From NCBI GenBank assembly GCA_045807625.1, contig JBJMHA010000085.1, positions 38,831 through 102,830 on the forward strand: a DNA stretch of 64,000 nt. The letters are read 5' to 3'. A program made the position numbers and the translations under genes. The notes under the pieces are model-generated. The model was not told where the DNA came from. It ran no database searches and saw only the letters and a list, made by a program, of their open reading frames with translations. Below are positions 1-64,000 of the stretch, one piece after another; within the stretch, counting starts at the first letter, position 1, and the number at the start of each line of letters is the position of its first letter. The DNA is from Thermoanaerobaculia bacterium. Lineage in GTDB: Bacteria; Acidobacteriota; Thermoanaerobaculia; Multivoradales; UBA5704.

Positions 1-764
1 GGCGCGGCGGCGGTGGCCACCAGGGGGGCCGCCACAGGCACCGTCGGCGATGGGGCCGGCGGCGGCTCCGGAGGCTCGGGGGCGACCGCCGGCGCCGGCT
101 TGGGCGGGAACAGCTTCGCGGCCGAGAAGAGCTCGGGGTCGACCGGCGGCACCGGCCGCGGCGCCGGGGGCGGCGGGAGGTCCGGCGCCAGGTTGAGCTT
201 CGGCGGCGGGGCGAAGGGGCTGTCGAGCGGCGTCAGCAGCTCCTCGCCCGAGTGCGGCGGCGCCTTCTCGGCCGGTTTCTCCCAGAGGAAGCGGGCACGG
301 TTGAGCCGGTCGAGCACCAGGCCGAAGCGCGAGGGGCACTCCTCGTGGTAGTACCTCTCGAGCGCCTCCAGGATGCGGATCTCCCCGGCGACGAAGACCT
401 TCACCCGCTTGCCGGAGGCGAAGGCGATCTCGTCCTGGGCCGAGAGGTTGCGCGGGTCCATCAGCGCGAGGTCGAGCCGCCCCCCCTCGACGCGGAAGGG
501 GACGGCGCGGCAGCGGCGGGCGAGCTTCTCGGGGACGAGCGCGAGCACCTCGTCGGGGACCCCTCGCAGCTCGTCGGCGCCCGCCGCGGGGACGCCGAGC
601 TGCTCCGAGAGCCCCTTGAGCAGGAGCTCCTCGGTGAGCGCGTCCATCTCCAGCAGGCAGGTGCCGAGCCGGCCGCCGGCCACGTTCTGGTTCTTCAAGG
701 CCCGCGTGAGCTGCTGGACGGTGATCCAGCCGCGCGCCACGAGGAGCTGTCCTAGCTTCGCCAT
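1..764 (-). CDS. Type II secretion system protein E N-terminal-domain (T2SSE_N/GspE_N) protein, partial (runs off window start)
   Basis: Manual reverse-complement translation from ATG at 764 is open to position 1 (not in ORF track, presumably because no stop in window): MAKLGQLLVARGWITVQQLTRALKNQNVAGGRLGTCLLEMDALTEELLLKGLSEQLGVP... followed by a second similar repeat (RLDLALMDPRNLSAQDEIAFASGKRVKVFVAGEIRILEALERYY) and a Pro-rich linker; matches the T2SSE_N fold pattern. The + strand ORFs 252..755 and 373..867 are its antisense artefacts. Confidence 0.6.
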   Translation of the reverse strand, partial: MAKLGQLLVARGWITVQQLTRALKNQNVAGGRLGTCLLEMDALTEELLLKGLSEQLGVPAAGADELRGVPDEVLALVPEKLARRCRAVPFRVEGGRLDLALMDPRNLSAQDEIAFASGKRVKVFVAGEIRILEALERYYHEECPSRFGLVLDRLNRARFLWEKPAEKAPPHSGEELLTPLDSPFAPPPKLNLAPDLPPPPAPRPVPPVDPELFSAAKLFPPKPAPAVAPEPPEPPPAPSPTVPVAAPLVATAAA

Positions 765-940
765 GTCTTACCGCGGATTACCCCAAGCGTTGGAGCCGGT
801 TTTGGAGCCCGGTTTCGGGAGCCCCTGTTCGATCGCGTCTGTAACTCGTTCTGAGGTCTGTATTTAAGCGCAAGGGCGACATTATAGGTGCGGCTCTATA
901 GCCTTGTAAAGCGCCGAGTGGCGCTGGTATCCTGCGAGTC

Positions 941-2932
941 GTGAAGCTTTGTGCCTCCGCGGTTTGCGCCGCCAGCCTGTCCTTGCTCCCCACCGCCCTC
1001 GGCGCCGCCCCGGCTCCCCCCGGAGCGACCGCGCCCACCGCCTCCTACCAGTTCGCCCTCGGCAAGCTCCTCGCCGTCGAGGGCTCGGTCAACGACGCGC
1101 TCGCCGCCTTCGAGTCGGCGGAGAAGGCGGCCCCGCAGTCGCCGGACACCGCCTACGTGCTGGTCGAGCACGCCCAGCTCCTGGACCGCATGGCCCAGTA
1201 CGAGCGCAGCTCCCCCGTGCGCGACGACTCCCTGCGCAAGGCCGGGGAGAAGATCGCCGAGGCCCGCCGCCTGGCGCCGGACAACCTCGACGTGCTGCGC
1301 GCCGCGGGGGAGATCTACCTCGACCTCGCCACGGTCGACCCCGCCTCGCTGGCGGTGGCGCGCGACGCCCTGGAGACGGTGCGCAAGCGCGACCCCCAGG
1401 ACGCGCAGTCGTCCCTCACCCTGGGGCGGATCTACCTCGACCAGAACCAGCCGGACAAGGCGGCCGAGGTCTTCCGCGAGCTGGTCAACAACGTCCCCGA
1501 GCAGCGCATGGCCTACGCCCTGCTGGTCGAGTCGCTGATGCGGGCCAACAAGCCGGACGAGGCGCAGAAGGCCCTCCAGGAGATCGTCGGCTTCGATCCC
1601 AATTCGCTGGAGGCCCGGCTGACCCTGGCCGACCTGCAGACGCGGGCGGGCAGGACCGCGGCGGCCCTGGAGACCCTGCGCGGCGCTCCCGAGGAGCTGC
1701 GCGGCGACCCCCGGCTCAAGCGCCAGCTCGCCTGGGCCCTCTACCAGAACGGCGACCTCGACGAGGCGCTGAAGGCGCTCGACGCCGTGGCCGCCGCCAC
1801 CCCCGCTCCCGCCCCCGGCGGCAAGGCGGGGAAGGGGGAGGGGGAGAATCCCCAGGCGCTCAACCTCCTGCGCGGGCTGATCTACACCGCCCAGGGGCGC
1901 AACGAGGAGGCGATCGCCCTGCTCGGCAAGCTCCACGACGCCGATCCCAAGGACACCGGGATCGCCCTGACCCTGGCGCGGGTGATGGAGCGCGCCGGCC
2001 GCCGCGACGACGCCGTCCGTATGCTCTCCGGCCTCGCCGCCGCCTTGGAGAAGGACGGCAAGGCCAAGGATGCCCAGGGGGTCCGCCTGGAGGCCGCGCA
2101 GGTCTACGCCGGCGCCAAGCAGTGGGACCGGGTGGGGGAGTCGGTGCGCCCGCTGCTCGCCTCCCAGGACGACGCCGTCCGGCTCCCGGCCCTGTCGCTC
2201 CAGGTCGAGGCGCTGGTCCAGGACAAGCGCTACGACGAGGCGCTGGCGCTGCTCGGCAAGGAGAAAGAGACGCCGGCCATCGCCTCCAAGCGCGCCGAGG
2301 TGCTGAGCAAGGCCGGCCGCCAGGCGGAAGCGGAGAAGGTCCTCTCCGGGCTCGCCGCCGGGGACGAGACGTCGGCGCTCGCCGCCGCCCAGGCCTGGCA
2401 GCGGCTGGAGAAGTACCAGGAGTCGATCCCGGTGCTCGAGAAGCTCGCCGCCGCGCACCCCGACCAGGCCCCCACCGGCTTCCTGCTGGGGGCGGCCTAC
2501 GAGCGCTCCGGACAGCGCGACAAAGCGGTCGGCGAGCTCCGGCGCGTGCTCAAGATCGATCCCGACTTCCACGCCGCGCTAAACTATCTCGGCTACACCT
2601 TCGCCGAGGCGGGGGTGAACCTGGACGAGGCGCTGAAGCTGGTGAGCCGGGCGGTGGCGCTCGACCCCGACAACGGCGCCTACGTCGACTCGCTCGGCTG
2701 GACCTACTACCGGCTTGGCCGTCCGGAGCAGGCCCGCAACTACCTGGAGCGGGCCGCGCGTCTCGAGCCCGAGGACGCGACTTTGCAAGAGCACCTGGGG
2801 GATGTCTATGTGGCGTTGGGGCAGAAGGAGAGGGCGCGGCAGGCCTACCAGCGGGCGCTCGAGCTCGGAGGGGACAACGCCGATCAGGTCCGGCGCAAGC
2901 TGGGCGACCTCGGCAAGGCTCCGCACTCCTGA
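941..2932 (+). CDS. Secreted tetratricopeptide (TPR) repeat protein
   Basis: 663-aa ORF (GTG start) with N-terminal signal peptide (MKLCASAVCAASLSLLPTALGAAPAPP) followed by many TPR-like repeats (AxxxYxxAG...A..ALxLDP motifs). Confidence 0.8.
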   Translation: MKLCASAVCAASLSLLPTALGAAPAPPGATAPTASYQFALGKLLAVEGSVNDALAAFESAEKAAPQSPDTAYVLVEHAQLLDRMAQYERSSPVRDDSLRKAGEKIAEARRLAPDNLDVLRAAGEIYLDLATVDPASLAVARDALETVRKRDPQDAQSSLTLGRIYLDQNQPDKAAEVFRELVNNVPEQRMAYALLVESLMRANKPDEAQKALQEIVGFDPNSLEARLTLADLQTRAGRTAAALETLRGAPEELRGDPRLKRQLAWALYQNGDLDEALKALDAVAAATPAPAPGGKAGKGEGENPQALNLLRGLIYTAQGRNEEAIALLGKLHDADPKDTGIALTLARVMERAGRRDDAVRMLSGLAAALEKDGKAKDAQGVRLEAAQVYAGAKQWDRVGESVRPLLASQDDAVRLPALSLQVEALVQDKRYDEALALLGKEKETPAIASKRAEVLSKAGRQAEAEKVLSGLAAGDETSALAAAQAWQRLEKYQESIPVLEKLAAAHPDQAPTGFLLGAAYERSGQRDKAVGELRRVLKIDPDFHAALNYLGYTFAEAGVNLDEALKLVSRAVALDPDNGAYVDSLGWTYYRLGRPEQARNYLERAARLEPEDATLQEHLGDVYVALGQKERARQAYQRALELGGDNADQVRRKLGDLGKAPHS

Positions 2933-2951
2933 GGAGGGGCGAAATTCTTCT

Positions 2952-3053
2952 GTAGGGGCGGCCCTGCGTGGCCGCCCTGTTCCAGTCTCCACGGCGGTGC
3001 GGTCACGCGGGGCGGCCTCCAAAACAGGGCGGCCACACAGGGCCGCCCCTACA
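2952..3053. repeat. REPIN: two inverted GTAG-headed REP palindromes (GTAGGGGCGGCCCTGCGTGGCCGCCCTG ... CAGGGCGGCCACACAGGGCCGCCCCTAC)
   Basis: Inverted pair of ~28-nt palindromic units directly visible in sequence; same family recurs at 16748-16852, 47612-47627, 58777-58804, 61315-61412. Confidence 0.7.
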
Positions 3054-3782
3054 ATCGCCATCCTCCTCGTCCTGGCCGGCTGCGCAAGCGCCAAAACCCC
3101 CGTTCCCAGGCCGCTGCCGGCCCGCGGCGCCGCGCCGTGGGAGATCCCCCAGGGGGCCTACGGCTCCCAGCGGCTCTACCGGGTGAGCTACTCGGGGCCG
3201 GAAGGGGAGGGCTCCTTCCGCGTCACCCTCCGCCTGGTCTCCCCCGTCCGCTATCAGATCCAGGCCGTCGATCCGCTGGGCCGGTCCCTCTGGAGCCTGG
3301 ACGTGGTGAACGACTCCGGCCTCTCGCTCAACCACCGCAACCGCACCTTCTGTCATTTTGATGGGCGCATCGACGCCACCGGCGCCTCCCTGGGGCCGTT
3401 CCCGCTGCTGGCGCTCCCCTCGCTACTCCTCGGCCGGGTGCCCGCCGAGCCGGCGGCGGGCTCGCCCACGGCGGCGCCGCGCGGCCGGGCGTTCGACTTC
3501 CGCGACGACGCCAGCCGGCGCTGGTACGGCAACCTCGGGGAGGAGGGGCTGGTGACCAACTGGACTCTCGCCGACGGCAGCACCCCCAAGGTCTGGTGGA
3601 TGCGGCGCGACGACGAATCGATCCTCTCCGACCGCGAGCGGGGGGTGCAGGTGCGCTGGCGCGAGGTGCTGCGGGAGAACCTCGACAAGGAGCCACCGGC
3701 CCTCGGCACCCCCTCCGGCTATCATGAGACCGAGTGCGGCAATCCGGACCTTTCGGACTCCTCGACGCCGGACGAGGACTGA
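2997..3782 (+). CDS. Lipoprotein of unknown function (start uncertain, candidate GTG at 2997 inside the REPIN)
   Basis: In frame of ORF 2715..3782; after the TPR gene stop the only in-frame start is GTG 2997, giving n-region RSRGAASKTGRPHRAAPT + h-region IAILLVLAG + lipobox LAGC|ASAK. Rest of protein has no recognisable domain. Confidence 0.5.
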   Translation: MRSRGAASKTGRPHRAAPTIAILLVLAGCASAKTPVPRPLPARGAAPWEIPQGAYGSQRLYRVSYSGPEGEGSFRVTLRLVSPVRYQIQAVDPLGRSLWSLDVVNDSGLSLNHRNRTFCHFDGRIDATGASLGPFPLLALPSLLLGRVPAEPAAGSPTAAPRGRAFDFRDDASRRWYGNLGEEGLVTNWTLADGSTPKVWWMRRDDESILSDRERGVQVRWREVLRENLDKEPPALGTPSGYHETECGNPDLSDSSTPDED

Positions 3783-4155
3783 CCCTGATCTGGATGGGCG
3801 GTGGGCCCGCCCTTCCAGGCCGATTTGACAGCTTCGCCACGGGCCTCTAGCATAGGGGCCCCGCGGGGGGAGAGGTCTGCCCTGTGGGGCCGCCGCCACG
3901 AGGTGGCCGGTCCCAGGAATCGGCCCCGAGTGCTCTCCTGAGGTTCCGCCAGTATATAATGCCGGCATAGATGCCGACGCGTGTATAACCAGCGGTGTTC
4001 ACCCCGGCCGGCGGAGCTTCCATGGCCGCCATCCAGAGTGAGGACGCGAGACGATGGGAGCGGCGCCTGGGGCTGATGCCCCGAGAGGGCTCACCGGTCG
4101 GGTCTTTCATACACGCCGAGGTACGGCCAGGGATGACCCGGAGAGGACGCGGATT

Positions 4156-4569
4156 ATGGAGATCACAGAGGTCAAGGTCTTTCCGATTCAAGAAGAGAAG
4201 CTGAAGGCGTTTGTTTCGATCGTTTTTGACCATTGTTTCATGGTCAACGACATCAAGATCATTCAGGGGCGGGACGGGCTGTTCATCAGCATGCCGAGCC
4301 GGAAGAAGAAGAACGGCGAGTTCAAGGACGTCGCCCACCCGCTGAACAACGAGACGCGGCGGATGATCGAGGAGAAGGTCCTGGCCGAGTACGACCACGC
4401 CCTCGAGGAGCGTGGCGAGGCGCCGGCGGACCGGGGGGAGCGGGCCCTGCGGGCTCCCGCGGCGGCCAACGACGCCGAGGAGGCGCGACCCCTCGCCGCC
4501 GCCGTGCCGGAGAAGTCCCTGGAGGAGGTCGAGGAGATCCATCTCCGCGACTCCTTCTGGACCGTGTAA
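4156..4569 (+). CDS. spoVG: Septation protein SpoVG
   Basis: MEITEVKVFPIQEEKLKAFVSIVFDHCFMVNDIKIIQGRDGLFISMPSRKKKNGEFKDVAHPLNNETRRMIEEKVLAEY is a near-canonical SpoVG sequence; acidic Ala/Glu-rich C-terminal tail. Confidence 0.9.
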   Translation: MEITEVKVFPIQEEKLKAFVSIVFDHCFMVNDIKIIQGRDGLFISMPSRKKKNGEFKDVAHPLNNETRRMIEEKVLAEYDHALEERGEAPADRGERALRAPAAANDAEEARPLAAAVPEKSLEEVEEIHLRDSFWTV

Positions 4570-4614
4570 GCTAACGTCCCGTGCCCGGGGTCTCCCGGCC
4601 TCGGGTTTTGGCAC

Positions 4615-4689
4615 TGGGGCGTCGCCAAGTGGTAAGGCACCAGACTTTGGATCTGGCATCCGGAGGTTCGAATCCTCCCGCCCCAACCA
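4615..4689 (+). tRNA. tRNA-Gln (anticodon UUG)
   Basis: Cloverleaf folded by hand: acceptor TGGGGCG/CGCCCCA (U1-A72, typical of bacterial tRNA-Gln), D-arm GCC-AAGTGGTAA-GGC, anticodon stem CCAGA/TCTGG with loop CTTTGGA (anticodon TTG), T-arm GGAGG-TTCGAAT-CCTCC, discriminator A, encoded CCA. Confidence 0.85.
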
Positions 4690-4774
4690 ACTCGGTCCGT
4701 CCCGCCGCGTCGCTCGCGGGGCGCCTGCTCCGCGGGTTCGCCGTCGTATCCAGAGGAGCTTCTTAGAGGGGATC

Positions 4775-5716
4775 ATGGCTGGTGAGCTGAAAATCTTCGG
4801 CGGACGTGCGCACCCGGCGCTGGTGGCCGAGATCTGCGACTACCTCAACCTCGAGGCGGGCAAGGTGTCCGCGTTCAACTTCTCCGACGGCGAGACCTTC
4901 TGCCAGGTCGAGGAGAACGTCCGCGGCTCCGACGTCTTCGTCGTCCAGCCGACCTGCGGCCCGGTGAACGAGAACCTGATGGAGCTGCTGATCATGCTCG
5001 ACAGCTTCAAGCGCTCCTCGGCCTCGCGGGTGACGGCGGTGATCCCCTACTACGGCTACGCCCGGCAGGACAAGAAGGACCGCCCGCGCGTGCCGATCAC
5101 CGCCAAGCTGGTGGCCGACCTGATCTCGCGCGCCGGCGCCGATCGCGTGCTGACCATGGACCTCCACGCCGACCAGATCCAGGGGTTCTTCGACGTGCCG
5201 GTCGACCACCTGTTCGCCGCGCCGGTCCTCCTGGAGGCGGTGCGCGACCTGGAGATCCCCGACCTGGTGGTCGTCTCCCCCGACGCCGGCGGCGTCGAGC
5301 GCGCGCGGGCGATCGCCAAGCGCCTGGGCGCCGGCCTCGCCATCATCGACAAGCGCCGCACGGCGCCGAACGAGGCCGAGGTCATGCACCTGATCGGCGA
5401 CGTCGAGGGCTGCAACGCCCTGGTGGTGGACGACATCATCGACACCGCGGGCACCCTGACCAAGTCGGTCGAGGCCCTCAAGCAAAAGGGCGCCGAGCGG
5501 GTGCTGGCCGCGGGGGTCCACGGCATCCTCTCCGGCCCCGCCATCAAGCGCCTCGCCAGCTCCCCCCTGGAGATGGTCCTGATCACCAACACCACGCCGG
5601 TGGACGACAAGCTCGCCAAGCTCCCGAAGCTGCGCCCCCTCTCGGTGGCGCCCCTGCTCGGCGAGGCGATCCGCCGCATCCACGAGAACAGCTCGGTGAG
5701 CTCGCTGTTCGTCTGA
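4775..5716 (+). CDS. prs: Ribose-phosphate pyrophosphokinase (PRPP synthetase)
   Basis: 313-aa product MAGELKIFGGRAHPALVAEICDYLN...VVVSPDAGGVERARAIAKRLGAGLAIIDKRR...DDIIDTAGTL; classic Prs motifs and length; follows spoVG/tRNA-Gln as in many bacteria. Confidence 0.95.
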   Translation: MAGELKIFGGRAHPALVAEICDYLNLEAGKVSAFNFSDGETFCQVEENVRGSDVFVVQPTCGPVNENLMELLIMLDSFKRSSASRVTAVIPYYGYARQDKKDRPRVPITAKLVADLISRAGADRVLTMDLHADQIQGFFDVPVDHLFAAPVLLEAVRDLEIPDLVVVSPDAGGVERARAIAKRLGAGLAIIDKRRTAPNEAEVMHLIGDVEGCNALVVDDIIDTAGTLTKSVEALKQKGAERVLAAGVHGILSGPAIKRLASSPLEMVLITNTTPVDDKLAKLPKLRPLSVAPLLGEAIRRIHENSSVSSLFV

Positions 5717-5764
5717 TCTCAAGAGAGCTGATCCCAAGAAAGCCATAGAAGCGAGGAAATACCC

Positions 5765-6400
5765 ATGAGCGACACCATGCAGATCGAAGTCACCCCCCGG
5801 GAGGAGACCGGGAAGAACGCCAACCGGCGGGCCCGCGCGGCCGGCAAGATCCCCGCCGTGGTCTACGGCGGCGGCCGGGAGAGCGTGGCCATCCAGATCG
5901 ACCGCAAGACCCTGCTCGACACCATGAAGGGGCACAGCGGCGAGAACCCGATCTTCCTGCTGAAGCTCGGCGACAAGGAGCGGCACGCGATGATCCGCAA
6001 CATGGAGGTCGATCCGGTGAGCCGCCAGGTGATCCACATCGACTTCCAGCGGGTGGTCATGGACCAGAAGATCCGCGTCACCGTGCCGGTGGAGATCGTC
6101 GGCACCGCGGTCGGCGTGAAGACCGAGGGGGGCATGCTCGACTTCGTCACCCGCGACATCCACGTCGAGTGCCTGCCGGGCGACATCCCGAAGCATCTCG
6201 AGGTCGACGTCACCGACGTGCACGTGGGCCAGCACGTCGAGGCCAAGGATGTTCAGCTCCCGCAGGGGGTGACCCTGCTCGACGACCCCGACAAGGTCAT
6301 CATCTCGCTCAGCCACGGCCGTCTGGAGACCGAGGCCGAGGCGGCGGCGGCCGACCGCGCCGAGCCCGAGGTCATCAAGAAGACGAAGGCCGAGGAGTAG
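5765..6400 (+). CDS. rplY: 50S ribosomal protein L25 / general stress protein Ctc
   Basis: MSDTMQIEVTPREETGKNANRRARAAGKIPAVVYGGGRESVAIQIDRKTL... with acidic C-terminal extension; conserved prs-rplY-pth order. Confidence 0.9.
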   Translation: MSDTMQIEVTPREETGKNANRRARAAGKIPAVVYGGGRESVAIQIDRKTLLDTMKGHSGENPIFLLKLGDKERHAMIRNMEVDPVSRQVIHIDFQRVVMDQKIRVTVPVEIVGTAVGVKTEGGMLDFVTRDIHVECLPGDIPKHLEVDVTDVHVGQHVEAKDVQLPQGVTLLDDPDKVIISLSHGRLETEAEAAAADRAEPEVIKKTKAEE

Positions 6401-6415
6401 GGCTCACCCGCCCGC

Positions 6416-6985
6416 ATGCGCCTCATCCTCGGGTTGGGCAACCCGGGCGAGCCCTACCGCGACACCCGCCACAACGTGGGCTTCCGGGTCGTCGAGGAGC
6501 TCGCCCGGCGCTGGCAGGTCCCCGTCGATCGACTGGAGTGCAACTCCCTCGCGGGTCAGAAGGCAGGGTCCGAGGGGGAGGACGTTCTCCTGGTCAAGCC
6601 GCAGACCTACATGAATCGCAGCGGCTACGCGGCGCGCTGCCTCGCCGAGCGCCACACCCTGGATCCCGGAGCGGTGTTGGTGGTCTACGACGAGGTCAAC
6701 CTGCCGCTGGGGAAGCTCCGCGTCCGCCGGGCGGGGAGCCCCGCCGGCCACCGGGGCCTCGAATCGATCATCGAGAGCCTTCGCACCGCGGAGGTCCCCC
6801 GCCTGCGCCTGGGGGTGGCTCCGGAGGCAGGGGTGAGGTACGAGGATCTGGTCGACTTCGTCCTCGCCCCCTTCGCGCCCGAGGAGCTGGAGGCCGTCGA
6901 GGAGATGATCCGCCGCGCCGCCGACGCCTGCGAGGTGTGGGTGCGGGAGGGGGTGGAGGCGGCGATGCGGGGATTCAACGGGTAG
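6416..6985 (+). CDS. pth: Peptidyl-tRNA hydrolase
   Basis: MRLILGLGNPGEPYRDTRHNVGFRVVEELARRW...QTYMNRSGYAARCLAERHTLDPGAVLVVYDEVNLPLGKLRVRRAGSPAGHRGLESII matches Pth signature regions. Confidence 0.9.
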   Translation: MRLILGLGNPGEPYRDTRHNVGFRVVEELARRWQVPVDRLECNSLAGQKAGSEGEDVLLVKPQTYMNRSGYAARCLAERHTLDPGAVLVVYDEVNLPLGKLRVRRAGSPAGHRGLESIIESLRTAEVPRLRLGVAPEAGVRYEDLVDFVLAPFAPEELEAVEEMIRRAADACEVWVREGVEAAMRGFNG

Positions 6986-7035
6986 GGCCGCCCGGGAGAA
7001 CGGCCCGCTCCGCCCGGGCATTGATGCCCGGGCGG

Positions 7036-8367
7036 TCAATCTTCCCCAAACACCTCCCCGACCCGCTGGACGAGCTGGTTGGGCAGAATCCACTCCACCG
7101 CCGTCTCCCCAACCCGGACGCCGTGAGCGAGGCTGAGGTTGAGCACGAGGGCGGTGGCGGGCTGATAGGCTTCCAGGAAGCTGCGCAGGGACCGGGAGGG
7201 CAGCGGCCGTTCGCTGCGGCTGGCCTTGACCTCTACAGGCAGGAGGCGATCCCCGCGGGCCAGCACGAAATCCACCTCGGCTCCCGAAGCGCTGCGCCAG
7301 AAGTGGAGCGTGGCTCCGTCCGGAAGGATTTTCCACAGCTCCGTAGCCACCCAACTCTCCAGCAGGGCGCCGGCATCGGTCCTCTCCTCCAAAGGGCGGA
7401 AGTCATGGAGAAGACGGTTGCGCAGGCCGTTGTCCAGCAGGAAGACCTTCGGCCGTGCCGTGAGCTCCACGCGCTTTCCTCCCGCGAAGGGGGCGAGGAT
7501 CACGATCAGGTGGCTCGACTCCAGGATGTCCAGGTAGGAGGCCACGGTGTCGCGGCTGATCCCCAGCACGGAGGCCCATTCCGACAGGTTCACGAGGCTA
7601 CCGGCCTGTCCGGCCAGGAGCCGCAGGAGCTGGCGGAAGGCGTCGGGACGCGCGATCTTGAAGAGGTCGCTCGCGTCCCGCAGGACCATCGCCTCCAGCA
7701 GGTCGGTGAGCAGGGCCTCCGCGTTCCCGGACAGCCAGACGCCGGGGTAGCCGCCGAAGACCAGATGCCGCGCGAAGCGCTCTTCCTCCGCCCGTTCGCG
7801 CAGGATGGCGGGCTTGTCCGCGAGGTCCTGGCAGACCTCGGGGAAGGAGAGGGGGAGCAGGCGAGTGCGGGAGGCCCGGCCGGCGAGCGATTCGCGGGTG
7901 CGGGCTCCCAGGTGGTACGACGAGCTGCCGGTCACCAGGATCGGGACGCCGATCCTGCGGTCGATCAGCCCCTTGAGGAACAGGCCGGCCTCCTCGAGGT
8001 GCTGGATCTCCTCGAAGAAGAGGGTCACCGGGCGATCCACGAGCCCTTCGAGATCCGCGAGGAAGAGGGGGGACGAGCGGCACCACTCGCGGACGAGCGC
8101 CTGCTCGCAGTCGACGAAGAGCGCCGGCTCGCCGCGCTCGGCCAGGTAGGACCAGAGGGAGGTCGACTTCCCGGCCTGTCGCGGGCCGATCACCAGATGA
8201 GCGCGGTCCGCCTCGCTCCAGCGCTCCCGGGCCTTGGCCGCTGCGAAGCGGGGGAGATAGACGGGAGGCAGGCGCAGGCGAAGCCAGCCCGGGAGGCTCG
8301 CCGGGTCCTGGAGCCAGGGGTTGTCCCGCAGCAGGATCGTCTGGAGATTGCGGTCCACGATCCGCAA
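7036..8367 (-). CDS. AAA+ ATPase with C-terminal DUF4143 domain (ATP-binding protein)
   Basis: 443-aa ORF; Walker A GPRQAGKST, Walker B LLFVDCEQ-like/FFEEIQ region, C-terminal DUF4143-like segment (FLLDNGLRNRLL...). Common stand-alone ATPase family. Confidence 0.8.
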   Translation of the reverse strand: MRIVDRNLQTILLRDNPWLQDPASLPGWLRLRLPPVYLPRFAAAKARERWSEADRAHLVIGPRQAGKSTSLWSYLAERGEPALFVDCEQALVREWCRSSPLFLADLEGLVDRPVTLFFEEIQHLEEAGLFLKGLIDRRIGVPILVTGSSSYHLGARTRESLAGRASRTRLLPLSFPEVCQDLADKPAILRERAEEERFARHLVFGGYPGVWLSGNAEALLTDLLEAMVLRDASDLFKIARPDAFRQLLRLLAGQAGSLVNLSEWASVLGISRDTVASYLDILESSHLIVILAPFAGGKRVELTARPKVFLLDNGLRNRLLHDFRPLEERTDAGALLESWVATELWKILPDGATLHFWRSASGAEVDFVLARGDRLLPVEVKASRSERPLPSRSLRSFLEAYQPATALVLNLSLAHGVRVGETAVEWILPNQLVQRVGEVFGED

Positions 8368-8425
8368 TTATGTCTGAAAACCGCGGGTGGCGTTCCGCAA
8401 TTCTCAGGCATCATTGCGGAACGGT
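8364..8425. promoter_or_regulatory. Candidate operator: inverted repeat GTTCCGCAAT-N15-ATTGCGGAAC plus third TCCGCAATT half-site at the start codon of the AAA ATPase gene
   Basis: Seen directly: atCCGCAATtatg (8361-8373), gcGTTCCGCAATtctcaggcatcATTGCGGAACgg (8388-8422). Located immediately upstream of the minus-strand ATPase gene start (8367). Confidence 0.3.
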
Positions 8426-8517
8426 CCCGCCCGGGGCGGGGCCGGTAGTGTGATTTAGAGTGTTGCCGGACCTTGGCCCGCATGGCAGGCCCTTCACCGT
8501 CCGGGTGCGCCGCCGCT

Positions 8518-8808
8518 CTAGGTTCCACAGGCTCCAGTGGTGGGGCCTCCGCACAGGCTTTGCCCCGACGGGCAGGCCGGCAGGCAGCTGAGACAGGCGC
8601 TCCTGGCGGCAGAGCAACTGCTGCCGAGGCCGGTGCGGGTGTAGGTGGTGGTCACGCCCGGACCGCAGCACGTCTTCGAGCAGCCCACGAAGAAGTCTCC
8701 GGAGCCACAGGCCAACTGCGCCAACGCCGGACGTGGCAGAGTAAGGCCTAAGGTTGTGGAGAGGGCAAAGACGAGGACGGCCAGGCGCAACAGGAGGTTT
8801 CGGGTCAT
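8518..8808 (-). CDS. Small secreted cysteine-rich peptide (96 aa precursor; 12 Cys in ~65-aa mature region)
   Basis: Internal ATG at 8808 preceded by AAAGGAG RBS (spacing 5); MTRNLLLRLAVLVFALSTTLGLTLPRPALAQ signal peptide then LACGSGDFFVGCSKTCCGPGVTTTYTRTGLGSSCSAARSACLSCLPACPSGQSLCGGPTTGACGT. Confidence 0.55.
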   Translation of the reverse strand: MTRNLLLRLAVLVFALSTTLGLTLPRPALAQLACGSGDFFVGCSKTCCGPGVTTTYTRTGLGSSCSAARSACLSCLPACPSGQSLCGGPTTGACGT

Positions 8809-9048
8809 AACGTCTCCTTTCATCGGGGGATGTGACGCAATACTCCACTCTCTACTAAGAGGTGCTGATCGAGGCGGCGGCGGGACAACCGCCTCCCGCA
8901 CTACCGATGCCTTGCTTTCTGCCGCTATATGTGTAAAATCTATCCCCTTGTCACCGGGCGGGCCGGGCTCCGGCGCCGCCGACTTTCAACCTCTCTGTTC
9001 CGCATCCAGCGGGACCGACCCAGGCCATAGGGAGGCGATTCACCACCC

Positions 9049-9444
9049 ATGCGCACGTACGAGCTGATGTTCGTGGTCGACCCTCGCGTCGCCGACGAGG
9101 AAGTGGTCACCATGATGCAGGATTACAAAAACATGATCACGGCCGGCGGATCCCAGATCACCGGCGAAGAGAACTGGGGGCGGCGCAAGCTCGCCTATCC
9201 CATCAACAAGGTCAACGAGGGCAAGTACGTCCTGCTCTACGTCAGCAGCGAGGCCGGCAAGACCGCGCTGCCCGAGGTGGAGCACCGGATGCGCCAGAAC
9301 GACCGCATCCTCCGCTACCTGACGGTGCGTACCGACGAGGATCTCAAGCGGGCCGCCCGCCGGCAGCCGGCCAAGGGCGGCGCCCCGGCCGGCGACCGCG
9401 AGCGCGACGACCGGATGAACGGCGAGCCCGAGGAGGAGGTCTAG
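9049..9444 (+). CDS. rpsF: 30S ribosomal protein S6
   Basis: MRTYELMFVVDPRVADEEVVTMMQDYKNMITAGGSQITGEENWGRRKLAYPINKVNEGKYVLLYV; RBS AGGGAGG upstream; conserved rpsF-rpsR-rplI order. Confidence 0.95.
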   Translation: MRTYELMFVVDPRVADEEVVTMMQDYKNMITAGGSQITGEENWGRRKLAYPINKVNEGKYVLLYVSSEAGKTALPEVEHRMRQNDRILRYLTVRTDEDLKRAARRQPAKGGAPAGDRERDDRMNGEPEEEV

Positions 9445-9447
9445 ACC

Positions 9448-9681
9448 ATGGCGCGCGCAAGAAAGGTCTTCTTCCGCCGGCGCAAGGTGTGTAAGTTCTG
9501 CGCCGACAAGATCGACTACATCGATTACAAGGACGTCAAGCTCCTGCAGCAGTTCATCCCCGAGCGCTCCAAGATCCTGCCGCGGCGGATCTCGGGCACC
9601 TGCGCCAACCACCAGCGCCCCTTGCAGCAGGCGATCAAGCGGGCCCGCCACCTGGCGCTCATCCCGTTCACCACGGACTAG
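9448..9681 (+). CDS. rpsR: 30S ribosomal protein S18
   Basis: [74 protein letters not shown] is canonical S18. Confidence 0.95.
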
Positions 9682-9690
9682 GAGGGTAGC

Positions 9691-10137
9691 GTGAGAGTCA
9701 TTCTGCTCAGCGATCAGCGCCACCTCGGCCGCCGTGGCGAGGTGGTGGACGTCAAGCCGGGCTTCGGCCGCAACTACCTGGTCCCCCAGGGGCTTGCGCT
9801 CGAGGCCACGGACTCCAACATCAAGTACTTCGAGCACCAGCGGGCCAAGATCGACGCCCGGCACGGCAAGGAGCGCGAGGCCGCCCAGGAGATCGCCAAC
9901 CGGATGGCCAACGTCCGGGTGGAGATCCCCAAGCGGGTCGGCGAGACCGACACCCTCTACGGCTCGGTCACCGCGGGCGATGTCGCCGAGGCCCTGGAGA
10001 AGAAGGGCTTCACCATCGACCGCCGGCGCCTGGACCTCGAAGGGGGCATCAAGACCCTCGGCGATCATCCGGTGCGCATCGAGCTCCATCCCGAGGTGGT
10101 CGCCGAGGTGACCGTCTCGGTGGTGCGGGAAGAGTAG
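9691..10137 (+). CDS. rplI: 50S ribosomal protein L9
   Basis: MRVILLSDQRHLGRRGEVVDVKPGFGRNYLVPQGLALEATDSNIKYFEHQRAKIDAR... (GTG start) canonical L9. Confidence 0.95.
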   Translation: MRVILLSDQRHLGRRGEVVDVKPGFGRNYLVPQGLALEATDSNIKYFEHQRAKIDARHGKEREAAQEIANRMANVRVEIPKRVGETDTLYGSVTAGDVAEALEKKGFTIDRRRLDLEGGIKTLGDHPVRIELHPEVVAEVTVSVVREE

Positions 10138-10175
10138 ACCCATCATTTTTCTTATAAAAACGGGAGCGCCGGCGC

Positions 10176-11375
10176 ATGGCGGCGAGAGAAGAGAGCTCAC
10201 CTCCACGCCGGCCTTTGGGGCTCGACGACTTCCTCGTCGAGCCCACCCGCAACCTTGAAGACTGGCGCTGGCTGTGGTCGGGGGACCACGCGTTCCCCAT
10301 CCGCAGCCACCGCGGTGTCCTGGGCCGCCTTCTGGTCGGCTTCAAGCGCCTCCTGCGCCCGCTGGTCAAGACCCCCCAGAACGACCTCTGGGAGCGGCAG
10401 CGCACCTTCAACCTGATCCTCCTCGAACACCTGGAGCGCCTGGAAGCGGCCCGCGCCGACCACCAGCGGCGCATCGAGTATCAAGAGGCCCTCGACTCCG
10501 AGGGGATCCACGAGATCATGCGTCACAACGACGCCCTGTTCGCCCGCGCCGACCAGAAGCTCGACCGCTACCGGCGCGAGGCCCGCGACCTCCTGGGCAG
10601 CCTGGGAGCGGCGCTCGCCACCGTCCGCTCAGGCGCCCCCGCTCCGGAGGCGGTCGAGGCGGTCGCCCGGGCCCACGAAGAGCACGGCTACCTGGAGCTG
10701 GAGCGGCGCTACCGCGGCACCGAGGAGGAGATCCGCGAGCGGATCGCCGCCTATCTGCCCTATTTCCAGGACGTGCCCGGCCCGGTGCTCGACCTCGGCT
10801 GCGGCCGGGGGGAGGCGCTGGCCCTGCTGCGCGACCACGGCATCGCCGGCCGGGGGGTGGACGCCAGCGAGCGGATGGTCCAGCTCTGCCGCGAGCGCGG
10901 TCTGGAGGCCGAGGCGGGGGACCTTTTCGCGGTGCTGGCCGGCGTGGGGGAGGGGAGCCTGGGTGGGGTGGTCTCCTTCCACGTCATCGAGCACCTCCCG
11001 GCGGGAGCGCTCGACCGGCTGGTGCGGCTGGCGTACCGGGCGCTGCGCCCGGGGGGCGTGCTGATCCTGGAGACCCCGAACCCGCTCTCCGTGGTGGTGG
11101 CCGCCCGCAACTTCTGGCTCGACCCCACGCACGTCCGGCCGGTGCACCCCGACAGCCTGAAGCTGATGTACGAGCTCGCCGGCTTCGATCCGGTCGAGCG
11201 GCTGGACCTCCGCCCCTTCCCCGCGAGCCAGCGCCTCCCCGAGATCGACCTCGCCACCCTCCCGGCGGAGCAGCGCCCCCTGGCCGATCAGGTCAACCGC
11301 CTGCGCGACCGGCTGGACGAGGTGCTGTTCGGGTATCAGGATTTCGGGATGGTGGGGCGGAAGCCGCGCGGTTGA
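10176..11375 (+). CDS. Class I SAM-dependent methyltransferase with N-terminal helical extension
   Basis: Motif I VLDLGCGRGE, post-I acidic GVDASERM, motif II/III region VVSFHVIEHLP...GGVLILETPNP typical of Methyltransf_11/23-type enzymes. Confidence 0.75.
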   Translation: MAAREESSPPRRPLGLDDFLVEPTRNLEDWRWLWSGDHAFPIRSHRGVLGRLLVGFKRLLRPLVKTPQNDLWERQRTFNLILLEHLERLEAARADHQRRIEYQEALDSEGIHEIMRHNDALFARADQKLDRYRREARDLLGSLGAALATVRSGAPAPEAVEAVARAHEEHGYLELERRYRGTEEEIRERIAAYLPYFQDVPGPVLDLGCGRGEALALLRDHGIAGRGVDASERMVQLCRERGLEAEAGDLFAVLAGVGEGSLGGVVSFHVIEHLPAGALDRLVRLAYRALRPGGVLILETPNPLSVVVAARNFWLDPTHVRPVHPDSLKLMYELAGFDPVERLDLRPFPASQRLPEIDLATLPAEQRPLADQVNRLRDRLDEVLFGYQDFGMVGRKPRG

Positions 11376-11399
11376 TCCCCCGCCCGAACCCTCACCCCC

Positions 11400-11598
11400 G
11401 GCCCCTCTCCCAACCCCTCCCACCCACCCTCACTGGGAGAGGGAAAGCGGGAAGGGTTTTTCTGATCCGACCGATCGGACGGATCCGACGGATCGGTCGG
11501 ATCTAATTGGCCGGTAAGGGATTTTTGTTTTTCTCCCTCTTCTCCCGGTGTGGGAGGGCGGGAGGGGACGGGAGAAGAGGGCCGGGGTGATGAGGGCT
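11400..11598. repeat. Mosaic of intergenic palindromic elements: CCTCTCCC/GGGAGAGG hairpin, GATC-rich palindrome (GATCCGACCGATCGGACGGATCCGACGGATCGGTCGGATC, ~11462-11510), and CCCTCTTCTCCCGG...CGGGAGAAGAGGG hairpin
   Basis: Direct reading; ~11462-11596 recurs reverse-complemented at ~44995-45140; GATC palindrome also at 50150-50200; hairpin family also at 28699-28825. Lies between convergent methyltransferase and PBP genes. Confidence 0.6.
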
Positions 11599-11599
11599 T

Positions 11600-14116
11600 C
11601 TACGGCGGCGGGGGCTCCGTCGTGGGCGTATCCGCCGGGCCCGGGGTCGGCGGCGGCTCGGGTTGGGCGGGCTGGGCGCCGTTGGTCTTGTTCGGCATGT
11701 TCTCCCCTTCCTTCGGGATGTAGAACGCCTTCTGCTGGTACCAGGGGAGGCTGGCGATCGTCGACCACTGCGAGCTGTACTGCCGGTTGGGCTCCGTGCC
11801 GGCCACGAACGCCTCCTTGACCACCCGGGCTCCGTTGTCGGAGAGCAGGCCCGAGTAGTATTCGACGTCCTTCAGCAGCACGCCCGGCGGCACCTGGAAG
11901 CTGTCCCCCTTCTTCAGCCAGCCGGTCGCCAGGCCGTCCTCGGCGATCGACCGCCACATGGGGAGGGCGGCCACGGCGCCGCTCATGCCCGCGCCCAGCG
12001 AGCGCTTCTGGTCGTAGCCGATCCAGGTGAGGATCGTGTAGTGCGGGGTGAAGCCCACGAACCAGGCGTCCGAGTAGTCGTTGGTGGTGCCGGTCTTGCC
12101 CGCGATGTCGATCGGCAGGTCGTGGATGTCGTAGGCGGTGCCGTGGTCGATCACCCCCTCCATCATGTGGGTGAGCACGTAGGCGACCGGCGGCGCGAAG
12201 GCGATGTAGGTCGCCGGGAAGCGCTGGAACAGAATCTGGCCGTCGGGGCTCGTGATCTTCTCGATCAGATAGGGCTCGACGTGGGTCCCCTGGTTGGCGA
12301 TCGTGGCATAGGCCGAGGCCACCTCCATGGGGACGAGGTCGGCCGCGCCGAGCGCGATGCTGGGCCAGGTGGGGAGATTCGTCTTGACGCCAGCGCGGTG
12401 GGTGAAGTCGACCACCCGCTTGCCCCCCACCAGCTCGAACAACTTCACCGCCGGCACGTTGATCGACTGCTCCAGCGCCCGCCGCAGGGTCACGATCCCG
12501 TAGTGCTTGTGGTAGTAGTTCTCGGGCCGGTAGCTGAGCTTGCCGTCGGCGCCGATGAACGAGGTCGGCGCGTCGAGCAGGGTGTCGGCCGGGGTCCAGC
12601 CGGCCTCCAGGGCGGCGCCGTAGACGAACGGCTTGAACGACGAGCCCACCTGCCGCTGCGCCTGGGTGATGCGGTTGAACTTGTTGCGGTCGAAGTCCCA
12701 GCCGCCGACCATGGCGCGCACGGCGCCCGACTGGTTCTCCAGCACCAGGGCGGCGGCCTCCATCCGCGGCTCCTGCTCCAGCATCAGCCGCGGCTCGGCC
12801 GGCGCGGCGGGCGGCGGCGTCTGGCCGGCCTTGGCGCCCGCGGCGGCCTTCGGCTGCGGGATCTCGAAGCGGAACCAAGCCACCGCGCCGCGCTTCAGGA
12901 GCTCCCCCGGCTGCTTGCGGTTCGTCCAGGCGATCCCCTCGGGGCCGAGCGCGTAGGTCCCCTTGCCGATCCGGACGCTGGCGCTCTTCGGCCCCGACTC
13001 CAGCACCAGCCCCTGGTACCAGCGGCCGGGCACCGGCTTTCCCTGGTCCCAGGTGGGGAGCTGCTGGCTCTCGATCTCCGTCTCCTTGACCTCGGCGATC
13101 GGACCGCGCCAGCCGCGCCGGTGGTCGATCCTCAGCAGCCCCGCGCGGATGCCATTCTCGGCCGCCTTCTGGATCTGCGGGTCGAGGGTCGTCTGCACCT
13201 GCATCCCGCCCTCGTAGAGCTTGGTGTCGCCGTAATTCTGCTCCAGGTTCTTGCGCACGTCCTCGCTGAAGTAGGGCGCGAAGGTCTGCTCGGTCTGCTG
13301 CGGGGCCACCAGGGGCGGCTGGGCCACCGCGCGCTCGTAGTCGGCCTGGCCGATGTAGCGCTCGTCCAGCATGCGCCGCAGCACGCGGTCGCGCTGCCGG
13401 CGCACGAGGTCGGGGGTGCGGTAGGGGCTGTAGCGGCTGGGGGCGGGGATGATCCCCACCAGCATCGCCGCCTCGGGGAGGGTCAGCTTGGCGGCCGGCT
13501 TGCCGAAGTAGTAGCGCGAGGCGGCCTCCACCCCGTAGTTGCCGTGGCCGAGGTTCACCAGGTTCAGATAGAGGGTGAGGATCTGCTGCTTGGTGTAGCT
13601 CTTCTCGAGCTCGACGGCGACGAACGCCTCCTCGACCTTGCGGCGCCAGGTGCGCTCGCGGGAGAGGTAGAGGGTGCGGGAGAGCTGCATGGTGATCGTC
13701 GAGGCCCCCTCCTTCACCCGGTGCGAGCGCAGGTCGGTGAGCGCGGCGCGGGCGATGCCCAGGGCGTCGACGCCGCCGTGCTGGTAGAAGTTGGAATCCT
13801 CGGAGGCGAGCAGGGCGCCCTCCAGCACCTTGGGGATCTCGCTCTGCTTGAGCATCACCCGTCGCTCGCGGGCGAAGGTGGTGAAGACGTTGCCGTTCTT
13901 GTCGTAGAGCTGGGTGACCAGGCTCGGCCGGAAGTCGGCGAGCGCCTCCACCCGCGGCACGTGGATCGCCGCCGCCACCGCGACGCCGGTGATGGCGCCG
14001 ATCAGCAGCGCGGCGAGCACCGGCCAGACCCAGCGCAGCAGGCGCCGGGACTGGCGGGAGGGAGGGGCGGTGGGGGGGCGGCGCTCGGCATGCTCGGGCA
14101 ACGGTTCGTACTCCAT
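11600..14116 (-). CDS. mrcA: Class A penicillin-binding protein (bifunctional glycosyltransferase/transpeptidase, PBP1A-like)
   Basis: 838 aa; N-terminal TM anchor, GT51 motifs (EDSNFYQHGGVD, GASTITMQL, RKVEEAFVAVELEKSYTKQQIL), transpeptidase motifs (SSFKPF, SIN, KTGTT); Pro-rich C-terminal tail. Confidence 0.9.
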   Translation of the reverse strand: MEYEPLPEHAERRPPTAPPSRQSRRLLRWVWPVLAALLIGAITGVAVAAAIHVPRVEALADFRPSLVTQLYDKNGNVFTTFARERRVMLKQSEIPKVLEGALLASEDSNFYQHGGVDALGIARAALTDLRSHRVKEGASTITMQLSRTLYLSRERTWRRKVEEAFVAVELEKSYTKQQILTLYLNLVNLGHGNYGVEAASRYYFGKPAAKLTLPEAAMLVGIIPAPSRYSPYRTPDLVRRQRDRVLRRMLDERYIGQADYERAVAQPPLVAPQQTEQTFAPYFSEDVRKNLEQNYGDTKLYEGGMQVQTTLDPQIQKAAENGIRAGLLRIDHRRGWRGPIAEVKETEIESQQLPTWDQGKPVPGRWYQGLVLESGPKSASVRIGKGTYALGPEGIAWTNRKQPGELLKRGAVAWFRFEIPQPKAAAGAKAGQTPPPAAPAEPRLMLEQEPRMEAAALVLENQSGAVRAMVGGWDFDRNKFNRITQAQRQVGSSFKPFVYGAALEAGWTPADTLLDAPTSFIGADGKLSYRPENYYHKHYGIVTLRRALEQSINVPAVKLFELVGGKRVVDFTHRAGVKTNLPTWPSIALGAADLVPMEVASAYATIANQGTHVEPYLIEKITSPDGQILFQRFPATYIAFAPPVAYVLTHMMEGVIDHGTAYDIHDLPIDIAGKTGTTNDYSDAWFVGFTPHYTILTWIGYDQKRSLGAGMSGAVAALPMWRSIAEDGLATGWLKKGDSFQVPPGVLLKDVEYYSGLLSDNGARVVKEAFVAGTEPNRQYSSQWSTIASLPWYQQKAFYIPKEGENMPNKTNGAQPAQPEPPPTPGPADTPTTEPPPP

Positions 14117-14207
14117 GGAGATGGATTATAGGGCCGCCCGGGCGGGGGAGGGCGGGTTCTTTCATGATAGAAAGACGCTGGAGATCCACCCGACCCCTGG
14201 AGACCTC

Positions 14208-14678
14208 ATGGAACCCCCGCGCGTCGAGCCCGCTCCACCCCCCGCGTCCCCATTCAATCCCCAGGCCCGTCCGAAGGCGGGCGGCTGCCCCAAGCCGCTG
14301 ATCTTCGGCTGCCTCGGGTTGCTCGTGCTCGTGGGGCTGGGGTTCCTCGGCTTCTTCTTCTACGTGGGCACGCACGTCGGCCAGCTCCTCCAGTTTTCAA
14401 TGCGGCAGTCGGAGACCGCGATCACCGCGCAGCTCCCGCCGGAGGTGACGCCCGGCGACCGCCAGCGGCTCCATCAGGCCTTCGAGGCGGCGCGCCAGCG
14501 GGCCGGCCACACCGCCCGGGCCCAGGACATCGCCGAATCCAGCCAGCAGCTCCAGCTCAAGATGCTGCACGTCATCCGCAAGGGGCAGGATCACCAGCTC
14601 ACCCGCGCCGACGTCCAGGACCTCGCCAGCACCCTGGAGGAGTTCGCGCGCACCGGGACGGCTCCGGACGCGCGGTGA
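14208..14678 (+). CDS. Hypothetical single-pass membrane protein
   Basis: Internal ATG of ORF 13914..14678; MEPPRVEPAPPP... then hydrophobic helix LIFGCLGLLVLVGLGFLGFFFYVG; divergent from PBP gene. No recognisable domain. Confidence 0.5.
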   Translation: MEPPRVEPAPPPASPFNPQARPKAGGCPKPLIFGCLGLLVLVGLGFLGFFFYVGTHVGQLLQFSMRQSETAITAQLPPEVTPGDRQRLHQAFEAARQRAGHTARAQDIAESSQQLQLKMLHVIRKGQDHQLTRADVQDLASTLEEFARTGTAPDAR

Positions 14679-14701
14679 GCTTCGAGTAGACCGGCGAACG
14701 C

Positions 14702-16378
14702 TTACGGGCAGTGCTCGATCAGAAACTGGGCATCCGCCGTCAAGATGTCCGCGGCTCCAGGAGTGATCGATTTCCCTCTCTGGGCTTGCACTTCGTGGAG
14801 GAAAGCCTGATAGATATTGCCGGCGGTATCACACCTCTGGTCGTGGTATTGCCGCGCGGCGGCCTCGAGCTGGCCGAGCAGGGACTGGATCGGGTGCGTG
14901 ATCGCGCCGCTTGCCGCCAACTGACGGACGTCCTCCTCGAGGCTCTCCGGTGTGACGACGATCGAGAAGGTGACGGCGGCGGAGCTCTGGTTGCCCTGCC
15001 CGTCGACGGCGTTGACCGTGAACGTATGCTCCCCCAGGGACAGCTCGGTCAGCAGGTGGATCGGCTGGCCGTCCTGGAGGCCATGGCCCCCGACCGTCCC
15101 CGCCCCGTCCAGGCGCGGGCTGAAGCCGCGGACTCCCGTACACGCATCCGCCACCGTATAGTCGAGGACGAGCGTGTCGCTGTGGGTATAGGCGATCGGC
15201 TTCGGTTGCGCGATGGCGATTCCGGGCGCCCTGGAATCCACGACGCTCACCGCCAGGGTATCTCCCCCAAAGCTTCCCTGCCGGTCGGCGACGATGAGCT
15301 TCACCTCGTGCTGGCCGAGGCTCATCGGCACGTCGGCCTGGGATCCATTCGCCTCCTCCACGCCGTCCACATACCAGGTGAAGTGGTCGAGATCGTCGCT
15401 GCCGTCGGGATCCGAGGACGCGGCTCCGGAGAGTCTCGCCGTTCCGGTCTGGTTGCTGGCCGAGCACTCCACGGTCTGATCGGGGCCGGCCACCGCCCGC
15501 GGCGGCCGGTTGGCGAACTGGAAGACCAGGTCCACGGCGATGCTGATGTCGGCGCCCACGGCCTTCACCGTCCCGGCGAGGGTGAAGAGTCCGGCCGTTT
15601 CGTCATAGACGCCGCCGAGATTCGGGCTTTTGAGCGTCAGGGCGACCCGGCTCCCATCGATCTTGCCCGTGATGAAGAAGTTGGCCTCCGGAGGCAGGCT
15701 ATAACTCCCATCCGGCCCGAGCGTGGTCGAGAAGGGCGCGCCGTAGAGCTTGCCGTCCTCGATCGTGTGGGAGCTGTCGCCAAAGATGCCCCCCGAGGTG
15801 AAGCTGGTCGACCCCAGAGAGGCCTGCAGGAACGTGAAGGAGAGCGTCGAGCCGTCCTGGGTCGTCTGCGCGAGGAACGCCTGGGGCACGATCGTGAACG
15901 CGTGAATGTCGGAGCCCGAGATCCTCACCGTGGAGGGCGCCACGGCGTTGGCCAAGGTCTGGCCGAAGTCGCCGCTCTTGAATTCGCCACTGTCCGCGGG
16001 GCACCCATGGGAGGTCACGATAGGGGGCTGCGCGCTGCAGTTGGTGATCTTGCAGATGTTGAACCCGATCGTCTCTTTGCCGCTGCAAAGGGACTTGGTG
16101 GCCTCCGTGACATTGTCCGGCTTCGAGGCGTCGGTGCAGACGACTCCGCCGAGCCTGAGCTTCGCCCCGGCGTTGCACTGGTCGGTGCAAACACAGGTCG
16201 TTTCCACCAGATCGGGTCCTGGAGGGGGGCCGGAGCATCCTGGAAGCAGAACGGCCAGCCCGCCCAAGAGCAGCGCGCAGAGGATCCCACGAACGTTCCG
16301 AACAGCCTCCCCGGGGTCTTTGGGGCCGGCCGTCGCACGAGACAGCGGAAACGGTGGAGCTTGAAATATCGTTTTCAT
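14702..16378 (-). CDS. Lipoprotein with Ig-like/PKD-like beta domains and conserved C-terminal helical domain
   Basis: Start chosen at ATG 16378 (MKTIFQ...); signal peptide RGILCALLLGGLAVLLPGC|SG (lipobox); Cys-rich N-terminal region, beta-rich repeats (TFTVNAVDGQGNQSSAAVTFSIVV); C-terminal ~80 aa (ESLEEDVRQLAASGAITHPIQSLLGQLEAAARQYHDQ...AFLHEVQAQRGKSITPGAADILTADAQFLIEHC) resembles C-terminus of ORF 25565..28210. Confidence 0.7.
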   Translation of the reverse strand: MKTIFQAPPFPLSRATAGPKDPGEAVRNVRGILCALLLGGLAVLLPGCSGPPPGPDLVETTCVCTDQCNAGAKLRLGGVVCTDASKPDNVTEATKSLCSGKETIGFNICKITNCSAQPPIVTSHGCPADSGEFKSGDFGQTLANAVAPSTVRISGSDIHAFTIVPQAFLAQTTQDGSTLSFTFLQASLGSTSFTSGGIFGDSSHTIEDGKLYGAPFSTTLGPDGSYSLPPEANFFITGKIDGSRVALTLKSPNLGGVYDETAGLFTLAGTVKAVGADISIAVDLVFQFANRPPRAVAGPDQTVECSASNQTGTARLSGAASSDPDGSDDLDHFTWYVDGVEEANGSQADVPMSLGQHEVKLIVADRQGSFGGDTLAVSVVDSRAPGIAIAQPKPIAYTHSDTLVLDYTVADACTGVRGFSPRLDGAGTVGGHGLQDGQPIHLLTELSLGEHTFTVNAVDGQGNQSSAAVTFSIVVTPESLEEDVRQLAASGAITHPIQSLLGQLEAAARQYHDQRCDTAGNIYQAFLHEVQAQRGKSITPGAADILTADAQFLIEHCP

Positions 16379-16599
16379 CGGAGTGTTCCTCCTGCCAGAG
16401 AGTTGCGGTGGAATGACCTTTTCAGGGCCCTCAGAGGCTCGCGGCGCGCCCGAGAGGCGCTTCGCCGATCCCCGGCCCCTTTCAAGAGATCGCAACTCGC
16501 GGGAAAAAGACGACAGGAGGAAGCTCCCGGCCGGAAAGACCGCGAGCTCATCGGCTCGCAGCCGGGCGGCGGCATCTCAAAGGCGCGAAGAAATGTCCG

Positions 16600-16925
16600 G
16601 CCTACCGTGCCGCCGCCGAGAAGCTCCGGGCGGGGATCCGCGACGTGGTCTTCCCCCGAGGGGGACGCCGAAAGGCTCTTGGCGAGGGGCACCCGAGCGG
16701 GAGAGACTCTCATGCCGCAAGCGGCACCCGAGAGAGGTGAAAATTCCGTAGGGGCGGCCCTATGTGGCCGCCCTGGGAGGGGGGCCTGCTCCGGCCCTGC
16801 GACCCCACCCACCCAGGGCGGCCACATAGGGCCGCCCCTACATGACCTTCCCTATTTTCAGAACAGAGCGGAGAATAGGTGCCTATTGAGGATTGGCCAC
16901 GTAGATTAGGATGGCACCTGTTCGG
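16600..16925. repeat. Degenerate duplicate of the RAYT 3' end and its downstream region (left direct repeat), interrupted by a REPIN
   Basis: 16600-16712 matches 19384-19447 plus 19638-19680 (gagaagctccgggcNgggatccgcgacgtggtcttcccccg...gccgaaaggctcttggcgaggggcacccgagcggNagag); 16866-16925 matches 19681-19737 (agcggagaataggtgcctattgaggattggcNacgtagattaggatggcacctgttc). About 190 bp present at the right copy are missing here. Confidence 0.55.
16748..16852. repeat. REPIN (perfect inverted pair of GTAGGGGCGGCCCTATGTGGCCGCCCTG REP units around a 45-nt spacer)
   Basis: gtaggggcggccctatgtggccgccctg...cagggcggccacatagggccgcccctac read directly; inserted within the left direct repeat. Confidence 0.75.
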
Positions 16926-16946
16926 GACCAATTCTTTCGCGCTCGG

Positions 16947-17561
16947 CTAGGCTTGACCCACTGTGCCAAGCGCAATATCTCCAGCCGGAACATAGGTGCT
17001 CATCACGACGCCAGATGCTGAGACCTTCGAAGCCACGAGCCGCAGTGCACATGGCCTTGCGCCTTTTTCAAACAATCGCTTCCCACGGCCAAGGACGACG
17101 GGGTACGTCCATACGTGGTATTCGTCAATGAGAGATGCGGCTTGTAGCGTCTGAATTAGATTGCCGCTGCCAATGATTTGAAGATCGTGTCCGGGCTGCC
17201 CCTTGAGCGCGGTGATGGCAGAAACGACGTCACCGCCAAGTACCGATGAGTTGTTCCATTTCAATGACTTCAACGTGCGGGACGCCACATGTTTTTTTGC
17301 CGCGTTGAACGTCCGCGCAATCGCATTATCCTCTGCTTGGTGAGGCCAATAAGCCGCGAACATTTCGTAGGTTTTTCGGCCGAGTACAAGCTCTCGATCT
17401 TTACCATCGAAACCTGCCGCAGAAAGATCCGTTGTTTCGTCCCAGAAAGCCGAGGTCCAACCACCTAACGTAAAATTTCCGGTTGGATCTTCGTCCGGTC
17501 CGCCTGGCGCCTGCATGACACCGTCCAGTGATGTAAATGTGGACGCGATGAGTTTTCTCAT
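16947..17561 (-). CDS. Dihydrofolate reductase family protein (RibD C-terminal-domain type)
   Basis: MRKLIASTFTSLDGVMQAPGGPDEDPTGNFTLGGW...LVLGRKTYE...GSGNLIQTL pattern of the RibD_C/YwjB family; GC content visibly lower (~52%) than surroundings. Confidence 0.75.
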   Translation of the reverse strand: MRKLIASTFTSLDGVMQAPGGPDEDPTGNFTLGGWTSAFWDETTDLSAAGFDGKDRELVLGRKTYEMFAAYWPHQAEDNAIARTFNAAKKHVASRTLKSLKWNNSSVLGGDVVSAITALKGQPGHDLQIIGSGNLIQTLQAASLIDEYHVWTYPVVLGRGKRLFEKGARPCALRLVASKVSASGVVMSTYVPAGDIALGTVGQA

Positions 17562-17700
17562 ATAACTCTCCTATGATTGGATTACATCGTGCTCGCTAAC
17601 GCTTGAGCTGAGCGGCACACCGCAGCGACCGAGCGTCAGCGAGGGCGCGAGGATGTGTCCGCTCGAGCGAGTGTTAGGCGGCGACCTGTCCAGCCAGTTG

Positions 17701-18171
17701 TTACTCCCAATCCTTTTTCAGCATCAGCTCATCTATCCTGTAGGCGTGAAGCATCTCATGCATCAGCATATGCCTGAACATTATATACACCGAGTAGTGG
17801 CTGAACGCCTCATGCTCGGCCGTCCGCTGCCAATCGTCTGCGGATAGCTCCTTCAACCGCTTAACGACCAGCGTCCGCTCCCGCACGTACCGGCCCAGCG
17901 CTTCGTCCAGATCAACGCTCAGTAGTGAGCCGGCCTCCTCGTCCGGTGATGGTTCCATAGACTTTATTTGGGGGAGCGGGTCAGAGAGCATCAACTCCAA
18001 GCGTGCGAGGAATGTCGCCTGCCCGGTAGATATGTGACAGGCATGCTCGTGAGCGGACCACTTGTTCGGCGCAGGGCGGCGCTTGAGGTTCTGGGGTGGC
18101 ACCTCGCGGACGAGGCCAATGATAATGCCAGGCGCGGCCTCTAAAGTAGCTATCAACGTTTGCGTATTCAT
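17701..18171 (-). CDS. DinB/YfiT-like (DinB_2) family metal-dependent protein
   Basis: 156 aa with HEHACHISTGQATFLARL ... MLMHEMLHAYRIDELM four-helix-bundle His motifs typical of DinB_2; low GC like neighbour. Confidence 0.75.
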   Translation of the reverse strand: MNTQTLIATLEAAPGIIIGLVREVPPQNLKRRPAPNKWSAHEHACHISTGQATFLARLELMLSDPLPQIKSMEPSPDEEAGSLLSVDLDEALGRYVRERTLVVKRLKELSADDWQRTAEHEAFSHYSVYIMFRHMLMHEMLHAYRIDELMLKKDWE

Positions 18172-18561
18172 AATCTCCTCCTTAGTCGCGCGCCGCCAGC
18201 AAGCCGCCGCCGAGTAGGCCAGGGGGCCTTACGGCCCCCCAGCCCCTCTAAGAACCGTACGTGCGAGTTTCCCCGCATACGGCTCAAGCACCTCAAAGGC
18301 CGATCCCTTGATCGAACCCGGCTGCCCCTTACGGGACAACCTTCGCGATACTAACATGGTAGGCACCAGGCTCTGGACTCGCCAGAGGAGGGGCTGCACC
18401 GGCGGGTGGTCGAACCACCTCCACCTCTCTTTGCTCTTCCCGTTTAAGGGTGTTCTCGGGGGGCGAGGTGCCATCCGATTCGCGGCGGTTTACCCCCCTC
18501 GCAAACCCAAGTGGTTCTAGGGTGAATCAGATTCGGGACCGATTTTACGTCTTCATAGGGT

Positions 18562-19482
18562 ATGAGCCGACGACTCCGCTTCATCCCCGAAGGAGGAGCC
18601 CTGGTGGAGGTGACCTGCCGGTCGCTCCACAGCCGTCTCCTGTTCCGTCCCAGTCCCGTGCTGAACCAGATCATCATCGGGACTCTCGCCCGGGCCAAGC
18701 AGCGCCACCAGGTCCGGGTCTGTTTCTTCGTCGGCGTCTCCAATCATATGCATCTCTTGCTATGGGTTGAGGACGCCCAAGTGCTATCCAAGTTTATGGG
18801 CTACTTCCTATCGAAGCTGGCGCGGGAGGTCGGGCGCCTGACCGGCTGGAAGGAGAAGATCTTCGGCCGGCGCTACCAGGCCATCGTGGTCAGCCCCGAG
18901 GAGGCCGCCCAGGTCGAGCGACTCCGCTACGGGCTCGCGCACGGCGCGAAAGAGGACCTTGTGGACCGGCCCCGGGATTGGCCCGGAGTCCACGCCGTGC
19001 GGGCGTTGCTCGAAGGCGAGGTCCTGGAAGGGCTCTGGTTCGACCGCACCCAGGAGTACCTGGCGCGCCGCCGTGGCGAGAAGTTTGACCGCCTTCAGTA
19101 CGCGACGCGGGAGGTGCTGGAGCTCGATCCGCTGCCCTGCTGGGAGCACCTGACGGCAGAGCAGAGGCGCGTCCGGATCGCGGCCCTGGTGGAGGACATC
19201 GAGTCCGAGGTCGCCGTCCGGAGGAAGAAGACGGGCGCCAAGCCTCTGGGTGTGGCGGCCGTCCTGGCCAAGAATCCGCTCCAGCGACCGAAGAAGACCA
19301 AAAAGTCGCCCGCGCCGGCTTTCCATGCGGCGAGCAGGGCCGTGCGCCGCGGGCTCTGGGACGCCTACTCCCTGTTCGTCGCGGCCTACCGTACCGCGGC
19401 TGAGAAGCTCCGGGCCGGGATCCGCGACGTGGTCTTCCCCCGGGGGAGCTTCCCGCCACCGTTGCCGTTCGTGGGTGGATAG
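18562..19482 (+). CDS. REP-associated tyrosine transposase (RAYT; IS200/IS605-like Y1 HuH transposase family)
   Basis: 306 aa; HuH motif in VSNHMHLLLWVED, downstream catalytic-Tyr region GRRYQAIVV; window contains multiple GTAG-headed REP/REPIN palindromes, the known substrates of RAYTs. Confidence 0.7.
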   Translation: MSRRLRFIPEGGALVEVTCRSLHSRLLFRPSPVLNQIIIGTLARAKQRHQVRVCFFVGVSNHMHLLLWVEDAQVLSKFMGYFLSKLAREVGRLTGWKEKIFGRRYQAIVVSPEEAAQVERLRYGLAHGAKEDLVDRPRDWPGVHAVRALLEGEVLEGLWFDRTQEYLARRRGEKFDRLQYATREVLELDPLPCWEHLTAEQRRVRIAALVEDIESEVAVRRKKTGAKPLGVAAVLAKNPLQRPKKTKKSPAPAFHAASRAVRRGLWDAYSLFVAAYRTAAEKLRAGIRDVVFPRGSFPPPLPFVGG

Positions 19483-19637
19483 GCCGGCGCAGCAGTGTTC
19501 TTGACCTGATGGAAACTGACCACGGCGCTCCGGGAGGAGTGGACAGCGGAGGTGTGTCCAGGTGAACTGTTCGGGCGAGGATACCGGAAGCGGATGTCGG
19601 CAATCTCGGTCGAATTTGGGGTAGGGAGATACCCGGA

Positions 19638-19737
19638 GGACGCCGAAAGGCTCTTGGCGAGGGGCACCCGAGCGGAAGAGAGCGGAGAATAGGTGCCTAT
19701 TGAGGATTGGCTACGTAGATTAGGATGGCACCTGTTC
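19638..19737. repeat. Right direct repeat (intact copy of the sequence duplicated at 16669-16925)
   Basis: gccgaaaggctcttggcgaggggcacccgagcggaagagagcggagaataggtgcctattgaggattggctacgtagattaggatggcacctgttc; the upstream part of the repeat (19384-19447) lies inside the RAYT 3' coding end. Confidence 0.55.
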
Positions 19738-19850
19738 CCCCCTGGATCTGTAGAGGCTCGCCTCGCGGATTTGGCGGCTCGCCTCGCGGGGCGAGCCGCG
19801 CACGCCGCGGGCGGGAACAAAGCGGCCCCCCTCCCGGTTACAATCTCTCT

Positions 19851-21851
19851 ATGGCAGGCTTCCAGCTCGTATCCAAGTTCACCCCCCAGGGGGACCAGCC
19901 CGAGGCGATCCGCCAGCTCACGGAGGGGCTGGAGCGGGGGGACAAGGAGCAGGTGCTGCTCGGAGTCACCGGCTCCGGCAAGACCTTCACCATCGCCAAG
20001 GTCATCGAGAAGGTCAACCGGCCGACGCTCGTCCTCTCCCACAACAAGACCCTCGCCGCGCAGCTCTTCCAGGAGTTCCGCAGCTTCTTCCCCCACAACT
20101 CGGTCGAGTATTTCGTCTCCTACTACGACTACTACCAGCCGGAGGCCTACGTCCCAGCCACCGACACCTACATCGAGAAAGAGACCAGCATCAACGAGGA
20201 GATCGACCGCCTCCGCCTGCGCGCCACCAAATCCCTGTTCGAGCGGCGGGACGTGATTATCGTGGCTTCCGTCTCCTGCATTTATGGTCTGGGCTCCCCC
20301 GAGGCCTTCTTCGGCATGCTCCAGTTCTTCAGCCAAGGGGACACCGAGGGGATGGACGCCGCGCTCAAGCGGCTGGTCACCATGCAGTACGAGCGCACCC
20401 AGCTCGACCTCTACCACGGCAGCTTCCGGGTGCGCGGCGACGTGCTGGAGATCCTCCCGTCCTACGAGGAGGTCGGCATCCGGGTCGAATATTTCGGCGA
20501 CGAGGTCGAGCGCATCACCCGCTTCGACGTGCTGCGGGGGGAGACCCTCCAGCAGATCGACCGCATCGCGGTCTATCCCAAGACCCACTACGTCACTCCC
20601 AAGTCGCGGCTGGAGCGGGCCGTCGAGACCATCGCCGAGGAGCTGAAGGAGCGGCTCGACGTGCTGGAGGCCGAGGGCAAGCTCCTCGAGCGCCAGCGCC
20701 TGGAGCAGCGCACCCGCTTCGACCTCGAGATGCTCAAGGAGATCGGCTATTGCCACGGCATCGAGAACTACTCGCGCCACCTCTCCGGCCGCGCCCCGGG
20801 CGAGCCGCCGCCGACCCTCTTCGACTACTTCCCCGACGACTTCCTCCTGGTGGTCGACGAGAGCCATCAGTCCCTGCCGCAGGTGCGCGGCATGTACGCC
20901 GGCGACCGCTCGCGCAAGCAGACGCTGGTCGACTTCGGCTTCCGCCTCCCCTCGGCGCTCGACAACCGGCCGCTCACCTGGGACGAGTTCGACGCCCGCA
21001 TGGGGCAGCGGATCTACGTCTCGGCCACGCCGGCCCCGATGGAGCTGGAGCGCACGGGGGGCGTGATCGTCGAGCAGCTCATCCGTCCCACCGGCCTGCT
21101 CGATCCGGTGATCGACATCCGTCCGGCCCAGGGGCAGGTGGACGACCTCGTGGGCGAGGTCCGCAAGGTGGTGGCCAACAAGGAGCGGGTGCTGGTGACC
21201 ACGCTGACCAAGCGGATGGCCGAGGAGCTCACCCAGTACCTCAACGAGCTGGGGGTCCGCGTCCGCTACATGCACAGCGACATCGAGACCCTGGAGCGGG
21301 TGGAGATCGTGACCGGCCTGCGCCGCGGCGACTTCGACGTCCTGGTGGGGATCAACCTGCTGCGCGAGGGGCTCGACCTGCCGGAGGTCTCGCTGGTGGC
21401 CATCCTCGACGCGGACAAGGAGGGGTTCCTGCGCAGCGAGACCTCGCTGATCCAGACCTCCGGCCGGGCCGCCCGCAACGTCAACGGCCGGGTGATCTAC
21501 TACGCCGACCACATGACCGACTCGATGCAGAGGGCGATCGGCGAGACCGAGCGCCGCCGCGTCAAGCAGGGGGAGTACAACCAGGAGCACGGGATCGAGC
21601 CGGCGACCATCCTGAAGGACATCCACAACCCGCTGGTCCAGATGATGAACCTCGACCTCTACGCCGCGGGCGGCCCGCCGCGCCTGCGCGCCGGGGCCGA
21701 TGGCGACGGCTCGGAGCTGCCGATCGCCGAGCGCATCTCCCGTCTGGAGAAGGAGATGCGCGCCGCCGCCAAGCGCCTGGAGTTCGAGGAGGCCGCGGCG
21801 ATGCGCGACCAGATCCGGGAGCTGCGGGAGCTCCAGATCTACGCCGGATAA
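19851..21851 (+). CDS. uvrB: Excinuclease ABC subunit B
   Basis: [49 protein letters not shown]... full-length UvrB with helicase motifs and C-terminal UvrC-interaction helix; GGTTACAAT -10-like element ends 6 nt before the ATG. Confidence 0.95.
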
Positions 21852-21894
21852 CTGCGCCCGACAACCGCCAGCCGATCCGGAGCGTCCGTCTCCG

Positions 21895-22132
21895 GGGGGA
21901 GCTTTGCGTCTTTTGGGGAGCCCCGCGTCCCATCGGGGGGAAGTCTTCCCCTTTTTTGGGGAGCCTTCCCCTTTTTAGGAGGAGCCCTCCCCTCTTTTGG
22001 GGAGCCTTCCCCTTTTTTGGGGGACCGTTCCCCACTTTTGGGGAACCCTCCCCCTTTTTTGGGGAGGCCTCCCCTTTTTGGGGGAATCATTCCCCAATTT
22101 TGGGGAGCCTTCCCCTTTTTGGGGAGACCCCT
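21895..22132. repeat. Tandem array of ~10 degenerate 20-21-bp units, each a mini-hairpin plus T-run (consensus TTCCCCTTTTTTGGGGAGCC)
   Basis: cttttggggagcc ttcccctttttaggaggagccc tcccctcttttggggagcc ttccccttttttgggggaccg ttccccacttttggggaaccc tcccccttttttggggaggcc tcccctttttgggggaatca ttccccaattttggggagcc ttcccctttttggggagaccc; contiguous, no spacers. Immediately downstream of uvrB. Confidence 0.8.
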
Positions 22133-22180
22133 CGTCCAAAATGGGCGGCGATTGCCCCGTGAGAATCCGTGGCCCGTCGA

Positions 22181-23533
22181 TTACGAGGTGCCGTTCCCGG
22201 CTTCGAACGGGAGCCCGGGATCTCCCTCGGCGCGCCGGAGATAGGCGGCGACCTTCGCCACGAGCTCCGCGCCGGCTCTTTCGGCATCCACGGCCTGCCG
22301 GAAGAAGGTGAGGGCGGCCAGGGCCTCCCGGTGGATGTGCCGCGAGGCGAAGATCGGCACCATCTCGGCGGCCAGCCGCTTCAGATCCTCCGTCCGGCCC
22401 TGCTCGGCGTAGAGCAGCGCGAGCTCCAGCGAGACCAGGGCCGTATCGTACGGGATTCCCTCCGCGATGAAGCCGTCCCGGGCGGCCAGGAAAAGAGATT
22501 CGGCCTGCCGAAGGTGTCCTAACCCGAGCGAGATTTGCCCCTTCAGCCACTTCCTGCGGTTTTGAATCCAGGCTTCGTTGAAGCTTCTGTAGAGTGAGCG
22601 AGCTTCTTGGTAGACTTTCTGAGCTTCCAGAAACCGACCTGCGCTGGCTGTGTAGGCCGCGAGGTTGTGACGCGCACAGAGGAGAAGGCGGGGTTCTCTC
22701 TCTGGATCGACCAACTTGATTGCCCTTTGTAGGGCTGGAATAGCATCAAGAGCTTTGCCCATCTGGTTGAAGACAATCGATAGACCAACAAGAGACCGGC
22801 CCGCTCTGTGTCGCTCTCCAAGGCTGGTGAAAAGTTCCACTGCCCGCCGAAGGAGACGAAGCGCCTCTTCAAAGCGGCGCTGATCTCGGCGTAGTGAAGC
22901 CTTCAAGTCCAAGAGTATGGCTCTCTCCAGACCATCCCGCGTCCCTTTCTTCAGTTGCTGGTAGGCCTGTCCAAAGGCTTCTTCCGCCCCCTGGAAGTCG
23001 AACCGGAGCCGGCAGGCGTTGCCGACGAAGGCCCAGGCCCGCGCCCGGAGGTCCGCGATCCGCTCGGCACCATAGCGTCCGCGGTCGAGATGATCGGAGA
23101 GCCGGAGCGCCAGCAGGCCCAGACGCTCGCCGAAGGCGGGATCCTGAACGCTGGCTTCGAGGCTCCGCTCCACCAGCAGCTCGAAGACGCCCCAGGTCTG
23201 GAAACGGGGTGAATCGCGGAGAAGAAGGTCGCGGATCTCGGCGGGCTGCTCGAAGAGCTCGACGAAAAGCCCCGGCGCGTCGTCCCGCTCCCTTTCGAGG
23301 ACGGCCTCCCACTCGGAGAGCGCGCGCCGGCTCTCCGCCAGGCCCGCCTCGTAACTCCCGGCCCTGGGGTTTCCGATCGCGTCCCGCGGGTGGAGGGGAA
23401 GGGGGCGGGGGAGATAGTGGAGCTTTGATCGGCAGTAGCCGCACCAGGCAAGGTGCCGCAGGAGCGACCGGTGCCCTTCGTCGAGCGACAGCACGAGCTC
23501 CTCCAAGACATCGTCATTCGGGTGGATCTTCAC
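22181..23533 (-). CDS. Zinc-binding (HxxxCxxC, ZAS-like) TPR-repeat regulatory protein, anti-sigma-factor-like
   Basis: Start assigned to GTG 23533 (VKIHPNDDVLEELVLSLDEGHRSLLRHLAWCGYCRSKL: H-x3-C-x2-C motif); remainder is TPR-like helical repeats. Upstream part of ORF 22181..23788 looks non-coding. Confidence 0.6.
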   Translation of the reverse strand: MKIHPNDDVLEELVLSLDEGHRSLLRHLAWCGYCRSKLHYLPRPLPLHPRDAIGNPRAGSYEAGLAESRRALSEWEAVLERERDDAPGLFVELFEQPAEIRDLLLRDSPRFQTWGVFELLVERSLEASVQDPAFGERLGLLALRLSDHLDRGRYGAERIADLRARAWAFVGNACRLRFDFQGAEEAFGQAYQQLKKGTRDGLERAILLDLKASLRRDQRRFEEALRLLRRAVELFTSLGERHRAGRSLVGLSIVFNQMGKALDAIPALQRAIKLVDPEREPRLLLCARHNLAAYTASAGRFLEAQKVYQEARSLYRSFNEAWIQNRRKWLKGQISLGLGHLRQAESLFLAARDGFIAEGIPYDTALVSLELALLYAEQGRTEDLKRLAAEMVPIFASRHIHREALAALTFFRQAVDAERAGAELVAKVAAYLRRAEGDPGLPFEAGNGTS

Positions 23534-23759
23534 GCTCCTCCTCCTTCTGCCACCTCCGGCAGCTCTCGATGATGGTCCGTAGCAGCCACCCTTCCGGGTC
23601 CTCGTGCCGCAGCCGCCGCTTGGCGAGAAGCGTGCGGCAGGCGTCGTCGACGATCTCCCGGGCCCGGGGCTCCGGCACGCGATAGGCGTTGAGCACCGCC
23701 GGCAGCACCGGAGAGAGCCGTTCGAGGATCTCGACGCACGAGTCGGCCGGTCGCTCCAT
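23514..23759 (-). CDS. Small protein resembling sigma-70 region 2 of ECF sigma factors only (possible truncated sigma factor)
   Basis: 82 aa from internal ATG 23759: MERPADSCVEILERLSPVLPAVLNAYRVPEPRAREIVDDACRTLLAKRRLRHEDPEGWLLRTIIESCRRWQKEEERE; pattern resembles ECF region 2.1-2.2 (DxxQETFL...W..LY.IARN); overlaps downstream ZAS gene by ~20 nt. Weak. Confidence 0.4.
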   Translation of the reverse strand: MERPADSCVEILERLSPVLPAVLNAYRVPEPRAREIVDDACRTLLAKRRLRHEDPEGWLLRTIIESCRRWQKEEEREDPPE

Positions 23760-23821
23760 GGCGCGAAAGGGTAGCACCTCTCCACCATATCTGTTGCCGC
23801 AAAGCCGCAATTCGTGACAAG

Positions 23822-23868
23822 GAGAAAGAAGAAAAACGCCGGTTCCTGGAAACCGGGGACCGGCGTCT
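23822..23868 (-). terminator. Rho-independent terminator (minus strand)
   Basis: Minus-strand hairpin ACGCCGGT-ccccggtttccagga-ACCGGCGT followed by TTTTTCTTCTTTCTCC; located just after the 3' end (23885) of the small secreted-protein gene. Confidence 0.5.
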
Positions 23869-23884
23869 TCTGGATCGGCTACTG

Positions 23885-24139
23885 CTAGCCGTTGGGGTCT
23901 ATTTCGACTCCCCCATCGGTCGTGGGGAGCGGGGTGAGGAGGTTGGGGCGGGTGCCATTGGGGTCCATCGAGCTCCCCTCCTTGACCCGACTGGGGACAT
24001 ACGCGAGGACCCACTGCCAGAGCCCATCGAGAAAGCCCGCCGGGGCGGAACGGACGGCGAGTGGCCGGGCATGGACCGCGCCAGCCGCCAGGACGAGCAG
24101 GACCAGGGCGAGCACAAAGGAACGGATCGTTCGCTGCAT
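23885..24139 (-). CDS. Small secreted protein (84 aa), unknown function
   Basis: ATG 24139 preceded by GGAGAGGAGAGG RBS; MQRTIRSFVLALVLLVLAAGAVHA signal peptide; ends ...LTPLPTTDGGVEIDPNG. Confidence 0.5.
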   Translation of the reverse strand: MQRTIRSFVLALVLLVLAAGAVHARPLAVRSAPAGFLDGLWQWVLAYVPSRVKEGSSMDPNGTRPNLLTPLPTTDGGVEIDPNG

Positions 24140-24265
24140 CAGACCTCTCCTCTCCAGGGGGCCGCGCGCCCGGCCCCCATGGCCGGACGGGACCGCCCCA
24201 GGAGAAGAGTGGCACCTTTTCCGCGGAGAGAGGCCTGGGTGTACGATCGGCCCGGAGGAACGATC

Positions 24266-24670
24266 ATGGGCACCCAGCGCCGTTTTCCGGACGATATCGT
24301 TGCCGCGATCCGGGACGGGAAGATCCTCGGCATCCGGGCCGGAGCTCAGCCGCACCGCTTCATCGGGATCTGGGCCGTGGTGGTGGAGGGCCGGGTCTTC
24401 GTGCGCTCGTGGAGCCTCAAGCCGCGGAGCTGGTATCGCACGTTCCTCGTAGAGCCGCATGGGGCGATCCAGGCCGCCGGGCGCGAGATCCCCGTCCGCG
24501 CCGTCCACACCAGGAGCGAACGCCTGAAGGCCGCCGTCGACCAGGCCTATCTGGAGAAGTACAAGACCCCGGGATCGATCAAGTACGCCCGGGATCTCGG
24601 CGCCGAGCCGTCCCGAAATACGACTACAGAGCTCGTGCCGGAACAGGCGCCAACTCCTACTCAGAGCTGA
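24266..24670 (+). CDS. DUF2255-like small protein
   Basis: MGTQRRFPDDIVAAIRDGKILGIRAGAQPHRFIGIWAVVVEGRVFVRSWSLKPRSWYRTF matches the conserved pattern of DUF2255 family proteins. Confidence 0.55.
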   Translation: MGTQRRFPDDIVAAIRDGKILGIRAGAQPHRFIGIWAVVVEGRVFVRSWSLKPRSWYRTFLVEPHGAIQAAGREIPVRAVHTRSERLKAAVDQAYLEKYKTPGSIKYARDLGAEPSRNTTTELVPEQAPTPTQS

Positions 24671-24706
24671 CACCTGCCGGCGCCGGTGTTGATGCAGGGC
24701 CAGGCT

Positions 24707-25447
24707 TTAATCATCATCGCCCTCTCCGACGATCAACGTGTAGTTGACCCCCGTTTCCGATTGATCAGGATTGATCATGCGGAAGCTGAGGGTGTGCTCG
24801 CCGGGCTTCAGCGGTTTGAGGAGCAGGAAGTACCCGTCCGCCACCGCGGGGGAGCGATTCCCCGCGGCCACCCCGAGATCGGTGAGAAAGGACGGATTGG
24901 GAACCCGCAGGGTGAAGCCCCCAGGCTGGCTCTGGGCGCGGAAGGCGAAGAGGTCCTCCACGGGTGCTCCGTCTAGAGTGGCCTGCAAAGAGATGGCGGG
25001 CGCCACGGGGACGTCATTGTTGACGTCACACCGAACCTTCCCTACGCTGGTCGCGATTTGAAGGCAGGGATCGCCCGCCGCCGGGAAGTCGGGCGAGAAG
25101 CTCACGAACACTCCTCCCAGGGACAGGAAGATCGCCTTGCCGGCAGGCACCACGCACGTCCGGTCGGCAACGCCCTCGAAGGTGCTCGCCAGAAACCACA
25201 CCTTCCCTGCCTGGTTCCTGCCACAGAACCTTCCATCGGGGTCGAACGCCGGATTGGTCGCGATCGGCTCCGCGACCAGCCAGTTGGTCCATTCGCCGGC
25301 CAGCTCATTGTATGACTTGCCGAAGAGCTCCTGGCCGGGCTGAACGACCCTGAGCTTGTTCGTGTTTTCGTCGGCGGACGCCACCGCCGCCATCAGAAGT
25401 CCCATCACCACGACTGTGCTTTGCCAAAGTTTCCTGTTCAGTTTCAT
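24707..25447 (-). CDS. Secreted protein of unknown function
   Basis: ATG 25447 with AAGGAGA RBS (spacing 6); signal peptide MKLNRKLWQSTVVVMGLLMAAVASA; 246 aa, beta-rich, no recognisable domain. Confidence 0.6.
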   Translation of the reverse strand: MKLNRKLWQSTVVVMGLLMAAVASADENTNKLRVVQPGQELFGKSYNELAGEWTNWLVAEPIATNPAFDPDGRFCGRNQAGKVWFLASTFEGVADRTCVVPAGKAIFLSLGGVFVSFSPDFPAAGDPCLQIATSVGKVRCDVNNDVPVAPAISLQATLDGAPVEDLFAFRAQSQPGGFTLRVPNPSFLTDLGVAAGNRSPAVADGYFLLLKPLKPGEHTLSFRMINPDQSETGVNYTLIVGEGDDD

Positions 25448-25564
25448 GGCCATTCTCCTTATGAGCTCAAGAGGGATGCGCCGGTCCGTGTCATGGACGT
25501 CCGGCAGGGGATCGGGGGTGCACAATTGCTGATTCATTTTCGTTTCCTTTCCTTCAAGTCCGGT

Positions 25565-28210
25565 TTACGAGGCGGACAGGGAAGCCACCACCTGCTCCAG
25601 AAGCGCGATCAGAGTCGTGACGTCCGCACCGTCCGCCTGGGCCTTGCGCAGCGAGGAGGTGGCCTGTTGCAGGAAGGCGATCGCCGCCTGGGTATTGCCG
25701 TTTCGGATCTTCTCCAGCGCCCCGTTGCTGCCGTTGGGGTTTCCGAACAGGGCCTTGCGGGCCTTCTCCAGATCCTTGAGGACCTTCGGGTCCGTCGTGC
25801 CCGCGATGGCGCTGTCGAGCAGGCCGACGATCTCCTGGACCGCCTGCTGGGGAGTGACCACGCGGACGGTCGTGGATTGAGCTCCCACGCCGCCGTCGTC
25901 ATCCACCACCGAAAGCACGACCGGGAACGTGCCCGCCTGGGTGTACCGGTGCCGTTGCGACACGGCGCCGGTGCCGTCGCCGAAGGCCTCGTCGAAGGCC
26001 GTGAAGGCGGTCTGGGGCTCGACCGAGCCGTCGCCCCAGGCGAGCGTGGCGGTCTGATGATCAAGCCGTCCCGGATCGCTGAAGCTCGCGCTGGTGGTCA
26101 CCGGCACGTTGGTGAGCACGAAGGGCACCTCGACGTTCACCTGCCGCCCCGCGCTGTCGGCGACGCGGAACTGCGTGAGCTGGGGCGCCACGTTGCGGAC
26201 GTGGATTTTGGCGAACGCCTGACCCACGGGGCCCCCGGAAGGATGTTGCGCCTGCACCGGAACCGTGACGTCCGACGGACCGTCGAAGGCGGCGGCGTTG
26301 AAGGTGACGGAAGATCCCGTGGTCTCGTAGCTGCCGTTGAGGTCGAGGTCCCACGCGAGAGTGAACGGCGTGGCGTAGTACCGGTCGCAATCATCCAGGA
26401 AGTCGACCGCGTCCAATTCCTGATCGATGTCGTCCGTGCCGCCGTCGTTCAGAACGAATTTCAGGTCGGGGTCCTGGCGCGTGATCCCATCGCCGGCGAG
26501 GGTCCGCGCCTCGTCGATGGTGCCCTGCTCGTGATCGATGGCGAAGATGGAGCAGCCGGCCGGCGCGAACCACCTCCACGACCGGGCCTTGTCGGCGCGG
26601 GTGACGAGGAACGGAGGGTTGGAGAACACGATCCGGGGCTCCAGGGCGAAGAAGTTGTCGAAGTTGTCGAGATCGAAATCGGCAAAGTCGACGACCGTGT
26701 CGAACGAATGGAAGTCGGTCTCGTCGTAGAGCTGGATCCACGCCTTGGTGATCGGGGGCGCGGCGGTTCCGCTGAGGCTCACGCTGCCTCCCTCGTCGAC
26801 CTCATAGGGACCATTCACCACCGCGGTCGGCAGCAGCGTCGGGCTGCCTTCGCGCGCCATGTCCTGATGCCGCCACTCGCCGGCCTTGACGGTCTCGTCG
26901 GGCCCGTCGTTGTCATGCTCGGTGGCGTAGAAAATCAGCTCGCCGCTCGGGGTGACGTGGAAGCCGGTCGCCGCCGCGAGGTTGGCCAGCCGGGTTCCGC
27001 CGTTGCTCGGGAAGGGGGAGATCCGCTTCCCGTGGACGATCACCGTAAAGTGGACCTCCTCGCCGGGAGCGCAGTCCGGCGTGTCGCACTCCACGCGATA
27101 GAGATCGATGCGGTCGTGATCGCCGAAAATCGGATTGCCGCGGGCGCCGGCCATGTACAGGTCGCCGTTGATGCTGCCTTCCCGCAGGAATTGGAAGGTT
27201 TGATGGGAGTCCTCGACTTCCGGCACCTTGGTGCGCGCCACGAATTCCCATTGGAGATCGGGGCTCGCCAGGTCTCCGCTCGTGGAGCGGTAGAAGAAGA
27301 TGGGGTCTTCGTCCTCGAAACCGCCCTTGACCGCCAACAGGTAGCGCCCTCCGGGCAACGGCGTGACGCCGACCCCGTCGGCGGCCTGCAGGGGCTTTCT
27401 CGCGGGATCGCCCTCCGGCCCGTCGAACGGCGCGAGTTGGCTCTTGAACACCGGAGCCTCCGGATCGCTGGCGTCGAAGAACAGCACCACCGCGGGGTGA
27501 GGCGCCACGTCGTAGTTGGGGTCGGGAATCGGCGGCAGCGGGAATTGCGGGGTCGAATTCGGATTGGGAATGGTCGGCCGCTTCGGGGTATCGGCCCCCA
27601 CGGCCAGCATGTGGCCGACGAGCTGCATGCCGCCCGGATGCCCGTAGACGCGCTGCACGGGCCCGGGGCCTTCGCCGTCGCGGAAGACAAGGCCCGGACG
27701 CTTGGCCGGGTCCGGATCGCCGGGATCACCGCCCACGACCGTGAAGAAGATCGTGGCGACGTCCTCCGCGGGCGGCGCGGTGGCGTCGACGTGAACGCCC
27801 TTGCGCAGGCGGTTGCTCCGCAGGCGCTCGCGGTTCTTGTCGCGGGAGCCCATGCGGAAAACGATCAGGTTTCCGTCGCGTTTCTCGTGCGGGGAATCAT
27901 CGCACACGAGCTCGTCGGGCAGGATCGGGATGTCCGGCGTGTTGCCGCTGCGGGTGACCAGAAAGAAGGGCGTGCCGTCCGCCCCATCCACGCGGGTGAT
28001 CGCCTGATAGTGCCTGCACATGCTCGGGTTCGGCGTGGTGCTGATGTGGAATCCGAGCGGGTCCGCGCGCTCGGTCAGCGCCTGGAACTGCTCGATCACG
28101 TTGGGTACGAAGCGCATGCCGTCGGCCCGGTCGCTCTGCTGAGCGCCGGCGGGCGGCGGAGCCAGCAGCGACGCGAGCGCCGCGGCTTTCAGGAACGTCT
28201 GTATTCTCAT
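25565..28210 (-). CDS. Large secreted protein with PKD domain and conserved C-terminal helical domain
   Basis: 881 aa; signal peptide MRIQTFLKAAALASLLAPPPAGAQQ; PKD-type segment (TATLAWGDGSVEPQTAFT...HRYTQAGTFPVVLSVVDDDGGVG); C-terminal ~85 aa (AVQEIVGLLDSAIAGTTDPKVLKDLEKARKALFGN...AIAFLQQATSSLRKAQADGADVTTLIALLEQVV) similar to C-terminus of lipoprotein 14702..16378. Confidence 0.8.
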   Translation of the reverse strand: MRIQTFLKAAALASLLAPPPAGAQQSDRADGMRFVPNVIEQFQALTERADPLGFHISTTPNPSMCRHYQAITRVDGADGTPFFLVTRSGNTPDIPILPDELVCDDSPHEKRDGNLIVFRMGSRDKNRERLRSNRLRKGVHVDATAPPAEDVATIFFTVVGGDPGDPDPAKRPGLVFRDGEGPGPVQRVYGHPGGMQLVGHMLAVGADTPKRPTIPNPNSTPQFPLPPIPDPNYDVAPHPAVVLFFDASDPEAPVFKSQLAPFDGPEGDPARKPLQAADGVGVTPLPGGRYLLAVKGGFEDEDPIFFYRSTSGDLASPDLQWEFVARTKVPEVEDSHQTFQFLREGSINGDLYMAGARGNPIFGDHDRIDLYRVECDTPDCAPGEEVHFTVIVHGKRISPFPSNGGTRLANLAAATGFHVTPSGELIFYATEHDNDGPDETVKAGEWRHQDMAREGSPTLLPTAVVNGPYEVDEGGSVSLSGTAAPPITKAWIQLYDETDFHSFDTVVDFADFDLDNFDNFFALEPRIVFSNPPFLVTRADKARSWRWFAPAGCSIFAIDHEQGTIDEARTLAGDGITRQDPDLKFVLNDGGTDDIDQELDAVDFLDDCDRYYATPFTLAWDLDLNGSYETTGSSVTFNAAAFDGPSDVTVPVQAQHPSGGPVGQAFAKIHVRNVAPQLTQFRVADSAGRQVNVEVPFVLTNVPVTTSASFSDPGRLDHQTATLAWGDGSVEPQTAFTAFDEAFGDGTGAVSQRHRYTQAGTFPVVLSVVDDDGGVGAQSTTVRVVTPQQAVQEIVGLLDSAIAGTTDPKVLKDLEKARKALFGNPNGSNGALEKIRNGNTQAAIAFLQQATSSLRKAQADGADVTTLIALLEQVVASLSAS

Positions 28211-28366
28211 GATCCATCTCCTGTGTCGAAAGGTTTGCGCGAAGCGTGCGCACAGGAGAAATCGGAATGAGTGGAGAAAAGACGACAGCGAAGGATGCCC
28301 AGGAAGCGAAGAGCCGGCCGGATGGGCCCGGCCGGCTCCTCTCCTACGGAGGCTCAGCGCCGTCAG

Positions 28367-28510
28367 TTACTGCGGGCAGGACACGACGACGGAAAAGATG
28401 GTGGTGATGGTATCGGTGAAAATACCGCCGCCGACGCCGGCGAGCTTGTCGTGGTCGAGCTGGCGGAGCGTCTCGCGGGACAACTGAAGCGGCTGGAGCT
28501 TCCTTTTCAT
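28367..28510 (-). CDS. Small ORF (47 aa) with double-glycine-type leader-peptide-like N-terminus
   Basis: ATG 28510 preceded by GGAAGGAGAG RBS (~7 nt); MKRKLQPLQLSRETLRQLDHDKLAGVGGG|IFTDTITTIFSVVVSCPQ: charged leader ending in GG followed by hydrophobic Thr/Ser-rich core with one Cys. Confidence 0.45.
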   Translation of the reverse strand: MKRKLQPLQLSRETLRQLDHDKLAGVGGGIFTDTITTIFSVVVSCPQ

Positions 28511-28787
28511 GGGTTTCTCTCCTTCCAAGAGCTTGGGTTTATCGATCTTTGATGCTCGTCTGTGCCGTGCCAGTAGGGGGTGGCGACGACACCCGGATGC
28601 TCTGGAGATCGGAATTCGTGGGGAAAAGACGACAGGGGTCTTCAATCTGCCTGGATTTGGCGTTCTCGGCAGGTTGGCCCTCATTTGATCCCCACTGGGC
28701 CCGGCCCTCTTCTCCCGGCCTCCCCTCCGGCCTGACGGGAGAAGAGGGAGAAGTTAGCTCAGCTTGTCAAAAGCCCCCTCTCTCCCG

Positions 28788-31309
<2,522 letters not shown>

Positions 31310-31313
<4 letters not shown>

Positions 31314-31885
31314 TGGAGGAGCCCCGGGCGCAGGGCGTGGCGAAGGTAGATCCGTGCCTTGTCCCAATGCCGCTGCACCGTGCGCTCGCTGGACCCCCGG
31401 AGGCTGGCGATCTCGGCGAAGGTGAAGCCGCAGAAGAACTTGAGCTCGACGACTTGCGCGATTTCGGGCTCCACGGCGGCGAGCTCGTCGAGAGCCTGGC
31501 TGAGCCGCTCCATCTCCTCGGCCTCGTCCGAAGGGGTTGCGTCGCCCAGATCCTTGCCGTCGAGAGAGGTCATCGCGAAATCGCCGCCGCGCTTCTGAGC
31601 CTGCCGGCGGCGCAGGCCGTCGACGATCAAGCCGCGCATGACCCGGGCCGCATACCCGAGGAACCGGGCGCGGTCGGGGAAAGCCAGGTCCTCGCGGCGG
31701 GCCAGATCGAGATAAGCCTCATGAAGCAGGCTGGTCGCGCCGAGCGAAGCGCCCGGACCCGACCGCGCGAGCTCGCGGCGGGCGAGCCCGCGGAGCTCCC
31801 GGTAGAACGCCGAGAAAAGTGCTTCGGAGCCTTGGCCGTCGCCGCGATTGGTGGGGGGGATCGGAATTGAGAAGGAGCGTTCCAT
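31310..31885 (-). CDS. ECF-type RNA polymerase sigma factor (kinase-associated subfamily, TIGR02999-like)
   Basis: 191 aa from ATG 31885: ...LFSAFYRELRGLARRELAR...LLHEAYLDLARR... region 2 and ...AQVVELKFFCGFTFAEIASLRGSSERTVQRHWDKARIYLRHAL region 4 HTH; immediately upstream of the STK. Confidence 0.8.
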
Positions 31886-32035
31886 GGGTCGCCTCGCTGT
31901 CCCTACGGAAGCGTGCCGAGGCCGCGAAGCTTGCGGTCTCGCACTGTCGAGGAGGGAACGCTCGGGAGGGGGATTTCCCCTCACACTGGGAGGGACCGCC
32001 ATGGGCCATGCCGCGGATGGGGAACGCGCGGTGTG

Positions 32036-32272
32036 ATGTATGATAGAGCCATGCAACTCGCTACCGGTATCGTTGTGAAGGGAAAAGTCGTCGTGGAGGG
32101 AGAACCCCTGCCCGAGGGCACCGTGGTCACCATTCTTGCCCGTGAAGCGGACGAGACCTTCGAAGTGCCGCCGGAGCTCGAGGCCGAGCTTTCGGCGTCC
32201 ATTGCTGAAGCCGACCGTGGCGAGACCATCGCCGCAGACGAGCTGATCGATCGCCTGCGGCGGATCGCTTGA
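32036..32272 (+). CDS. Putative type II antitoxin (addiction-module component, TIGR02574-like C-terminus)
   Basis: MYDRAMQLATGIVVKGKVVVEGEPLPEGTVVTILAREADETFEVPPELEAELSASIAEADRGETIAADELIDRLRRIA; C-terminal acidic EIE..AE...GE.I.A.E...RL pattern of that family; stop overlaps TTG start of a ParE-like remnant. Confidence 0.55.
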   Translation: MYDRAMQLATGIVVKGKVVVEGEPLPEGTVVTILAREADETFEVPPELEAELSASIAEADRGETIAADELIDRLRRIA

Positions 32273-32403
32273 GCAAAGGTCTAGAGGTCGAGGTCACACC
32301 GCGAGCCGCGGCGCAGATCGAGCGGGCCGCGGCATGGTGGGCTGAGAACCGGCGCAGCGAACATGCTGTAGACTCTGGCAGGCTTGTTCATCTAGCGTTG
32401 TAG
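32269..32403 (+). pseudogene. Truncated ParE/RelE-family toxin gene (N-terminal ~35 codons retained)
   Basis: TTG-start ORF LSKGLEVEVTPRAAAQIERAAAWWAENRRSEHA... matches ParE N-terminus pattern (V.WTP.A..D...I..YIA..NP.AA) then diverges into low-GC sequence and stops at 32401-32403; start overlaps antitoxin stop (TTGA). Confidence 0.45.
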
Positions 32404-32544
32404 ACTGGAGAGAGGCTAGAGTAGTGGCACCAAATCCCCCTGAAGAAATGCTCTAGTCCCTTGCAGGCTATAATATGTTTGATCATGATAAGCCAAGCTC
32501 CGATGTCGCTAAGCCGGGACATTGCTGATCGAGATCGGTGAGCG

Positions 32545-35500
32545 ATGCTGGGGCTTACGGCAGCACATCGGGGTTATGAATATCAGGATCTTCTCGTCGC
32601 TTGCCGCCTTGTCGACGTACTTTTAGGCACCCTCGTCCAGGTCCATGTAGATGAGAAGTTGATTCCTGGTGACCGCTTTGACGATCTTACAACCGTAGAT
32701 ATCAGTGGTCACCGTGAGCGGATTCAATTCAAACACACAGATAACGACGACAAACCTCTAACACTCGCGACGTTTACGAGCGACGATAGAGGTCTTCGGC
32801 TTGATCGCCTCATCGCCGCGATACTCACCGACCGTTTAGGCCCAGGAAGTCATTCTAAGCATCATAGCTTTCGCGTGATTCTTCGGGATAAGCCGCCCTT
32901 AGATCCGCGCCTCACGGCCGTCCTAGCTCCCACCGCAGTTGATCCAGGGCCATTCATACCGGCCATGCCGACAATACGACTGGCCTTTGATGCTGAGGCC
33001 TTGTGGAAACACGTCGAGCAAAAGTCCAACATAGATTCACCCCCTGGTGAGGGTTATTTCGGATTCCTTTCTAATGAAGAGATGCCTATGTTGCGAGCTG
33101 ACCTCGAATGGGCGTGCCAGCACCTCATAATCGAGGTAGCGGCTCCAGCAGCAAGTGGAGACCTGACAACCCCTGAGATAGCCGAACGCCTGCTCCTAAT
33201 GCGAGTCCGTACCGACGTTGGCGCGGAGGCATACCCTAATGTGAACCGCTCTGCGATTGATGTCGCTGCGGCGATGATTGGAGCTGCCCGCGCAGCCCGT
33301 CAGAGGCGACTTATTATTTCCTCTGACGAGTTACTTCGCTGGGCGCAGTTGCGCCACGATTTCGGGGCCGTCTCACGCGCTCATCCGGTTGATCGTAGCG
33401 TCGAGGTTTTAAGAACAATAACAGTCCGAAAGCTTGCAGAGTCTACGGCTGAGCTAGCAAATATCGGAGGGCGACTTCTTGTGGTCGGTCCGCCTGGTCA
33501 AGGTAAGTCGTGGGTTTGTCAGCAACTTCTAGACGAGCTGTCATCCCGCGGATGGCTTACTTCGGAGCACTACTGCTATTTGGGCGATGCCGATGGTGAG
33601 CGATTGGCGCGAGTTCTCGCAGAAACAGTCTTTGGAAGTCTCCTCGGTCGGCTCGCTGATGCCGATCCCAGGTTAGTCGTCGACCATCGGCCACGTTTCG
33701 CAGCTGACGAGGAGGCGCTCATCGGTTGTCTCACTCGGTCCCTCCAATATGATCCGCAACGCCCAGTGGCACTTCTAGTGGACGGAATCGATCACATAAC
33801 TCGAATTCGTTCTAGAGGTGGCAACTTTGATCCTTCCTTGAACCTTGCTGAGGCACTTAGCGCCCTGGCGTTGCCGAAGGGTAGCGTGCTAATCGTCTTG
33901 AGTCAACCTGGGGTACATCTAAAGCCCCTCGAAGAGGCGGGAGCTACAACACTTACCATCCCCGGGTTAGACGAGATTGAGATTCGTTCGCTCGCTGCAC
34001 GTCTCCGTGTCGTGCCTCCGATAGGCATGGCCTCTTACAATGGCGACAGACCATTGCTCGAGACTGACGAAGCTGTATCTGAGTTTCTTTCGGCGCTAGC
34101 AGATCGATCAGCAGGCAACGCTCTGTATGCCACGTATCTTTGCAGGGAGGCCCTCCGTCAGGACTCCACACCTGCGGACCCGGCTACCATAGTGAGAAGC
34201 TTCCCTCCATTCGATGGAACACTCGAGAGCTACTATCAATACTTGCATTCAACGCTTGGTGCCGAAAGTGGGTGGGTTGCCGATGTCATTGCCTTAATAG
34301 ACTTTGCTGTCAACCGTTCCGAGTTACTTGAGATCAGGCCAGATGCATCGCATCATATCGACAAGGCTCTCGAAGTTCTTGCTCCAGTTCTCGTAGAGCG
34401 AGCTGCTCAAGGCGGCGTTCGTATATACCATGAATCCTTTGCTAGATTCCTGCGTCGCCCATTTCAGAACGATCCTATCGCGCTCGGTGCTCTCCTCAAT
34501 CTGATCGCTGCTTGGTTGGAGAGAAAAGGCTTCTTCTCAGACCCTCGAGCTTTCAGCTCTCTCCTTCCGACTCTTACCGAAGCTGGTCGCGATGCTGAAG
34601 TGGTCACTCTCATAGAGCGAGGCTTCGTGGTTCGTGCAGTAGCCGCCGGTTTCTCGGCATCTTCTATTAACAACAACCTCGCAACTGCAATTGGATCCGC
34701 AGCGCGGATCAAGAATTGGCCGGCTGTTGCCCGTTATGTAGAGCTGTCGCGAGCTGCGGATGCTTATCAGGACGAACGCTTTGATTCCAGTTTAGTGCAA
34801 TTCGCCGATATACCGATGGCGTTACTCGGACCAGGAGTTGTTTCGGATCGCTTACTGCATAACGATCGGCTTGTAATGCCCGCGAGGTCTGGGCTTCAGA
34901 TGTGTGCCGCTGTCGACGAACTCGGTGCGGTTGCACCTTGGAGTCAGTACATGAGAGGGTATCTGCGCGAAGCTAAAGCTGACAATACCTCTTATGGTGC
35001 AGAATCCGACCGCAAAGTGGCTCTGGCATGGTTGCGCGGTCGGCTTCGCCTCTCAGTGTTGTTGGAGAGCTCAGAACATCAAGCTAATCTTGGGAGCCAC
35101 GATGATGATAACGATGGCGAGCCGAATGACAGAGAATGGAACCCGGCTAGCCCGCTGGATTGGAACCGTTTAGTGCATTGGGTGAATAGGCGAAGGCTTC
35201 CTGCATTCGATGTGGTCAAGGCTATCTACGATACCTATGGCCTGCCGAGCGTGATTAAGTTTATTCGAATGCTTGATCGTCCGGGAGATATGTATTTGGC
35301 GCTCGCTGAGTTAACCATGGTTAATGGAGCTGTTGATAGCACTATCAATGCGCGACAGTGGGCAATCAATGCCGCATCTTGCGGAGTGGTGCCAGGTTCA
35401 GCGTATCGGATGCTGGCGCTTGGAGTAGATCTATCAAATCTTGCAATCTTATCTGTTAGTGATGCCCGTGATCGCTTGCTATCTCTGACGCAGGATCTCC

Positions 35501-38500
35501 AACATCGATCCGCTCAGTGGGAAGGTTCGAGTATTGGTGAGTGGCTAGATGCGTGTGCCGTTGCTGCCCGTCGAGATTTACTTGGTCTTAACTCCGCCGA
35601 GGCGCTTATTTGTGGAGAAGGATGGTACCGATGCTGGCTTCGATTCTGTGTGGCACTCGTGCGTGCGGAGTCCGCCCACGTCGCTGATCAATCAGTCCTC
35701 GCTCTGGATGCGCTCCGTTGCCTTACTGAAGACCTAAATCCTTTTTCGGGCGAGCCCCGATCGTGCGATCTTTATTCGATCCATGGACGAATAGAGGATA
35801 CAATCCGACGGGCCATGGGCCTCCTTAACGATTCTGGATGGTCGGAAGCTCTTTTGCTGCTGAGAGGAGTTAGTCGATCAATAACAACGACCATCCAAGG
35901 AGAGTTGGGCGGTCCACTTCCGCCTAGTTTGCTTCTCCGGATCGCTCTCGATGGGGCAACGCCAACGCGCCGAGAGGTTGCCACCGATTTTGTCGCAGAA
36001 GAGATTGAGAACGGATCTGCACGTCGATACTATTCAGATCTGGCAGAGTATCGTCTCCTTGGATCCCGGCTCGCGCTTGCTTCGGGTGAAAGAGTAGAAG
36101 CAACTCGACTGTGGCATGAGGCTTGTGAGATGCTTACGGCTTATGGGTGGCACAAAGATATTACAATTTACGAGCTACTTGATCCCTTGCCGGCTCTTAT
36201 TGCTGCGGACCCGGCTCGTAGCCGTAACTGCGTAGCACGCGTGCAACCGGTATGCGAGAGAGTTCCCATCCACACTGACGGAAAGGGAACTCGCCAAGTT
36301 TGGGAGCGCTGGTGGGAACTGCTAGCCAAAGCGGATCCAGTAGCCCTTGCACACCTTGCAGCAAGTCGTCTGCTATGTGAATGCAATGATCCCAACTGGT
36401 TGCTGCATGGTGCACTGGTAGACCTTTGGCGTGAGTGGCAGGAGAGAACAGATCCGATCATTGCGGGCGCTCTCCGGCTTACTCTTGATATCGCATTAGA
36501 TCCTAGAGATCCTCTCGCGCTCGCCCGTCTGACGGATCGAATTAACAGAGGCGACAGTAGCTGTAATGAGCTAATGGCTCTGCTCCTGGCGAGAGCAGAT
36601 GAGCGCCCAGTGGAATATAGCTACTCAAATAGCAGTGAGTTGCTCGCGAAAGACGATGCGCGCATGGCGGAGTTCAACCTCGTGGCGCAACAAGCGAATT
36701 TACCACAAGCTATGCCCGTTCGCGAATTCCGTGATGGAGCATCGCCGTCGCGGTCCCTGCGCGGCGCTGTACGCCGTTCCTTATCTAAAGCTGCTTTTGT
36801 CTTCACGGATATTACTGCTTGTTTTCCTGCCGGCGCTGTTGGGCTCGCTTATGCGACACGGGCATGGCGTAGCCGCCCCTATGATGCGCCAGAGGCAAAC
36901 TGGAGTGTGGATCGCTTCGCAAACATCATTGGCTACCGAATGATAGAGCTCATAAATACCGGAAGAGAGGGGGACATGGTGGCCTCACTGTTATCACTTG
37001 CCGAGGCAACGAGGTTCTATGACCAATTCGGCATACTACGAGCAGTAGCAGAGGGACTGGAGCGCCATCGTCAGCATCGCCTTGCGGCTATGGCTTATAC
37101 GCTTGCCTGGACGAGGGCGCGCAACCACGGTGGTTGGCTGAGGTTCGGAGGAGAAACTGAGATCGATTCGTTGCACCGTGCCACTCAGTTGGATCATGGA
37201 CTCGTACTCAGTGTTGTCGCGGATGAGGTTCAGAGAACTGTTGCCGGAGGTTACGGCACCTACGGAATCTCCCAAGCTCTCATCTACGGTTTTGGGGTCG
37301 GAGCACTTTCCTCCTGCGGCACCTCATCCTTAGATACAGCGTTTGGTGTATGGGACGAAATTTTTTCTGTCATTGCAAGTAGGGCACCGCGGGTACACCC
37401 GTCGGATGACCCCGATGATACGTACACTCCACCCGATCCGGATGATGGCACCGCCGCTCCAGGTGACCTGGACGCTGCGTTGGCCCTGAGCACTCTTGCA
37501 GGTCTTGCCCATCCCGCCCGTGAGAAGAAGCGGCGAACATTGTTAGCGGTGCAACTTCTATTGTCCGAACGCCCGACCCAATCAGCACTCGCCGTAGACC
37601 TTGCCCTTGCCAATCTTTCAGACCCGGCAACACTTACTTGGTTACTTCGGGTGGTAGAGCAGTCGGGTGAGCCGAGGGAGATCGTGGTTGCTAAGTGTCA
37701 GGAAACTCTTACACGACTAGCTACTGGGCCGTACTTGACGATCCGCGCACTTGCACGGCGCCTTCTGCGGGGAGCCGAACCGCCCTTGCCACCGCCGACA
37801 CCTGCGGATAGAGCGCTCGTTGAAGACTGCTCAGTAGACCTCTGGACCCCGCATGGAAATAACTATGAGCCTCTACAGCCGCCTGGACGAAATGAAGAGT
37901 TCTTGGATCTAGTGGCTGGGTTAAGGCTGGAAGAAGCCGAGTCTCTATTGCCGGGGCTTCGAAAAGGTGTGCTCACCCGCCTATCCACTGCAATCCACGA
38001 TGAAACTCGTCAGAAACGGCTGCGTGCACAACTTGATGCCTTCGCCGATCGCCTCGGTCAACAATGGCCAAATGCTTATTTGATACCAGAGCAGACTGTC
38101 GAGGAAATGCTACAACTTGTAGCAACTGGCGGACGTGCGGCTCGGATCGTAAAGGGCAACCCAAGCACTGATCCGGTGCGATGGGAAGATACGCTCGCCT
38201 CTAAGCTTCTCGACGACCCAATGCTACCGATCCGAGTTGAAGGTTGCCGACAGCCACGACCACTAATCCCACCACCACCGGCGCTTCGGGATCCAATCTG
38301 GAGTGATGTTGCGAGTGAACGTGAGCAGGTACTAGCCGCAACTTTGACAGTGGAGTCCTTTGACACTGCTGCAATTATGGCCGGAGGTCGGTTCCATGGT
38401 TGGCGAGTTATTGCTACTGTAGAGACACGAATGGTTAAGCATCCCGATCCAAATATACGCAAGGAACTCGTCGCCAAGCGCTATAGAGCCCTCGAAGTCA

Positions 38501-38976
38501 GAAAGCCTGGTGATCGACGGGGACTAACTTTACCACCCTTTGCAGGGGGTGATATACGTTGGTGGAGCACCTCAGTCGAAGATTTTTCTAATTCGAAGCC
38601 ACACACTCTTAGTGGAAGCCACCCTGTTATTGGTCTAGATAATGATGTCGAGGCGGCAGGCGACGGCCTCCAGAGTCTCGGAATCCCGATACCACTCCTC
38701 TGTCCTACCATTTGGTTGATGGCAACTTTGGGCCTTCGTCCGGGAGAGCCGTTTATACTCGACGCTGAGGATGGCCCTGGCCTTTCGCTCGTTATATGGC
38801 GTACGGATTACGACACCAGTGAGTACTATCTAACGCGCCCTCGTATTTGGGGAGCGGCGATCTTTATGCGGCAAGCTATGCTCGATCGACTAGTTGATGC
38901 GGTCGGTAGTGCTCTCAGCATTCGGGACTTCATCGTTGGTGACTTGGATCTAAGCTCTCCTGCGAGAGAGACTTAG
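32545..38976 (+). CDS. Giant (2143 aa) STAND-type P-loop NTPase with N-terminal nuclease-like domain and long helical C-terminal region; Avs/AVAST-like candidate anti-phage protein
   Basis: Single uninterrupted ORF in a ~53% GC island. N-term GYEYQDLLVACRLVDVL...HVDEKL...DLTTVDISGHRERIQFKH (restriction-endonuclease-fold-like, Cap4/DUF4297-like); Walker A VVGPPGQGKSW (~aa 314-324); Walker B ALLVDGIDH (~aa 402-410); then ~1600 aa of Leu/Ala/Arg-rich helical sequence. Confidence 0.85.
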   Translation: MLGLTAAHRGYEYQDLLVACRLVDVLLGTLVQVHVDEKLIPGDRFDDLTTVDISGHRERIQFKHTDNDDKPLTLATFTSDDRGLRLDRLIAAILTDRLGPGSHSKHHSFRVILRDKPPLDPRLTAVLAPTAVDPGPFIPAMPTIRLAFDAEALWKHVEQKSNIDSPPGEGYFGFLSNEEMPMLRADLEWACQHLIIEVAAPAASGDLTTPEIAERLLLMRVRTDVGAEAYPNVNRSAIDVAAAMIGAARAARQRRLIISSDELLRWAQLRHDFGAVSRAHPVDRSVEVLRTITVRKLAESTAELANIGGRLLVVGPPGQGKSWVCQQLLDELSSRGWLTSEHYCYLGDADGERLARVLAETVFGSLLGRLADADPRLVVDHRPRFAADEEALIGCLTRSLQYDPQRPVALLVDGIDHITRIRSRGGNFDPSLNLAEALSALALPKGSVLIVLSQPGVHLKPLEEAGATTLTIPGLDEIEIRSLAARLRVVPPIGMASYNGDRPLLETDEAVSEFLSALADRSAGNALYATYLCREALRQDSTPADPATIVRSFPPFDGTLESYYQYLHSTLGAESGWVADVIALIDFAVNRSELLEIRPDASHHIDKALEVLAPVLVERAAQGGVRIYHESFARFLRRPFQNDPIALGALLNLIAAWLERKGFFSDPRAFSSLLPTLTEAGRDAEVVTLIERGFVVRAVAAGFSASSINNNLATAIGSAARIKNWPAVARYVELSRAADAYQDERFDSSLVQFADIPMALLGPGVVSDRLLHNDRLVMPARSGLQMCAAVDELGAVAPWSQYMRGYLREAKADNTSYGAESDRKVALAWLRGRLRLSVLLESSEHQANLGSHDDDNDGEPNDREWNPASPLDWNRLVHWVNRRRLPAFDVVKAIYDTYGLPSVIKFIRMLDRPGDMYLALAELTMVNGAVDSTINARQWAINAASCGVVPGSAYRMLALGVDLSNLAILSVSDARDRLLSLTQDLQHRSAQWEGSSIGEWLDACAVAARRDLLGLNSAEALICGEGWYRCWLRFCVALVRAESAHVADQSVLALDALRCLTEDLNPFSGEPRSCDLYSIHGRIEDTIRRAMGLLNDSGWSEALLLLRGVSRSITTTIQGELGGPLPPSLLLRIALDGATPTRREVATDFVAEEIENGSARRYYSDLAEYRLLGSRLALASGERVEATRLWHEACEMLTAYGWHKDITIYELLDPLPALIAADPARSRNCVARVQPVCERVPIHTDGKGTRQVWERWWELLAKADPVALAHLAASRLLCECNDPNWLLHGALVDLWREWQERTDPIIAGALRLTLDIALDPRDPLALARLTDRINRGDSSCNELMALLLARADERPVEYSYSNSSELLAKDDARMAEFNLVAQQANLPQAMPVREFRDGASPSRSLRGAVRRSLSKAAFVFTDITACFPAGAVGLAYATRAWRSRPYDAPEANWSVDRFANIIGYRMIELINTGREGDMVASLLSLAEATRFYDQFGILRAVAEGLERHRQHRLAAMAYTLAWTRARNHGGWLRFGGETEIDSLHRATQLDHGLVLSVVADEVQRTVAGGYGTYGISQALIYGFGVGALSSCGTSSLDTAFGVWDEIFSVIASRAPRVHPSDDPDDTYTPPDPDDGTAAPGDLDAALALSTLAGLAHPAREKKRRTLLAVQLLLSERPTQSALAVDLALANLSDPATLTWLLRVVEQSGEPREIVVAKCQETLTRLATGPYLTIRALARRLLRGAEPPLPPPTPADRALVEDCSVDLWTPHGNNYEPLQPPGRNEEFLDLVAGLRLEEAESLLPGLRKGVLTRLSTAIHDETRQKRLRAQLDAFADRLGQQWPNAYLIPEQTVEEMLQLVATGGRAARIVKGNPSTDPVRWEDTLASKLLDDPMLPIRVEGCRQPRPLIPPPPALRDPIWSDVASEREQVLAATLTVESFDTAAIMAGGRFHGWRVIATVETRMVKHPDPNIRKELVAKRYRALEVRKPGDRRGLTLPPFAGGDIRWWSTSVEDFSNSKPHTLSGSHPVIGLDNDVEAAGDGLQSLGIPIPLLCPTIWLMATLGLRPGEPFILDAEDGPGLSLVIWRTDYDTSEYYLTRPRIWGAAIFMRQAMLDRLVDAVGSALSIRDFIVGDLDLSSPARET

Positions 38977-39055
38977 AGTTTTTCAAACGCCCTCCAGTCC
39001 AGCGGAGGTGCAGTCAAAAGGTGCCAGGCAACTTCCCAGACGGTAAGATCCCCCC

Positions 39056-39904
39056 ATGAAGCGAATCCTGGTCACCGGAGCCACCGGCACGATCGGCCGC
39101 CATGTGGTCTCCCAACTGCTGGCCACAGAGCCCCAAGTCCGCGCGATGACCCGCAACCCGGGCTCCGCAGGCCTGCCGTCTGGGATCGAGGTGGCGCGCG
39201 GCGATCTTACCGATCCCGCGAGCCTCGATGAGTGCCTGGAGGGCGTCGATTCGGTGTTCCTCGTGTGGACCGCCCCGGCCGATGCCTTCCCGGCCGCCTT
39301 GGACCGGATCGCCCGGCAGGCCCGGCGCGTCGTGCTCCTGACCTCTCCGCACAAGACGCCGCACCCGCTCTTCCAGCAGGCCAACCCGATGGCGGCGATG
39401 TATGCGGAGATCGAACGGCGGATTGAGGCGTCGGGCCTCCAGTGGACATTTTTGCGGCCGGGGATGTTCGCCGCCAACGCTCTGGCCTGGTGGGGACCCC
39501 AGATCCGTGCCGGAGGCGTCGTGCGCTGGCCCTATGGCGAGGCTCCGACGGCTCCCATCCATGAACGGGACGTCGCGGCAGTCGCGGTCCGCGCCCTGCT
39601 GGAGGACGGGCACGGCAGGGCGGAATACGTTCTGACCGGCCCCGAATCGTTGAGCCAGCGCGAGCAGGTGACCGCGATCGGCGAGGGGATCGGCAGGCCC
39701 TTGCGTTTCGAGGAGATCTCGTCGGAGGAGGCGCGGCGCGAGCTCCCCTTTCCAGCGTCCGCCCTGGACATGCTGCTCAAGGCCTGGGCCGCCGCCCTCG
39801 GGCACCCCGCGCTCGTTACCTCCACGGTCGAAGAGGTCACCGGAAAGCCGGCGCGATCGTTCCGGGACTGGGTGAGCGATCACACCGGAGAGCTCCGGGC
39901 ATAG
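39056..39904 (+). CDS. NAD(P)H-binding NmrA-like/atypical SDR family oxidoreductase
   Basis: MKRILVTGATGTIGRHVVSQLL (Rossmann GxxGxxG) ... family-typical layout, 282 aa. Confidence 0.8.
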   Translation: MKRILVTGATGTIGRHVVSQLLATEPQVRAMTRNPGSAGLPSGIEVARGDLTDPASLDECLEGVDSVFLVWTAPADAFPAALDRIARQARRVVLLTSPHKTPHPLFQQANPMAAMYAEIERRIEASGLQWTFLRPGMFAANALAWWGPQIRAGGVVRWPYGEAPTAPIHERDVAAVAVRALLEDGHGRAEYVLTGPESLSQREQVTAIGEGIGRPLRFEEISSEEARRELPFPASALDMLLKAWAAALGHPALVTSTVEEVTGKPARSFRDWVSDHTGELRA

Positions 39905-39933
39905 AATCTCGACCCGACCAGGGAGGTGAGCCG

Positions 39934-40301
39934 ATGAGCGTTCCCAGACTGTCCGCCGTGCTTCTCAACGCTACCATCCTCGTCGCCGGGCTGAGCCAGG
40001 CGACGCTGGCCTTCGCCCAGGGCGCGCCGCCTGCCGCGCCTCCGTCTTCCACGGCGGCTCCGAAGGCGGCCCCGGTCCCCCCGGCATCCGCGCGAGACGA
40101 GAGCCTGCCTCCCTCCGAGGGGCAGGCCAAGGCCGCGCTGGAGAAGTCGCCTCGCTGGGGAAGGCCTACGAGCCCCACGTCTACGACGGCGCCGGTCACG
40201 GCTTCCTGCGGGCCCAGGACGACCGCGCGGGCGCCAACCTCAAGGCGGTGCAGAGCGCTTGGCCGCGCACGGTGGCCTTCCTGCGCGAGCACCTGAAGTG
40301 A
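39934..40301 (+). pseudogene. Dienelactone hydrolase-family gene remnant with internal deletion/frameshift
   Basis: Frame 1 encodes signal peptide MSVPRLSAVLLNATILVAGLSQATLAFAQG...; another frame ending at 40301 encodes GEVASLGKAYEPHVYDGAGHGFLRAQDDRAGANLKAVQSAWPRTVAFLREHLK*, the conserved C-terminus of DLH. Only ~120 codons total vs ~250-290 expected. Confidence 0.5.
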
Positions 40302-40741
40302 TGGAAGCCTTTGAGGTCAAGGAGCCTGACACGGGCGAACTGATCGCGATGATGCGGGATTTCTACGCGGAGCTCGGGGAACCCTTCGACAAAAATCGCG
40401 CGGAGCGGGCGTTGCGGGCTCTGTTGGAAGACCCGTCCCATGGCGCGGTCTGGGTGTTTCGCGAGGACGGCCGCGCGAGCGGGTATCTCGTCGTCACCCA
40501 TGGCTACAGCTTGGAGTTTGCTGGGCGTATCGCGGTCGTCGACGAGGTGTACGCGGTGCCGGAGACGCGCGGCCAGGGGATCGGCGCTCAGGCGCTCGCC
40601 TTGGCGGAAGAGCACTGCCGCCGCAATGGGATCGAAGCGCTGCGCCTGGAGGTGCATCATGAGAACCATCGCGCCCTGGCTCTCTACGAGCGAAATGGAT
40701 TCGAGGCACACGACAGGTACCTGATGACGAAGTGGTTGTAA
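40301..40741 (+). CDS. GNAT family N-acetyltransferase
   Basis: From ATG 40301 (MEAFEVKEPDTGEL...); acetyl-CoA motif RGQGIGAQALALAEEHCRRNG, ...LEVHHENHRALALYERNGF. Confidence 0.8.
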   Translation: MEAFEVKEPDTGELIAMMRDFYAELGEPFDKNRAERALRALLEDPSHGAVWVFREDGRASGYLVVTHGYSLEFAGRIAVVDEVYAVPETRGQGIGAQALALAEEHCRRNGIEALRLEVHHENHRALALYERNGFEAHDRYLMTKWL

Positions 40742-40813
40742 CCTTTGGCGGCGGGTTGGCATAGGATGCCCCTGTAGTCGGGGTTTTTCCTTTAATCTTC
40801 AAAGGAGCGCACG

Positions 40814-41266
40814 ATGAGCCTTTCCAGAAAGTCCGCCGTCCTCCTCAGCGCCCTGCTGTCCTTGACATCGCTCGGCGTTGCCGGAGCCGCCGAGGCGCCG
40901 AAGACCGAGATCAAGGGCGCCGCGATCCTCGATCATCCGTGCGGCAAGGTCGCCGTCAAGCAGATGGGATTGATCCACGCCGGCAAGTTCGAGGAGGCCA
41001 ACAAGCTCACCTCGAAGGAGATGCAGGAGCAGTGGAAGGGCCTCTCCGCCAAGGACCGCGAGATGATGACCGGAATGATGAAGGAGATGTCGAAGTCCGA
41101 GGCGGATTTCGCGAAAGACATCAAGGCTTCCGGGGTCCTGGTCATCGAAGGCAACAAGGGAACGCTGACGATCGAGCAGAAGCACAAGGACGACAACGGG
41201 TCAAGCACCGAGAAGATGACCCAGCGCTATACGATCGACGGCGACAAGTGCCTGATCTCGCGGTAG
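40814..41266 (+). CDS. Secreted protein of unknown function (Lys/Glu-rich, lower GC)
   Basis: Signal peptide MSLSRKSAVLLSALLSLTSLGVAGAA; 150 aa; no recognisable domain. Confidence 0.6.
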   Translation: MSLSRKSAVLLSALLSLTSLGVAGAAEAPKTEIKGAAILDHPCGKVAVKQMGLIHAGKFEEANKLTSKEMQEQWKGLSAKDREMMTGMMKEMSKSEADFAKDIKASGVLVIEGNKGTLTIEQKHKDDNGSSTEKMTQRYTIDGDKCLISR

Positions 41267-41292
41267 ATGGGCCGGAAGGCGAAGATCCCGTA

Positions 41293-41910
41293 ATGGCCCG
41301 GAGCGCGGCTGAGGAGTACTTCGCCAGAGAGTTCGAGCCCGCGATCCCGGGCTACCGCTCGCGGAAGGCCGGGGACCGCGATCTGCTGTCCATGACCAAG
41401 GTGGCGCTCCTGGAGGCGGTGGAGACCGTGGAGGATCTCCCGCGATCCCACTGGGTCTGGCAGCCCGGCTATGCGGTCCAGACCGTGAACGTCTACCGCA
41501 TCCGGGATCTCTGCACGTTTCGCTTGCGCGAGAATCCCCTGGACGAGCGGGCCTTGTGGACGCGGATTGGGCTCGCCCTGCAGTGCCCGCCGGACGATTT
41601 CGACCGCGACGCCTTCGACAGGCTCCGGAAACTGGATGGCTTCGAGGTGTGCTGGCCGGTCTACGCGGCCTGCTTCATTCAGCAGGCCTGGGCGGCCTCG
41701 CAATCGGTGGGGCTGGGGAAATTCCTGCGAGAGGCGGGGCTCCTCGCCGCGGCCGGTCCGGTCCTCGCGGCCATCCGGGAGCGCCGGGATCCTTATATCG
41801 ACGTCTTTGAATCGGAAGAGCTCACGAGAGAATATGCCGCCGAGTGCCTGGAGATCGCGCTCTGGGAGCCCCCGGCCGATGAGGAGAGCCATGGACGAAG
41901 AGACCCGTAA
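41293..41910 (+). CDS. Hypothetical protein
   Basis: Internal ATG of ORF 40939..41910 (MARSAAEEYFAREFEPAIPGYRSRKAGDRDLL...); start of ORF is inside previous gene so trimmed; overlaps downstream deaminase start. Confidence 0.55.
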   Translation: MARSAAEEYFAREFEPAIPGYRSRKAGDRDLLSMTKVALLEAVETVEDLPRSHWVWQPGYAVQTVNVYRIRDLCTFRLRENPLDERALWTRIGLALQCPPDDFDRDAFDRLRKLDGFEVCWPVYAACFIQQAWAASQSVGLGKFLREAGLLAAAGPVLAAIRERRDPYIDVFESEELTREYAAECLEIALWEPPADEESHGRRDP

Positions 41911-42361
41911 CGATCCCGATTTCGAGCTCATGACGGCCGCTCTGGAGCAGGCGGAGAAGTCCTACCGGGAAGGGGGGCTGCCGATCGGCGCGGTGATGGT
42001 CGAGGACGGCCGGATCGTGGCGCGGGGCCACAACAAGCGGGTCCAGGAGGGGGACCCCATCGCCCATGGGGAGATGGACTGCCTGCGCAACGCTGGCCGG
42101 CGCCGCCGCTACGACAACGTCACCCTGTACACCACCCTGAGCCCCTGCATGATGTGCTCGGGGACGGTCCTCCAGTTCGGCATCCCCCGGGTGGTCGTGG
42201 GGGAGGACGTGACCTTCCCGGGCAATCCCGACTTCCTGCGCCAGCACGGGGTCGAGGTGCGGCTGCTGAACGATGAGCGGTGTAAGCAGCTGATGGAGCG
42301 CTTCATCCGAGAGAAGCCGGAGCTCTGGGACGAGGACATCGCGGGACGGGAGCGGGTGTAG
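41891..42361 (+). CDS. Nucleoside deaminase (CMP/dCMP-type zinc deaminase; TadA/guanine deaminase-like)
   Basis: From ATG 41891: MDEETRNDPDFELMTAALEQAEKSYREGGLPIGAVMVEDGRIVARGHNKRVQEGDPIAHGEMDCLRNAG...TLYTTLSPCMMCSGTVLQFGI: H(A)E and PCxxC zinc motifs. Confidence 0.8.
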   Translation: MDEETRNDPDFELMTAALEQAEKSYREGGLPIGAVMVEDGRIVARGHNKRVQEGDPIAHGEMDCLRNAGRRRRYDNVTLYTTLSPCMMCSGTVLQFGIPRVVVGEDVTFPGNPDFLRQHGVEVRLLNDERCKQLMERFIREKPELWDEDIAGRERV

Positions 42362-42366
42362 GAAGC

Positions 42367-42570
42367 TCAGGTCTCTCCGATAACTCGGCCCAACCGGGCT
42401 CGTCCCTGAAGCCGCCGCATCTCGTCGACCGTCTCCTCCAGCCACTTGAGACGTTCTGAAGGAGTCAACCGCAACCCGCTCCGGATGTGATGGCGGCGGG
42501 TTCCGGCAAAATCCCAGACTTGGTCGGGACCAGCTTCCGTTTTTGGCTTTGAGGGCTCTCTCATGATCAT
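42367..42570 (-). CDS. Small protein (67 aa) co-encoded with nucleotidyltransferase, possible cognate partner
   Basis: ATG overlaps stop of upstream gene (ATGA, 42567-42570); ...LRLTPSERLKWLEETVDEMRRLQGRA. Confidence 0.45.
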   Translation of the reverse strand: MIMREPSKPKTEAGPDQVWDFAGTRRHHIRSGLRLTPSERLKWLEETVDEMRRLQGRARLGRVIGET

Positions 42571-43058
42571 TCCTCCGAGAGCTCGGAAAGCGCCGCGACG
42601 TCTTCCAGGTCCTGGACCCGTCCGGCGGCACGTTTCATCTCCATCAGGTCGTTACGCGAGACGACTGTAGCCTCGACTCCCTCGAGAGGTACCCTGAGAG
42701 CGCGGCGGTACACCACCTCGAAGTCGAAGGGCTCCCGAACAAACAAATCGACGGCAAATCCTGGATGAGCCGGGTGCCATAGCGAAAAGACCTTCATGTT
42801 TTTCTCGCGGAACCAAGTCTCACGATTCTCAGGATTGGCAAAGGAGCTCATCGGAACCGGTGCTTGGGGAGTGAATCCTAAGGCTTCGAAGGCCTTCAAA
42901 GCTCTCTCCAAGTTATTGCGATCGAGGTGAAGGACCAGATCCAGGTCTATGGTCGTGCGAAGATATCCATGGAGCACGACAGCAACTCCGCCGACCACCA
43001 GATAGCGGACGTTCGCCTCTTCTAAGGCGGTCAGGATCCACTCAACTCTGCCGCTCAC
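42567..43058 (-). CDS. Nucleotidyltransferase-fold protein (minimal NTase, DUF6036/AbiEii-like)
   Basis: VRYLVVGGVAVVLHGYLRTTIDLDLVL contains the G[GS]...D.D signature of pol-beta-type NTases; 163 aa. Confidence 0.65.
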   Translation of the reverse strand: MSGRVEWILTALEEANVRYLVVGGVAVVLHGYLRTTIDLDLVLHLDRNNLERALKAFEALGFTPQAPVPMSSFANPENRETWFREKNMKVFSLWHPAHPGFAVDLFVREPFDFEVVYRRALRVPLEGVEATVVSRNDLMEMKRAAGRVQDLEDVAALSELSEE

Positions 43059-43200
43059 GGCGAGATTCTAACCCGGTCGGTCGCCGATCTCTTCAAGAAG
43101 AGAAATCCCCGTTGTCCCGTATCGTCATAGCGATACTCTAAGCAGATACGGTCCGCGGCCCGGTTGGCATTTCCACCCCCGTCCGTTTGTTCTCTATGCT

Positions 43201-45084
43201 TTGGCCATGTCGGACCACGAGCAGCTCGCAGAACGCATCCGGGCCCTGCCCGACCGCCCCGGGATCTACGTCTTCAAGGACGCCGAGGGGAAGGTGCTGT
43301 ACGTCGGCAAGGCGAAGTCCCTGCGCAAGCGAGCGTCGTCGTATCTGGTGCGGGACCATGAGCCGCGGCTGGCCGCGATGGTCTCCGAGGCGGTGGACCT
43401 GGAGTACGTGGTCACCGACTCCGAGTCCGAGGCGCTCCTGCTCGAGAACAACTGGATCAAGCGCCAGCGCCCCCGCTACAACGTCCTGCTGCGGGACGAC
43501 AAGACCTATCCCTATCTGAAGCTGACGATGCGGGAAGAGTTCCCCCGCATCGCCTTCACCCGCCGGATCTCGAATGACGGCGCCGAGTATTTCGGACCCT
43601 TCCTGCCCGGCGGCCTCGCCCGCAAGGCGATCAAGCTGGTGCAGAAGCTCTTCAAGGTGCGCGTCTGCCGGATCGAGGTGGACGGCTCCTGGGCCCGCCC
43701 GTGCCTCTACTACGACATGCACCGCTGCCTCGGGCCCTGCGTGGCGAAGCTCACTACCAAACAGGTCTACGACGAGGCGGTGGAGCAGGCGCGGCTGTTC
43801 CTCTCCGGGCGGACCGAGCCGCTGCTGAAGACCATCAAGCGGGAGATGTGGGAGGCCGCCGAGGCCATGGACTATGAGCGCGCGGCCCAGCTCCGCGACA
43901 CCCTGAACGAGGTCGAGGCGGTGAGCCAGCGGCGCAAGCTCTCCTCGGTGGACGAGGAGGACCTCGACGTCTATGGGGTCCACGTCTCGGGGGGCAACGC
44001 GGCCGTGGTCTCCCTGATCATGCGCGAGGGGCAGGTGCTCGACCGCCGGGAGCTGTTCTGGGAAGGGGTGGGGCACATCTCGCCGGAGCTCCTACTCTCC
44101 GAGGTGCTCCCCCAGATCTACGATCGCACAACCTTCATCCCCAAGGAGATCCACCTGCCGGTGCCGATCGAGGGGGAGGAGGCGCTGGTCGACTGGCTGT
44201 CGGAGAAGAAGGACGAGCGGGTCTATCTGCGCCTGCCGTCGCGGGGGCCGAAGGCGGAGCGGGTGAAGCTCGCCATGCACAACGCCGAGCTGGCCCACAA
44301 GCGCCGGTTCCGGGCTGGCGGAGTGGAATCCCCGGGCGCCTCCTCCCTGGAGAGGCACCTCGACCTCTCCGAGCCGCCGCGGCGGATCGAGGGTTTCGAC
44401 ATCTCCCACTTCCAGGGGGGCGAGACGGTGGCGTCGATGGTGGTCTGGGAGGAGGGGAAGATGCGGAAGGGGGAGTACCGCTCCTTCAACATCAAGGATC
44501 TCACCCAGCCGGACGACTTCGCGTCGATGCGCCAAGCGGTCGAGCGCCGCTACCGGCGGGTGCTGGAGGAGGTCGGCGCCATGCCGGACCTGATCCTCAT
44601 CGACGGCGGCATCGGCCAGCTCAACGCCGCGCTGGGAGCGCTGGCCGAGCTCGGAGTGGAGGAGACGTCGATCGTCTCGCTGGCCAAGCGGGAGGAGGAG
44701 ATCTACGTCCCGGGAGTGCCGGAGCCGCTCCGGCTGCGGCGGGACGATCCCGGCCTGCGGCTGCTCCAGGAGATCCGCGATGAGGCCCACCGCTTCGCCG
44801 TCTCCCGCCACCGTGCGCGCCGCTCGGCCCGCACCCTCCACAGCCGTCTCGACGAGCTGGCCGGCGTCGGCCCCCGCCGCCGCAAGCTGCTGATCCAGAC
44901 CTTCGGCAGTGTGCAGGGGGTGCGCGAGGCGCGGTTGGAGGATCTGCAGAACGTGCTCGGGACTCTGATGGGGCGGAAGATTTTTGAGCAGCTCCACGCG
45001 GAAGAGCCCTCATCACCCCAGCCCTCTTCTCCCGGCCCCTCCCTCCCTCCCGCACCGGGAGAAGAGGGAGAAAAACAAAATTAA
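43201..45084 (+). CDS. uvrC: Excinuclease ABC subunit C
   Basis: GIY-YIG domain (PGIYVFKDAEGKVLYVGKAKSLRKR), UvrBC-interaction and endoV/RNaseH-like domains, C-terminal HhH; TTG 43201 or ATG 43207 start. Confidence 0.95.
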   Translation: MAMSDHEQLAERIRALPDRPGIYVFKDAEGKVLYVGKAKSLRKRASSYLVRDHEPRLAAMVSEAVDLEYVVTDSESEALLLENNWIKRQRPRYNVLLRDDKTYPYLKLTMREEFPRIAFTRRISNDGAEYFGPFLPGGLARKAIKLVQKLFKVRVCRIEVDGSWARPCLYYDMHRCLGPCVAKLTTKQVYDEAVEQARLFLSGRTEPLLKTIKREMWEAAEAMDYERAAQLRDTLNEVEAVSQRRKLSSVDEEDLDVYGVHVSGGNAAVVSLIMREGQVLDRRELFWEGVGHISPELLLSEVLPQIYDRTTFIPKEIHLPVPIEGEEALVDWLSEKKDERVYLRLPSRGPKAERVKLAMHNAELAHKRRFRAGGVESPGASSLERHLDLSEPPRRIEGFDISHFQGGETVASMVVWEEGKMRKGEYRSFNIKDLTQPDDFASMRQAVERRYRRVLEEVGAMPDLILIDGGIGQLNAALGALAELGVEETSIVSLAKREEEIYVPGVPEPLRLRRDDPGLRLLQEIRDEAHRFAVSRHRARRSARTLHSRLDELAGVGPRRRKLLIQTFGSVQGVREARLEDLQNVLGTLMGRKIFEQLHAEEPSSPQPSSPGPSLPPAPGEEGEKQN

Positions 45085-45140
45085 GCTTGAACAAGCCTTA
45101 TCAGACCGATCCGACGGATCCGTCGGATCGGTCTGATCAA
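44995..45140. repeat. Composite palindromic element (reverse-orientation copy of 11462-11596): CCCTCTTCTCCCGG/CCGGGAGAAGAGGG hairpin + AAAAACAAAA linker + perfect GATC palindrome TCAGACCGATCCGACGGATCCGTCGGATCGGTCTGA
   Basis: gccctcatcaccccagccctcttctcccggcccctccctccctcccgcaccgggagaagagggagaaaaacaaaa... is the reverse complement of 11517-11596; sits between convergent uvrC and GT39 genes; GT39 stop codon lies in the palindrome arm. Confidence 0.6.
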
Positions 45141-46741
45141 GAGGGAGGATGGGAGGGGTCGGGAGAGGAGTCGGGGGCGGGGGGCCGCGGCATCCTTTTC
45201 AGCACGTAGATCAACTGATCGTTCCCCCGGAAGGTATCCGTCGCGGGGTTGGTGGCGGTCGATCCGAACCGCGCCGCGACCTGATAGTTGGCCAGGATCC
45301 ACCGGCGGACGAACCGGGGGATCTCGGCCTTGCCGTCCTGGCCGATCACCGCTCCCAGGATCAGGTAGTGGTCGCGCCGCTCGATCACCCGTGCCCGCGC
45401 CTTCTCCCAGAGGCGGACCTGGACCTTGGCCGGCAGCGTGTCGAGCCGCGAGGGGAGGAAGGCGAGCTCTCTCAGGAAGAGCACGCGGTCGGTGGGTTTC
45501 ACCTGGCCGGCGAGCCAGCGGACCGCCTTCTCGCGAGAGTCCACGATGGTGAGCTGGAGCCTGCCGTATTCGTAGAGCGCCGGGGCGAAGAGGAGGACGG
45601 GCAGGACCGCGGCGGCGAGGTCGAGCCAGAGGCGATGGGAGGTCCTCTCGCGCAGCCAGGCGTAGAGCAGGGCGATGGCGGCGCAGGCCAGAGGGACGAG
45701 CGCGAGCAGGTTCCGGAACGCCCGGAACTGGTAGGAGGCCACCAGCAGCCCGGTGGCGGCGCCGAAGAGGAGCCAGCCCGCCACCGCGCCCGACCAGCGG
45801 CGATCCCGCAGGCCCACGGCGAGCCCCGCCACCATTAATAGCAGGAAGACGGTTCCCACCTCGGCGTGGGTCGTCGGCAGGTCCCATTCCGCCCGGTGGA
45901 CCGCCTGGTCCCAGTAGGAGCCGGCCTCTTGAGAGCCGTAGATCGAGCCCATGTCGCGCACGCTGTGGAGCACGGTCTCCGTCCGCAGCGCCAGGGCCGG
46001 CATGGCGAGGAGGAGGGCGAGGATCGACGCGGCTCCCGCCAGAAACAGCCGGCGGAGCCTCTCCAGCCAGGAGGCCGGCGCGAGCAGGATCGCCAGCGCG
46101 ACGGCGAGGCAGACCAGGGCGGCCGGATATTTGGTGGCCCCCGCGAGGCCGGCCATCACCCCCGCCAGGATCGCGTCGCGCCGCGGATGCTCAGCCGTGC
46201 GGCTCTTCTCGGCGAAGAAGAGCGCGGCCATGACGAAGAAGGCCACCAGCGGATTGATGTTGACGATCGAGCTGCGCATCACCAGGGCCGGGACCAGGGC
46301 CGCCAGCCACGCCGCGAAGAGGCCCGCCGCGGGGCCAGCGAGGCGCCGGACCAGGAGGCCGGTCAGCAGGACAGTCCCGAGCGAGAAGGCCAGGGTGACG
46401 AGGCGGCCGAGGACGATCACCGCCGGGGGCTCCAGGATGTCGTAGTACTCCGGAGGCGAGGGGGAGAGGTCGTCGAGGAGCGGGTGGCCGTGGGTGAGCG
46501 CGTAGGCCGGCGACCAGGCCAGGGCCGCGCCGGCCACGAGATAGAAGGGGAGGGAGGGGTAGCTGTAGCTGTCCGGCTCCCAGGTGCGGTGCGCGAGCAG
46601 ATAGGTGGCGTGATGGAGGACGTGCCCCTCGTCGACGTAGCTCATGTAGGGGAGGCCCGAGGTGAGCGCGGGCAGGCGGATCCCGGCGGCGACGGTCAGG
46701 ACGGCCAGCCACGGCAGGAGGGATCTCAAGCGGCTCGTCAT
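45137..46741 (-). CDS. Polytopic membrane glycosyltransferase family 39-like (ArnT/PMT-type) protein
   Basis: 534 aa with ~10 predicted TM helices, N-terminal loop with acidic motif (SYVDEGHVLHHA), typical GT-C fold layout. Confidence 0.65.
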   Translation of the reverse strand: MTSRLRSLLPWLAVLTVAAGIRLPALTSGLPYMSYVDEGHVLHHATYLLAHRTWEPDSYSYPSLPFYLVAGAALAWSPAYALTHGHPLLDDLSPSPPEYYDILEPPAVIVLGRLVTLAFSLGTVLLTGLLVRRLAGPAAGLFAAWLAALVPALVMRSSIVNINPLVAFFVMAALFFAEKSRTAEHPRRDAILAGVMAGLAGATKYPAALVCLAVALAILLAPASWLERLRRLFLAGAASILALLLAMPALALRTETVLHSVRDMGSIYGSQEAGSYWDQAVHRAEWDLPTTHAEVGTVFLLLMVAGLAVGLRDRRWSGAVAGWLLFGAATGLLVASYQFRAFRNLLALVPLACAAIALLYAWLRERTSHRLWLDLAAAVLPVLLFAPALYEYGRLQLTIVDSREKAVRWLAGQVKPTDRVLFLRELAFLPSRLDTLPAKVQVRLWEKARARVIERRDHYLILGAVIGQDGKAEIPRFVRRWILANYQVAARFGSTATNPATDTFRGNDQLIYVLKRMPRPPAPDSSPDPSHPPS

Positions 46742-46801
46742 CTTTCTTCATCATATGAAAAGAACCACCGGAGCGCCGGCCGGGTTACAATGTGTTTCAT
46801 C

Positions 46802-47615
46802 GATGGAATCTGACGTTCACCGACCGACGCAAGACGAGCTCCGGGTTTTCTCGGAAAGGATCGCCAGACGGCTCGCCGAGCGCCCGCTCGATCTCGACCC
46901 CGGCTTCCACCGGGAGCGGGTGGCCGGCCTGCTGCGGCAGGCGGGGGAGGCGGGTTTCTATGAGCTCCTCGACCTGCCGCCCACCGCGGCGGCCCAGGAG
47001 ATCCACGACGCCTACGAGCAGATCGCCCGCCTGGTCCATCCGCTGAACGCCCGGCAACTGGGGTTGGAAGGCCGGGAGGGGGTGCTCGAGATGCTCTTCG
47101 AGCGGATCACCCAGGCCTATCTGAACCTCTCCCAGCCGGACCGCCGCAAGGCCTACGACCGCGGGATGTCCTCGCAGGCCTGGTCGGCCGCCCTGGGCCC
47201 CGCTCCTGGCCAGCGCCGGGACGAGGTCCGCGACGTGGCCGACCGCTATCACAAGCGGGCCCTGGAGCTGATCGCCAAGGACGAGCTCTATCTCGCCATC
47301 GAGCTGTTGCGGGAGGCGGTGCGCATCTCGCCGCAGGCGGATCTCTATGCCCTGCTCGGCAAGCTCCAGACGAAGAACCCCCGCTGGCTGCGGGCGGCGG
47401 CGGAGAGCCTGCAGCAGGCGATGGCGCTCGGCTCCCGCGATCCCGAGCTCCCGGCCGCCCTCCACGACGCGCAGGCGCGGCTCGACGCTGGCGAATGGCG
47501 CGCCACCGATGCCACCACCGGGGTGAGCTCCCGGGCTGCCCGCGCCGGCAAATGGGAGGACGCTCCGGACGTCGAGGTGTTCGATCCGGAGGAGGAGATC
47601 GGGGGGCGGCGGTAG
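46802..47615 (+). CDS. J-domain (DnaJ-like) protein with C-terminal TPR-like helical region
   Basis: FYELLDLPPTAAAQEIHDAYEQIARLVHPLNARQ...EMLFERITQAYLNLSQPDRRKAYD matches J-domain helices II-III (HPL in place of HPD). Stop codon TAG is the TAG of a GTAG REP head. Confidence 0.65.
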
Positions 47616-47633
47616 GGGCGGCCCTGTTACAAT
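47612..47633 (+). promoter_or_regulatory. REP half-unit (GTAGGGGCGGCCCT) fused to GTTACAAT -10-like element, positioned as the rnpB promoter
   Basis: ggtaggggcggccctGTTACAATatccgag; TACAAT ends ~5-8 nt before the predicted 5' end of RNase P RNA. Confidence 0.4.
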
Positions 47634-47636
47634 ATC

Positions 47637-48052
<416 letters not shown>

Positions 48053-48054
48053 CT

Positions 48055-48975
48055 TTGATCCCCCCCGCCAAGCTCCCCCCGCCCGCCGGCCCCGGCGACC
48101 GGGTCGGGGTCGCGGCACTCTCGGGCCCCGTCGATCCGGAGCGGCTCGCCCGCGGCGTCGAGGCCCTGCGGCGGCTCGGCTTCGAGCCGGTGCTCGCCGA
48201 TAACCTCCAGGCGCGCCACGGCCTGTTCGCGGGGAGCGACGCCGAGCGGCTGGCCGCCTTCCACCGCCTGGCGGCCGATCCGGCCTTGAGCGCCATCTTC
48301 TTCGCCCGCGGCGGCCACGGCCTGATGCGCGTGCTCACCCATATCGACTGGGACCTGCTGCGGCGCCACCCCCGGGCCTATGTGGGTTATTCGGACCTCA
48401 CCCCGCTCCTCCTGGAGATCGTGCGCCGGCTCGGGCTTGTCACCTTCCACGGGCCGCTGGTCGCCGCCGACCTCGCCCGCGGGCTGTCGCGCGAGGAGGA
48501 GGACTCGCTCCTGGGCGCGCTCGCCGGGTGCTATCCGGCCGACCAGCCGTTCACCCGCTGGCTGCGCGAGCCGCGGGACGGCGAGGTGCGCGGGACGCTG
48601 CTGGGCGGTTGCCTCAGCCTGCTCACGGCCACGCTCGGCACGCCGTTCGCCCCGGACCTCGAGGGGGGGATCGTCTTCTGGGAGGACGTCGACGAGCCCC
48701 CCTACCGGCTGGACCGCATGTTGACCCACCTGGGGCTCTCGGGTACTCTCGGAAACATCGCGGGCATGATCGTCGGCCACCTCGGAGAGAGCCAGGACCC
48801 GGACGGTGAGCCGGTCGACTGGCCGGCGTTGATCGCCGACGGTCTGGCGCGTTTCTCCTGGCCGCTCGCCTGGGGGCTCGAAAGCGGGCACGCCGCGCCC
48901 AACCGCACGCTCCCGGTGGGGCTGCCGGCGCGGCTGGACGCGGAGGCCCGCCGGCTCGTGCTCGGCGAAGACTAG
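48055..48975 (+). CDS. ldcA: LD-carboxypeptidase (peptidase S66, muramoyltetrapeptide carboxypeptidase)
   Basis: GDRVGVAALSGP...ARGGHG...YVGYSDLTPLL (GxSDxT nucleophile motif) ... FWEDVDEPPYRLDRML; TTG start as listed, true start uncertain. Confidence 0.8.
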   Translation: MIPPAKLPPPAGPGDRVGVAALSGPVDPERLARGVEALRRLGFEPVLADNLQARHGLFAGSDAERLAAFHRLAADPALSAIFFARGGHGLMRVLTHIDWDLLRRHPRAYVGYSDLTPLLLEIVRRLGLVTFHGPLVAADLARGLSREEEDSLLGALAGCYPADQPFTRWLREPRDGEVRGTLLGGCLSLLTATLGTPFAPDLEGGIVFWEDVDEPPYRLDRMLTHLGLSGTLGNIAGMIVGHLGESQDPDGEPVDWPALIADGLARFSWPLAWGLESGHAAPNRTLPVGLPARLDAEARRLVLGED

Positions 48976-48988
48976 ATCGAGGTTTCGC

Positions 48989-49804
48989 ATGGCGAACCCA
49001 GTGTTCAAGACCACCGGCAACGGCCCCACCGGCCCCAACCCCGTACCGTCCGCCTCGGGTGGCGCGGGCAAGAAGGGCTATGCGGCCGAATACAAGGCCG
49101 GCGAGCACATCTTCCGCGAGGGGGACCTCGGGACGGAGATGTACATCATCAACGAGGGGAAGGTGGAGATCCTCAACCAGGTCGGCGACGAGGAGCAGGT
49201 GCTCGCCGTGCTGGAGAAGGGGGACTTCTTCGGCGAGATGTCGGTGCTGGAGGACCTCCCCCGGGCCGCCACGGCGCGGGCCGCCACGGACGTCCGGCTG
49301 TTGCAGATCAACGGCTCGACCTTCGACCAGCTCCTGCAGGGGAACCCCGAGATCGCCGTCCGCATGATGCGCAAGCTCTCGCGCCGGCTGCGCGAGACGG
49401 ACGAGATGATCAAGTCGCTGCTAGGCACCAAGATCTCTTCGCGGGAGATGCCGAGGCCGGACGTCCAGGTGCCGGCCGAGGGGCCGGAGCGGCTGGTGCA
49501 CGCGCCGTCCGGCATGGAGTTCCACCTCTCGAACGGCTCGGAGACCACGATCGGCCGCAAGGACCCGGTGACCGGCATCTACCCCGACATCGACCTCACC
49601 CCCGTGGACAACCAGCGCTCGATCAGCCGCCGCCACGCCAAGATCTACCGCCGCGGCAGCAAGTATTTCTTCGGCGAGGAGATCGGCACCATGAACGCCA
49701 CCTTCCTCAACGGCCGCCGCCTGGACACCGGCATCCCCTCCGAGATCAAGACGGGCGACGAGCTCCGCTTCGGCGTGGTCGTCCTCCGCTTCGAGGGGGT
49801 TTGA
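48989..49804 (+). CDS. Cyclic nucleotide-binding domain / FHA domain protein
   Basis: cNMP-binding motifs (FREGDLGTEMYIINEGKVEIL...FFGEMSVLE...RAATARAATDVRLL) followed by FHA domain (TTIGRKDPVTGIYPDIDLT...ISRRHAKIYRRGSKYFFGEEIGTMNATFLNGRRL...GDELRFG). Confidence 0.8.
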   Translation: MANPVFKTTGNGPTGPNPVPSASGGAGKKGYAAEYKAGEHIFREGDLGTEMYIINEGKVEILNQVGDEEQVLAVLEKGDFFGEMSVLEDLPRAATARAATDVRLLQINGSTFDQLLQGNPEIAVRMMRKLSRRLRETDEMIKSLLGTKISSREMPRPDVQVPAEGPERLVHAPSGMEFHLSNGSETTIGRKDPVTGIYPDIDLTPVDNQRSISRRHAKIYRRGSKYFFGEEIGTMNATFLNGRRLDTGIPSEIKTGDELRFGVVVLRFEGV

Positions 49805-49868
49805 GCGCGCTGGAAACGGCGCTGGATCTCCGCTGGATCTCGATGCTCCCCTCCGGACGGTCCGCGGC

Positions 49869-51923
49869 GTGGGACCCGCTCGCGCCAGGGATCTCGCCGA
49901 CGCCGGCCTCCACACGGTTCGCGATCTGATCCTCCACCTCCCCTTCCGCTATGAGGACCGGCGCGGCGTCCTGCCGGTGGCCGCGGCCACGGCCGGGGTC
50001 TCCGCCACTTTCCGGGGGCGCCTGGTGGAGGTGCGCCGCATCCGCACCCGCCGCCGGAGCTTCTCGCTGGTCCGCGGCTTCGTGGAGGACGATTCGGGCC
50101 GGCTGCCGGTGGTGTGGTTCAATCGGCCGTATCTGGCGAGCCAAGTGAATCCGACGGATCCGACGGATCCGACGGATCCGACCGATCCGTCTGATCGCGA
50201 GGAATATGTCCTCCACGGCCCGGTGCGGCCCGCGAAAGAGGGCCTGGAATTGGTGAATCCCTCCTGCGAGCGGGCGGCGGCGGAGGCCGTCCACGGCGAC
50301 CGGATCGCGCCCGTCTATCCGGCGGCCGGCAAGGTGGGGCCGGCGGCCCTGCGGCGGATTCTGGACGGCATCCTTCAGCAAGTCGACCTGCCGGGGGAGG
50401 TGCCGGAGACGGTGCCCACGGAGCTTCTCCAGCGCCACGGGCTGCCGCCGCTGGGGGAGGCCCTGGAGGATCTCCATCACCCGGGAGCGGACGCGGACGT
50501 CGAATCCTTGAATGAACGGCGCACCCCGGCTCATCGCAGGCTGATCTACGGCGAGCTCCTGGAGCTCCAGGTGGCGTTGGCCCTCCTGCGCCTGCGGGAG
50601 GAAGCGGAGCCGCGGACCCGGCGCTACCGGACCGGCCCCCGGCTCCGGAAGCTTCTCGCGGAGATCCCGCCGTTCCCGCTGACCGGCGCCCAGAAGCGGG
50701 TGGTGACGGAGATCCTGGCCGACCTGGCCCGCCCCCACCCCATGCTCCGGCTGCTTCAAGGGGACGTGGGGAGCGGCAAGACGGTCGTGGCGGCCCTGGC
50801 GCTCGCCGCCGCCCTGGAGAGCGGCTACCAGGGGGCCTTCATGACGCCCACCGAGCTGCTGGCCGAGCAGCACCACGAAGGCCTGGCGCGGCTGCTGGGG
50901 GACCGCTGGCGGACGGTCCTGCTGACCGGCTCGGCCGCGGAGGCGGACCGCCGCCGCGCGGAGCTCGCCTCGGGGGAGGCGCGGCTGGCCGTGGGGACCC
51001 ACGCGCTGATCCAGGAGACCGTCGAATTCCAGGACCTGGGGCTGGTGGTGATCGACGAGCAGCACCGCTTCGGCGTGGCCCAGCGCGAGCTCCTGCGCCG
51101 CAAGGGGGACCGGCCGGACTTGCTGGTGATGACCGCCACGCCCATCCCCCGCTCCCTCGCCATGACAGTGTATGGCGACCTCGCCGTCTCCACCCTGGAC
51201 GAGCTGCCGCCGGGCCGCTCGCCGGTGCGGACCGAGGTGGTGCCGGCGCGCCGGCGCGAGGAGGTCTACCGCCGGCTGCGGGCGGCGGTCCAGGCCGGGG
51301 AGCGGGCCTACGTGGTGGCCCCCCTGATCGAGGAGAGCGGGCGGATCGATGCCGCCTCGCTGGCCGAGGTGGAGGCGCGGGTGCGCGAGGCCCTGGAGGG
51401 GTTCCCGGTCGCGATGGTCCACGGCCGTATGCTGTTCCCTGAGCGGGAGCGGGCCCTGCGCGCCTTCGCCAAGGGGGAGGTCCGGGCGCTGGTGGCGACC
51501 ACGGTGATCGAGGTCGGGCTCGACGTGCCCGCGGCCACCTGGATGGTGATCGAGAGCGCCGAGCGCTTCGGCCTCGCCCAGCTCCACCAGCTCCGGGGAA
51601 GGGTAGGGCGGGGATCGGCGCCCGCCACCTGTGTCGCCCTCCACGGACGGCTCTCGGAGACGGCCCGCCAGAGGCTGGAGATCTTCGCCTCGACCACGGA
51701 CGGCTTCGAGATCGCCGAGCGGGACCTCGCCCTGCGCGGCCCCGGCGACCTCCTGGGGACCCGCCAGGCCGGCCTGCCGTCCCTCAAGGCCGCCCGCCTG
51801 CCGGAGGACTGGGACTGGCTGGTGCGGGCGCGCGACGATGCCCGTGAGATGCTGGGGCGGCTGGACGCGGCGGCCTTGCGGGAGCTGGAGAAGGCGGTGG
51901 CTTCCAGGAGCGGAGGGGTATGA
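49869..51923 (+). CDS. recG: ATP-dependent DNA helicase RecG
   Basis: GVGPARARDLADAGLHTVRDLILHLPFRYEDR N-terminus, wedge domain, helicase motifs (GDVGSGKT, DEQHRFGV, TATPIPR, etc.). True start probably a non-ATG codon a few codons upstream of GTG 49869. Contains in-frame NPTDPTDPTDPTDPSDRE insertion. Confidence 0.9.
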   Translation: MGPARARDLADAGLHTVRDLILHLPFRYEDRRGVLPVAAATAGVSATFRGRLVEVRRIRTRRRSFSLVRGFVEDDSGRLPVVWFNRPYLASQVNPTDPTDPTDPTDPSDREEYVLHGPVRPAKEGLELVNPSCERAAAEAVHGDRIAPVYPAAGKVGPAALRRILDGILQQVDLPGEVPETVPTELLQRHGLPPLGEALEDLHHPGADADVESLNERRTPAHRRLIYGELLELQVALALLRLREEAEPRTRRYRTGPRLRKLLAEIPPFPLTGAQKRVVTEILADLARPHPMLRLLQGDVGSGKTVVAALALAAALESGYQGAFMTPTELLAEQHHEGLARLLGDRWRTVLLTGSAAEADRRRAELASGEARLAVGTHALIQETVEFQDLGLVVIDEQHRFGVAQRELLRRKGDRPDLLVMTATPIPRSLAMTVYGDLAVSTLDELPPGRSPVRTEVVPARRREEVYRRLRAAVQAGERAYVVAPLIEESGRIDAASLAEVEARVREALEGFPVAMVHGRMLFPERERALRAFAKGEVRALVATTVIEVGLDVPAATWMVIESAERFGLAQLHQLRGRVGRGSAPATCVALHGRLSETARQRLEIFASTTDGFEIAERDLALRGPGDLLGTRQAGLPSLKAARLPEDWDWLVRARDDAREMLGRLDAAALRELEKAVASRSGGV
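50150..50200. repeat. GATCCGACG-type palindromic repeat inserted in-frame within recG
   Basis: gaatccgacggatccgacggatccgacggatccgaccgatccgtctgatcg encodes NPTDPTDPTDPTDPSD; same sequence family as intergenic palindromes at 11462-11510 and 45100-45140. Confidence 0.6.
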
Positions 51924-53068
51924 TGCGCGTCCTTTTCATCGTCAACACCCTGCCGCCGAAGGACGTTTCCGGCGTCGGTGAACAGGTGCTACAGTTGGCC
52001 GCCGGCCTGCGGGAGCTTGGAGACGAGGTGGAGGTGCTGGGCCGCGGTCCGCAGGGAGCTGCGGGCCCCAAGATCCTCTTCCCCCTGACGGTCGTTCCGG
52101 CGGCCTGGCGGGCGCTCCGCCGCTTCCGTCCCGACGTGGTGCAGGTGCACGAGTCGGACGGCGCGCTGGCGGCCCTGCTGGTCCGGGCGACGCGGAATCT
52201 GATGGAGCCGCGCCCGCTCCTCGTGTCCCTGCTCCAGGTGAGCTACGTCGAGGAGCTGCGGGCGGTAAGGCCGCTGGTGGCGGGGGGGAAGGTGCTCGGC
52301 CGGCCGGGGAGCGTCGAGAGGCGCTTCCGCTGGCTCAAGGCGCCGTTCCACATCCTGCTCGGCATGATCAGCGCGCGCGCCGCCGACGTGGTGCTGGCGC
52401 CCAGCGAGGCCACCGCCTCCGAGATCCGCCGCGACTACCGGGTCGAGGAGGTCGGAGTGATCCCCAACGTCACGGGCGGGCTCGGGATCGAGCCCGGGGA
52501 GGTCGAGGGGCCCACGGGTTACCTGCTGTACGTCGGGCGCCTGCGCATCCGCAAGGGGGTGGAGGTGCTGCTGGAAGCCCTTCGCGAGCTGCGCCGCGGG
52601 GTCCCCGGGGCGGTGCTGAGGATCGCCGGCAACGGCGAGCACCGGGCCGCTCTGGAGCGCGCGGCGGCGGACCTGGGGCTTGTTGGGCCCGCCGTGACCT
52701 TCCTCGGCACCCAGAGCGCCGCCCAGGTGCGGACGCTGCTCCACGGGGCGGCGGCCCTGGTCATCCCCTCGACCTACGAGGGGATGCCGCTGGTGGTGGT
52801 CGAGGCCATGGACGCGGGGGTGCCGATCGTCGCCAGCGCGGTGAGCGGCATTCCGGAGGTGGTGGAGGACGGGGAGACCGGCTGGCTGGTGCCGCCGGAA
52901 GACCCGGAAGCCCTCGCCCGCGCGCTGGAGGAGGTCCTCGCGGACCCCGCCGAGGCGCGGCGGCGGGGGGAGGCGGGGCGGCGGCGGGCCGCCGAGCGCT
53001 ATCGTCCGGCGGTGGCGGTGGAGCGCTGGCGCGCGGCGGTCGAACGAGGATTGGAAGGAGCTCGATGA
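51920..53068 (+). CDS. Glycosyltransferase family 4 (GT-B, retaining)
   Basis: MMRVLFIVNTLPPKDVSGVGEQV... N-terminal domain; C-terminal GT1/GT4 motif (AAALVIPSTYEGMPLVVVEAMDAGVPIVASAVSGIPEVVEDGETGWLV). Confidence 0.8.
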   Translation: MMRVLFIVNTLPPKDVSGVGEQVLQLAAGLRELGDEVEVLGRGPQGAAGPKILFPLTVVPAAWRALRRFRPDVVQVHESDGALAALLVRATRNLMEPRPLLVSLLQVSYVEELRAVRPLVAGGKVLGRPGSVERRFRWLKAPFHILLGMISARAADVVLAPSEATASEIRRDYRVEEVGVIPNVTGGLGIEPGEVEGPTGYLLYVGRLRIRKGVEVLLEALRELRRGVPGAVLRIAGNGEHRAALERAAADLGLVGPAVTFLGTQSAAQVRTLLHGAAALVIPSTYEGMPLVVVEAMDAGVPIVASAVSGIPEVVEDGETGWLVPPEDPEALARALEEVLADPAEARRRGEAGRRRAAERYRPAVAVERWRAAVERGLEGAR

Positions 53069-53562
53069 TGGGACGTTCGTTGTGGTTTCTGGGCGCCCTG
53101 GCCACCGCCGGGATCGCCGTCACGGCCGCGCTCGGCTACGGTCTGAGCTCGCCGGCCGATCCCGGCATGCCCCGCCACATCATCGCGGCGCTCGCGTCGA
53201 GCCTGCTGCTGATGCTCTCCCAGTGCTGGATCCTGCTCTACCTGCTCGGCACGGGCAAGGTGATCCGGGACGCCGTGCGGGAGGGGGGGCTCGATCCGGC
53301 CCCCCTGGACCGGCTGCGCCGCCTGCGGCGGGTCTGCTATCCCGCGCTCCTGCTGGCCATGGCGCTGGTCCTGGGCACCTTCCTGGTGGGCGGCGTGGTG
53401 GCCGCCAAGGGGGCTCCGCCCTGGGTCCATCACGCGCTGTTCTGGGCCGCCATCGCCACACAGGCGGGCGCCCTGTGGATCGAGTGGTGGGGCCTCGCCG
53501 GGAACGAGAGCCTGCTGGTGGAGGTCGACCGGCGGCTGGTCGCGGCGGCCCCGGCCTCCTGA
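53065..53562 (+). CDS. Hypothetical integral membrane protein (4 TM helices)
   Basis: ATGATG overlap with preceding gene; hydrophobic helices LWFLGALATAGIAVTAALGYGL, IIAALASSLLLMLSQCWILLYLLG, etc. Confidence 0.55.
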   Translation: MMGRSLWFLGALATAGIAVTAALGYGLSSPADPGMPRHIIAALASSLLLMLSQCWILLYLLGTGKVIRDAVREGGLDPAPLDRLRRLRRVCYPALLLAMALVLGTFLVGGVVAAKGAPPWVHHALFWAAIATQAGALWIEWWGLAGNESLLVEVDRRLVAAAPAS

Positions 53563-53648
53563 CGCTTCCGCAAACGACTTTCCGGCGCTTATGATTCGGG
53601 GCTCCGGCCGGCCGGGCCTGAGGAATCCACCCTCCGAGGAGGAGACGA

Positions 53649-54674
53649 GTGACTGAACAGAAGATTGTGCTGTCGGGGATGCGCTCGACGGGCAAGATCC
53701 ATCTGGGCAACTATTTCGGCGCCCTGAAGAACTGGGTCGAGCTGCAGGACCGCTACCGCTGCTACTACTTCGCGGCCGACTGGCACGCCCTGACCAGCGA
53801 CTACGCCGACCCCTCGCAGATCGCCCAGAACACGGTCGAGATGGTGATCGACTGGATCTCGGCCGGCCTCGATCCGGAGCGCTCGACGATCTTCATCCAG
53901 TCGATGGTGCCCGATCACGCCGAGCTCCATCTGCTGCTCTCGATGCTCACCCCCCTCGGCTGGCTGGAGCGGGTGCCGACCTACAAGGAGCAGATCCAGC
54001 AGATCGAGAACAAGGATCTCTCGACCTACGGCTTCCTCGGCTACCCCGTGCTGCAGACGGTGGACATCGCCATCTACCGCGCCCACTTCGTGCCGGTGGG
54101 GGAGGACCAGGCGAGCCACCTGGAGATCAGCCGCGAGATCGTGCGCCGGTTCAACTACCTGTACGGCGCCGAGGTCTTCCCCGAGCCGCAGGCCCTCTTC
54201 ACCCCGGCCGCCAAGGTGCCGGGGATCGATGGCCGCAAGATGTCAAAGTCCTACGGCAACGCCATCAACCTCTCGGATTCGCCCGAGGTGATCCTCCAGA
54301 AGTGCAAGCAGATGTTCACCGATCCGCAGCGGCTGAAGCGCAGCGATCCCGGGCGCCCCGAGGTGTGCAACCTCTACGACTTCCACAAGCTGCTCTCGCC
54401 GCTGGACATCCAGGAGCGGGTGGCCCATCAGTGCAGGGCGGCGCAGATCGGCTGCGTGGACGACAAGAAGCTGCTGGCGCAGATCCTCACCGACTACCTG
54501 GAGCCGTTCCGCCGCCGCCGCGCCGAGTTGGAGAGCGACCGCGACACGGTGTTCGACATCCTTCTCGAAGGGTCCCGCAAGGCCCGCGAGCGCACGGCGG
54601 AGACCATGGAGGCGGTGCGCTCGGCCATGGGGCTCGATTATCGTAAGGCCCTGCAGAAAGTGGTCACCGGATGA
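53649..54674 (+). CDS. trpS: Tryptophan--tRNA ligase
   Basis: GTG start; class I motifs SGMRSTGKIHLGNY (HIGH region) and KMSKSYGNAI (KMSKS). Confidence 0.95.
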   Translation: MTEQKIVLSGMRSTGKIHLGNYFGALKNWVELQDRYRCYYFAADWHALTSDYADPSQIAQNTVEMVIDWISAGLDPERSTIFIQSMVPDHAELHLLLSMLTPLGWLERVPTYKEQIQQIENKDLSTYGFLGYPVLQTVDIAIYRAHFVPVGEDQASHLEISREIVRRFNYLYGAEVFPEPQALFTPAAKVPGIDGRKMSKSYGNAINLSDSPEVILQKCKQMFTDPQRLKRSDPGRPEVCNLYDFHKLLSPLDIQERVAHQCRAAQIGCVDDKKLLAQILTDYLEPFRRRRAELESDRDTVFDILLEGSRKARERTAETMEAVRSAMGLDYRKALQKVVTG

Positions 54675-55489
54675 GCGACGAGAACGAGACGCCGGAAGGC
54701 GGAGCGGAGGGCCCGGCGGGCCTGCCGGAGTCCTGGCAGGTCCACCTGCCGATCTTCGACGGGCCGCTCGACCTCCTGCTGCACCTGATCAAGCTCAACC
54801 GGGTGGAGATCACCGACATCCCGGTCGCCACGATCTGCGATCAGTTCCACGCCTACCTCCAGCTCATGGAGGTGCTGAACCTGGACGTGGCCGGCGAGTA
54901 CATCTACGAGGCGGCGCTGCTGATCCACCTCAAGTCCAAGATGCTCCTGCCGCGCCCGCCCAGGGCGGAGGGGGAGCCGGAGGAGGACCCGCGCCAGGAG
55001 CTGGTCGACCGCCTGCTCGAATACCGGCGCCTGAAGGAGGTAGCCCAATCGTTCGCCGAGGTGGATCGGCTGCGCATGGGGATCTGGACGCGCAAGCCAC
55101 AGCCCCTGCCCGCTCTTCCCGAGGATGAGGAGCAGACGATCGACCTGGGCGAGGTCTCGCTCTTCGACCTCCTGGGGGCCCTGAAGACCGCCCTCGTCCG
55201 CTACGACCGCGAGCATCCGCCGCCGATCCAGCTCTCCCTGGAGGCGTACTCGGTGCGCGGTCAGTTCGACCGGCTGCTGGGCTTCCTCGACGCCGGGCAT
55301 CCTTATGATCTGATCGCCGACCTCAAGGAGCGCACCTGCCGGGCGGAGGCCATCGCCACCTTCCTGGCCGTGCTGGAGCTGGCGCGTCTCAACCTGATCC
55401 GGGTCCACCAGACCGAGAGCGGTGACATCCTGCTCTACCGCACCACGCGCGAGCTGGGGGATGTCGACCGGGAGGCGATCGGCGTATGA
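54671..55489 (+). CDS. scpA: Segregation and condensation protein A
   Basis: VHLPIFDGPLDLLLHLIKLNRVEITDIPVATICDQFHAYL... canonical ScpA N-terminus; followed by scpB. Confidence 0.9.
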   Translation: MSDENETPEGGAEGPAGLPESWQVHLPIFDGPLDLLLHLIKLNRVEITDIPVATICDQFHAYLQLMEVLNLDVAGEYIYEAALLIHLKSKMLLPRPPRAEGEPEEDPRQELVDRLLEYRRLKEVAQSFAEVDRLRMGIWTRKPQPLPALPEDEEQTIDLGEVSLFDLLGALKTALVRYDREHPPPIQLSLEAYSVRGQFDRLLGFLDAGHPYDLIADLKERTCRAEAIATFLAVLELARLNLIRVHQTESGDILLYRTTRELGDVDREAIGV

Positions 55490-56169
55490 CGGAGCGGAGC
55501 GAAATGGAGGCGGCTCTGGAGGCGATCCTCTTCGTCTCCTCCGAGCCGGTGCCGCGGATCAAGCTCCTGGAGCTGTTCGAGGAGGAGGAGCGCGAGCAGG
55601 CGGCCGAGGCGCTGGAGGCGGTGCTCGCCCGCTACTCGGGGGACGAGGGGCGGGGCGTGCTGGTGGAGGACGTGGCCGGCGGCGTGCGCCTGGCGACCCG
55701 TCCCGAGGTGGTAGGCTGGCTGCGCCGTTTCTTCGACGTCTCGGGAGGAAACAAGCTCTCGATGGCGGCGCTGGAGACCCTCGCCATCATCGCCTACCGC
55801 CAGCCGGTCACCGGTCCGGAGATCCAGGAGCTGCGCGGCGTCAGCGCGGTCGGGGTGCTCAAGACCCTGCTCGAGCGGCGCCTGGTGCGCATCGTCGGCC
55901 GCAAGGAGGTGGTGGGCAAGCCCTTCCTCTACGGCACCACGCGGGAGTTCCTGGTCCACTTCGGTCTCAACAGCCTGAAGGACCTGCCGCCGCTCGAGGA
56001 GCTCGAGGAGAGCTTCGGCTCGGGCGACGCCGGCGAGGTGGCCCGGCTCGCCGAGCTGGCGGGTATCTCGTCAGGCGGCGAGGTGGCAGCCGCGGCCGGC
56101 GAGGACCAGGAGGAGGCGTTCCTGCGCGAGGTGGCCGAGTTGGAGGAGCGGGAGGCGGAAATTCCATGA
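55486..56169 (+). CDS. scpB: Segregation and condensation protein B
   Basis: EAILFVSSEPVPRIKLLELF...VRLATRPEVVGWLRRFF...LSMAALETLAIIAYRQPVTGPEIQELRGV winged-helix pair. Confidence 0.9.
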   Translation: MTERSEMEAALEAILFVSSEPVPRIKLLELFEEEEREQAAEALEAVLARYSGDEGRGVLVEDVAGGVRLATRPEVVGWLRRFFDVSGGNKLSMAALETLAIIAYRQPVTGPEIQELRGVSAVGVLKTLLERRLVRIVGRKEVVGKPFLYGTTREFLVHFGLNSLKDLPPLEELEESFGSGDAGEVARLAELAGISSGGEVAAAAGEDQEEAFLREVAELEEREAEIP

Positions 56170-57131
56170 GCGAGGAGCGCATCCAGAAGATTCTGGCCCG
56201 CGCCGGGGTCGCCTCGCGCCGCAAGGCCGAGGAGCTGATCGAGCAGGGTCTCGTCACCGTCAACGGCCGGGTGGCCGGGCTGGGCGACAAGGCGGACCCG
56301 GAGCGGGACGCCATCAAGGTGGACGGCAAGCGGGTGCAGCCGGCCTCCCAGGAGCACCGCTACCTCCTCCTCAACAAGCCCAAGGAGGTGATGTCCACCG
56401 TCTCCGACCCGGAAGGGCGGAAGACCGTCATGGACTTCGTGCCGCCCGGGATGCGCAAGGCGCTGGTCCCCGTGGGCCGTCTCGACTACAACACCGAGGG
56501 CCTGCTGCTGCTCACCGACGACGGCGAGCTCGCCCAGCGGATCGCCCACCCACGCTACGGCAGCACCAAGACCTACGAGGTCAAGGTCAGGGGGACACCC
56601 CCCGAATCGCAGCTCGACCGCCTCCGCAACGGCGTGCTGATCGAGGGGCGGCGTACCGCTCCGGCCAAGATCACCGCCCGCAACCCCTACAAGCCGCTGG
56701 GGGGACGCCGCCGGGGGGAGCCCGAGAGCGACAACTCCTGGTGGATCGTCGAGATCGCCGAGGGACGCACCCGCCAGATCCGTGAGATGTTCTTCCAGAT
56801 CGGCCACCCCGTGCAGAAGCTCCGCCGGGTGGCGATCGGCCCGCTCCGCGATCCCGAGCTGCCGCTGGGAGCCCTGCGGGAGCTGAGCGAGCAGGAGGTC
56901 CGCAAGCTCCTGAGGTCGGCTCGCGCCCCAGAGGAGAAGAAACAGGAGAAGAGGCCGGCTCCCAGGAAGGCCGCTCCCAAGAAGGCCGCCGAGGGCGCCA
57001 GGCCGAAGCCGTCGCCGGAGAAGCCCGCGCGGCCGGCGGCGAAGAAGAGATCCGCGCCGGCCAAGCGGGCCGGCGCGAGAAAAGGGACGCCGGTACGGAA
57101 AGCGGCCCGCAAGCCCAAGGGGGGCCGGTGA
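56166..57131 (+). CDS. rluB: 23S rRNA pseudouridine synthase (RluB/RsuA family) with Lys/Ala/Pro-rich C-terminal tail
   Basis: From ATG 56166 (ATGA overlap with scpB stop): S4 domain MSEERIQKILARAGVASRRKAEELI..., catalytic GRLDYNTEGLLLLTDDGE; the long upstream ORF 55422.. is an artefact. Confidence 0.9.
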   Translation: MSEERIQKILARAGVASRRKAEELIEQGLVTVNGRVAGLGDKADPERDAIKVDGKRVQPASQEHRYLLLNKPKEVMSTVSDPEGRKTVMDFVPPGMRKALVPVGRLDYNTEGLLLLTDDGELAQRIAHPRYGSTKTYEVKVRGTPPESQLDRLRNGVLIEGRRTAPAKITARNPYKPLGGRRRGEPESDNSWWIVEIAEGRTRQIREMFFQIGHPVQKLRRVAIGPLRDPELPLGALRELSEQEVRKLLRSARAPEEKKQEKRPAPRKAAPKKAAEGARPKPSPEKPARPAAKKRSAPAKRAGARKGTPVRKAARKPKGGR

Positions 57132-57805
57132 GCCGCTCTCCGCTGATCGTGGCCATCGACGGCCCCTCCGGCGTGGGCAAGAGCACCGCGGCGCGCCGGC
57201 TCGCCCAGCGGCTGGGAGTCCCCTTCCTCGACACCGGCGCCATGTACCGGGCGATCGGCCTCAAGGTGCTGGAGAGCGGCGTCGATCCGCTCGACCGGGG
57301 GGACGTGATCGCCATCGCCGCCGAGGCCGACGTGCGGCTGGGCCGGAGGGAGGACGGCAGCTTCGAGGTCCTGCTCGACGGCGAGCCGGTCGAGGCGCGC
57401 ATCCGCACCCCGGAGGTGGGGGAGGCGGCCTCGGCGATCGCCTCCTACCCCGAGGTGCGCCAGCGCATGGTCCTCCTCCAGCGCGACGCCGCGGAGCACT
57501 TCGGCGCCGTCCTCGAGGGGAGAGACATCGGCACCCGGGTCTTCCCCGACACCCCGTACAAGTTCTTCCTCGACGCCCGCTCCGACGTCCGCTTCAAGCG
57601 CCGCTACGAAGAGCTGACCGCCGCTGGTCAGCCCGTCACCTTCGATCAGGTGATCGCCGAGATCAGCCGCCGCGACCTGCGCGACAGCACCCGCACCGAC
57701 TCCCCCCTGACCCGCGACGCCTCCTACAACTTCATCGACTCCTCGGACCTGACGATCGATCAGGTGGTGGAGAAGATGGCGGAAGAGATCGGGCGGCGGG
57801 GGTAG
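57128..57805 (+). CDS. cmk: Cytidylate kinase
   Basis: GTG start; IVAIDGPSGVGKSTAARRLAQRLGVPFLDTGAMYRA P-loop and CMP-binding motifs. Confidence 0.9.
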   Translation: MSRSPLIVAIDGPSGVGKSTAARRLAQRLGVPFLDTGAMYRAIGLKVLESGVDPLDRGDVIAIAAEADVRLGRREDGSFEVLLDGEPVEARIRTPEVGEAASAIASYPEVRQRMVLLQRDAAEHFGAVLEGRDIGTRVFPDTPYKFFLDARSDVRFKRRYEELTAAGQPVTFDQVIAEISRRDLRDSTRTDSPLTRDASYNFIDSSDLTIDQVVEKMAEEIGRRG

Positions 57806-57828
57806 AGGGGTTCGGCTATCATGGTGCC

Positions 57829-58044
57829 ATGTCACAACCGTTGATCGACCTTCAATACGTCTCGGACGAAGAAGGCAACCCGACCGCGGTCATCGTCCCG
57901 ATCGATCTCTGGCGCGAGATCGCGTCTGAGCGGGAGACCGCTTACCTCCTCCAGAGCGAAGCCATGAAGCGGCGCCTCCTCGAAGCCAGGGAGCGCCGGG
58001 AGGGGATGTCGCTGGAGGAGGTCCGTGAGAAGCTTGGAATTTGA
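57829..58044 (+). CDS. YefM/Phd-family type II antitoxin-like protein
   Basis: MSQPLIDLQYVSDEEGNPTAVIVPIDLWREIASERETAYLLQSEAMKRRLLEARER: C-terminal ETAYLL.S..N..RLLE pattern of YefM. Confidence 0.6.
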   Translation: MSQPLIDLQYVSDEEGNPTAVIVPIDLWREIASERETAYLLQSEAMKRRLLEARERREGMSLEEVREKLGI

Positions 58045-58160
58045 TCCGGCGGCGTTCTCTGATCTCGCCTGGTGGGTGGAGCAGGATCGGAAGAGAGCGC
58101 TGAAGGTTATGAAGCTCATCGAATCTGTACAGCGCGACCCGTTCAGCCGGCAACCATCTT
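58025..58160 (+). pseudogene. Truncated YoeB-family toxin gene (N-terminal ~40 codons)
   Basis: GTG-start ORF overlapping antitoxin end: VRSLEFDPAAFSDLAWWVEQDRKRALKVMKLIESVQRDPFSRQP matches YoeB N-terminus (W.E....YW...D.K...KI..LI.....PF.G.GKPE) then loses homology; no YoeB C-terminal catalytic segment in any frame. Confidence 0.45.
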
Positions 58161-58241
58161 GCAATCTCCTTCCGGGAGGAACGGCGGCCGGGCCGCCAGC
58201 TCTCCACTCCAGGAATGCCAGCACAGCAGAAGGAGGACCGC

Positions 58242-58772
58242 ATGGGTCTCATCGATTTCGTCAAGAACGTCGGTCATAAGCTCGACCTCGGCCATAACCA
58301 GCACCAGCAGGCACAGTCTCCCGCCCAGGCGTCTCAGGCCAGCCAGGGGCCGTCCCAGCAGCAGGCCGCGCAGCTTCAGGAGAAGCAGAAGGAGACCGCG
58401 CTCGCCAACCTCGTCAACCAGATGGGGTTCCACGTCCAGGACCTGTTCCTCGACGTCGAGGGGGACAAGGTCACGGTCAGGGGCAAGGCCAACAGCCAGG
58501 AGCAGAAGGAGAAGATCGTCCTGCTGCTCGGCAACAGCGAGGGGATCGGCTCCGTGGACGACCAGCTCCAGGTGGCGAATCCCGAGCCCGCGGCCCAGTA
58601 CTACGACGTCAAGCCGGGGGACAACCTCTCCAAGATCGCCAAGCAGGTCTACGGCGACGCCAACAAGTACCACCAGATCTTCGAGGCCAACCGCCCGATG
58701 CTCAAGGACCCGGACGCGATCTTCCCCGGACAGAAGCTCCGCATCCCGGCCGCGGCGGCGGTCCACGCCTGA
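58242..58772 (+). CDS. BON domain / LysM peptidoglycan-binding domain protein
   Basis: ATG 58242 (ORF-track arithmetic) with AGGAGG RBS; Gln-rich linker; BON-like segment (GFHVQDLFLDVEGDKVTVRGKANSQEQKEKIVLLLGNSEGIGSVDDQL); C-terminal LysM (YYDVKPGDNLSKIAKQVYGDANKYHQIFEANRPMLKDPDAIFPGQKLRIP). Confidence 0.75.
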   Translation: MGLIDFVKNVGHKLDLGHNQHQQAQSPAQASQASQGPSQQQAAQLQEKQKETALANLVNQMGFHVQDLFLDVEGDKVTVRGKANSQEQKEKIVLLLGNSEGIGSVDDQLQVANPEPAAQYYDVKPGDNLSKIAKQVYGDANKYHQIFEANRPMLKDPDAIFPGQKLRIPAAAAVHA

Positions 58773-58776
58773 TTTT

Positions 58777-58804
58777 GTAGGGGCGGCCCTATGTGGCCGC
58801 CCTG
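58777..58804. repeat. Single REP unit (GTAGGGGCGGCCCTATGTGGCCGCCCTG)
   Basis: Direct reading, 5 nt after the LysM gene stop; between convergent genes. Confidence 0.6.
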
Positions 58805-58807
58805 TCT

Positions 58808-59950
58808 CTATTTCGCCGCCGTCTTCAACGGCACGAACCGGGGCTCCGAGACGGTCTTGCCGTCGAACACCCGCAGCACCAGCCCGGACCCCTGGGCCGT
58901 GGCCGCGCAGCCGGTGAGCAGGATCCAGTCGTCCCCCTTGGGGACCAGGATCTGGGTGATGCCCAGCTTCTCGCCGTTCTTGGTCTTCACCTCGCCGGGC
59001 ATCTCGGTCAGCTTCAGCCAGTCGCCGCTCTGGGTGAGACGGGAGAGGACGATCTTCTCCTCCGAGGGGACCCGGTGGTCGTACCAGACGAGGCGGAGGG
59101 CGCCGCGGTGGTCGCCGAAGGGGAAATCCACCCAGTAGTCCTTCCCCTGCCGCCAGATTCCGACCGTGCCCTGCGTCCCCCAGGGGGTCCAGGTCGAGCG
59201 GCGCCAGGTCTTCCCCGAGTCGGACGAAAGATAGACCACCCCGTCCCCGGAGACGTAGGCCGCCGAGGTGCCGGTCAGCGCGATGAGCTGGCCCCGCCGC
59301 TCCACCTTGATCCCGGGGAGGCCGGTCACCCACGTCTCCGGCGGGCCGGAGGCGGAGAAGAGGCCGGTGCCGGTGAGGACGCCGTCCTTGCGCTGCGGAG
59401 CGGGGAGCGCCGAGGGATGGCCCACGGCGGCGACGATCATCGATCCCCGGTTCCGCCAGTCCTTCCCCTCGTAGCGGAAGGCCCAGGCCTGCTCCTGGCC
59501 GGCTTGGCCGCTCACCCCATGGAGGAGGAACCAGGGGGCCCCGGTCTGGTCGTAGGTGGGGTCCGCGGTCGAGGCGATCGGCGCGGAGAGTGAATCGCCC
59601 AGGGGCTCCCAGGTCCCCGAGCTCCAGCGGACCGGCTGGATGCACGAGGGCCCGCAGGGGACGACCGCGATCACCGGCCCGGGTCCCACCGAGCCGCCGT
59701 AGCGCCCCTTGGGGTCGTCCGGCCAGGCGCGGGCCTCCCGGCCGTCGCCGTCGAGCTCCACGATCCAGCTCGATTGGCCGTCGGCGATGGGGGGAACGGA
59801 GAAGAGGGTGCGGCCGGACGAGGTGTCCATGCCGATCAGCGTCAGGGCCGTCGAGCCGTCGCAGATCGGGGGAGCGGCGGCGACCGGGATCGCTCCCAGG
59901 GAGAGAGTCAAGAGAGCCGCCGCGGAGCGAAGAAGAACACGAGAGCTCAT
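58808..59950 (-). CDS. Secreted BNR/Asp-box repeat protein (sialidase-like beta-propeller), unknown function
   Basis: Signal peptide MSSRVLLRSAAALLTLSLGAIPVAAA; Asp-box SxDxGxTW (LSSDSGKTWRR); beta-rich, W/G-rich repeats. Confidence 0.65.
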   Translation of the reverse strand: MSSRVLLRSAAALLTLSLGAIPVAAAPPICDGSTALTLIGMDTSSGRTLFSVPPIADGQSSWIVELDGDGREARAWPDDPKGRYGGSVGPGPVIAVVPCGPSCIQPVRWSSGTWEPLGDSLSAPIASTADPTYDQTGAPWFLLHGVSGQAGQEQAWAFRYEGKDWRNRGSMIVAAVGHPSALPAPQRKDGVLTGTGLFSASGPPETWVTGLPGIKVERRGQLIALTGTSAAYVSGDGVVYLSSDSGKTWRRSTWTPWGTQGTVGIWRQGKDYWVDFPFGDHRGALRLVWYDHRVPSEEKIVLSRLTQSGDWLKLTEMPGEVKTKNGEKLGITQILVPKGDDWILLTGCAATAQGSGLVLRVFDGKTVSEPRFVPLKTAAK

Positions 59951-59998
59951 GGGAATCCCTCCCGGGGAAATTCAGGAAAGCTGGTCAGGGACCACAGA

Positions 59999-60090
59999 GA
60001 CTCCAGAGACAGCAGGGACAAAAAACACCGGTTCCGGAGGCATAGTACTCCTGTCGTCCCTGAAGTCTCTGGTGTCCCTGCTGTCCCTTT
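59999..60090. repeat. Large imperfect inverted repeat rich in CAGGGAC/CAGAGAC motifs (~37-nt arms, ~15-nt loop); probable terminator/regulatory hairpin
   Basis: cagggaccacagagactccagagacagcagggacaaaaaacaccggttccggaggcatagtactcctgtcgtccctgaagtctctggtgtccctgctgtccct; lies between the 3' end of the leucine dehydrogenase gene and the 5' end of the BNR protein gene (both minus strand). Confidence 0.45.
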
Positions 60091-60096
60091 CTCGAC

Positions 60097-61188
60097 TCAG
60101 AGCTCGGCGCGCCGCCGGATCGTCCGCACCCAGTGCTGCCCGCCGAGCCCCTTCACCCGGGCGATGCGCTCCTCGGCCAGCCGGTCGGCGGCGAGGTAGG
60201 TGGGGATCGACTGCGTGCGGGCGATCTCGAACAGGCGCGCCATGTTGGCGAAGATGCCGCGGGCCATCCGCATGGCCACCTCGCGGTTGTAGCCCACCAG
60301 CTCGTTGTAGACGTTGATCAGGCCGCCGGCGTTGATCACGAAGTCCGGGGCGTAGAGGATCCCCCGGTCGTGCAGCTCCTGGCCGTGGCGGTCCTCCTTG
60401 AGCTGGTTGTTGGCGGCCCCGGCCACGATGCGGCAGCGGAGCCTGGGGATCGAATCGTCGTTGATCACCGCCCCGAGGGCGCAGGGGGCCACCACGTCGC
60501 ACTCGACCTCCAGGATCTCGTGGACCGGGACGATCTCGACCCCGAGCTCCTCGCGCGCCCGGGCCGTGGTCTCGGGATCGATGTCGGTGCCGAAGACCTT
60601 GGCCCCCTCGTCGCGCAGGAACCGCGCCAGGTTGTAGCCGACGCTGCCGAGGCCCTGGATGGCGACCGAGCGCCCCTTGAGCGAGTCGTCGCCCAAGTGC
60701 TGGACGGCGGCCTTGATCCCCTGGAGGGTGCCGAAGGCGGTCACCGGGGAGGGGTCGCCGCCGCCGCCCGCCTCGGGGGGGAGCCCCGTGACCCAGCGGG
60801 TTTCGTGCTGGACGACCTCCATGTCCTCGGTATTGGTGCCGATGTCCTCGGCGGTGATGTAGAAGCCGTTGAGCGACTCGACGTAGCGGCCGAAGGCGCG
60901 GAGCAGCTCCTCGGTCTTGTCCTTCTTGGCGTCGCCGATGATCACCGCCTTGCCGCCGCCCAGGTTGAGGCCGGCCGCCGCCGCCTTGTAGGTCATGCCG
61001 CGGGAGAGGCGGAGGACGTCGAGCATGGCCTCCTCGGTGCTGCCGTAGGGCCACATCCGGCACCCGCCGAGCCCGGGGCCGAGCACGGTCGAGTGGACCG
61101 CGATGATGGCCTGGAGACCGACGTCCGGATTGGAGCAGAAGAGCACCCGCTCGTGACCCATCTCCACCATCTGCTGGAAGAAATCCAT
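60097..61188 (-). CDS. ldh: Leucine (branched-chain amino acid) dehydrogenase, Glu/Leu/Phe/Val dehydrogenase family
   Basis: MDFFQQMVEMGHERVLFCSNPDVGLQAIIAVHSTVLGPGLGGCRMWPY...KAAAAGLNLGGGKAVIIGD and Rossmann GLGSVGYNLARFL; start at internal ATG 61188 by alignment logic (ORF track starts at 61197). Confidence 0.85.
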   Translation of the reverse strand: MDFFQQMVEMGHERVLFCSNPDVGLQAIIAVHSTVLGPGLGGCRMWPYGSTEEAMLDVLRLSRGMTYKAAAAGLNLGGGKAVIIGDAKKDKTEELLRAFGRYVESLNGFYITAEDIGTNTEDMEVVQHETRWVTGLPPEAGGGGDPSPVTAFGTLQGIKAAVQHLGDDSLKGRSVAIQGLGSVGYNLARFLRDEGAKVFGTDIDPETTARAREELGVEIVPVHEILEVECDVVAPCALGAVINDDSIPRLRCRIVAGAANNQLKEDRHGQELHDRGILYAPDFVINAGGLINVYNELVGYNREVAMRMARGIFANMARLFEIARTQSIPTYLAADRLAEERIARVKGLGGQHWVRTIRRRAEL

Positions 61189-61314
61189 CACAATCAATCC
61201 CTTTCTGTCGGGGAGGAACCCTGGAGAGGGGTCCGGTATCAGAGGCCCTGCGGCGCGTAGTCTACCCGATGGCGGGGTGGGGGAGAAGGGTGGGGGGAGG
61301 AGGCCGTCAGGTTT

Positions 61315-61412
61315 GTAGGGGCGGCCCTATGTGGCCGCCCTGGGCGGGGGAAATTCCCTAACAGACAACGCGCCCACCCCCCCTGTGCGGCCACATCGGG
61401 CCGCCCCTGCAA
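61315..61412. repeat. REPIN with degenerate right arm (GTAGGGGCGGCCCTATGTGGCCGCCCTG ... CTGTGCGGCCACATCGGGCCGCCCCTGCA)
   Basis: Direct reading; right REP head mutated GTAG->GCAG; between leucine dehydrogenase gene start and bcp gene end. Confidence 0.65.
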
Positions 61413-61424
61413 CAGGTCGAAGAC

Positions 61425-61895
61425 CTACAGCGACCCCAGAGCCGCCAGCACCGCCTCGTCGTGGCCGTCCACATTGACCTTCTTCCAGACCTTGCGGACC
61501 TTGCCGTCGCCGTCGATCAGGAAGGTGGAGCGCTGGATGCCCATCGATATCTTGCCGTACATGTTCTTCTCCCGCCAGGCGCCGTAGCGCTCGGCCACCT
61601 GGTGGCCGGCGTCGGCGAGGAGGGGGAAATTGAGGCTGTACTTGTCGCGGAACCGGCCGTGGCTGGCCACGTCGTCCGGGGAGACTCCGAGGACCACGGC
61701 CCCCTTGGCCTGGAGGTCCTGGCTGCGGTCGCGGAAGGCGCAGGCCTCCCTGGTGCAGCCGGGCGTATCGTCCTGCGGATAGAAATAGAGCACCACGGGG
61801 TTGCCGCGGAGTTCGGATAGCTTGACCTGCTTGCCGTCATCGGCGGGCAGGGTGAAATCCGGGGCGGTCTCGCCCTCTTCGACCCAATCGGACAT
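61425..61895 (-). CDS. bcp: Thioredoxin-dependent peroxiredoxin Bcp
   Basis: From ATG 61895: MSDWVEEGETAPDFTLPADDGKQVKLSELRGNPVVLYFYPQDDTPGCTREACAFRD; peroxidatic Cys in TPGCT motif. Confidence 0.85.
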   Translation of the reverse strand: MSDWVEEGETAPDFTLPADDGKQVKLSELRGNPVVLYFYPQDDTPGCTREACAFRDRSQDLQAKGAVVLGVSPDDVASHGRFRDKYSLNFPLLADAGHQVAERYGAWREKNMYGKISMGIQRSTFLIDGDGKVRKVWKKVNVDGHDEAVLAALGSL

Positions 61896-62076
61896 TCCGG
61901 ATTCTCCTCTCGAAGTGAAAAGTCGCGGCGCGAGGCCACGGAGCGGCCCGGCGGGATGGGGAGAGTGTACAAGATCGCGCGGCAGATCGTTCAAGGGCAT
62001 TCTTTTTTTAGGATGGCATGGTATATTTCGATTATAACTTAGGGGCTAAAAATCCCTGGCTCAGAAAGGAGCTTCG

Positions 62077-62298
62077 ATGAGAACGAGAAGGTTGACGATG
62101 ACCGTCCTGGCTCTCCTCCTGACCGTCGGCGCCGTCATCAGCTCAACTCCCGCAAAGGCCATCGTCTACCCACCCTGCGATGAAATCTGCCCGGATCAAC
62201 CCGGGTCGACCAAGTGCTCGTGCCCGGCCGGGACCAACCTGGCAGGTCGGACGGTGACCTGCAGCAGCGCGGATTGGGACTGCTTCTACATCGATTAG
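62077..62298 (+). CDS. Small secreted cysteine-rich peptide A (73-aa precursor, 6 Cys)
   Basis: AAAGGAG RBS; MRTRRLTMTVLALLLTVGAVISSTPAKA|IVYPPCDEICPDQPGSTKCSCPAGTNLAGRTVTCSSADWDCFYID; AT-rich upstream region; paralogous to 62546..62752. Confidence 0.55.
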   Translation: MRTRRLTMTVLALLLTVGAVISSTPAKAIVYPPCDEICPDQPGSTKCSCPAGTNLAGRTVTCSSADWDCFYID

Positions 62299-62545
62299 AG
62301 AGGCGGTAGGCAAGGTGAAATCGGCGAGGCGGCGATTTCGCCTTGCCGGTTCGATCGGAATCCGGGGCCGGCTCTGGACTGCGTTGCCTCCCGCATCCGG
62401 AACGCCACCCCATCCCAAATCTTGAACGGCTCACGGAAGGGGGTCTCCACCACCTCCGGATCGACTTGGAGCTCGTCTCCTTTCTGCCGTCCGGAGCACC
62501 GTGTAGAGAGAGGACCGGAGCCTCCGGCCTCGAAAGGAGGAACCC

Positions 62546-62752
62546 ATGAGAAAGCTGTTCGGTCTTGCGGTCCTGCTCGGTCTCGCGGCGCTCGTGCCGG
62601 CGCCCCGCGCCGAGGCGATCGGCTATCCACGGTGCGATCTCTACTGTCCGACCACGACCGGCAACTGCTCGTGCCCGTCCTGGACGGACCGGCCCGGGCA
62701 TCTCACCATCTGCACGTCCTGGAATTCCGTGGGTGGTTGCTGGTACGAATGA
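62546..62752 (+). CDS. Small secreted cysteine-rich peptide B (68-aa precursor, 6 Cys), paralog of peptide A
   Basis: AAAGGAGG RBS; MRKLFGLAVLLGLAALVPAPRAEA|IGYPRCDLYCPTTTGNCSCPSWTDRPGHLTICTSWNSVGGCWYE; same Cys spacing pattern (AI.YP.CD..CP...CSCP......T.C.S....C). Confidence 0.55.
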   Translation: MRKLFGLAVLLGLAALVPAPRAEAIGYPRCDLYCPTTTGNCSCPSWTDRPGHLTICTSWNSVGGCWYE

Positions 62753-62761
62753 TCTTTCTGA

Positions 62762-63712
62762 CTACCCCTTCCGCATCCGGAACGCCACCCCATCCCACAG
62801 CCTGAACGGCTGGGCCCCGTTCATCACCAGCACGAAGCCGGCGGCGCGGCTGAGCTTGCGGACCTCGGCGCGGTCCTCCTCGGTGCTGTCCCGATAGGAG
62901 AAGTGGAGGATGACGAACTCGCCGCCGGGCTTTAAAACCCGGGCCGCCTCGTGGAAGTGGGTCTCCACCACCTCCGGTCCCGCCTGGTGGACGTAGGGGA
63001 AGGAGTCCACCGCGTAGACGAGGTCGAAGCGCTCGGCCGGGAAGTCGGCGAGGTCGCGGCCGGAGCTGACGGAGAAGAAGACGTTGGGGAGCCCCGCGCA
63101 GCGCCGGCGGGCGGTCTCGACCATCTTCGGCGAGATGTCGATCCCGTGCGCCTCGCCAACATAGGGGGAGAGCGCCGCCTGCATGCGGCCGATGCCGCAG
63201 CCGATCTCCAGGGTCGACCGGCCGGGGCCGAGGAGATTCCAGTCCTGGAGCTGGGCGACGACCTCCTCTGTGACCCGGGAGAGGATTCCGGGGTCGCCGA
63301 GGGAGTAGGCGGCCACGCTCGCCTCCTCGTTGCGGGTGACCGAGCGGTCGAAAAAGCGGCGGAAGGTGGCGACGATCTCCTCGGGCGGGCCGGACATCCG
63401 CATCGGATCGGGGTGCTCGCGCAGCATGTCCGCCACCCGCTCGCACCCCTCCCGGTGGTCGTGGAGGAGGACCGCCATCTCCCGCAGCCGGGGATCGAGG
63501 GGGCGCCCCCAGCGCCGGGCCACGGAGGCGAGGAGCTCGTCAGTCTCCTCGGCGCCGCCGAGGGCGAGGAGGAGGCGGGAGAGCGCGATCACCGGCGAGA
63601 TGTCGTCCGTGAGCAGGTCGAGCAGCACCTCGCGGGCGATCTCCGGCTCGACCTCGCCCAGGCGGACATCGATCTCCTTCCAGTCGAGCGCCGCGTCGTC
63701 CATGGCCCGCAT
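62762..63712 (-). CDS. Class I SAM-dependent methyltransferase with N-terminal helical domain
   Basis: From ATG 63712 (MRAMDDAALDWKEIDVRLGEVEPE...); motif I TLEIGCGIGRMQAAL, ...GIDISPKMVETARRR..., VYAVDSFPYV, LKPGGEFVI. Confidence 0.75.
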   Translation of the reverse strand: MRAMDDAALDWKEIDVRLGEVEPEIAREVLLDLLTDDISPVIALSRLLLALGGAEETDELLASVARRWGRPLDPRLREMAVLLHDHREGCERVADMLREHPDPMRMSGPPEEIVATFRRFFDRSVTRNEEASVAAYSLGDPGILSRVTEEVVAQLQDWNLLGPGRSTLEIGCGIGRMQAALSPYVGEAHGIDISPKMVETARRRCAGLPNVFFSVSSGRDLADFPAERFDLVYAVDSFPYVHQAGPEVVETHFHEAARVLKPGGEFVILHFSYRDSTEEDRAEVRKLSRAAGFVLVMNGAQPFRLWDGVAFRMRKG

Positions 63713-63730
63713 TCTGCCTGAAATCCCCTG

Positions 63731-63880
63731 AAATATTGTTGAAAGCTGTAAAACAATGTTTGGAGGGCTCAAACATTGTTTCTCCGTCCCAAACAATGAA
63801 AAAAGCTCCCGGACATTGTTTTTTCGTCCCAAACATTGTTTGAAGCCACCAAACAATGTTTGAAGCGGCCGAACAATGTT
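63731..63880. repeat. Array of eight AACA(A/T)TGTT palindromic cores at exact 20-bp periodicity (20-bp tandem units), AT-rich in a 70% GC background
   Basis: aatattgtt(63731) aaacaatgtt(63751) aaacattgtt(63771) aaacaatgaa(63791) ggacattgtt(63811) aaacattgtt(63831) aaacaatgtt(63851) gaacaatgtt(63871): same offset in every 20 nt; begins 19 bp upstream of the methyltransferase start codon; a probable divergent gene begins ~63895. Confidence 0.8.
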
Positions 63881-64000
63881 CTAGCCTCTTTCCGTGGAAG
63901 CCGCCGTCGATCTCCTCACATCCTGGGCTCTCGAAGCCGGCTTCGACCGCGCCGGGGTGGCCCGGCTGGAGCCTCTGGAGCATGCAGAAGCCCTGGCGAG

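Follow-up and report, generated by a model that had tools for sequence, protein, structure and literature searches.

How did two genes of low GC content come to lie between an intact transposase gene and a repeat of that gene's own 3' end? We addressed this for a locus in the window, by which we mean the whole 64-kb stretch of DNA that was analysed. Our preferred reading, held with a probability of roughly 0.55, is that the locus would be a decayed two-copy cluster of a RAYT-like unit with foreign DNA lodged between the copies. The locus is a scar assembled from known kinds of mobile DNA, not a new system, and nothing suggests that the bracketed block is a currently active element.

The repeat was resolved into three segments that are collinear and in direct orientation in both copies (repeat search and MAFFT), at 92–97% identity, in agreement with the original prediction of a repeat from the 3' end of the RAYT gene:

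16598–16662, plus strand: left segment A, read as a remnant of codons 275–295 of a second RAYT-like gene copy, 60/65 identical (92%) to 19382–19446
16660–16706, plus strand: left segment B, read as the old unit's 3' untranslated part, 45/47 identical (96%) to 19635–19681
16707–16860, no strand: 154-bp insert in the left copy, with a GTAG-type REPIN core (16748–16841) and an extra 41 and 19 nt flanking it
16861–16923, plus strand: left segment C, read as the old unit's right end with the terminal inverted motif GATTAGGATGGCACCTGTTC, 61/63 identical (97%) to 19675–19737
19382–19446, plus strand: right segment A', codons 275–295 of the intact gene
19447–19634, plus strand: 188 bp specific to the right copy (last 12 codons, stop and 3' UTR)
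19635–19737, plus strand: right segments B' and C', the right end of the intact unit

Segment A codes for residues 275–295 of the 306-aa ORF (tblastn, 20/21 aa), and over the 63-nt coding overlap four of the five differences were synonymous and one non-synonymous. Leftward of 16598 no RAYT similarity beyond chance was found, leaving a sharp junction at 16597/16598. In the left copy, A is joined straight to B by a deletion of ~190 bp at the microhomology CCCGGrGGA (junction read from the sequence), and the missing 188 bp are conserved in the units of other genomes (alignments). Both this loss and a REPIN insertion in the left copy had been foreseen. Segment C stops exactly at the unit's conserved right terminus (16923); the terminal sequence ...GGrTGGCACCTGTTC is found at the end of both copies in the window and of six units from other genomes, and the right terminus is conserved in L003, L004, L005, L007, L008 and L009. 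Because the left repeat ends exactly at this terminus, it is best read as what remains of the 3' end of another RAYT-like unit in the same orientation. Probes of 32 and 37 nt (from C and B) matched two sites only in the 64-kb window (0 expected, 100 shuffles), which, with the end at the unit terminus, upholds the proposal that the repeat is RAYT-derived and not a widespread REP element.

In the alignment, neither the right copy nor any unit of six other genomes had the 154-bp insert. The insert contains an inverted repeat with 37-nt arms (16748–16784/16805–16841, 95% complementary), and the REPIN DNA fold has an energy of -52.3 kcal/mol (z = -9.8). The GTAG-tagged REP of the arms also occurs in the window at 2950–3052, 58777–58806 and 61315–61405. 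By its arms, the inserted REPIN is assigned to the GTAG REP family, different from the RAYT-like unit's own ends.

The right copy belongs to an intact unit with the following parts:

18466–19737, plus strand: intact RAYT-like (TIRYT-type) unit, boundaries by alignment with copies in other genomes
18466–18484: left inverted motif of the intact unit
from 18489: conserved leader of the intact unit
18562–19482, plus strand: RAYT-like gene, 306 aa
19718–19733: right inverted motif of the intact unit, which ends at 19737

In the repeat search the inverted motif measured 16/24 nt, and 18466–18481 is 88% complementary to 19718–19733 (and to 16904–16919). Across the family, upstream copies of the terminal motif are mostly on the plus strand and downstream copies mostly on the minus strand. 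A 10-mer core of the motif is fivefold over-represented in 1.2 Mb of related loci, with 40 of 71 copies at most 400 bp from a gene copy; in the window it occurs at unit ends only, plus one site within the DinB_2 gene.

The encoded protein scored below the cut-offs of both Pfam Y1_Tnp (22.2 bits, cut-off 23) and NCBIfam REP_Tyr_transpos (33.5 bits, cut-off 80). Residues H62 and H64 (SNHxHLLL) and Y123 are invariant or nearly so among 23–29 homologues, and in a profile alignment the HUH motif and tyrosine match the HUH motif and Y132 of ISDra2 TnpA (E = 8e-4). An AF2 model (mean pLDDT 79.5) had its best Foldseek match in 4ER8, the E. coli TnpA_REP (E = 1.6e-5, TM 0.63 on the target, 147 columns); the next hits were the TnpA proteins of ISDra2, IS608 and IS200. 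Motif and predicted fold together place the protein in the HUH/Y1 single-strand DNA transposase superfamily, and the intact gene probably encodes a working single-strand DNA nuclease/transferase. The gene at 18562–19482, originally labelled a RAYT, is better described as a RAYT-like/TIRYT-type Y1 enzyme; it falls below the RAYT model cut-offs, is multi-copy and is flanked by terminal inverted motifs. A RAYT sensu stricto was rejected on curated-model score, on copy number and on the Y-x3-N-P motif; the tyrosine motif of the family is Y-[GVI]-L-x-[HNQ]-G. The JGI annotation of relatives reads RayT.

Between the two copies lie the following features:

16924–17600, minus strand: RibD_C (dihydrofolate-reductase-like) cassette, gene 16947–17561
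17595–17679, minus strand: attC of the DinB_2 cassette, an imperfect palindrome of 85 nt
17601–18208, minus strand: DinB_2 cassette, gene 17701–18171
18209–18304, minus strand: 3' stub of a group II intron, domains V and VI (Rfam Intron_gpII)
18305–18465, no strand: spacer of 161 bp, 62% GC

Pfam matched the cargo genes to RibD_C (65 bits) and DinB_2 (62 bits), as expected of the DHFR-family and DinB_2 proteins that had been named. The GC content of 16924–18208 is 56% compared to 66.6% for the window (RibD_C gene 53.7%, DinB_2 gene 56.7%), so that the cargo is low in GC as claimed, although not at the ~52% given.

The attC of the DinB_2 cassette has R'' GCCTAAC at 17679–17673 and R' GTTAGCG at 17601–17595, with the boundary G|TT at 17601/17600; R' differs from the consensus (R'' RYYYAAC ... 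R' GTTRRRY) at 2 positions. The cassette (18208 to 17598) has 97% DNA identity to L084/L085 and 92.5% to L079, in all of which DinB_2 lies within co-oriented cassette arrays, is followed by a homologous attC and has neighbouring genes followed by canonical attC sites. Co-oriented arrays with canonical attC that carry this cassette comprise L079, L080, L081/82, L083 and L084. Its 5' boundary aligns with the G|TTAGGCGGCTTGCTGG of the preceding attC in L083/L084, and homology to array cassettes ends at the two boundaries of the cassette, which coincide with the G|TT of attC. The RibD_C cassette is cut 22 nt past the stop codon; its own attC and ~60 nt of 3' UTR are missing. It is matched from 17601 to 16925 at 83–97% in about 80 soil-metagenome loci, which then run into an attC (GCGCTAAC...GTTAGGC). 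Both genes are >85–97% identical to array genes, whose hosts have 36–62% GC. These matches identify the cargo as a 1.38-kb fragment of an integron cassette array from the soil cassette pool of other bacteria. The foreign low-GC origin proposed for the segment thus stands, whereas its nature as a piece of a cassette array with an attC and an intron stub had gone unrecognised.

The locus itself does not qualify as a complete integron or as a CALIN (a cluster of attC sites lacking an integrase), having one attC only where at least two would be needed, and the attC scan of the window returned no array. Neighbouring genes at the locus encode a FIMAH-domain lipoprotein, the RAYT-like enzyme and UvrB. 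No integrase gene adjoins the cassette fragment, a statement that covers the locus, with an intI elsewhere in the genome possible. The cuts at the two ends of the fragment lie at non-attC positions, and so an integron integrase did not place it there in its present form.

At 18390–18545, where an RNA-like remnant had been proposed, neither Rfam (E<=1) nor the tRNA/tmRNA search gave a match; the RNA element lies instead at 18209–18304. Here Rfam RF00029 (Intron_gpII) matched domains V–VI on the minus strand over its full model length (18209–18287; 64.3 bits, gathering score 40, E = 1.4e-11). The stub is the last ~95 nt of the intron and sits in the attC R' core (GTTA^GGC) immediately upstream of the DinB_2 cassette. 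It is 94% identical to the intron ends in L018 and L019 and 87% to that in L059; L079 has an ORF-less intron at the equivalent position relative to DinB_2, and in the window and L079 alike the intron is oriented as DinB_2. Complete versions are present in L019 and L079. In the window no domains D1–D4 or RT remnant were found upstream of domain V, and the 5' part is missing. The spacer beyond it had no significant match in the fetched loci, the window or Rfam, with a weak similarity to the L079 intron around 18340–18355, and is possibly further diverged intron sequence or the original between-unit spacer.

The 306-aa enzyme family is conserved in Thermoanaerobaculia as discrete units of ~1.27 kb, each consisting of the left inverted motif, the gene, the 3' region and the right inverted motif. 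Additional copies or fragments lay within 10 kb at 30 of 77 related loci, and every one was co-oriented. Full-length tandem or near-tandem pairs occur in L001 (full tandem), L012, L022, L026 and L053, and the chromosomes OY970373.1 and OY969112.1 carry at least 4 copies each. For 17 of 30 fragment pieces the adjacent copy was the best match in the whole set (90–98% identity). By this comparison, family units duplicate locally in direct orientation. Because such co-oriented tandem or clustered copies are common in the family, a former two-copy arrangement is the best reading of our locus. Between fragment and neighbour, dN/dS was 0.08–0.47 (pooled 0.29; 12 pairs from other genomes) with no stop codons, which, with four of five substitutions synonymous in the window, is as expected if the fragments once belonged to working genes; this reasoning draws mostly on the other loci, the window overlap being 63 nt with 5 substitutions. 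Fragments of the 3' part outnumber those of the 5' part roughly 4:1 (77 loci). Random decay does not account for so strong an excess; partial 3' copies could instead arise directly. DNA between copies at other loci includes toxin-antitoxin modules, IS elements, an integrase and lanthipeptide genes, and these gaps have native GC and essentially no canonical attC.

The history that we favour starts from the local duplication of ~1.27-kb units in direct orientation that the comparison with relatives shows. The window contains the intact unit at 18466–19737 and, 1.5 kb upstream of it, what is left of a sister unit, its final ~360 bp, which end precisely at 16923. From the substitution pattern, the sister was probably once complete, with a gene under selection; it would later have lost its 5' ~85% (junction 16597/16598) and, via the microhomology deletion, a further ~190 bp, and gained the 154-bp insert with the GTAG-type REPIN. 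The DNA between the copies is a 1.38-kb cassette-array fragment of intron stub, DinB_2 with its attC, and RibD_C. In the most tentative step, this fragment would have been attached to the upstream unit's right terminus, a putative Y1 cleavage site, with the cassette genes facing the remnant's 3' end; aberrant strand transfer or break repair at 16923/16924 could conceivably do the joining. We found no intermediate or empty state among close relatives, and the order of events is therefore inferred, not observed. In L007, a different MAG, the DinB_2 cassette also lies directly upstream of a RAYT-like unit, which independently supports the adjacency. Its DinB_2 is 95.6% identical to that of the window and the adjacent units only 83%, a mismatch that one random capture does not predict and that hints at targeting or exchange.

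The original prediction of a former tandem in which one copy was replaced by foreign DNA is supported as regards two co-oriented copies and wrong about replacement. The foreign DNA begins past the right terminus of the old copy and precedes the intact one; a separate event, at the sharp junction 16597/16598, removed the 5' ~85% of the old copy.

A rather doubtful alternative is a RAYT-associated segmental duplication, in which only the 3' ~360 bp were ever copied leftward and a second complete gene never existed. The dominance of 3' fragments, the [full][3' fragment][3' fragment] arrays in L042, L043 and L046, and the C-terminal TnpA_REP fragments reported in picocyanobacteria (bioRxiv 10.1101/2020.03.09.984088) all speak for such partial copying, as do short tandem repeats of the terminal motif just beyond the right ends in L003, L007 and L140, which point to a dynamic site. 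The mostly synonymous substitutions (pooled dN/dS 0.29; 4:1 in the window) are, however, unexpected if one partner was never selected, although the ratio would also fall somewhat if only the intact partner were under selection; complete pairs exist, and the scattered fragment start points (codons 31 to 275) fit decay. It is unlikely that the units instead transposed into a small pre-existing cassette array (CALIN), one landing in the RibD_C 3' UTR and the other in the intron, with the outer array parts deleted later. HUH/Y1 elements do act on single-stranded hairpin-rich DNA, of which attC arrays are an example, and in L140 a RibD_C cassette that is still preceded by a cassette bearing an attC-like site is also cut shortly past its stop codon and abuts two terminal-motif copies, at a different junction. 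But nothing array-like is left outside the two units, and gaps between copies elsewhere resemble native DNA in GC and in their near lack of canonical attC. The upstream region of uvrB, conserved in L006, starts at most 72 bp past the intact unit's right terminus, and the missing 5' part of the intron is therefore not where insertion into an array would put it.

We consider it very unlikely that cargo and RAYT-like unit moved together as a translocatable composite and were integrated beside or within a resident copy, through homologous recombination or the Y1 enzyme acting on the outer ends, with the direct repeat arising in the same event, much as in IS26 arrays or ISCR capture. Direct-oriented copies with accessory genes between them (toxin-antitoxin, IS elements, integrase, lanthipeptide genes) and the adjacency of DinB_2 and unit in L007, in a different downstream context, would suit such a composite. 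However, the 95.6% and 83% identities to L007 for DinB_2 and the units imply that cargo and unit have different histories, the DinB_2-to-unit spacers of window and L007 are unrelated, and a second copy of the composite was not found. An assembly artefact, in which metagenome assembly linked a low-GC contig of cassettes to the RAYT locus via a short shared repeat, is hardly credible. The relatives are all MAGs, repeats and GC shifts are classic sites of chimeras, and the exact protein was absent from the gene-position index of public assemblies searched. Against this, the copies differ by 3–8%, the 190-bp deletion and the 154-bp insert, so that an assembler would keep them apart; the junctions coincide with the unit terminus or fall within unique sequence, and the independent assembly L007 also has DinB_2 adjacent to a unit.

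Among known systems, TIRYTs (TIRtrons) are RAYT-like tyrosine transposase genes with terminal inverted repeats, among which those of Acidobacteria form a sharply delimited group (Di Nocera et al., 2013, PMC3733652). Like TIRYTs as published, the unit described here encodes a HUH/Y1 enzyme that is related to TnpA_REP and exceeds classical RAYTs in length; its gene is bracketed by inverted motifs and not by GTAG hairpin REPs, dispersed copies of the motif form only a small family, genomes carry several diverged gene copies, and the host belongs to the phylum Acidobacteriota. It differs in its terminal motif (AGGTGCCAyCC... compared to the GGGGWSAS consensus reported for many TIRs) and in its local co-oriented clusters with 3' fragments, which are absent from the TIRYT description. 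With RAYTs/TnpA_REP (Nunvar, 2010; Bertels and Rainey, 2011; Bertels et al., 2017) it shares an N-terminal domain closest to 4ER8, a conserved HUH motif and catalytic Tyr, and a gene between inverted copies of a short repeat. Unlike them, it has 306 aa with a conserved C-terminal extension of ~160 aa, Y-x3-(H/N/Q)-G in place of the class 2 Y-x3-N-P (PMC6006769), many copies or fragments per genome where RAYTs typically have one or few diverged copies, and ends that differ in sequence from the genome's abundant GTAG REPIN family. As in IS26 arrays and ISCR capture, direct-oriented full or partial copies bracket accessory DNA, but the enzyme here is a Y1 HUH and not a DDE or Y2 HUH, there is no sign of block movement, and the histories of cargo and unit differ.

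The cargo genes, G|TT boundaries and intervening attC match those of cassettes in canonical integron arrays and CALINs, from which the locus differs in its single attC, ends cut away from attC crossover points and the lack of an adjacent integrase. Similarly, the intron lies in the attC R' core like group IIC-attC introns (Leon et al., 2010, PMC3001079); the published introns, however, are in the attC bottom strand, opposite to the cassette genes (PMC3001079), whereas here the orientation is the same. A further parallel is the picocyanobacterial TnpA_REP-procA system (bioRxiv 10.1101/2020.03.09.984088), whose authors found no firm causal link. It too has a C-terminally extended TnpA_REP-type enzyme and full copies plus many, mostly C-terminal, fragments interspersed with accessory genes that face the transposase 3' end, as RibD_C faces the left remnant. 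That system belongs to another phylum and its cargo is an endogenous expanding gene family, whereas the cargo here consists of horizontally acquired cassettes and, at other loci, assorted mobile and accessory genes.

The direct repeat predicted between the 3' end of the RAYT-like gene and the left side of the low-GC cargo was recovered by a repeat search as three collinear segments (A, B and C), and pairwise alignment agreed; the sequence of about 16300-20100 was also inspected by eye. These segments, the other features of the locus and the GTAG REPs found by searching the window were as follows.

Features of the RAYT-like locus and GTAG REP copies in the window
16598-16662 and 19382-19446: segment A of the direct repeat, 92% identity
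16660-16706 and 19635-19681: segment B of the direct repeat, 96% identity
16861-16923 and 19675-19737: segment C of the direct repeat, 97% identity
17679-17595: attC of the DinB_2 cassette (GCCTAAC...GTTAGCG), homologous to the attC in cassette arrays L079, L084 and L085 of other genomes
18305-18465: spacer of 161 bp, unassigned after comparison with the window, the retrieved loci and Rfam
18466-19737 (+): RAYT-like unit, right terminus ...CACCTGTTC at 19737
18562-19482 (+): RAYT-like ORF, 306 aa
2950-3052, 16748-16841 and 61315-61405: GTAG REP doublets
58777-58806: GTAG REP singlet

Probes made from segments B and C hit only these two sites in the 64-kb window, with none expected in shuffles. 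Segments A and B abut in the left copy and are separated by 188 bp (19447-19634) in the right copy, in agreement with the ~190 bp that the original prediction had found missing. The left A/B junction lies in a short repeat, with CCCCCGGGGGAGC at 19437 and CCCGGAGGACGCC at 19632 on the right and CCCCCGAGGGGGACGCC on the left, and the loss of the equivalent of 19447-19634 is a microhomology deletion. The left B/C gap is 154 bp long (16707-16860). The REPIN predicted in the left copy was also found; its core (16748-16841) is an inverted repeat with 37-nt arms that folds at -52 kcal/mol (z = -9.8), with the GTAG-tagged hairpin REP GTAGGGGCGGCCCTATGTGGCCGCCC as each arm. The RAYT-like unit has terminal motifs of unrelated sequence, and the GTAG REPs therefore presumably depend on a different RAYT outside the window. 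The end of the left repeat (16923) coincides exactly with the right terminus of the unit, and the repeat therefore represents the tail of another co-oriented unit. Over the 21 codons of segment A the two copies differ by four synonymous and one non-synonymous change, and neither the left nor the right copies of B and C had a significant match in other genomes. Possible RAYT similarity beyond the left edge at 16598, among it an inverted 26-nt match (16519-16544), equalled the level of shuffled controls and was discarded. A complete sister unit would once have stood upstream of the intact unit, later losing its 5' part and the ~190 bp and receiving the REPIN-containing insertion.

The 306-aa protein scored slightly below the Pfam Y1_Tnp cut-off and far below the NCBIfam RAYT model. 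Its relatives exceed 1300 in number, almost all being 306 aa long and annotated as RayT or transposase, and the named ones come exclusively from Thermoanaerobaculia/Acidobacteriota MAGs. An alignment of 23 members contained no indels, with H62/H64 (HUH) and Y123 invariant and strong conservation across the C-terminal half. The family profile matches ISDra2 TnpA with the HUH and the catalytic Tyr in register, and the closest PDB match to an AlphaFold2 model (pLDDT 79.5) is E. coli TnpA_REP (4ER8), with the ISDra2, IS608 and IS200 TnpA proteins next. These matches place the protein among Y1 HUH enzymes in the RAYT neighbourhood, and it carries an extra C-terminal region of ~160 aa. Residues ~150-306 are conserved as much as the catalytic domain (WFDRTQEY, PLPCW, SPAPAFHA, FVAAYRxAAEKLRAG, FPxGSFPP) and are modelled as long helices plus a small sheet with no informative PDB match. 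The Tyr motif of the family is Y-x3-(H/N/Q)-G, in contrast to the Y-x3-NP of class 2 TnpA_Y1 (PMC6006769).

A scan of GTDB species representatives yielded 76 loci, and DNA homology to the closest of the retrieved loci extends in the window from ~18489 to 19733-19739. In the right-end alignment all copies, including the left remnant, finish at ...GGrTGGCACCTGTTC, with unrelated DNA beyond. Conservation at the left end begins at CCCCCCTCGCAAACCC (18489). The right-end motif stands in inverse form (AGGTGCCAyCCGAwTCGCG) at a variable distance before this point; within 18305-18490 the terminal motif (18458-18488) was the one stretch found again in the window, the loci or Rfam, which leaves 18305-18457 unassigned. 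In 1.2 Mb of related loci the 10-mer core of the terminal motif was counted 71 times (13.6 expected), 40 of these copies lying less than 400 bp from a gene copy, mostly as '+' upstream and '-' downstream. A RAYT-like gene between inverted terminal motifs matches the TIRtron of Di Nocera et al., a RAYT-like gene (TIRYT) with flanking terminal inverted repeats, of which a well-defined group was described in Acidobacteria (PMC3733652). A 14-nt stretch inside the DinB_2 coding sequence (18094-18107) is 93% complementary to the left inverted motif (GCGAGGTGCCACCC), possibly by chance.

Extra copies or fragments of the gene were detected by tblastn less than 10 kb away in 30 of 77 distinct loci. All lie on the strand of the reference copy, with 3' fragments outnumbering 5' fragments by ~4:1, a bias that random decay does not explain. 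Uniform orientation is what single-strand transposition of the IS200/IS605 type would predict, with insertion tied to the lagging-strand template. A full copy is followed by two successive 3' fragments in loci such as L042 (579-2539), L043 (10001-12494) and L046 (10001-12886), L001 holds a true tandem of units, and in L008 a 3' end is followed by 2.7 kb of cargo (HigA antitoxin and PIN toxin) and then by a full copy. Of 30 fragment pieces, 17 matched their neighbouring copy better than anything else in the data set, at 90-98% identity; together with the lack of an outside match for segments B and C of the window, this indicates that the fragments are local duplicates. Fragments and neighbours differ with a dN/dS of 0.08-0.47 (pooled 0.29) and no stop codons, and the mainly synonymous changes indicate that the fragments were part of selected genes through most of their divergence. 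In another locus, L064 (7020-7133 and 10001-10822), the RAYT-like gene (codons 1-38 and 33-306) is interrupted by a 2.9-kb insertion carrying ORFs of 536 and 248 aa, which looks like an IS insertion with target duplication.

The cargo corresponds to the predicted GC dip, with 56% GC over 16924-18208 compared to 66.6% in the window. Relatives of the DinB_2 protein above 83% identity number in the thousands, one of them in an Ignavibacteria MAG, and the DinB_2 gene is found in runs of small co-oriented genes (L079, L080, L081/82, L083, L084) beside DUF1801, glyoxalase, MOSC, GNAT, ParE and Mrr genes, with canonical, strongly folding attC sites (RYYYAAC...GTTRRRY) after genes. DNA identity to arrays L084 and L085 is 97% over exactly 18208 to 17598, and upstream of the point corresponding to 18208 these arrays read ...GCG followed by TTAGGCGGCTTGCTGG, the R' core of the preceding attC. 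Relatives of the gene first called DHFR-family, here assigned to RibD_C (451 confirmed, 80 kept), match 17601 to 16925 at 83-97% and continue through ~60 nt of 3' UTR into an attC (GCGCTAAC...GTTAGGC). The RibD_C cassette of the window is cut 22 nt past its stop codon and adjoins the remnant's terminus. These matches, boundaries and cut ends identify the cargo as a 1.38-kb excerpt of a cassette array, both ends of which were cut at arbitrary points. Neither an integrase nor a second attC was found beside the cargo, the neighbours being a gene for a FIMAH-domain lipoprotein and uvrB; a Pfam search for intI over 43 predicted window proteins listed the 25 most frequent of 105 families.

The right part of the cargo is the end of a group II intron, with domains V-VI detected by Rfam on the minus strand (18209-18287; 64 bits). 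This stub is 94% identical to the intron ends of L018 and L019 and 87% to that of L059, and in L079 the equivalent site, flanked by the attC of a DUF1801 cassette and by DinB_2, holds an ORF-less intron (about 5256-6153). Of the intron, the window retains just the final ~95 nt (18209-18304), perhaps slightly more. Stub and DinB_2 cassette occur together in several arrays (gene calls P0121-P0123, P0125 and P0127, 194-220 aa). In L079 and the window the intron lies in the R' core of attC (GTTA^GGC) in the orientation of the cassette genes, unlike published IIC-attC introns, which lie on the bottom strand, opposite to the cassettes (PMC3001079).

Insertion of the units into a resident cassette array fits poorly: nothing array-like lies outside the units, the uvrB leader conserved in L006, a related locus, begins within 72 bp after the intact unit's right terminus, and inter-copy gaps elsewhere have native GC and almost no canonical attC. 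Those gaps hold toxin-antitoxin modules, IS21/IS110/DDE transposases, an integrase and lanthipeptide genes, and since they are not cassette arrays the idea that the units are attC-targeting elements living in arrays was dropped. Alternatively, cargo and unit might form a composite moving as one whole, and L007 also has a DinB_2 cassette just upstream of a unit; however, the cassette is 95.6% identical between the two loci and the units only 83%, and the spacers are unrelated. With both models disfavoured, the preferred reading is that a foreign fragment was captured where the upstream unit has its right terminus. The original interpretation, a former tandem with one copy replaced by foreign DNA or a segmental duplication, receives partial support, as regards the second, co-oriented copy, and is sharpened. 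Two further routes were rejected: island integration of the tRNA/tmRNA type duplicating a gene 3' end (the partial copy would have to lie on the other side of the intact gene, the cargo is without an integrase and there is no tRNA/tmRNA) and insertion of the present cargo by an integrase (both ends lie away from G/TT crossover points).

The DinB_2 5' boundary in L007 (405-650; G/TAGGCGGCTTGC) lies at most 1 nt from the canonical integrase crossover and is joined to a perfect 9-bp hairpin (CACCTGGGC-TCGC-GCCCAGGTG) ~70 nt from the unit's left inverted motif, and may reflect integrase-mediated insertion at a secondary site beside a REP-like hairpin. L140 (3780-3860) contains a RibD_C cassette (85% identical) that follows another cassette, the latter with an attC-like site. 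This RibD_C cassette is cut directly past its stop codon, at another position than in the window, and abuts two tandem copies of the terminal motif (GAAACAGGTGCCGCTCC GAACAGGTACCACCC), with no RAYT-like gene within 4 kb of this junction.

Elsewhere in the window, a single 2143-aa ORF (32545-38976, +) fills a 6.5-kb island (about 32400-39000; 51-57% GC compared to 67% for the genome). The one Pfam hit is an AAA_16/AAA_22 ATPase region (residues 309-450), which suggests a STAND/NLR-like giant ATPase, probably of horizontal origin. Another intergenic palindromic repeat family (…CCCTCATCACCCCGGCCCTCTTCTCCC…GGGAGAAGAGGG…) lies at 11385-11445 and 11524-11597; L006 (15885-16087), from a related 7.7-Mb genome, has two copies of it, 95% identical, directly before uvrB. 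Ordinary housekeeping RNAs are a class A bacterial RNase P RNA (47643-48052; 270 bits) and a tRNA-Gln(TTG) (4615-4689).

The locus documents how, in an uncultured acidobacterial lineage from soil, known kinds of mobile DNA accumulate at a single chromosomal site: a RAYT/TIRYT-type unit with a decayed duplicate, a REPIN, integron cassettes, which can become fixed outside any integron, and a group II intron stub. Every component is of a known kind, and what is specific is the combination and the family-wide clustering pattern. That pattern of co-oriented local duplicates, excess 3' fragments and accessory genes in between, seen in ~30 related loci, matters more if it stems from enzyme activity and not from decay. 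The junction exactly at the terminus, the RibD_C cut in L140 and a picocyanobacterial parallel lead us to keep open a more active role, although we consider it improbable, at roughly one chance in eight, that the C-terminally extended Thermoanaerobaculia enzymes build such loci by co-oriented local duplication and by joining foreign ssDNA at the right terminus, trapping genes. The joining may proceed by cleavage and strand transfer at that terminus, the joined DNA here may have been the bottom strand of a cassette array folding at attC, and the units may serve as landing pads on which cassettes and further accessory genes become trapped outside integrons. Possible footprints of such activity are the cargo genes facing the unit 3' end, the 3'-fragment excess, the L140 junction and the adjacency in L007. 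If the link to local duplication and gene capture proved reproducible, the role of these RAYT-like proteins would become testable, and a second phylum would join the picocyanobacteria. There, a TnpA_REP with a C-terminal domain occurs as full copies and C-terminal fragments among genes facing them (bioRxiv 10.1101/2020.03.09.984088), and these TnpA_REP-procA clusters parallel the full copies, 3' fragments and facing genes described here.

Follow-up and report, generated by a model that had tools for sequence, protein, structure and literature searches.

A Y1/HUH gene with its own flanking inverted repeats and a GTAG REP/REPIN family are probably separate elements at a Thermoanaerobaculia locus

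In a 64-kb stretch of Thermoanaerobaculia DNA (the whole stretch analysed, here called the window) a gene for a Y1/HUH protein lies among several GTAG-headed palindromes. This raises the question whether the gene mobilises the repeats. REPIN-RAYT systems are models of long-term intragenomic replicators, and they can be mis-assigned when a Y1 gene is matched to any REP that happens to be nearby. The original prediction took gene and repeats as one REP/RAYT system. From our analysis it is probable that two separate elements share the window, a TIR-flanked Y1 unit and a REP/REPIN family spread by another RAYT. The locus would then combine an ordinary REP family with a member of a poorly studied clade of TIR-flanked Y1 proteins.

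The GTAG palindromes do constitute a genuine REP/REPIN family, whose members occupy intergenic positions or gene ends and which is widespread among related genomes. At up to three mismatches, the 28-mer GTAGGGGCGGCCCTATGTGGCCGCCCTG was found 6 times in the window versus 0 times in 100 shuffles, in line with the predicted minimum of five copies. The elements show a 5' GT[AG]G foot, a short palindrome with the stem GTAG|GGGCGGCC...GGCCGCCC, multiple extragenic copies and inverted doublets, as is characteristic of GTAG REPs and REPINs; they also have the features of the long canonical REP of subclass 2.4 and match the type described as a long canonical REP with a GGG stem foot. The predicted GTAG heads and the positions between or at the ends of genes were both recovered.

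All three predicted inverted doublets exist and fold as long hairpins (z-scores -6 to -10). REPIN 1 (2952..3052), with arms at 2952-2979 (+) and 3025-3052 (-) and its GTAG heads pointing outward, has the stop codon of a TPR gene, at 2932, on one side and a lipoprotein-like gene on the other. The likely start of the latter is a GTG at 2997, inside the REPIN; initiation there would yield MRSRGAASKTGRPHRAAPTIAILLVLAGC, a putative lipoprotein-like signal peptide that is in part REPIN-encoded. REPIN 2 (16748..16841), with perfect arms at 16748-16775 (+) and 16814-16841 (-), is contained in a truncated copy of the Y1 unit; its end is at 16841, not at 16852 as predicted. REPIN 3 (61315..61410) is located between two minus-strand genes and combines an intact arm (61315-61342, +) with the predicted decayed arm (61383-61410, -), in which GTAG has become GCAG. 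Of the two predicted single copies only that at 58777..58804 (+; 8-bp stem, 6-nt loop) is a full REP; it is placed between the convergent genes 58215-58772 (+) and 58808-59950 (-). The other, at 47612..47625 (+), is a half REP of 14 nt with the GTAG head and the 5' stem only. Its TAG does serve as the stop codon of the ORF 46662..47615. The promoter that it was said to provide for rnpB is less clear: the half REP is followed by TACAAT and then by rnpB from 47643, and a consensus promoter scan of the sequence in between found nothing.

The same repeat occurs far beyond the window. The 28-mer was found in at least 108 loci of other genomes, among them many Thermoanaerobaculia MAGs and also MAGs labelled as other phyla. 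Exact 28/28 matches lie in frame inside the RAYT genes of three loci (L057, L192 and L193), where the encoded proteins have the arrangement MPNHFHGI-[REPIN]-DWFKTMTTNEYIRGV..LWQRNYYEHIIR..YIxNNP. These genes are on unrelated contigs of 48-55% GC and belong to subclass 2.4 of Quentin, which is group 4 of Bertels; the translated REP, VGAALCGRP...G[RQH]PHR[AVG]APT, appears in dozens of such RAYT proteins. In-gene REP insertions have been described for subclass 2.4 (Quentin 2018, PMC6006769). Since the exact 28-mer sits inside subclass-2.4 RAYTs, the enzyme that mobilises the REPs is probably of that type. In this lineage such an enzyme would be encoded outside the window or would since have been lost, and ORF 18562 would not be the gene responsible. 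The conservation of REP arms at 28/28 between genomes of 48% and 70% GC, inside a RAYT gene, is an example of how REP and enzyme can travel together.

We looked for the partner of the REPs directly, with tblastn queries that comprised the 306-aa protein of the window, six subclass-2.4 RAYTs and E. coli RayT, and with an HMM of the N-terminal domain of the 306-aa protein. Among the 108 REP-bearing loci listed, none contained the 306-aa gene and the only RAYT was a truncated one at L057. No subclass-2.4 RAYT was found among the Thermoanaerobaculia sequences searched, nor a RAYT of another type within the 64-kb window.

What kind of protein does the gene of the window encode? The ORF at 18562..19482 (+) has an ATG start and 306 codons for amino acids, and the predicted HMHLLL motif is present at residues 62-67, with H62 and H64 invariant in 18 homologues. 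In Foldseek the AF2 model of the protein (pLDDT 79) had E. coli TnpA-REP (4er8_A) as its top match, with a target-normalised TM-score of 0.71 and an rmsd of 3.0 A over 156 columns, followed by the TnpA proteins of ISDra2 and IS608; a search of solved structures by sequence with the window protein gave no match. The Pfam profile Y1_Tnp (PF01797), proposed as a check, just misses the window protein itself (22.2 bits, cut-off 23) but matches 17 of 18 family members at E<=0.01. The assignment of the protein as a Y1/HUH relative within the TnpA-Y1 superfamily is thus supported by both fold and profile.

The predicted RAYT type was not supported. With the NCBIfam RAYT model NF047646 the protein scored 33.5 bits, below the cut-off of 80, and an NP after the catalytic tyrosine, which is part of the class-2 RAYT signature Y---NP (Quentin 2018, PMC6006769), was seen in 0 of 18 homologues. 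The tyrosine itself had been placed in an RYQ segment. In motif alignments this residue, Y105, pairs with the WQxRF/Y strand, and it is Y123 that pairs with the tyrosine of Y---NP in E. coli RayT and the TIRYTs. Y123, H127 and G128 are invariant across the 18 homologues in the motif YGLAHG, and most likely the predicted catalytic tyrosine is Y123 (RLRY|GLAHG). GTAG recognition by E. coli TnpA-REP depends on W94, Q95, E100, H101 and R104 (PMC6006769). All five are replaced in the window protein, by F, G, A, I and S, respectively; hhalign pairs niWQprfwEHaiR of the E. coli enzyme with kiFGrryqAIvvS. The C-terminal half (about residues 146-306) is conserved, and no Pfam profile, including those of HTH and DnaA-C domains, matched residues 146-306 at E<=10.

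The distribution of the repeats around the gene and its homologues does not support the proposed gene-repeat link either. From the intact gene, the nearest REP is 1.7 kb upstream, beside a gene remnant, with its end at 16841. Only one of 83 homologue loci (558 kb scanned) carries a REP, 262 nt upstream of the homologue (L146), so that the density is 1 in 558 kb of homologue loci versus about 7.5 in the 64-kb window. No full REP was present in the approximately 99 kb around homologues of at least 85% identity. GTAG hairpins near homologues are heterogeneous, occur at about 9 per 100 kb and are not gene-adjacent, and no GTAG hairpin family was enriched there.

It is nevertheless conceivable that ORF 18562 encodes this genome's RAYT, with the GTAG REPs and REPINs as its non-autonomous cargo. 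Gene and REPs share one 64-kb window, the truncated gene copy is followed after about 50 nt by a perfect REPIN, the REP at L146 is close to a homologue, and the fold most similar to that of the protein is the one of E. coli TnpA-REP. Homologues carry the JGI label 'REP element-mobilizing transposase RayT', and OY970373.1 has both the REP and the 306-aa gene family, so co-occurrence at the level of the genome is possible. Yet the intact gene has no flanking REP, 82 of 83 homologue loci are free of the REP and the surroundings of the closest homologues hold no full copy, Y---NP and every one of the GTAG-reading residues are missing, the RAYT score is under the cut-off, and MAGs labelled as other phyla also have this 28-mer, as do RAYT genes of a different type. 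With the gene moreover having a flanking motif of its own, we consider such a single system quite unlikely, and the pipeline label, which is given to the whole clade, is probably wrong here. Most likely the gene has its own flanking inverted repeats and does not spread the GTAG palindromes.

These inverted repeats delimit a unit of about 1.28 kb (roughly 18457-19737) that holds the 306-aa gene. The left core AGGTGCCATCC (18466..18476, +; extended match GGGGGG..AGGTGCCATCC) lies 86 nt 5' of the ATG, and the right core, again AGGTGCCATCC (19723..19733, -), 241 nt past the stop codon; both point inward. Between left repeat and ATG there is a conserved non-coding leader (18497..18561, +; ..CCCCCCTCGCAAACCCAAG..GATTTTACGTCTT..), which is retained in homologues down to 56% amino acid identity and in which no sigma-70 consensus was found; promoter and terminator scans around the gene also gave nothing. 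The spacer of about 240 nt from the stop codon to the right repeat is conserved in length, with patchy conservation of sequence. Rfam searches returned no matches at the homologue loci L109-L111 and, for positions 16400-20000 of the window, only a group II intron fragment and chance miRNA matches on the REPIN. The intron was rejected as a part of the unit because it is absent from the homologue loci.

A flanking motif of this kind is also enriched beside the homologues. Up to 400 nt from the gene, 68 copies of AGGTGCCA[C/G/T]CC point inward (31 upstream on the plus and 37 downstream on the minus strand) versus 5 outward, where the background of 6.6 per 100 kb predicts about 3 in the 44 kb examined. 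A strict version of the motif has 45 near-gene copies, with a background of 1.2 per 100 kb. Occurrences of the strict flanking motif were limited to 23 of 57 upstream and 32 of 54 downstream flanks, and at 17 of 48 loci both flanks had it. At many loci AGGTGCC is contained in the best flanking inverted repeat. The TIR regions are not hairpins, and their folding does not exceed that of shuffled sequence (z about 0). Tandem duplications of the outer 5-10 nt together with GGTGCC were seen at 10 of 29 distinct ends versus 2 of 820 control GGTGCC sites. Similarity between loci is lost at the flanking motif in 4 locus pairs; as only these 4 pairs were informative, the breakpoint test lends weak support.

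Further evidence for a discrete unit comes from a 5'-truncated second copy at 16598..16923 (+). Its last approximately 21 codons (16598-16662) are 92% identical to the intact copy; they are followed by a block B (16665-16702) and by a block C, which spans 16861-16923, includes the right repeat and is 97% identical; the core AGGTGCCATCC of that repeat is at 16909..16919 (-). Relative to the intact copy there is a deletion of about 194 nt and an insertion of about 158 nt, which contains REPIN 2. The two copies lose homology just outside the right repeat at the same boundary, 16923 corresponding to 19737. A duplication or movement of the whole unit, at least once, would explain a truncated copy with an identical right boundary.

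Does this make the unit an active insertion sequence? The ORF belongs to a very large clade of relatives of Y1/HUH single-strand-DNA nucleases with a constant length of about 306 aa: at E<1e-30 we obtained 619 clusters at 50% identity, nearly all of 300-320 aa, and the named close homologues are from Thermoanaerobaculia. Several paralogues occur in a genome or contig. The gene appears not to be strictly single-copy, as a RAYT would typically be, given the truncated copy in the window and two paralogues in one 7.66-Mb chromosome. One might thus regard the 1.28-kb unit as an autonomous and currently active, TIR-bounded offshoot of IS200/IS605 that copies itself, is unrelated to REPs and serves no host function. 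This would agree with the high identity and common right boundary of the second copy, with the number of paralogues, with discrete unit ends in differing contexts and with the junction duplications. However, the two paralogues of the 7.66-Mb chromosome are only 72% identical, and no full-length near-identical copies of the unit were seen among the paralogues examined. Length and sequence are highly conserved over hundreds of clusters, and uvrB is nearby in both the window and the homologue locus L110, which is partial synteny. The divergence of the paralogues and the proximity of uvrB fit vertical inheritance, not active transposition; in addition, the unit lacks tnpB, subterminal hairpins and a Y---Q motif. 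An active insertion sequence is for these reasons an unlikely description of the unit.

The truncated copy also bears on the REPs. In principle these could be hairpins selected by the host as terminators or mRNA-stabilising structures, orphans that are no longer mobilised by any enzyme in this lineage and are near the gene by coincidence. Their positions at gene ends or between convergent genes, the decayed arm and the half copy, and the failure to find a cognate RAYT in the lineage DNA searched would be expected in that case. But perfect 28-mers make up five of the eight arms, among them the two of REPIN 2, and T-run terminators were not detected at the sites scanned. Furthermore, a recent duplicate of the Y1 unit contains REPIN 2 and the other copy does not, which argues for a recent insertion. 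Host-selected orphans hence seem very improbable to us.

We therefore return to two separate elements in one window. The 1.28-kb unit, with its inward-pointing inverted AGGTGCCA[C/G/T]CC, has the 'TIRtron/TIRYT' layout and not that of a REPtron; its enzyme (H62 and H64 of the HUH motif, Tyr123) may act on the unit ends, with a putative nick at or next to GGTGCC^A. More tentatively, the proteins of about 306 aa could constitute an undescribed TnpA-Y1 subclass with the YGLAHG motif, a new C-terminal domain, AGGTGCCAYCC ends and nicking of its own flanks at GGTGCC^A, a possibility to which we give less than even weight. Nicking would then leave the locus-specific tandem duplications at the junctions as a visible footprint of HUH activity, and the unit might be a widespread, semi-domesticated element of Acidobacteriota whose mechanism would differ from REP-hairpin recognition and from IS608-type transposition. 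We know of no established mechanism or function for TIR-flanked Y1 proteins. The clade is very large, its end motif is short and well defined, and the junction duplications suggest a candidate cleavage site, so that biochemical tests can readily be designed.

Among known systems, the unit most resembles the TIRYTs or TIRtrons of Di Nocera et al. 2013 (PMC3733652), which largely correspond to TnpA-Y1 subclass 2.1 of Quentin et al. 2018 (PMC6006769). As in TIRYTs, the gene product is a RAYT-like Y1/HUH protein that exceeds RAYTs in length and carries a conserved C-terminal extension, an M-x-R-x-x-R...HV..R N-terminus and an HUH motif of the (S/P)NH[VMF]H type. The gene is likewise flanked by inverted repeats that are neither GTAG REPs nor hairpins and show weak or no dispersal within the genome, and the copy number is low with diverged paralogues. 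In contrast to TIRYTs, YGLAHG replaces Y---NP, the W motif is F-G and not W[EQ]/FQ, and the core is AGGTGCCA[CGT]CC and not the GGGGWSAS of the main TIR group, although TIRs unrelated to GGGGWSAS are also listed in the former study (PMC3733652). Profiles of HTH and DnaA-C domains gave no match to the C-terminal 160 aa; in particular, the C-terminal HTH-like domain of subclass 2.1 (Bac_DnaA_C, HTH_23, HTH_28) was not found. In hhalign comparisons the E-values were only 2e-4 with K. versatilis aba2776 and 6e-6 with aba3477. In the parts of PMC3733652 and PMC6006769 consulted, tandem duplications at the junctions of the ends are not reported.

E. coli RayT/YafM (4er8), a REPtron, shares the HUH motif and a single catalytic tyrosine and is the best structural match, but it has 165 aa versus 306 aa, and the window gene differs in having no flanking REPs, replaced GTAG residues and a score under the NCBIfam equivalog cut-off. 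IS200/IS605 TnpA proteins (IS608, ISDra2) have the same Y1/HUH fold; unlike these elements, the window unit is without Y---Q, subterminal hairpins, tnpB and high-copy identical elements, and its ends are inverted instead of being on the same strand. The window repeats, finally, resemble the REPs of subclass-2.4 RAYTs (Bertels group 4) in their GTAG foot, the three G-C pairs at the bottom of the stem, the inverted doublets with outward heads and a cross-phylum distribution that agrees; the difference is that no such RAYT accompanies them in the window.

The 28-nt palindrome GTAGGGGCGGCCCTATGTGGCCGCCCTG, the GTAG-headed REP of the original prediction, had six matches in the window at up to three mismatches and none in 100 dinucleotide-preserving shuffles, which bears out the proposed family. 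Two remnants came up with shorter probes: a decayed arm at 61383-61410 (- strand) and, at 47612-47625, 14 nt that make up half a copy. The three inverted doublets (REPINs), with GTAG heads outward, are all present: REPIN 1 (2952-3052), REPIN 2 (16748-16841) and REPIN 3 (61315-61410), in which the decayed arm begins with GCAG, as had been claimed. However, REPIN 2 ends at 16841 and not at 16852. Folded as single strands, the three REPINs give long hairpins (z = -9.8, -8.7 and -6.0). Whereas the copy at 58777-58804 is indeed a singlet, with an 8-bp stem and a 6-nt loop when folded, the second supposed single copy, at 47612, is only half a REP. ORF 46662-47615, next to rnpB (from 47643), takes its stop codon from the TAG of this half copy, and every copy is intergenic or at a gene end; both had been correctly described. 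The REPs and REPINs of the window are of the ordinary, already characterised kind.

The Y1 gene (18562..19482, + strand) encodes 306 amino acids and, as predicted, has an HUH motif (H62-M-H64-LLL), both histidines being invariant in an alignment with 18 homologues. In profile searches with Pfam Y1_Tnp, which matched 17 of the 18 relatives, the protein itself scored 22.2 bits, slightly below the cut-off of 23, and only 33.5 bits with the NCBIfam RAYT equivalog model (cut-off 80). The best structural match of its AlphaFold2 model (pLDDT 79, pTM 0.70) was 4er8_A, E. coli TnpA-REP with a REP hairpin (target-normalised TM-score 0.71), followed by the ISDra2 and IS608 transposases. In profile alignments with E. 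coli RayT and two Koribacter TIRYTs (sequences from the supplement of PMC3733652), H62/H64 fell on the HUH motif and Y123 (in RLRY, followed by GLAHGAKEDLV) on the catalytic tyrosine. The tyrosine originally proposed, Y105 of "RYQ", instead pairs with the WQxRF/Y strand. Where the class-2 signature Y---NP (PMC6006769) is expected the protein has YGLAHG, and its C-terminal 160 residues are conserved with no match in a Pfam search. A word-indexed search found more than 1300 homologues of constant length, many bearing the JGI label "RayT"; the few with an organism name are all Thermoanaerobaculia. An exhaustive search gave 619 clusters (50% identity) at E<1e-30, nearly all of 300-320 aa and aligning end to end.

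The original prediction joined this gene and the REPs in one REP/RAYT system. Yet no REP lies within 1.7 kb of the intact gene on either side. Among 83 homologue loci (proteins 56-91% identical, 558 kb in total) a single one contained the REP, and there was none in about 99 kb around homologues of at least 85% identity. Likewise, the Y1 gene was found in 0 of 108 REP-bearing loci drawn from the genome collection. In a generic search, GTAG-footed hairpins numbered 9 per 100 kb in homologue loci versus 39 per 100 kb in REP-selected loci; those in homologue loci were heterogeneous and away from the gene. In E. coli TnpA-REP the GTAG foot is read by W94, Q95, E100, H101 and R104, which are conserved across REP-associated subclasses (Quentin et al., PMC6006769). 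By hhalign, F, G, A, I and S replace these five residues here. The RAYT-defining features tested in the protein and its gene are therefore mostly absent. A single system is unlikely, and we favour, with reasonable though not full confidence, the view that the Y1 gene and the REPs are separate elements. The original observation holds, then, and its interpretation was probably wrong.

A scan of the genome collection with the 28-mer, two loop bases free, found it in at least 108 stretches, many from Thermoanaerobaculia MAGs, and others from an Acidobacteriota chromosome (54% GC) and from MAGs labelled, as recorded, Chloroflexi, Nitrospirae, Clostridia, Oscillatoria, Chthonomonadales and Geobacteraceae. 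At one locus, L057, the exact 28-mer lies in frame within a truncated RAYT (..VGAALCGRP..GHPHRGAPT-VCDIVDWLKTMTT..WQRNYYEHIIRDD..YIVNNP). A protein search with this segment gave 1850 matches; many of the best 120 read MPNHFHGI-[VGAALCGRP...G(R/Q/H)PHR(A/V/G)APT]-DWFKTMTTNEYIRGV, some being N-terminally truncated, and the bracketed insert is a REPIN in translation. At the DNA level two of these genes, in L192 and L193 (48-49% GC contigs), carry the 28-mer at 0 mismatches, each time paired with a different inverted arm. REP insertions within the gene are described for subclass-2.4 RAYTs by Quentin et al. (PMC6006769). Judged from these sequences, the most economical reading is that a subclass-2.4 RAYT mobilises the REP family; none is present in the window and none was recovered from Thermoanaerobaculia DNA. 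The subclass-2.4 RAYT of L192 (6001-6396, ena:ERZ25039477 contig_89052; 49% GC), with its exact 28-mer, adjoins an archaeal-type ribosomal protein operon (S4e, RNase P p29, SUI1), so either this REP/RAYT pair may extend to archaea or the contig may be a chimera.

The Y1 gene has conserved flanks of its own. About 95 nt upstream and 255 nt downstream are conserved non-coding DNA terminating in GGTGGCACCTGTTC, a boundary taken from an alignment of four loci in different genomic contexts. Across the loci the motif AGGTGCCA[C/G/T]CC lies on the + strand upstream and the - strand downstream, pointing inward from both sides, with cores at 18466-18476 (+) and 19723-19733 (-) in the window. Within 400 nt, at up to one mismatch, there were 31 + 37 inward copies versus 4 + 1 outward, with about 3 expected in the sequence examined (background 6.6 per 100 kb). 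The strict motif gave 45 near-gene copies (background 1.2 per 100 kb). It was seen in only 23 of 57 upstream and 32 of 54 downstream flanks. These regions fold no better than shuffles and are therefore inverted repeats, not REP-like hairpins. The non-coding leader between left repeat and gene (18497-18561, about 65 nt) has a core, TTTT(A/C)CGTCTTAT, 10-25 nt ahead of the ATG, and is kept in homologues down to 56% amino acid identity. Since no sigma-70 consensus was found in it, it may be a cis site, or else the mRNA may lack a leader.

At 10 of 29 distinct ends, 5-10 nt of locus-specific outer flank plus GGTGCC are immediately duplicated in tandem, compared with 2 of 820 control GGTGCC sites; at several other ends longer duplications take in the whole motif. 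Nicking or rejoining would then occur at about GGTGCC^A. A second unit in the window is truncated at its 5' end: it retains the final ~21 codons (16598-16662), block B and, together with the right repeat, block C (16861-16923), at 92-97% identity to the intact copy. The homology ends at the equivalent base just beyond the right repeat (16923 and 19737), consistent with the unit having been duplicated or moved in one piece. Current activity as an IS-like element is nonetheless unlikely: on a 7.66-Mb chromosome that carries two paralogues, these share only 72% identity, and one of them lies upstream of uvrB, as does the window gene. REPIN 2 sits in a ~158-nt insertion of the truncated unit that has no counterpart in the intact copy; the arrangement is no REPtron and looks like a REPIN that landed in a dead copy.

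Two minus-strand genes, one RibD_C/DHFR-like (16947-17561) and one DinB-like (17701-18171), occupy the 2.8 kb between the two units, which suggests local rearrangement or insertion. Between the DinB-like gene and the left repeat lies a group II intron domain V/VI (18209-18287, -; RF00029, 64 bits, E=1e-11), absent from all three homologue loci scanned. As neither an intron body nor a reverse-transcriptase ORF is evident, this is probably the 3' remnant of an intron. About 45 nt past the uvrB stop codon (21849-21851), some 11 tandem units of ~20.5 nt (21896-22130), each with a 5-bp hairpin ahead of a T run (GGGGAGCCTTCCCC+TTTTT), look like an unusual array of mini terminator-like hairpins. A second repeat family (11456-11598, 45005-45153, 50140-50211, also 28690-28833) combines runs of a 9-nt unit, GATCCGACG/GATCGGTCG, with a 76-nt hairpin-forming block (TTTTGTTTTTCTCCCTCTTCTCCCGG...CCGGGAGAAGAGGG...) and looks MITE-like; the two block copies, inverted and 33 kb apart, are 95% identical. 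Upstream of the window's last gene, eight palindromic boxes AAACA(A/T)TGTTT at exact 20-nt spacing (63731-63880) look like an iteron- or operator-like binding-site array.

Separating the Y1 gene from the REPs is a useful annotation correction, and the defined end motif, together with the junction duplications, offers a tractable lead on the role of TIR-flanked HUH proteins. A Y1 gene flanked in this way by inverted repeats was named TIRtron/TIRYT by Di Nocera et al. (PMC3733652) and corresponds for the most part to the REP-less subclass 2.1 of Quentin et al. (PMC6006769); no later work on it turned up in the papers searched. What agrees is the architecture and not the motifs: the published GGGGWSAS TIR core is missing from the unit, and both Y---NP and the HTH tail are missing from the protein. 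The Y1 gene comes from a TIR-flanked clade of Y1 proteins that is large and has hardly been studied, and it differs from the published TIRYTs in motifs, TIR core and C-terminal domain.

Follow-up and report, generated by a model that had tools for sequence, protein, structure and literature searches.

A tandem array of small hairpin units at the convergent junction of uvrB and a TPR operon in Thermoanaerobaculia

The uvrB/TPR junction and its array

The window, by which we mean the whole 64-kb stretch of DNA analysed here, carries the excinuclease gene uvrB in convergent orientation with a three-gene operon that ends in the gene for a TPR protein (Table 1). The 329-bp gap between them is filled by an array of short hairpin-forming repeats, which starts 45 nt beyond the uvrB stop codon and leaves ∼40 nt before the stop codon of the TPR gene. 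The likely start of uvrB is M43 of the longest open reading frame (19725-21851), and the closest homologues of its product, 86-97% identical, are named UvrB and belong to uncultured Thermoanaerobaculia (Acidobacteriota); exact-protein look-ups with the window's UvrB, for which two start codons were tried, and with the TPR protein returned no record. The TPR operon has a conserved gene order, running from a small protein with a signal-peptide-like N-terminus through a protein of ∼80 residues to the TPR protein. The last of these has an N-terminal HxxxCxxC motif, like that of anti-sigma zinc fingers, and is 82% identical to its orthologue at the related locus L084, the alignment with which set its start. 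No Pfam domain was found in either of the two smaller proteins; the ∼80-residue protein is 93-95% identical where the adjoining TPR protein is only 68-83% identical.

Table 1. Features at the uvrB/TPR junction, in window coordinates
Feature	Position	Strand	Remarks
uvrB, excinuclease ABC subunit B	19851..21851	+	NCBIfam NF003673, 1057 bits, match from residue 46; TAA stop 21849-21851
First hairpin past the uvrB stop	21877..21895	+	CCGGAG-CGTCCGT-CTCCGG; no T-run; 21872-21900 folds at -13 kcal/mol
Two degenerate 5′ edge units	21896..21936	+	GGGGAGCTTTGCGTCTTTT and GGGGAGCCCCGCGTCCCATC; ancestral '..CGTC' arm kept; resemble units of L002 and L134
Nine well-formed 20-21-bp units	21937..22121	+	GGGGA(A/G) / 3-4-nt loop / (T)TCCCC / T5-6; found by Tandem Repeats Finder, repeat search and terminator-like scan
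3′ edge unit, ancestral type	22122..22141	+	GGGAGACCCCTCGTCC; AAAA next
Flank hairpin	22143..22158	-	GGGCGGCGATTGCCCC; kept in F1 loci (flank aligns in window, L001, L002 and L134); minus strand continues AUUUUGG
TPR protein, 450 aa	22181..23533	-	Pfam TPR_12 and TPR_MalT; convergent with uvrB; last gene of operon
∼80-aa protein	23544..23777	-	tblastn; 93-95% conserved across loci with different array types
Small protein, signal-peptide-like N-terminus	23882..24139	-	first gene of TPR operon; tblastn, 70% identity to L084 85-aa protein

Read directly, the array consists of 12 in-register units of 20-21 bp (21896-22141), nine of them well formed and three degenerate ones at the edges. An earlier note, made from the letters of this DNA, had counted ten units at 21895-22132, which is essentially right, and its description of contiguous, spacer-free units of a mini hairpin plus T-run on the uvrB strand is borne out by the direct reading and by the scans. 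Tandem Repeats Finder places the array at 21945-22126 with a period of 21, 8.9 copies, 77% matches and a score of 209, and reports a second, double period of 41; a repeat search finds 10 overlapping 90-nt copies from 21896 onward, in register, with a start-to-start step that is always 20 or 21. A unit measures ∼20.5 bp and comprises a G/C stem of 5-6 bp, a loop of 3-4 nt and a run of T5-6. Searches for such motifs gave 5-8 matches against 0.03-0.6 in shuffled sequences, with every match inside the array: TCCCCTTTTTGGGGA, with up to two mismatches allowed, matches six times (0.10 expected), and GGGGN6CCCCNTTTT five times (0.03 expected), and neither occurs elsewhere in the 64 kb. The array is not a CRISPR, its units being contiguous and free of spacers with only 3-4 nt varying between the arms, nor is it a coding repeat, because the alternation of 20- and 21-bp units keeps no reading frame. 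We regard it with high confidence as a genuine, non-coding and locus-specific hairpin minisatellite at the uvrB/TPR junction; it is unusual, yet it is no new kind of system.

A scan for terminator-like sites between 21000 and 23000 returned 14 sites against 1.5 expected, of which 13 lie on the plus strand within the array, where they collapse to seven distinct hairpins, and none lies on the minus strand within the array. Seven to nine units thus score as a stem plus T-run, on the uvrB strand only; a U-tract follows directly 3′ of the stem at seven distinct sites in the uvrB sense, and in two further units the stem is bordered by ACTTTT or AATTTT, with A or C rather than T beside it. Sites of this kind are rare elsewhere in the window, and the array holds 6 of its 26 runs of five or more T and 3 of its 7 runs of six or more. 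Single well-formed units, with stems of 5-6 bp, fold at -6.5 to -9.0 kcal/mol (mostly -8 to -9), at the weak end of the terminator range, and the 5′ edge units fold weakly, at -2 to -3 kcal/mol. An alternative register of the plus-strand RNA, TCCCC-U6-GGGGA, has equal or greater stability (-9 to -11.5 kcal/mol). The intergenic region as a whole folds better than shuffled sequences on both strands, with z about -4. The hairpin in the array's right flank is a weak candidate terminator of the TPR operon, the minus strand of the surrounding region (22130-22165) folding weakly at -7.8 kcal/mol. A sigma-70 promoter scan found no promoter-like site, and Rfam searches of 21500-22600 at permissive thresholds gave chance-level matches only, the best of 13-24 bits being far below threshold. 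All five convergent junctions in the window contain a strong GC hairpin element, which is a REP, a palindrome of 9-mers (GATCCGACG and the like) or the uvrB array.

Arrays at the same junction in related genomes

The junction was compared across ∼58 Thermoanaerobaculia uvrB loci, nine of which were retrieved by exact-protein look-up and 51 by scanning genomes for the conserved 3′ end of uvrB, two being duplicates. An array with a period of ∼20 bp lies directly after uvrB in ∼13 of these, and the remaining ∼440 kb of the same loci contain one other such array, at 63.7 kb in the window. A metagenome scan with universal uvrB motifs, used solely as a negative control, showed no array directly after uvrB at any of 80 loci among the matches listed, of which 79 are distant (58-70% identity) and one is an 86% relative. 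All of the post-uvrB arrays have a period of 18-21 bp and 7-13 units, and most have a double period of 35-42 bp.

The arrays fall into several sequence types. Those of the window and L001, which we refer to as F1a, are built of GGGGA..TCCCC plus a T-run, and in the ancestral F1 arrays of L002 and L134 GGGGAGACCCCTCGTC-T5 alternates with a core-inverted variant. F1b (L086/L133 and L110) is made of GGCTGGGGGACCCCTCTCCCC, and F2 (L138, L140, L107 and L084) of GAGGTCTG-N3-CAGACCTG-N3, both without T-runs. The F1, F1b and F2 arrays have a period of 20-21 bp and a double period of 41-42. Three unrelated arrays with other sequences and periods of 18-20 bp are present in more distant lineages (L094, L098 and L101).

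The window's 3′ edge unit is of the type that builds the L002 and L134 arrays and that also closes the L134 array; the L002 array has GGGGAGACCCCTCGTCC as its last unit, and that of L001 has the degenerate form GGGGACCCCTCGCCCC at its end. Across the F1 loci the flanks are conserved and the interiors homogenised, with the window retaining ancestral-type units at both edges. The share of 9-mers in common is 0.34-0.48 for arrays of one sub-type, 0.03-0.18 for arrays of different F1 sub-types and 0.00 for F1 against F2. Together these features mark the concerted evolution of a minisatellite. Turnover in which new unit variants sweep the interior and old variants survive at the edges is well supported by these comparisons, as is the view that the F1a array is the local variant of an array that has held the same junction across a genus-level clade. 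The minisatellite that was one option of the earlier note is thereby shown, with homologous arrays evolving concertedly at one junction and old unit types at their edges; the repeats are head-to-tail and their copy number varies between lineages.

A tree of the adjacent TPR protein places the F2 loci as one clade nested among F1 loci, and the uvrB tree places F1b in a sister clade, from which it follows that F1 is the ancestral type and that an unrelated array displaced it on a single occasion. The replacement has the same 21/42-bp period and a similar length, with unrelated sequence. T-runs are limited to one sub-family: tracts of four or more T are present in all four T-run arrays (nine in the window, seven each in L001 and L002, four in L134; 27 in total) on the uvrB sense strand only, with no A-tracts. 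Compared with dinucleotide shuffles, 11 of the 13 arrays have more stable folds on each strand (z of -3 or below), and the L002 array folds no better than its shuffles. At F2 loci the array takes up nearly the whole gap between the two stop codons. Genes have been inserted beside it at two loci: at L084 an 880-aa gene lies between uvrB and the array, which remains at the TPR stop codon, and at L110 a gene lies between the uvrB stop codon and the array flank. The close relatives L139, L003, L085 and L114 have no array, and at the array-less loci L100, L105 and L114 long hairpins or REPINs follow uvrB.

Transcript ends, duplex DNA or neutral repeat

Our tentative preference, which we would place somewhat below even probability, is that the array serves as a transcript-end and insulator element of the junction, taking the form here of a series of weak intrinsic terminators that act on uvrB transcripts. 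Once RNA polymerase has passed the end of uvrB, each unit would fold co-transcriptionally into a hairpin of -8 to -9 kcal/mol followed by U5-6, and could thus act as a weak intrinsic terminator; the G-arm/C-arm hairpin could form before the next unit is transcribed, with the U-run directly after it. Nine such units in series might sum to efficient termination, and the stacked 3′ hairpins might shield the end of the uvrB mRNA. Since every unit is a dyad, hairpins form on the opposite strand as well; they have no U-tracts but could impede polymerases that run on from the TPR operon into antisense uvrB.

The transcript-end role is suggested by the T-tracts on one strand, the hairpins at junctions, the filling of the gap by F2 arrays and folding that is better than that of shuffles. 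Because an F2 array leaves almost no other room between the stop codons, transcripts from either side have to terminate within it or at it. The other convergent junctions of this genome have single strong hairpins (REPs, 9-mer palindromes), probably for the same job. Like known intrinsic terminators, the units have a G/C stem-loop followed by T5-6 on the sense strand just past a gene, with several in series; the stems here are only 5-6 bp, however, and homologous arrays in relatives have no U-tract. Tandem terminators such as rrnB T1-T2 consist of two or three distinct elements, whereas the array repeats a single 20-bp unit nine to twelve times without a break. The window unit is a better canonical terminator than the ancestral GGGGAGACCCCTCGTC-T5 because its stem abuts the T-run, and since the F1b and F2 arrays have no T-runs, canonical termination cannot be the conserved property. 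A 'terminator multimer', one of three options among which the earlier note did not choose, is plausible for the variant in the window and does not hold for the arrays as a group. The hairpins with 5-bp stems are each marginal, which counts against the terminator reading, as do the A or C beside the stem in two units, the stability of the alternative register, the rarity of stem-plus-T-run sites elsewhere and the L002 array's failure to fold better than its shuffles, and a role as RNA hairpins does not predict the ∼21-bp period (two helical turns) and similar length that unrelated arrays share. If the transcript-end reading is true, the array is a natural transcription stop made by the roughly tenfold amplification of one minimal terminator hairpin, in a phylum whose gene ends otherwise rely on hairpins without U-tracts, and would be a test object both for the summing of weak terminators and for how transcription ends in Acidobacteriota.

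The array can also be described as direct repeats of a dyad with an A/T centre, TCCCC-T5-6-GGGGA, recurring every 20-21 bp. The iterons at the lambda origin, which bind the O protein and adjoin an AT-rich region, share with it a 16-19-bp dyad, C-rich and G-rich arms, an A/T-tract centre and direct repetition at ∼20-24 bp. A scan of viral contigs for a two-unit pattern gave eight matches in six groups, four of which have an array of 3-5 units inside a lambda-O-like initiator gene. In the sense direction of O these arrays read TCCCC-A4-6-GGGGA, which is also what the window array reads on its minus strand. Dyad arrays of the CCCC-T4-6-GGGG form were noted within O-like genes at L141 (∼4030-4160), L144 (∼6400-6510), L145 (∼5000-5090) and L147 (∼9770-9850); they have 3-5 dyads, belong to unrelated metagenomic phage groups of 28-61% GC, and are translated as linker repeats of the PxKKG type. 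This suggests that the CCCC-T4-6-GGGG iteron type may be widespread. Viral scans with the F2, ancestral-F1 and second-array motifs gave no informative arrays, the last of these matching isolated palindromes only. The phage arrays have 3-5 units at irregular spacings of 16-26 bp inside an initiator gene, in contrast to 12 regular units that are chromosomal and vertically inherited. Plasmid centromeres and iteron 'inc' arrays, such as R1 parC, pSK41 (4 x 20 bp) and P1 incA, likewise have ∼10 direct repeats with a period of 10-11 or 20-22 bp, to which dimers bind cooperatively on one helix face; here there are no adjacent par or rep genes, and the array is chromosomal, between housekeeping uvrB and the TPR operon. 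A search of the literature on such arrays or on iteron decoys found nothing relevant.

These likenesses bear on several readings in which the array acts as DNA. It may be a protein-binding array of the iteron, centromere or operator type, in which a 16-bp dyad, TCCCC-(A/T)6-GGGGA, recurs every two helical turns so that dimers aligned on one helix face would form a nucleoprotein block, serving as a roadblock, an organiser or a titration site. We consider this rather unlikely, even though several observations speak for it: the periods (20-21 bp in F1, F1b and F2, 18-20 bp in the three unrelated arrays) and the counts of 7-13 units, half-sites that alternate in orientation about every 10.5 bp, the second array of eight 20-bp palindromic units in a divergent promoter gap of the same window, and a unit architecture that is that of the lambda ori iterons (TCCCTC-AAAAC-GAGGGA, a 100% match to phage lambda) and of the 3-5-unit arrays that four unrelated phage groups carry in O-like initiator genes. 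The binding array that had earlier been offered as an option gains some support from the conserved 21-bp period and from the likeness of the units to lambda-type iterons. On the other side, no candidate binder tracks the array type, the 80-aa protein being 93-95% identical between F1 and F2 loci and the identity of the TPR protein not strictly following the type; no O-like gene was detected by tblastn in the window and related loci, where searches with three phage O-like proteins matched only the repeat itself; there is no AT-rich unwinding element, the GC content being 0.58-0.72 across 21.8-22.4 kb; the ancestral F1, F1b and F2 patterns gave no phage arrays; and A-tract phasing, and hence curvature, is confined to the T-run sub-family. 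The iteron resemblance may also be a by-product, because a tandem hairpin plus T-run automatically yields such dyads. The proteins of the operon are rejected as specific binders, since the 80-aa and TPR proteins do not co-vary with the array type and only TPR repeats are recognised in them. That the array instead acts on duplex DNA under a constraint of geometry, as a decoy titrating phage initiators or as a nucleoprotein barrier, with an arms-race turnover that would explain the wholesale change from F1 to F2 in which period and length were kept, strikes us as improbable; on this view some ten dyads would be kept two helical turns apart beside a variable, partly defence-like island, with a window variant that mimics lambda-O iterons. 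Very improbable is the idea of a lambda-O-type piece of origin left by a prophage, or of an iteron decoy kept to titrate initiators, for which the iteron resemblance could be cited together with a position bordering a variable island that has candidate defence genes (PDC-M05A/B in L001; a STAND NTPase and a kinase in the window). Against it, no initiator gene lies around or beside the array, the short flanks leave no space for the remnant of one, the unit count is two to three times that of phage arrays, the locus is vertically inherited across the clade, and there is neither a DNA unwinding element nor a BLAST match of the array to phage and plasmid collections, although a low-complexity filter may contribute to the last.

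The array could, alternatively, be a VNTR with no function, in which slippage during replication or unequal exchange has duplicated a terminator-like hairpin and the repeats turn over as selfish or neutral DNA, with any effect on transcription incidental; we take this to be unlikely, though it deserves serious weight. Mycobacterial MIRU and other VNTR minisatellites are similarly intergenic and head-to-tail, with concerted evolution and lineage-variable copy number; their units of 40-100 bp are much longer, whereas the unit here is itself a hairpin plus T-run, and an unrelated array with the same period has taken over the locus in one sub-clade. Concerted evolution with degenerate edge units, the patchy presence among close relatives and the freedom of the array sequence to change completely all fit a neutral repeat, as does a partner-swap folding comparison of the window and L001 that gave no sign of arm-specific covariation, at low power because the units are too uniform and the segmentation clipped the C-arm. 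It does not sit easily with the concentration of such arrays after uvrB in the Thermoanaerobaculia loci and their absence there from the control loci listed, with copy numbers that stay at 7-13 and show no intermediate low values, or with the replacement of F1 by F2 at the same period and similar length, which looks like constraint. That arrays recur at one junction, vary little in copy number and were replaced like for like speaks for some constraint. REP and BIME clusters of enterobacteria and pseudomonads, to which the stabilising of mRNA 3′ ends and the binding of gyrase or IHF are attributed, share with the array short imperfect palindromes arrayed between convergent genes, where REP clusters typically lie, and a Y1-transposase-like reading frame with a sub-threshold RAYT match is present 2.4 kb upstream. 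A dispersed cluster of this type mobilised by a RAYT transposase is nevertheless scarcely credible: REPs are scattered in hundreds and tied to RAYTs, but this unit is confined to one locus, and the genome's own GTAG-type REPIN, GTAGGGGCGGCCCTATGTGGCCGCCC, is unrelated to units that have no GTAG. The link to RAYT is rejected, the RAYT-like frame being sub-threshold and absent from other array-bearing loci. The earlier note had allowed that the array might turn out to be a ubiquitous REP or an assembly artefact; outside the array the unit occurs nowhere in the 64 kb or in ∼500 kb of related loci, and homologous arrays of similar length recur at the same junction in independent JGI, ENA and NCBI assemblies, some on contigs of 0.27-0.71 Mb. 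Low-complexity sequence collapsed or expanded in assembly is for this reason hardly conceivable as the source of the array, even if the exact copy number in the window may differ from that assembled. That the array gives rise to a structured non-coding RNA, or to an RNA that sequesters proteins through repeated GGA or U-rich motifs as CsrB and RsmZ do, is most improbable; UUUUGGGGAG, which contains GGA, does occur in every unit at regular spacing, but no Rfam family comes near its threshold, no promoter-like site was found, the GGA lies in the stem rather than the loop and the motif is not conserved in F2.

What the transcript-end reading leaves over is that one gene junction has been held in turn by unrelated arrays with a 21-bp period, a similar length and dyad symmetry in common. 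Either a site-specific process makes hairpin minisatellites recur there or the geometry of the DNA is read by something, and the second would point to an undescribed protein-DNA structure. This geometry, conserved across unrelated arrays, is the unexplained part and is worth pursuit.

The variable island and other repeats in the window

On its uvrB side, a variable gene island is bordered by the array. A conserved block of genes (NmrA-DLH-acetyltransferase-deaminase-uvrC) follows uvrB at varying distance and the intervening genes differ, so that uvrB and NmrA are ∼17 kb apart in the window (NmrA at 39056, uvrC at 43201), ∼1.3 kb in L001 and ∼4.6 kb in L140. The hypervariable segment spans 22181-39056 in the window, 8367-9423 in L001, 8288-12663 in L140 and 8023-10885 in L084. 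In the window it contains the TPR operon, a DUF2255 protein, a PKD protein, a Ser/Thr kinase-TPR protein, an ECF sigma factor and a 2143-aa STAND-like NTPase; that of L001 contains the candidate defence pair PDC-M05A/B, with strong PADLOC matches.

A second array, at 63722-63890, has eight units of exactly 20 bp with an AT-rich palindromic core, CAAACAWTGTTT, and is unrelated to the uvrB array. It occupies the gap that separates a methyltransferase gene on the minus strand (62762-63703) from a divergent reading frame that begins at ∼63896 on the plus strand, and from its sequence it looks like an operator- or iteron-type binding array.

The GTAG-type REP/REPIN element is present in seven copies at four sites (2955-3049, 16748-16841, 58780-58802 and 61318-61407), three of which are inverted pairs, and one copy lies in the convergent gap 58772/58808. 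Just upstream of uvrB, direct repeats of ∼340 bp that are 92-97% identical (16598-16923 and 19382-19737) flank an insertion of ∼2.8 kb, which contains the Y1-transposase/RAYT-like reading frame (18562-19482; sub-threshold matches to NF047646 and PF01797). Inverted repeats of the REPIN-like GTAG...CTAC form also occur directly after uvrB at L101 (∼3690-4010), L107 (∼1000-1120) and L110 (∼7060-7190; all in oriented coordinates), and at L101 the arms of the large inverted repeat are themselves tandem arrays of 17-18 bp.

Long hairpins whose arms are tandem 9-mers are present in the window at 11464-11503, 45100-45138, 50149-50189 and 59986-60088, the 9-mers being GATCCGACG and its relatives and CAGAGACAA/GTCCCTGAT. 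At least two of these hairpins are at gene junctions, 11375/11600 and uvrC/45137, and a similar hairpin, (GAAGTCCCT)x4, follows uvrB at L105.
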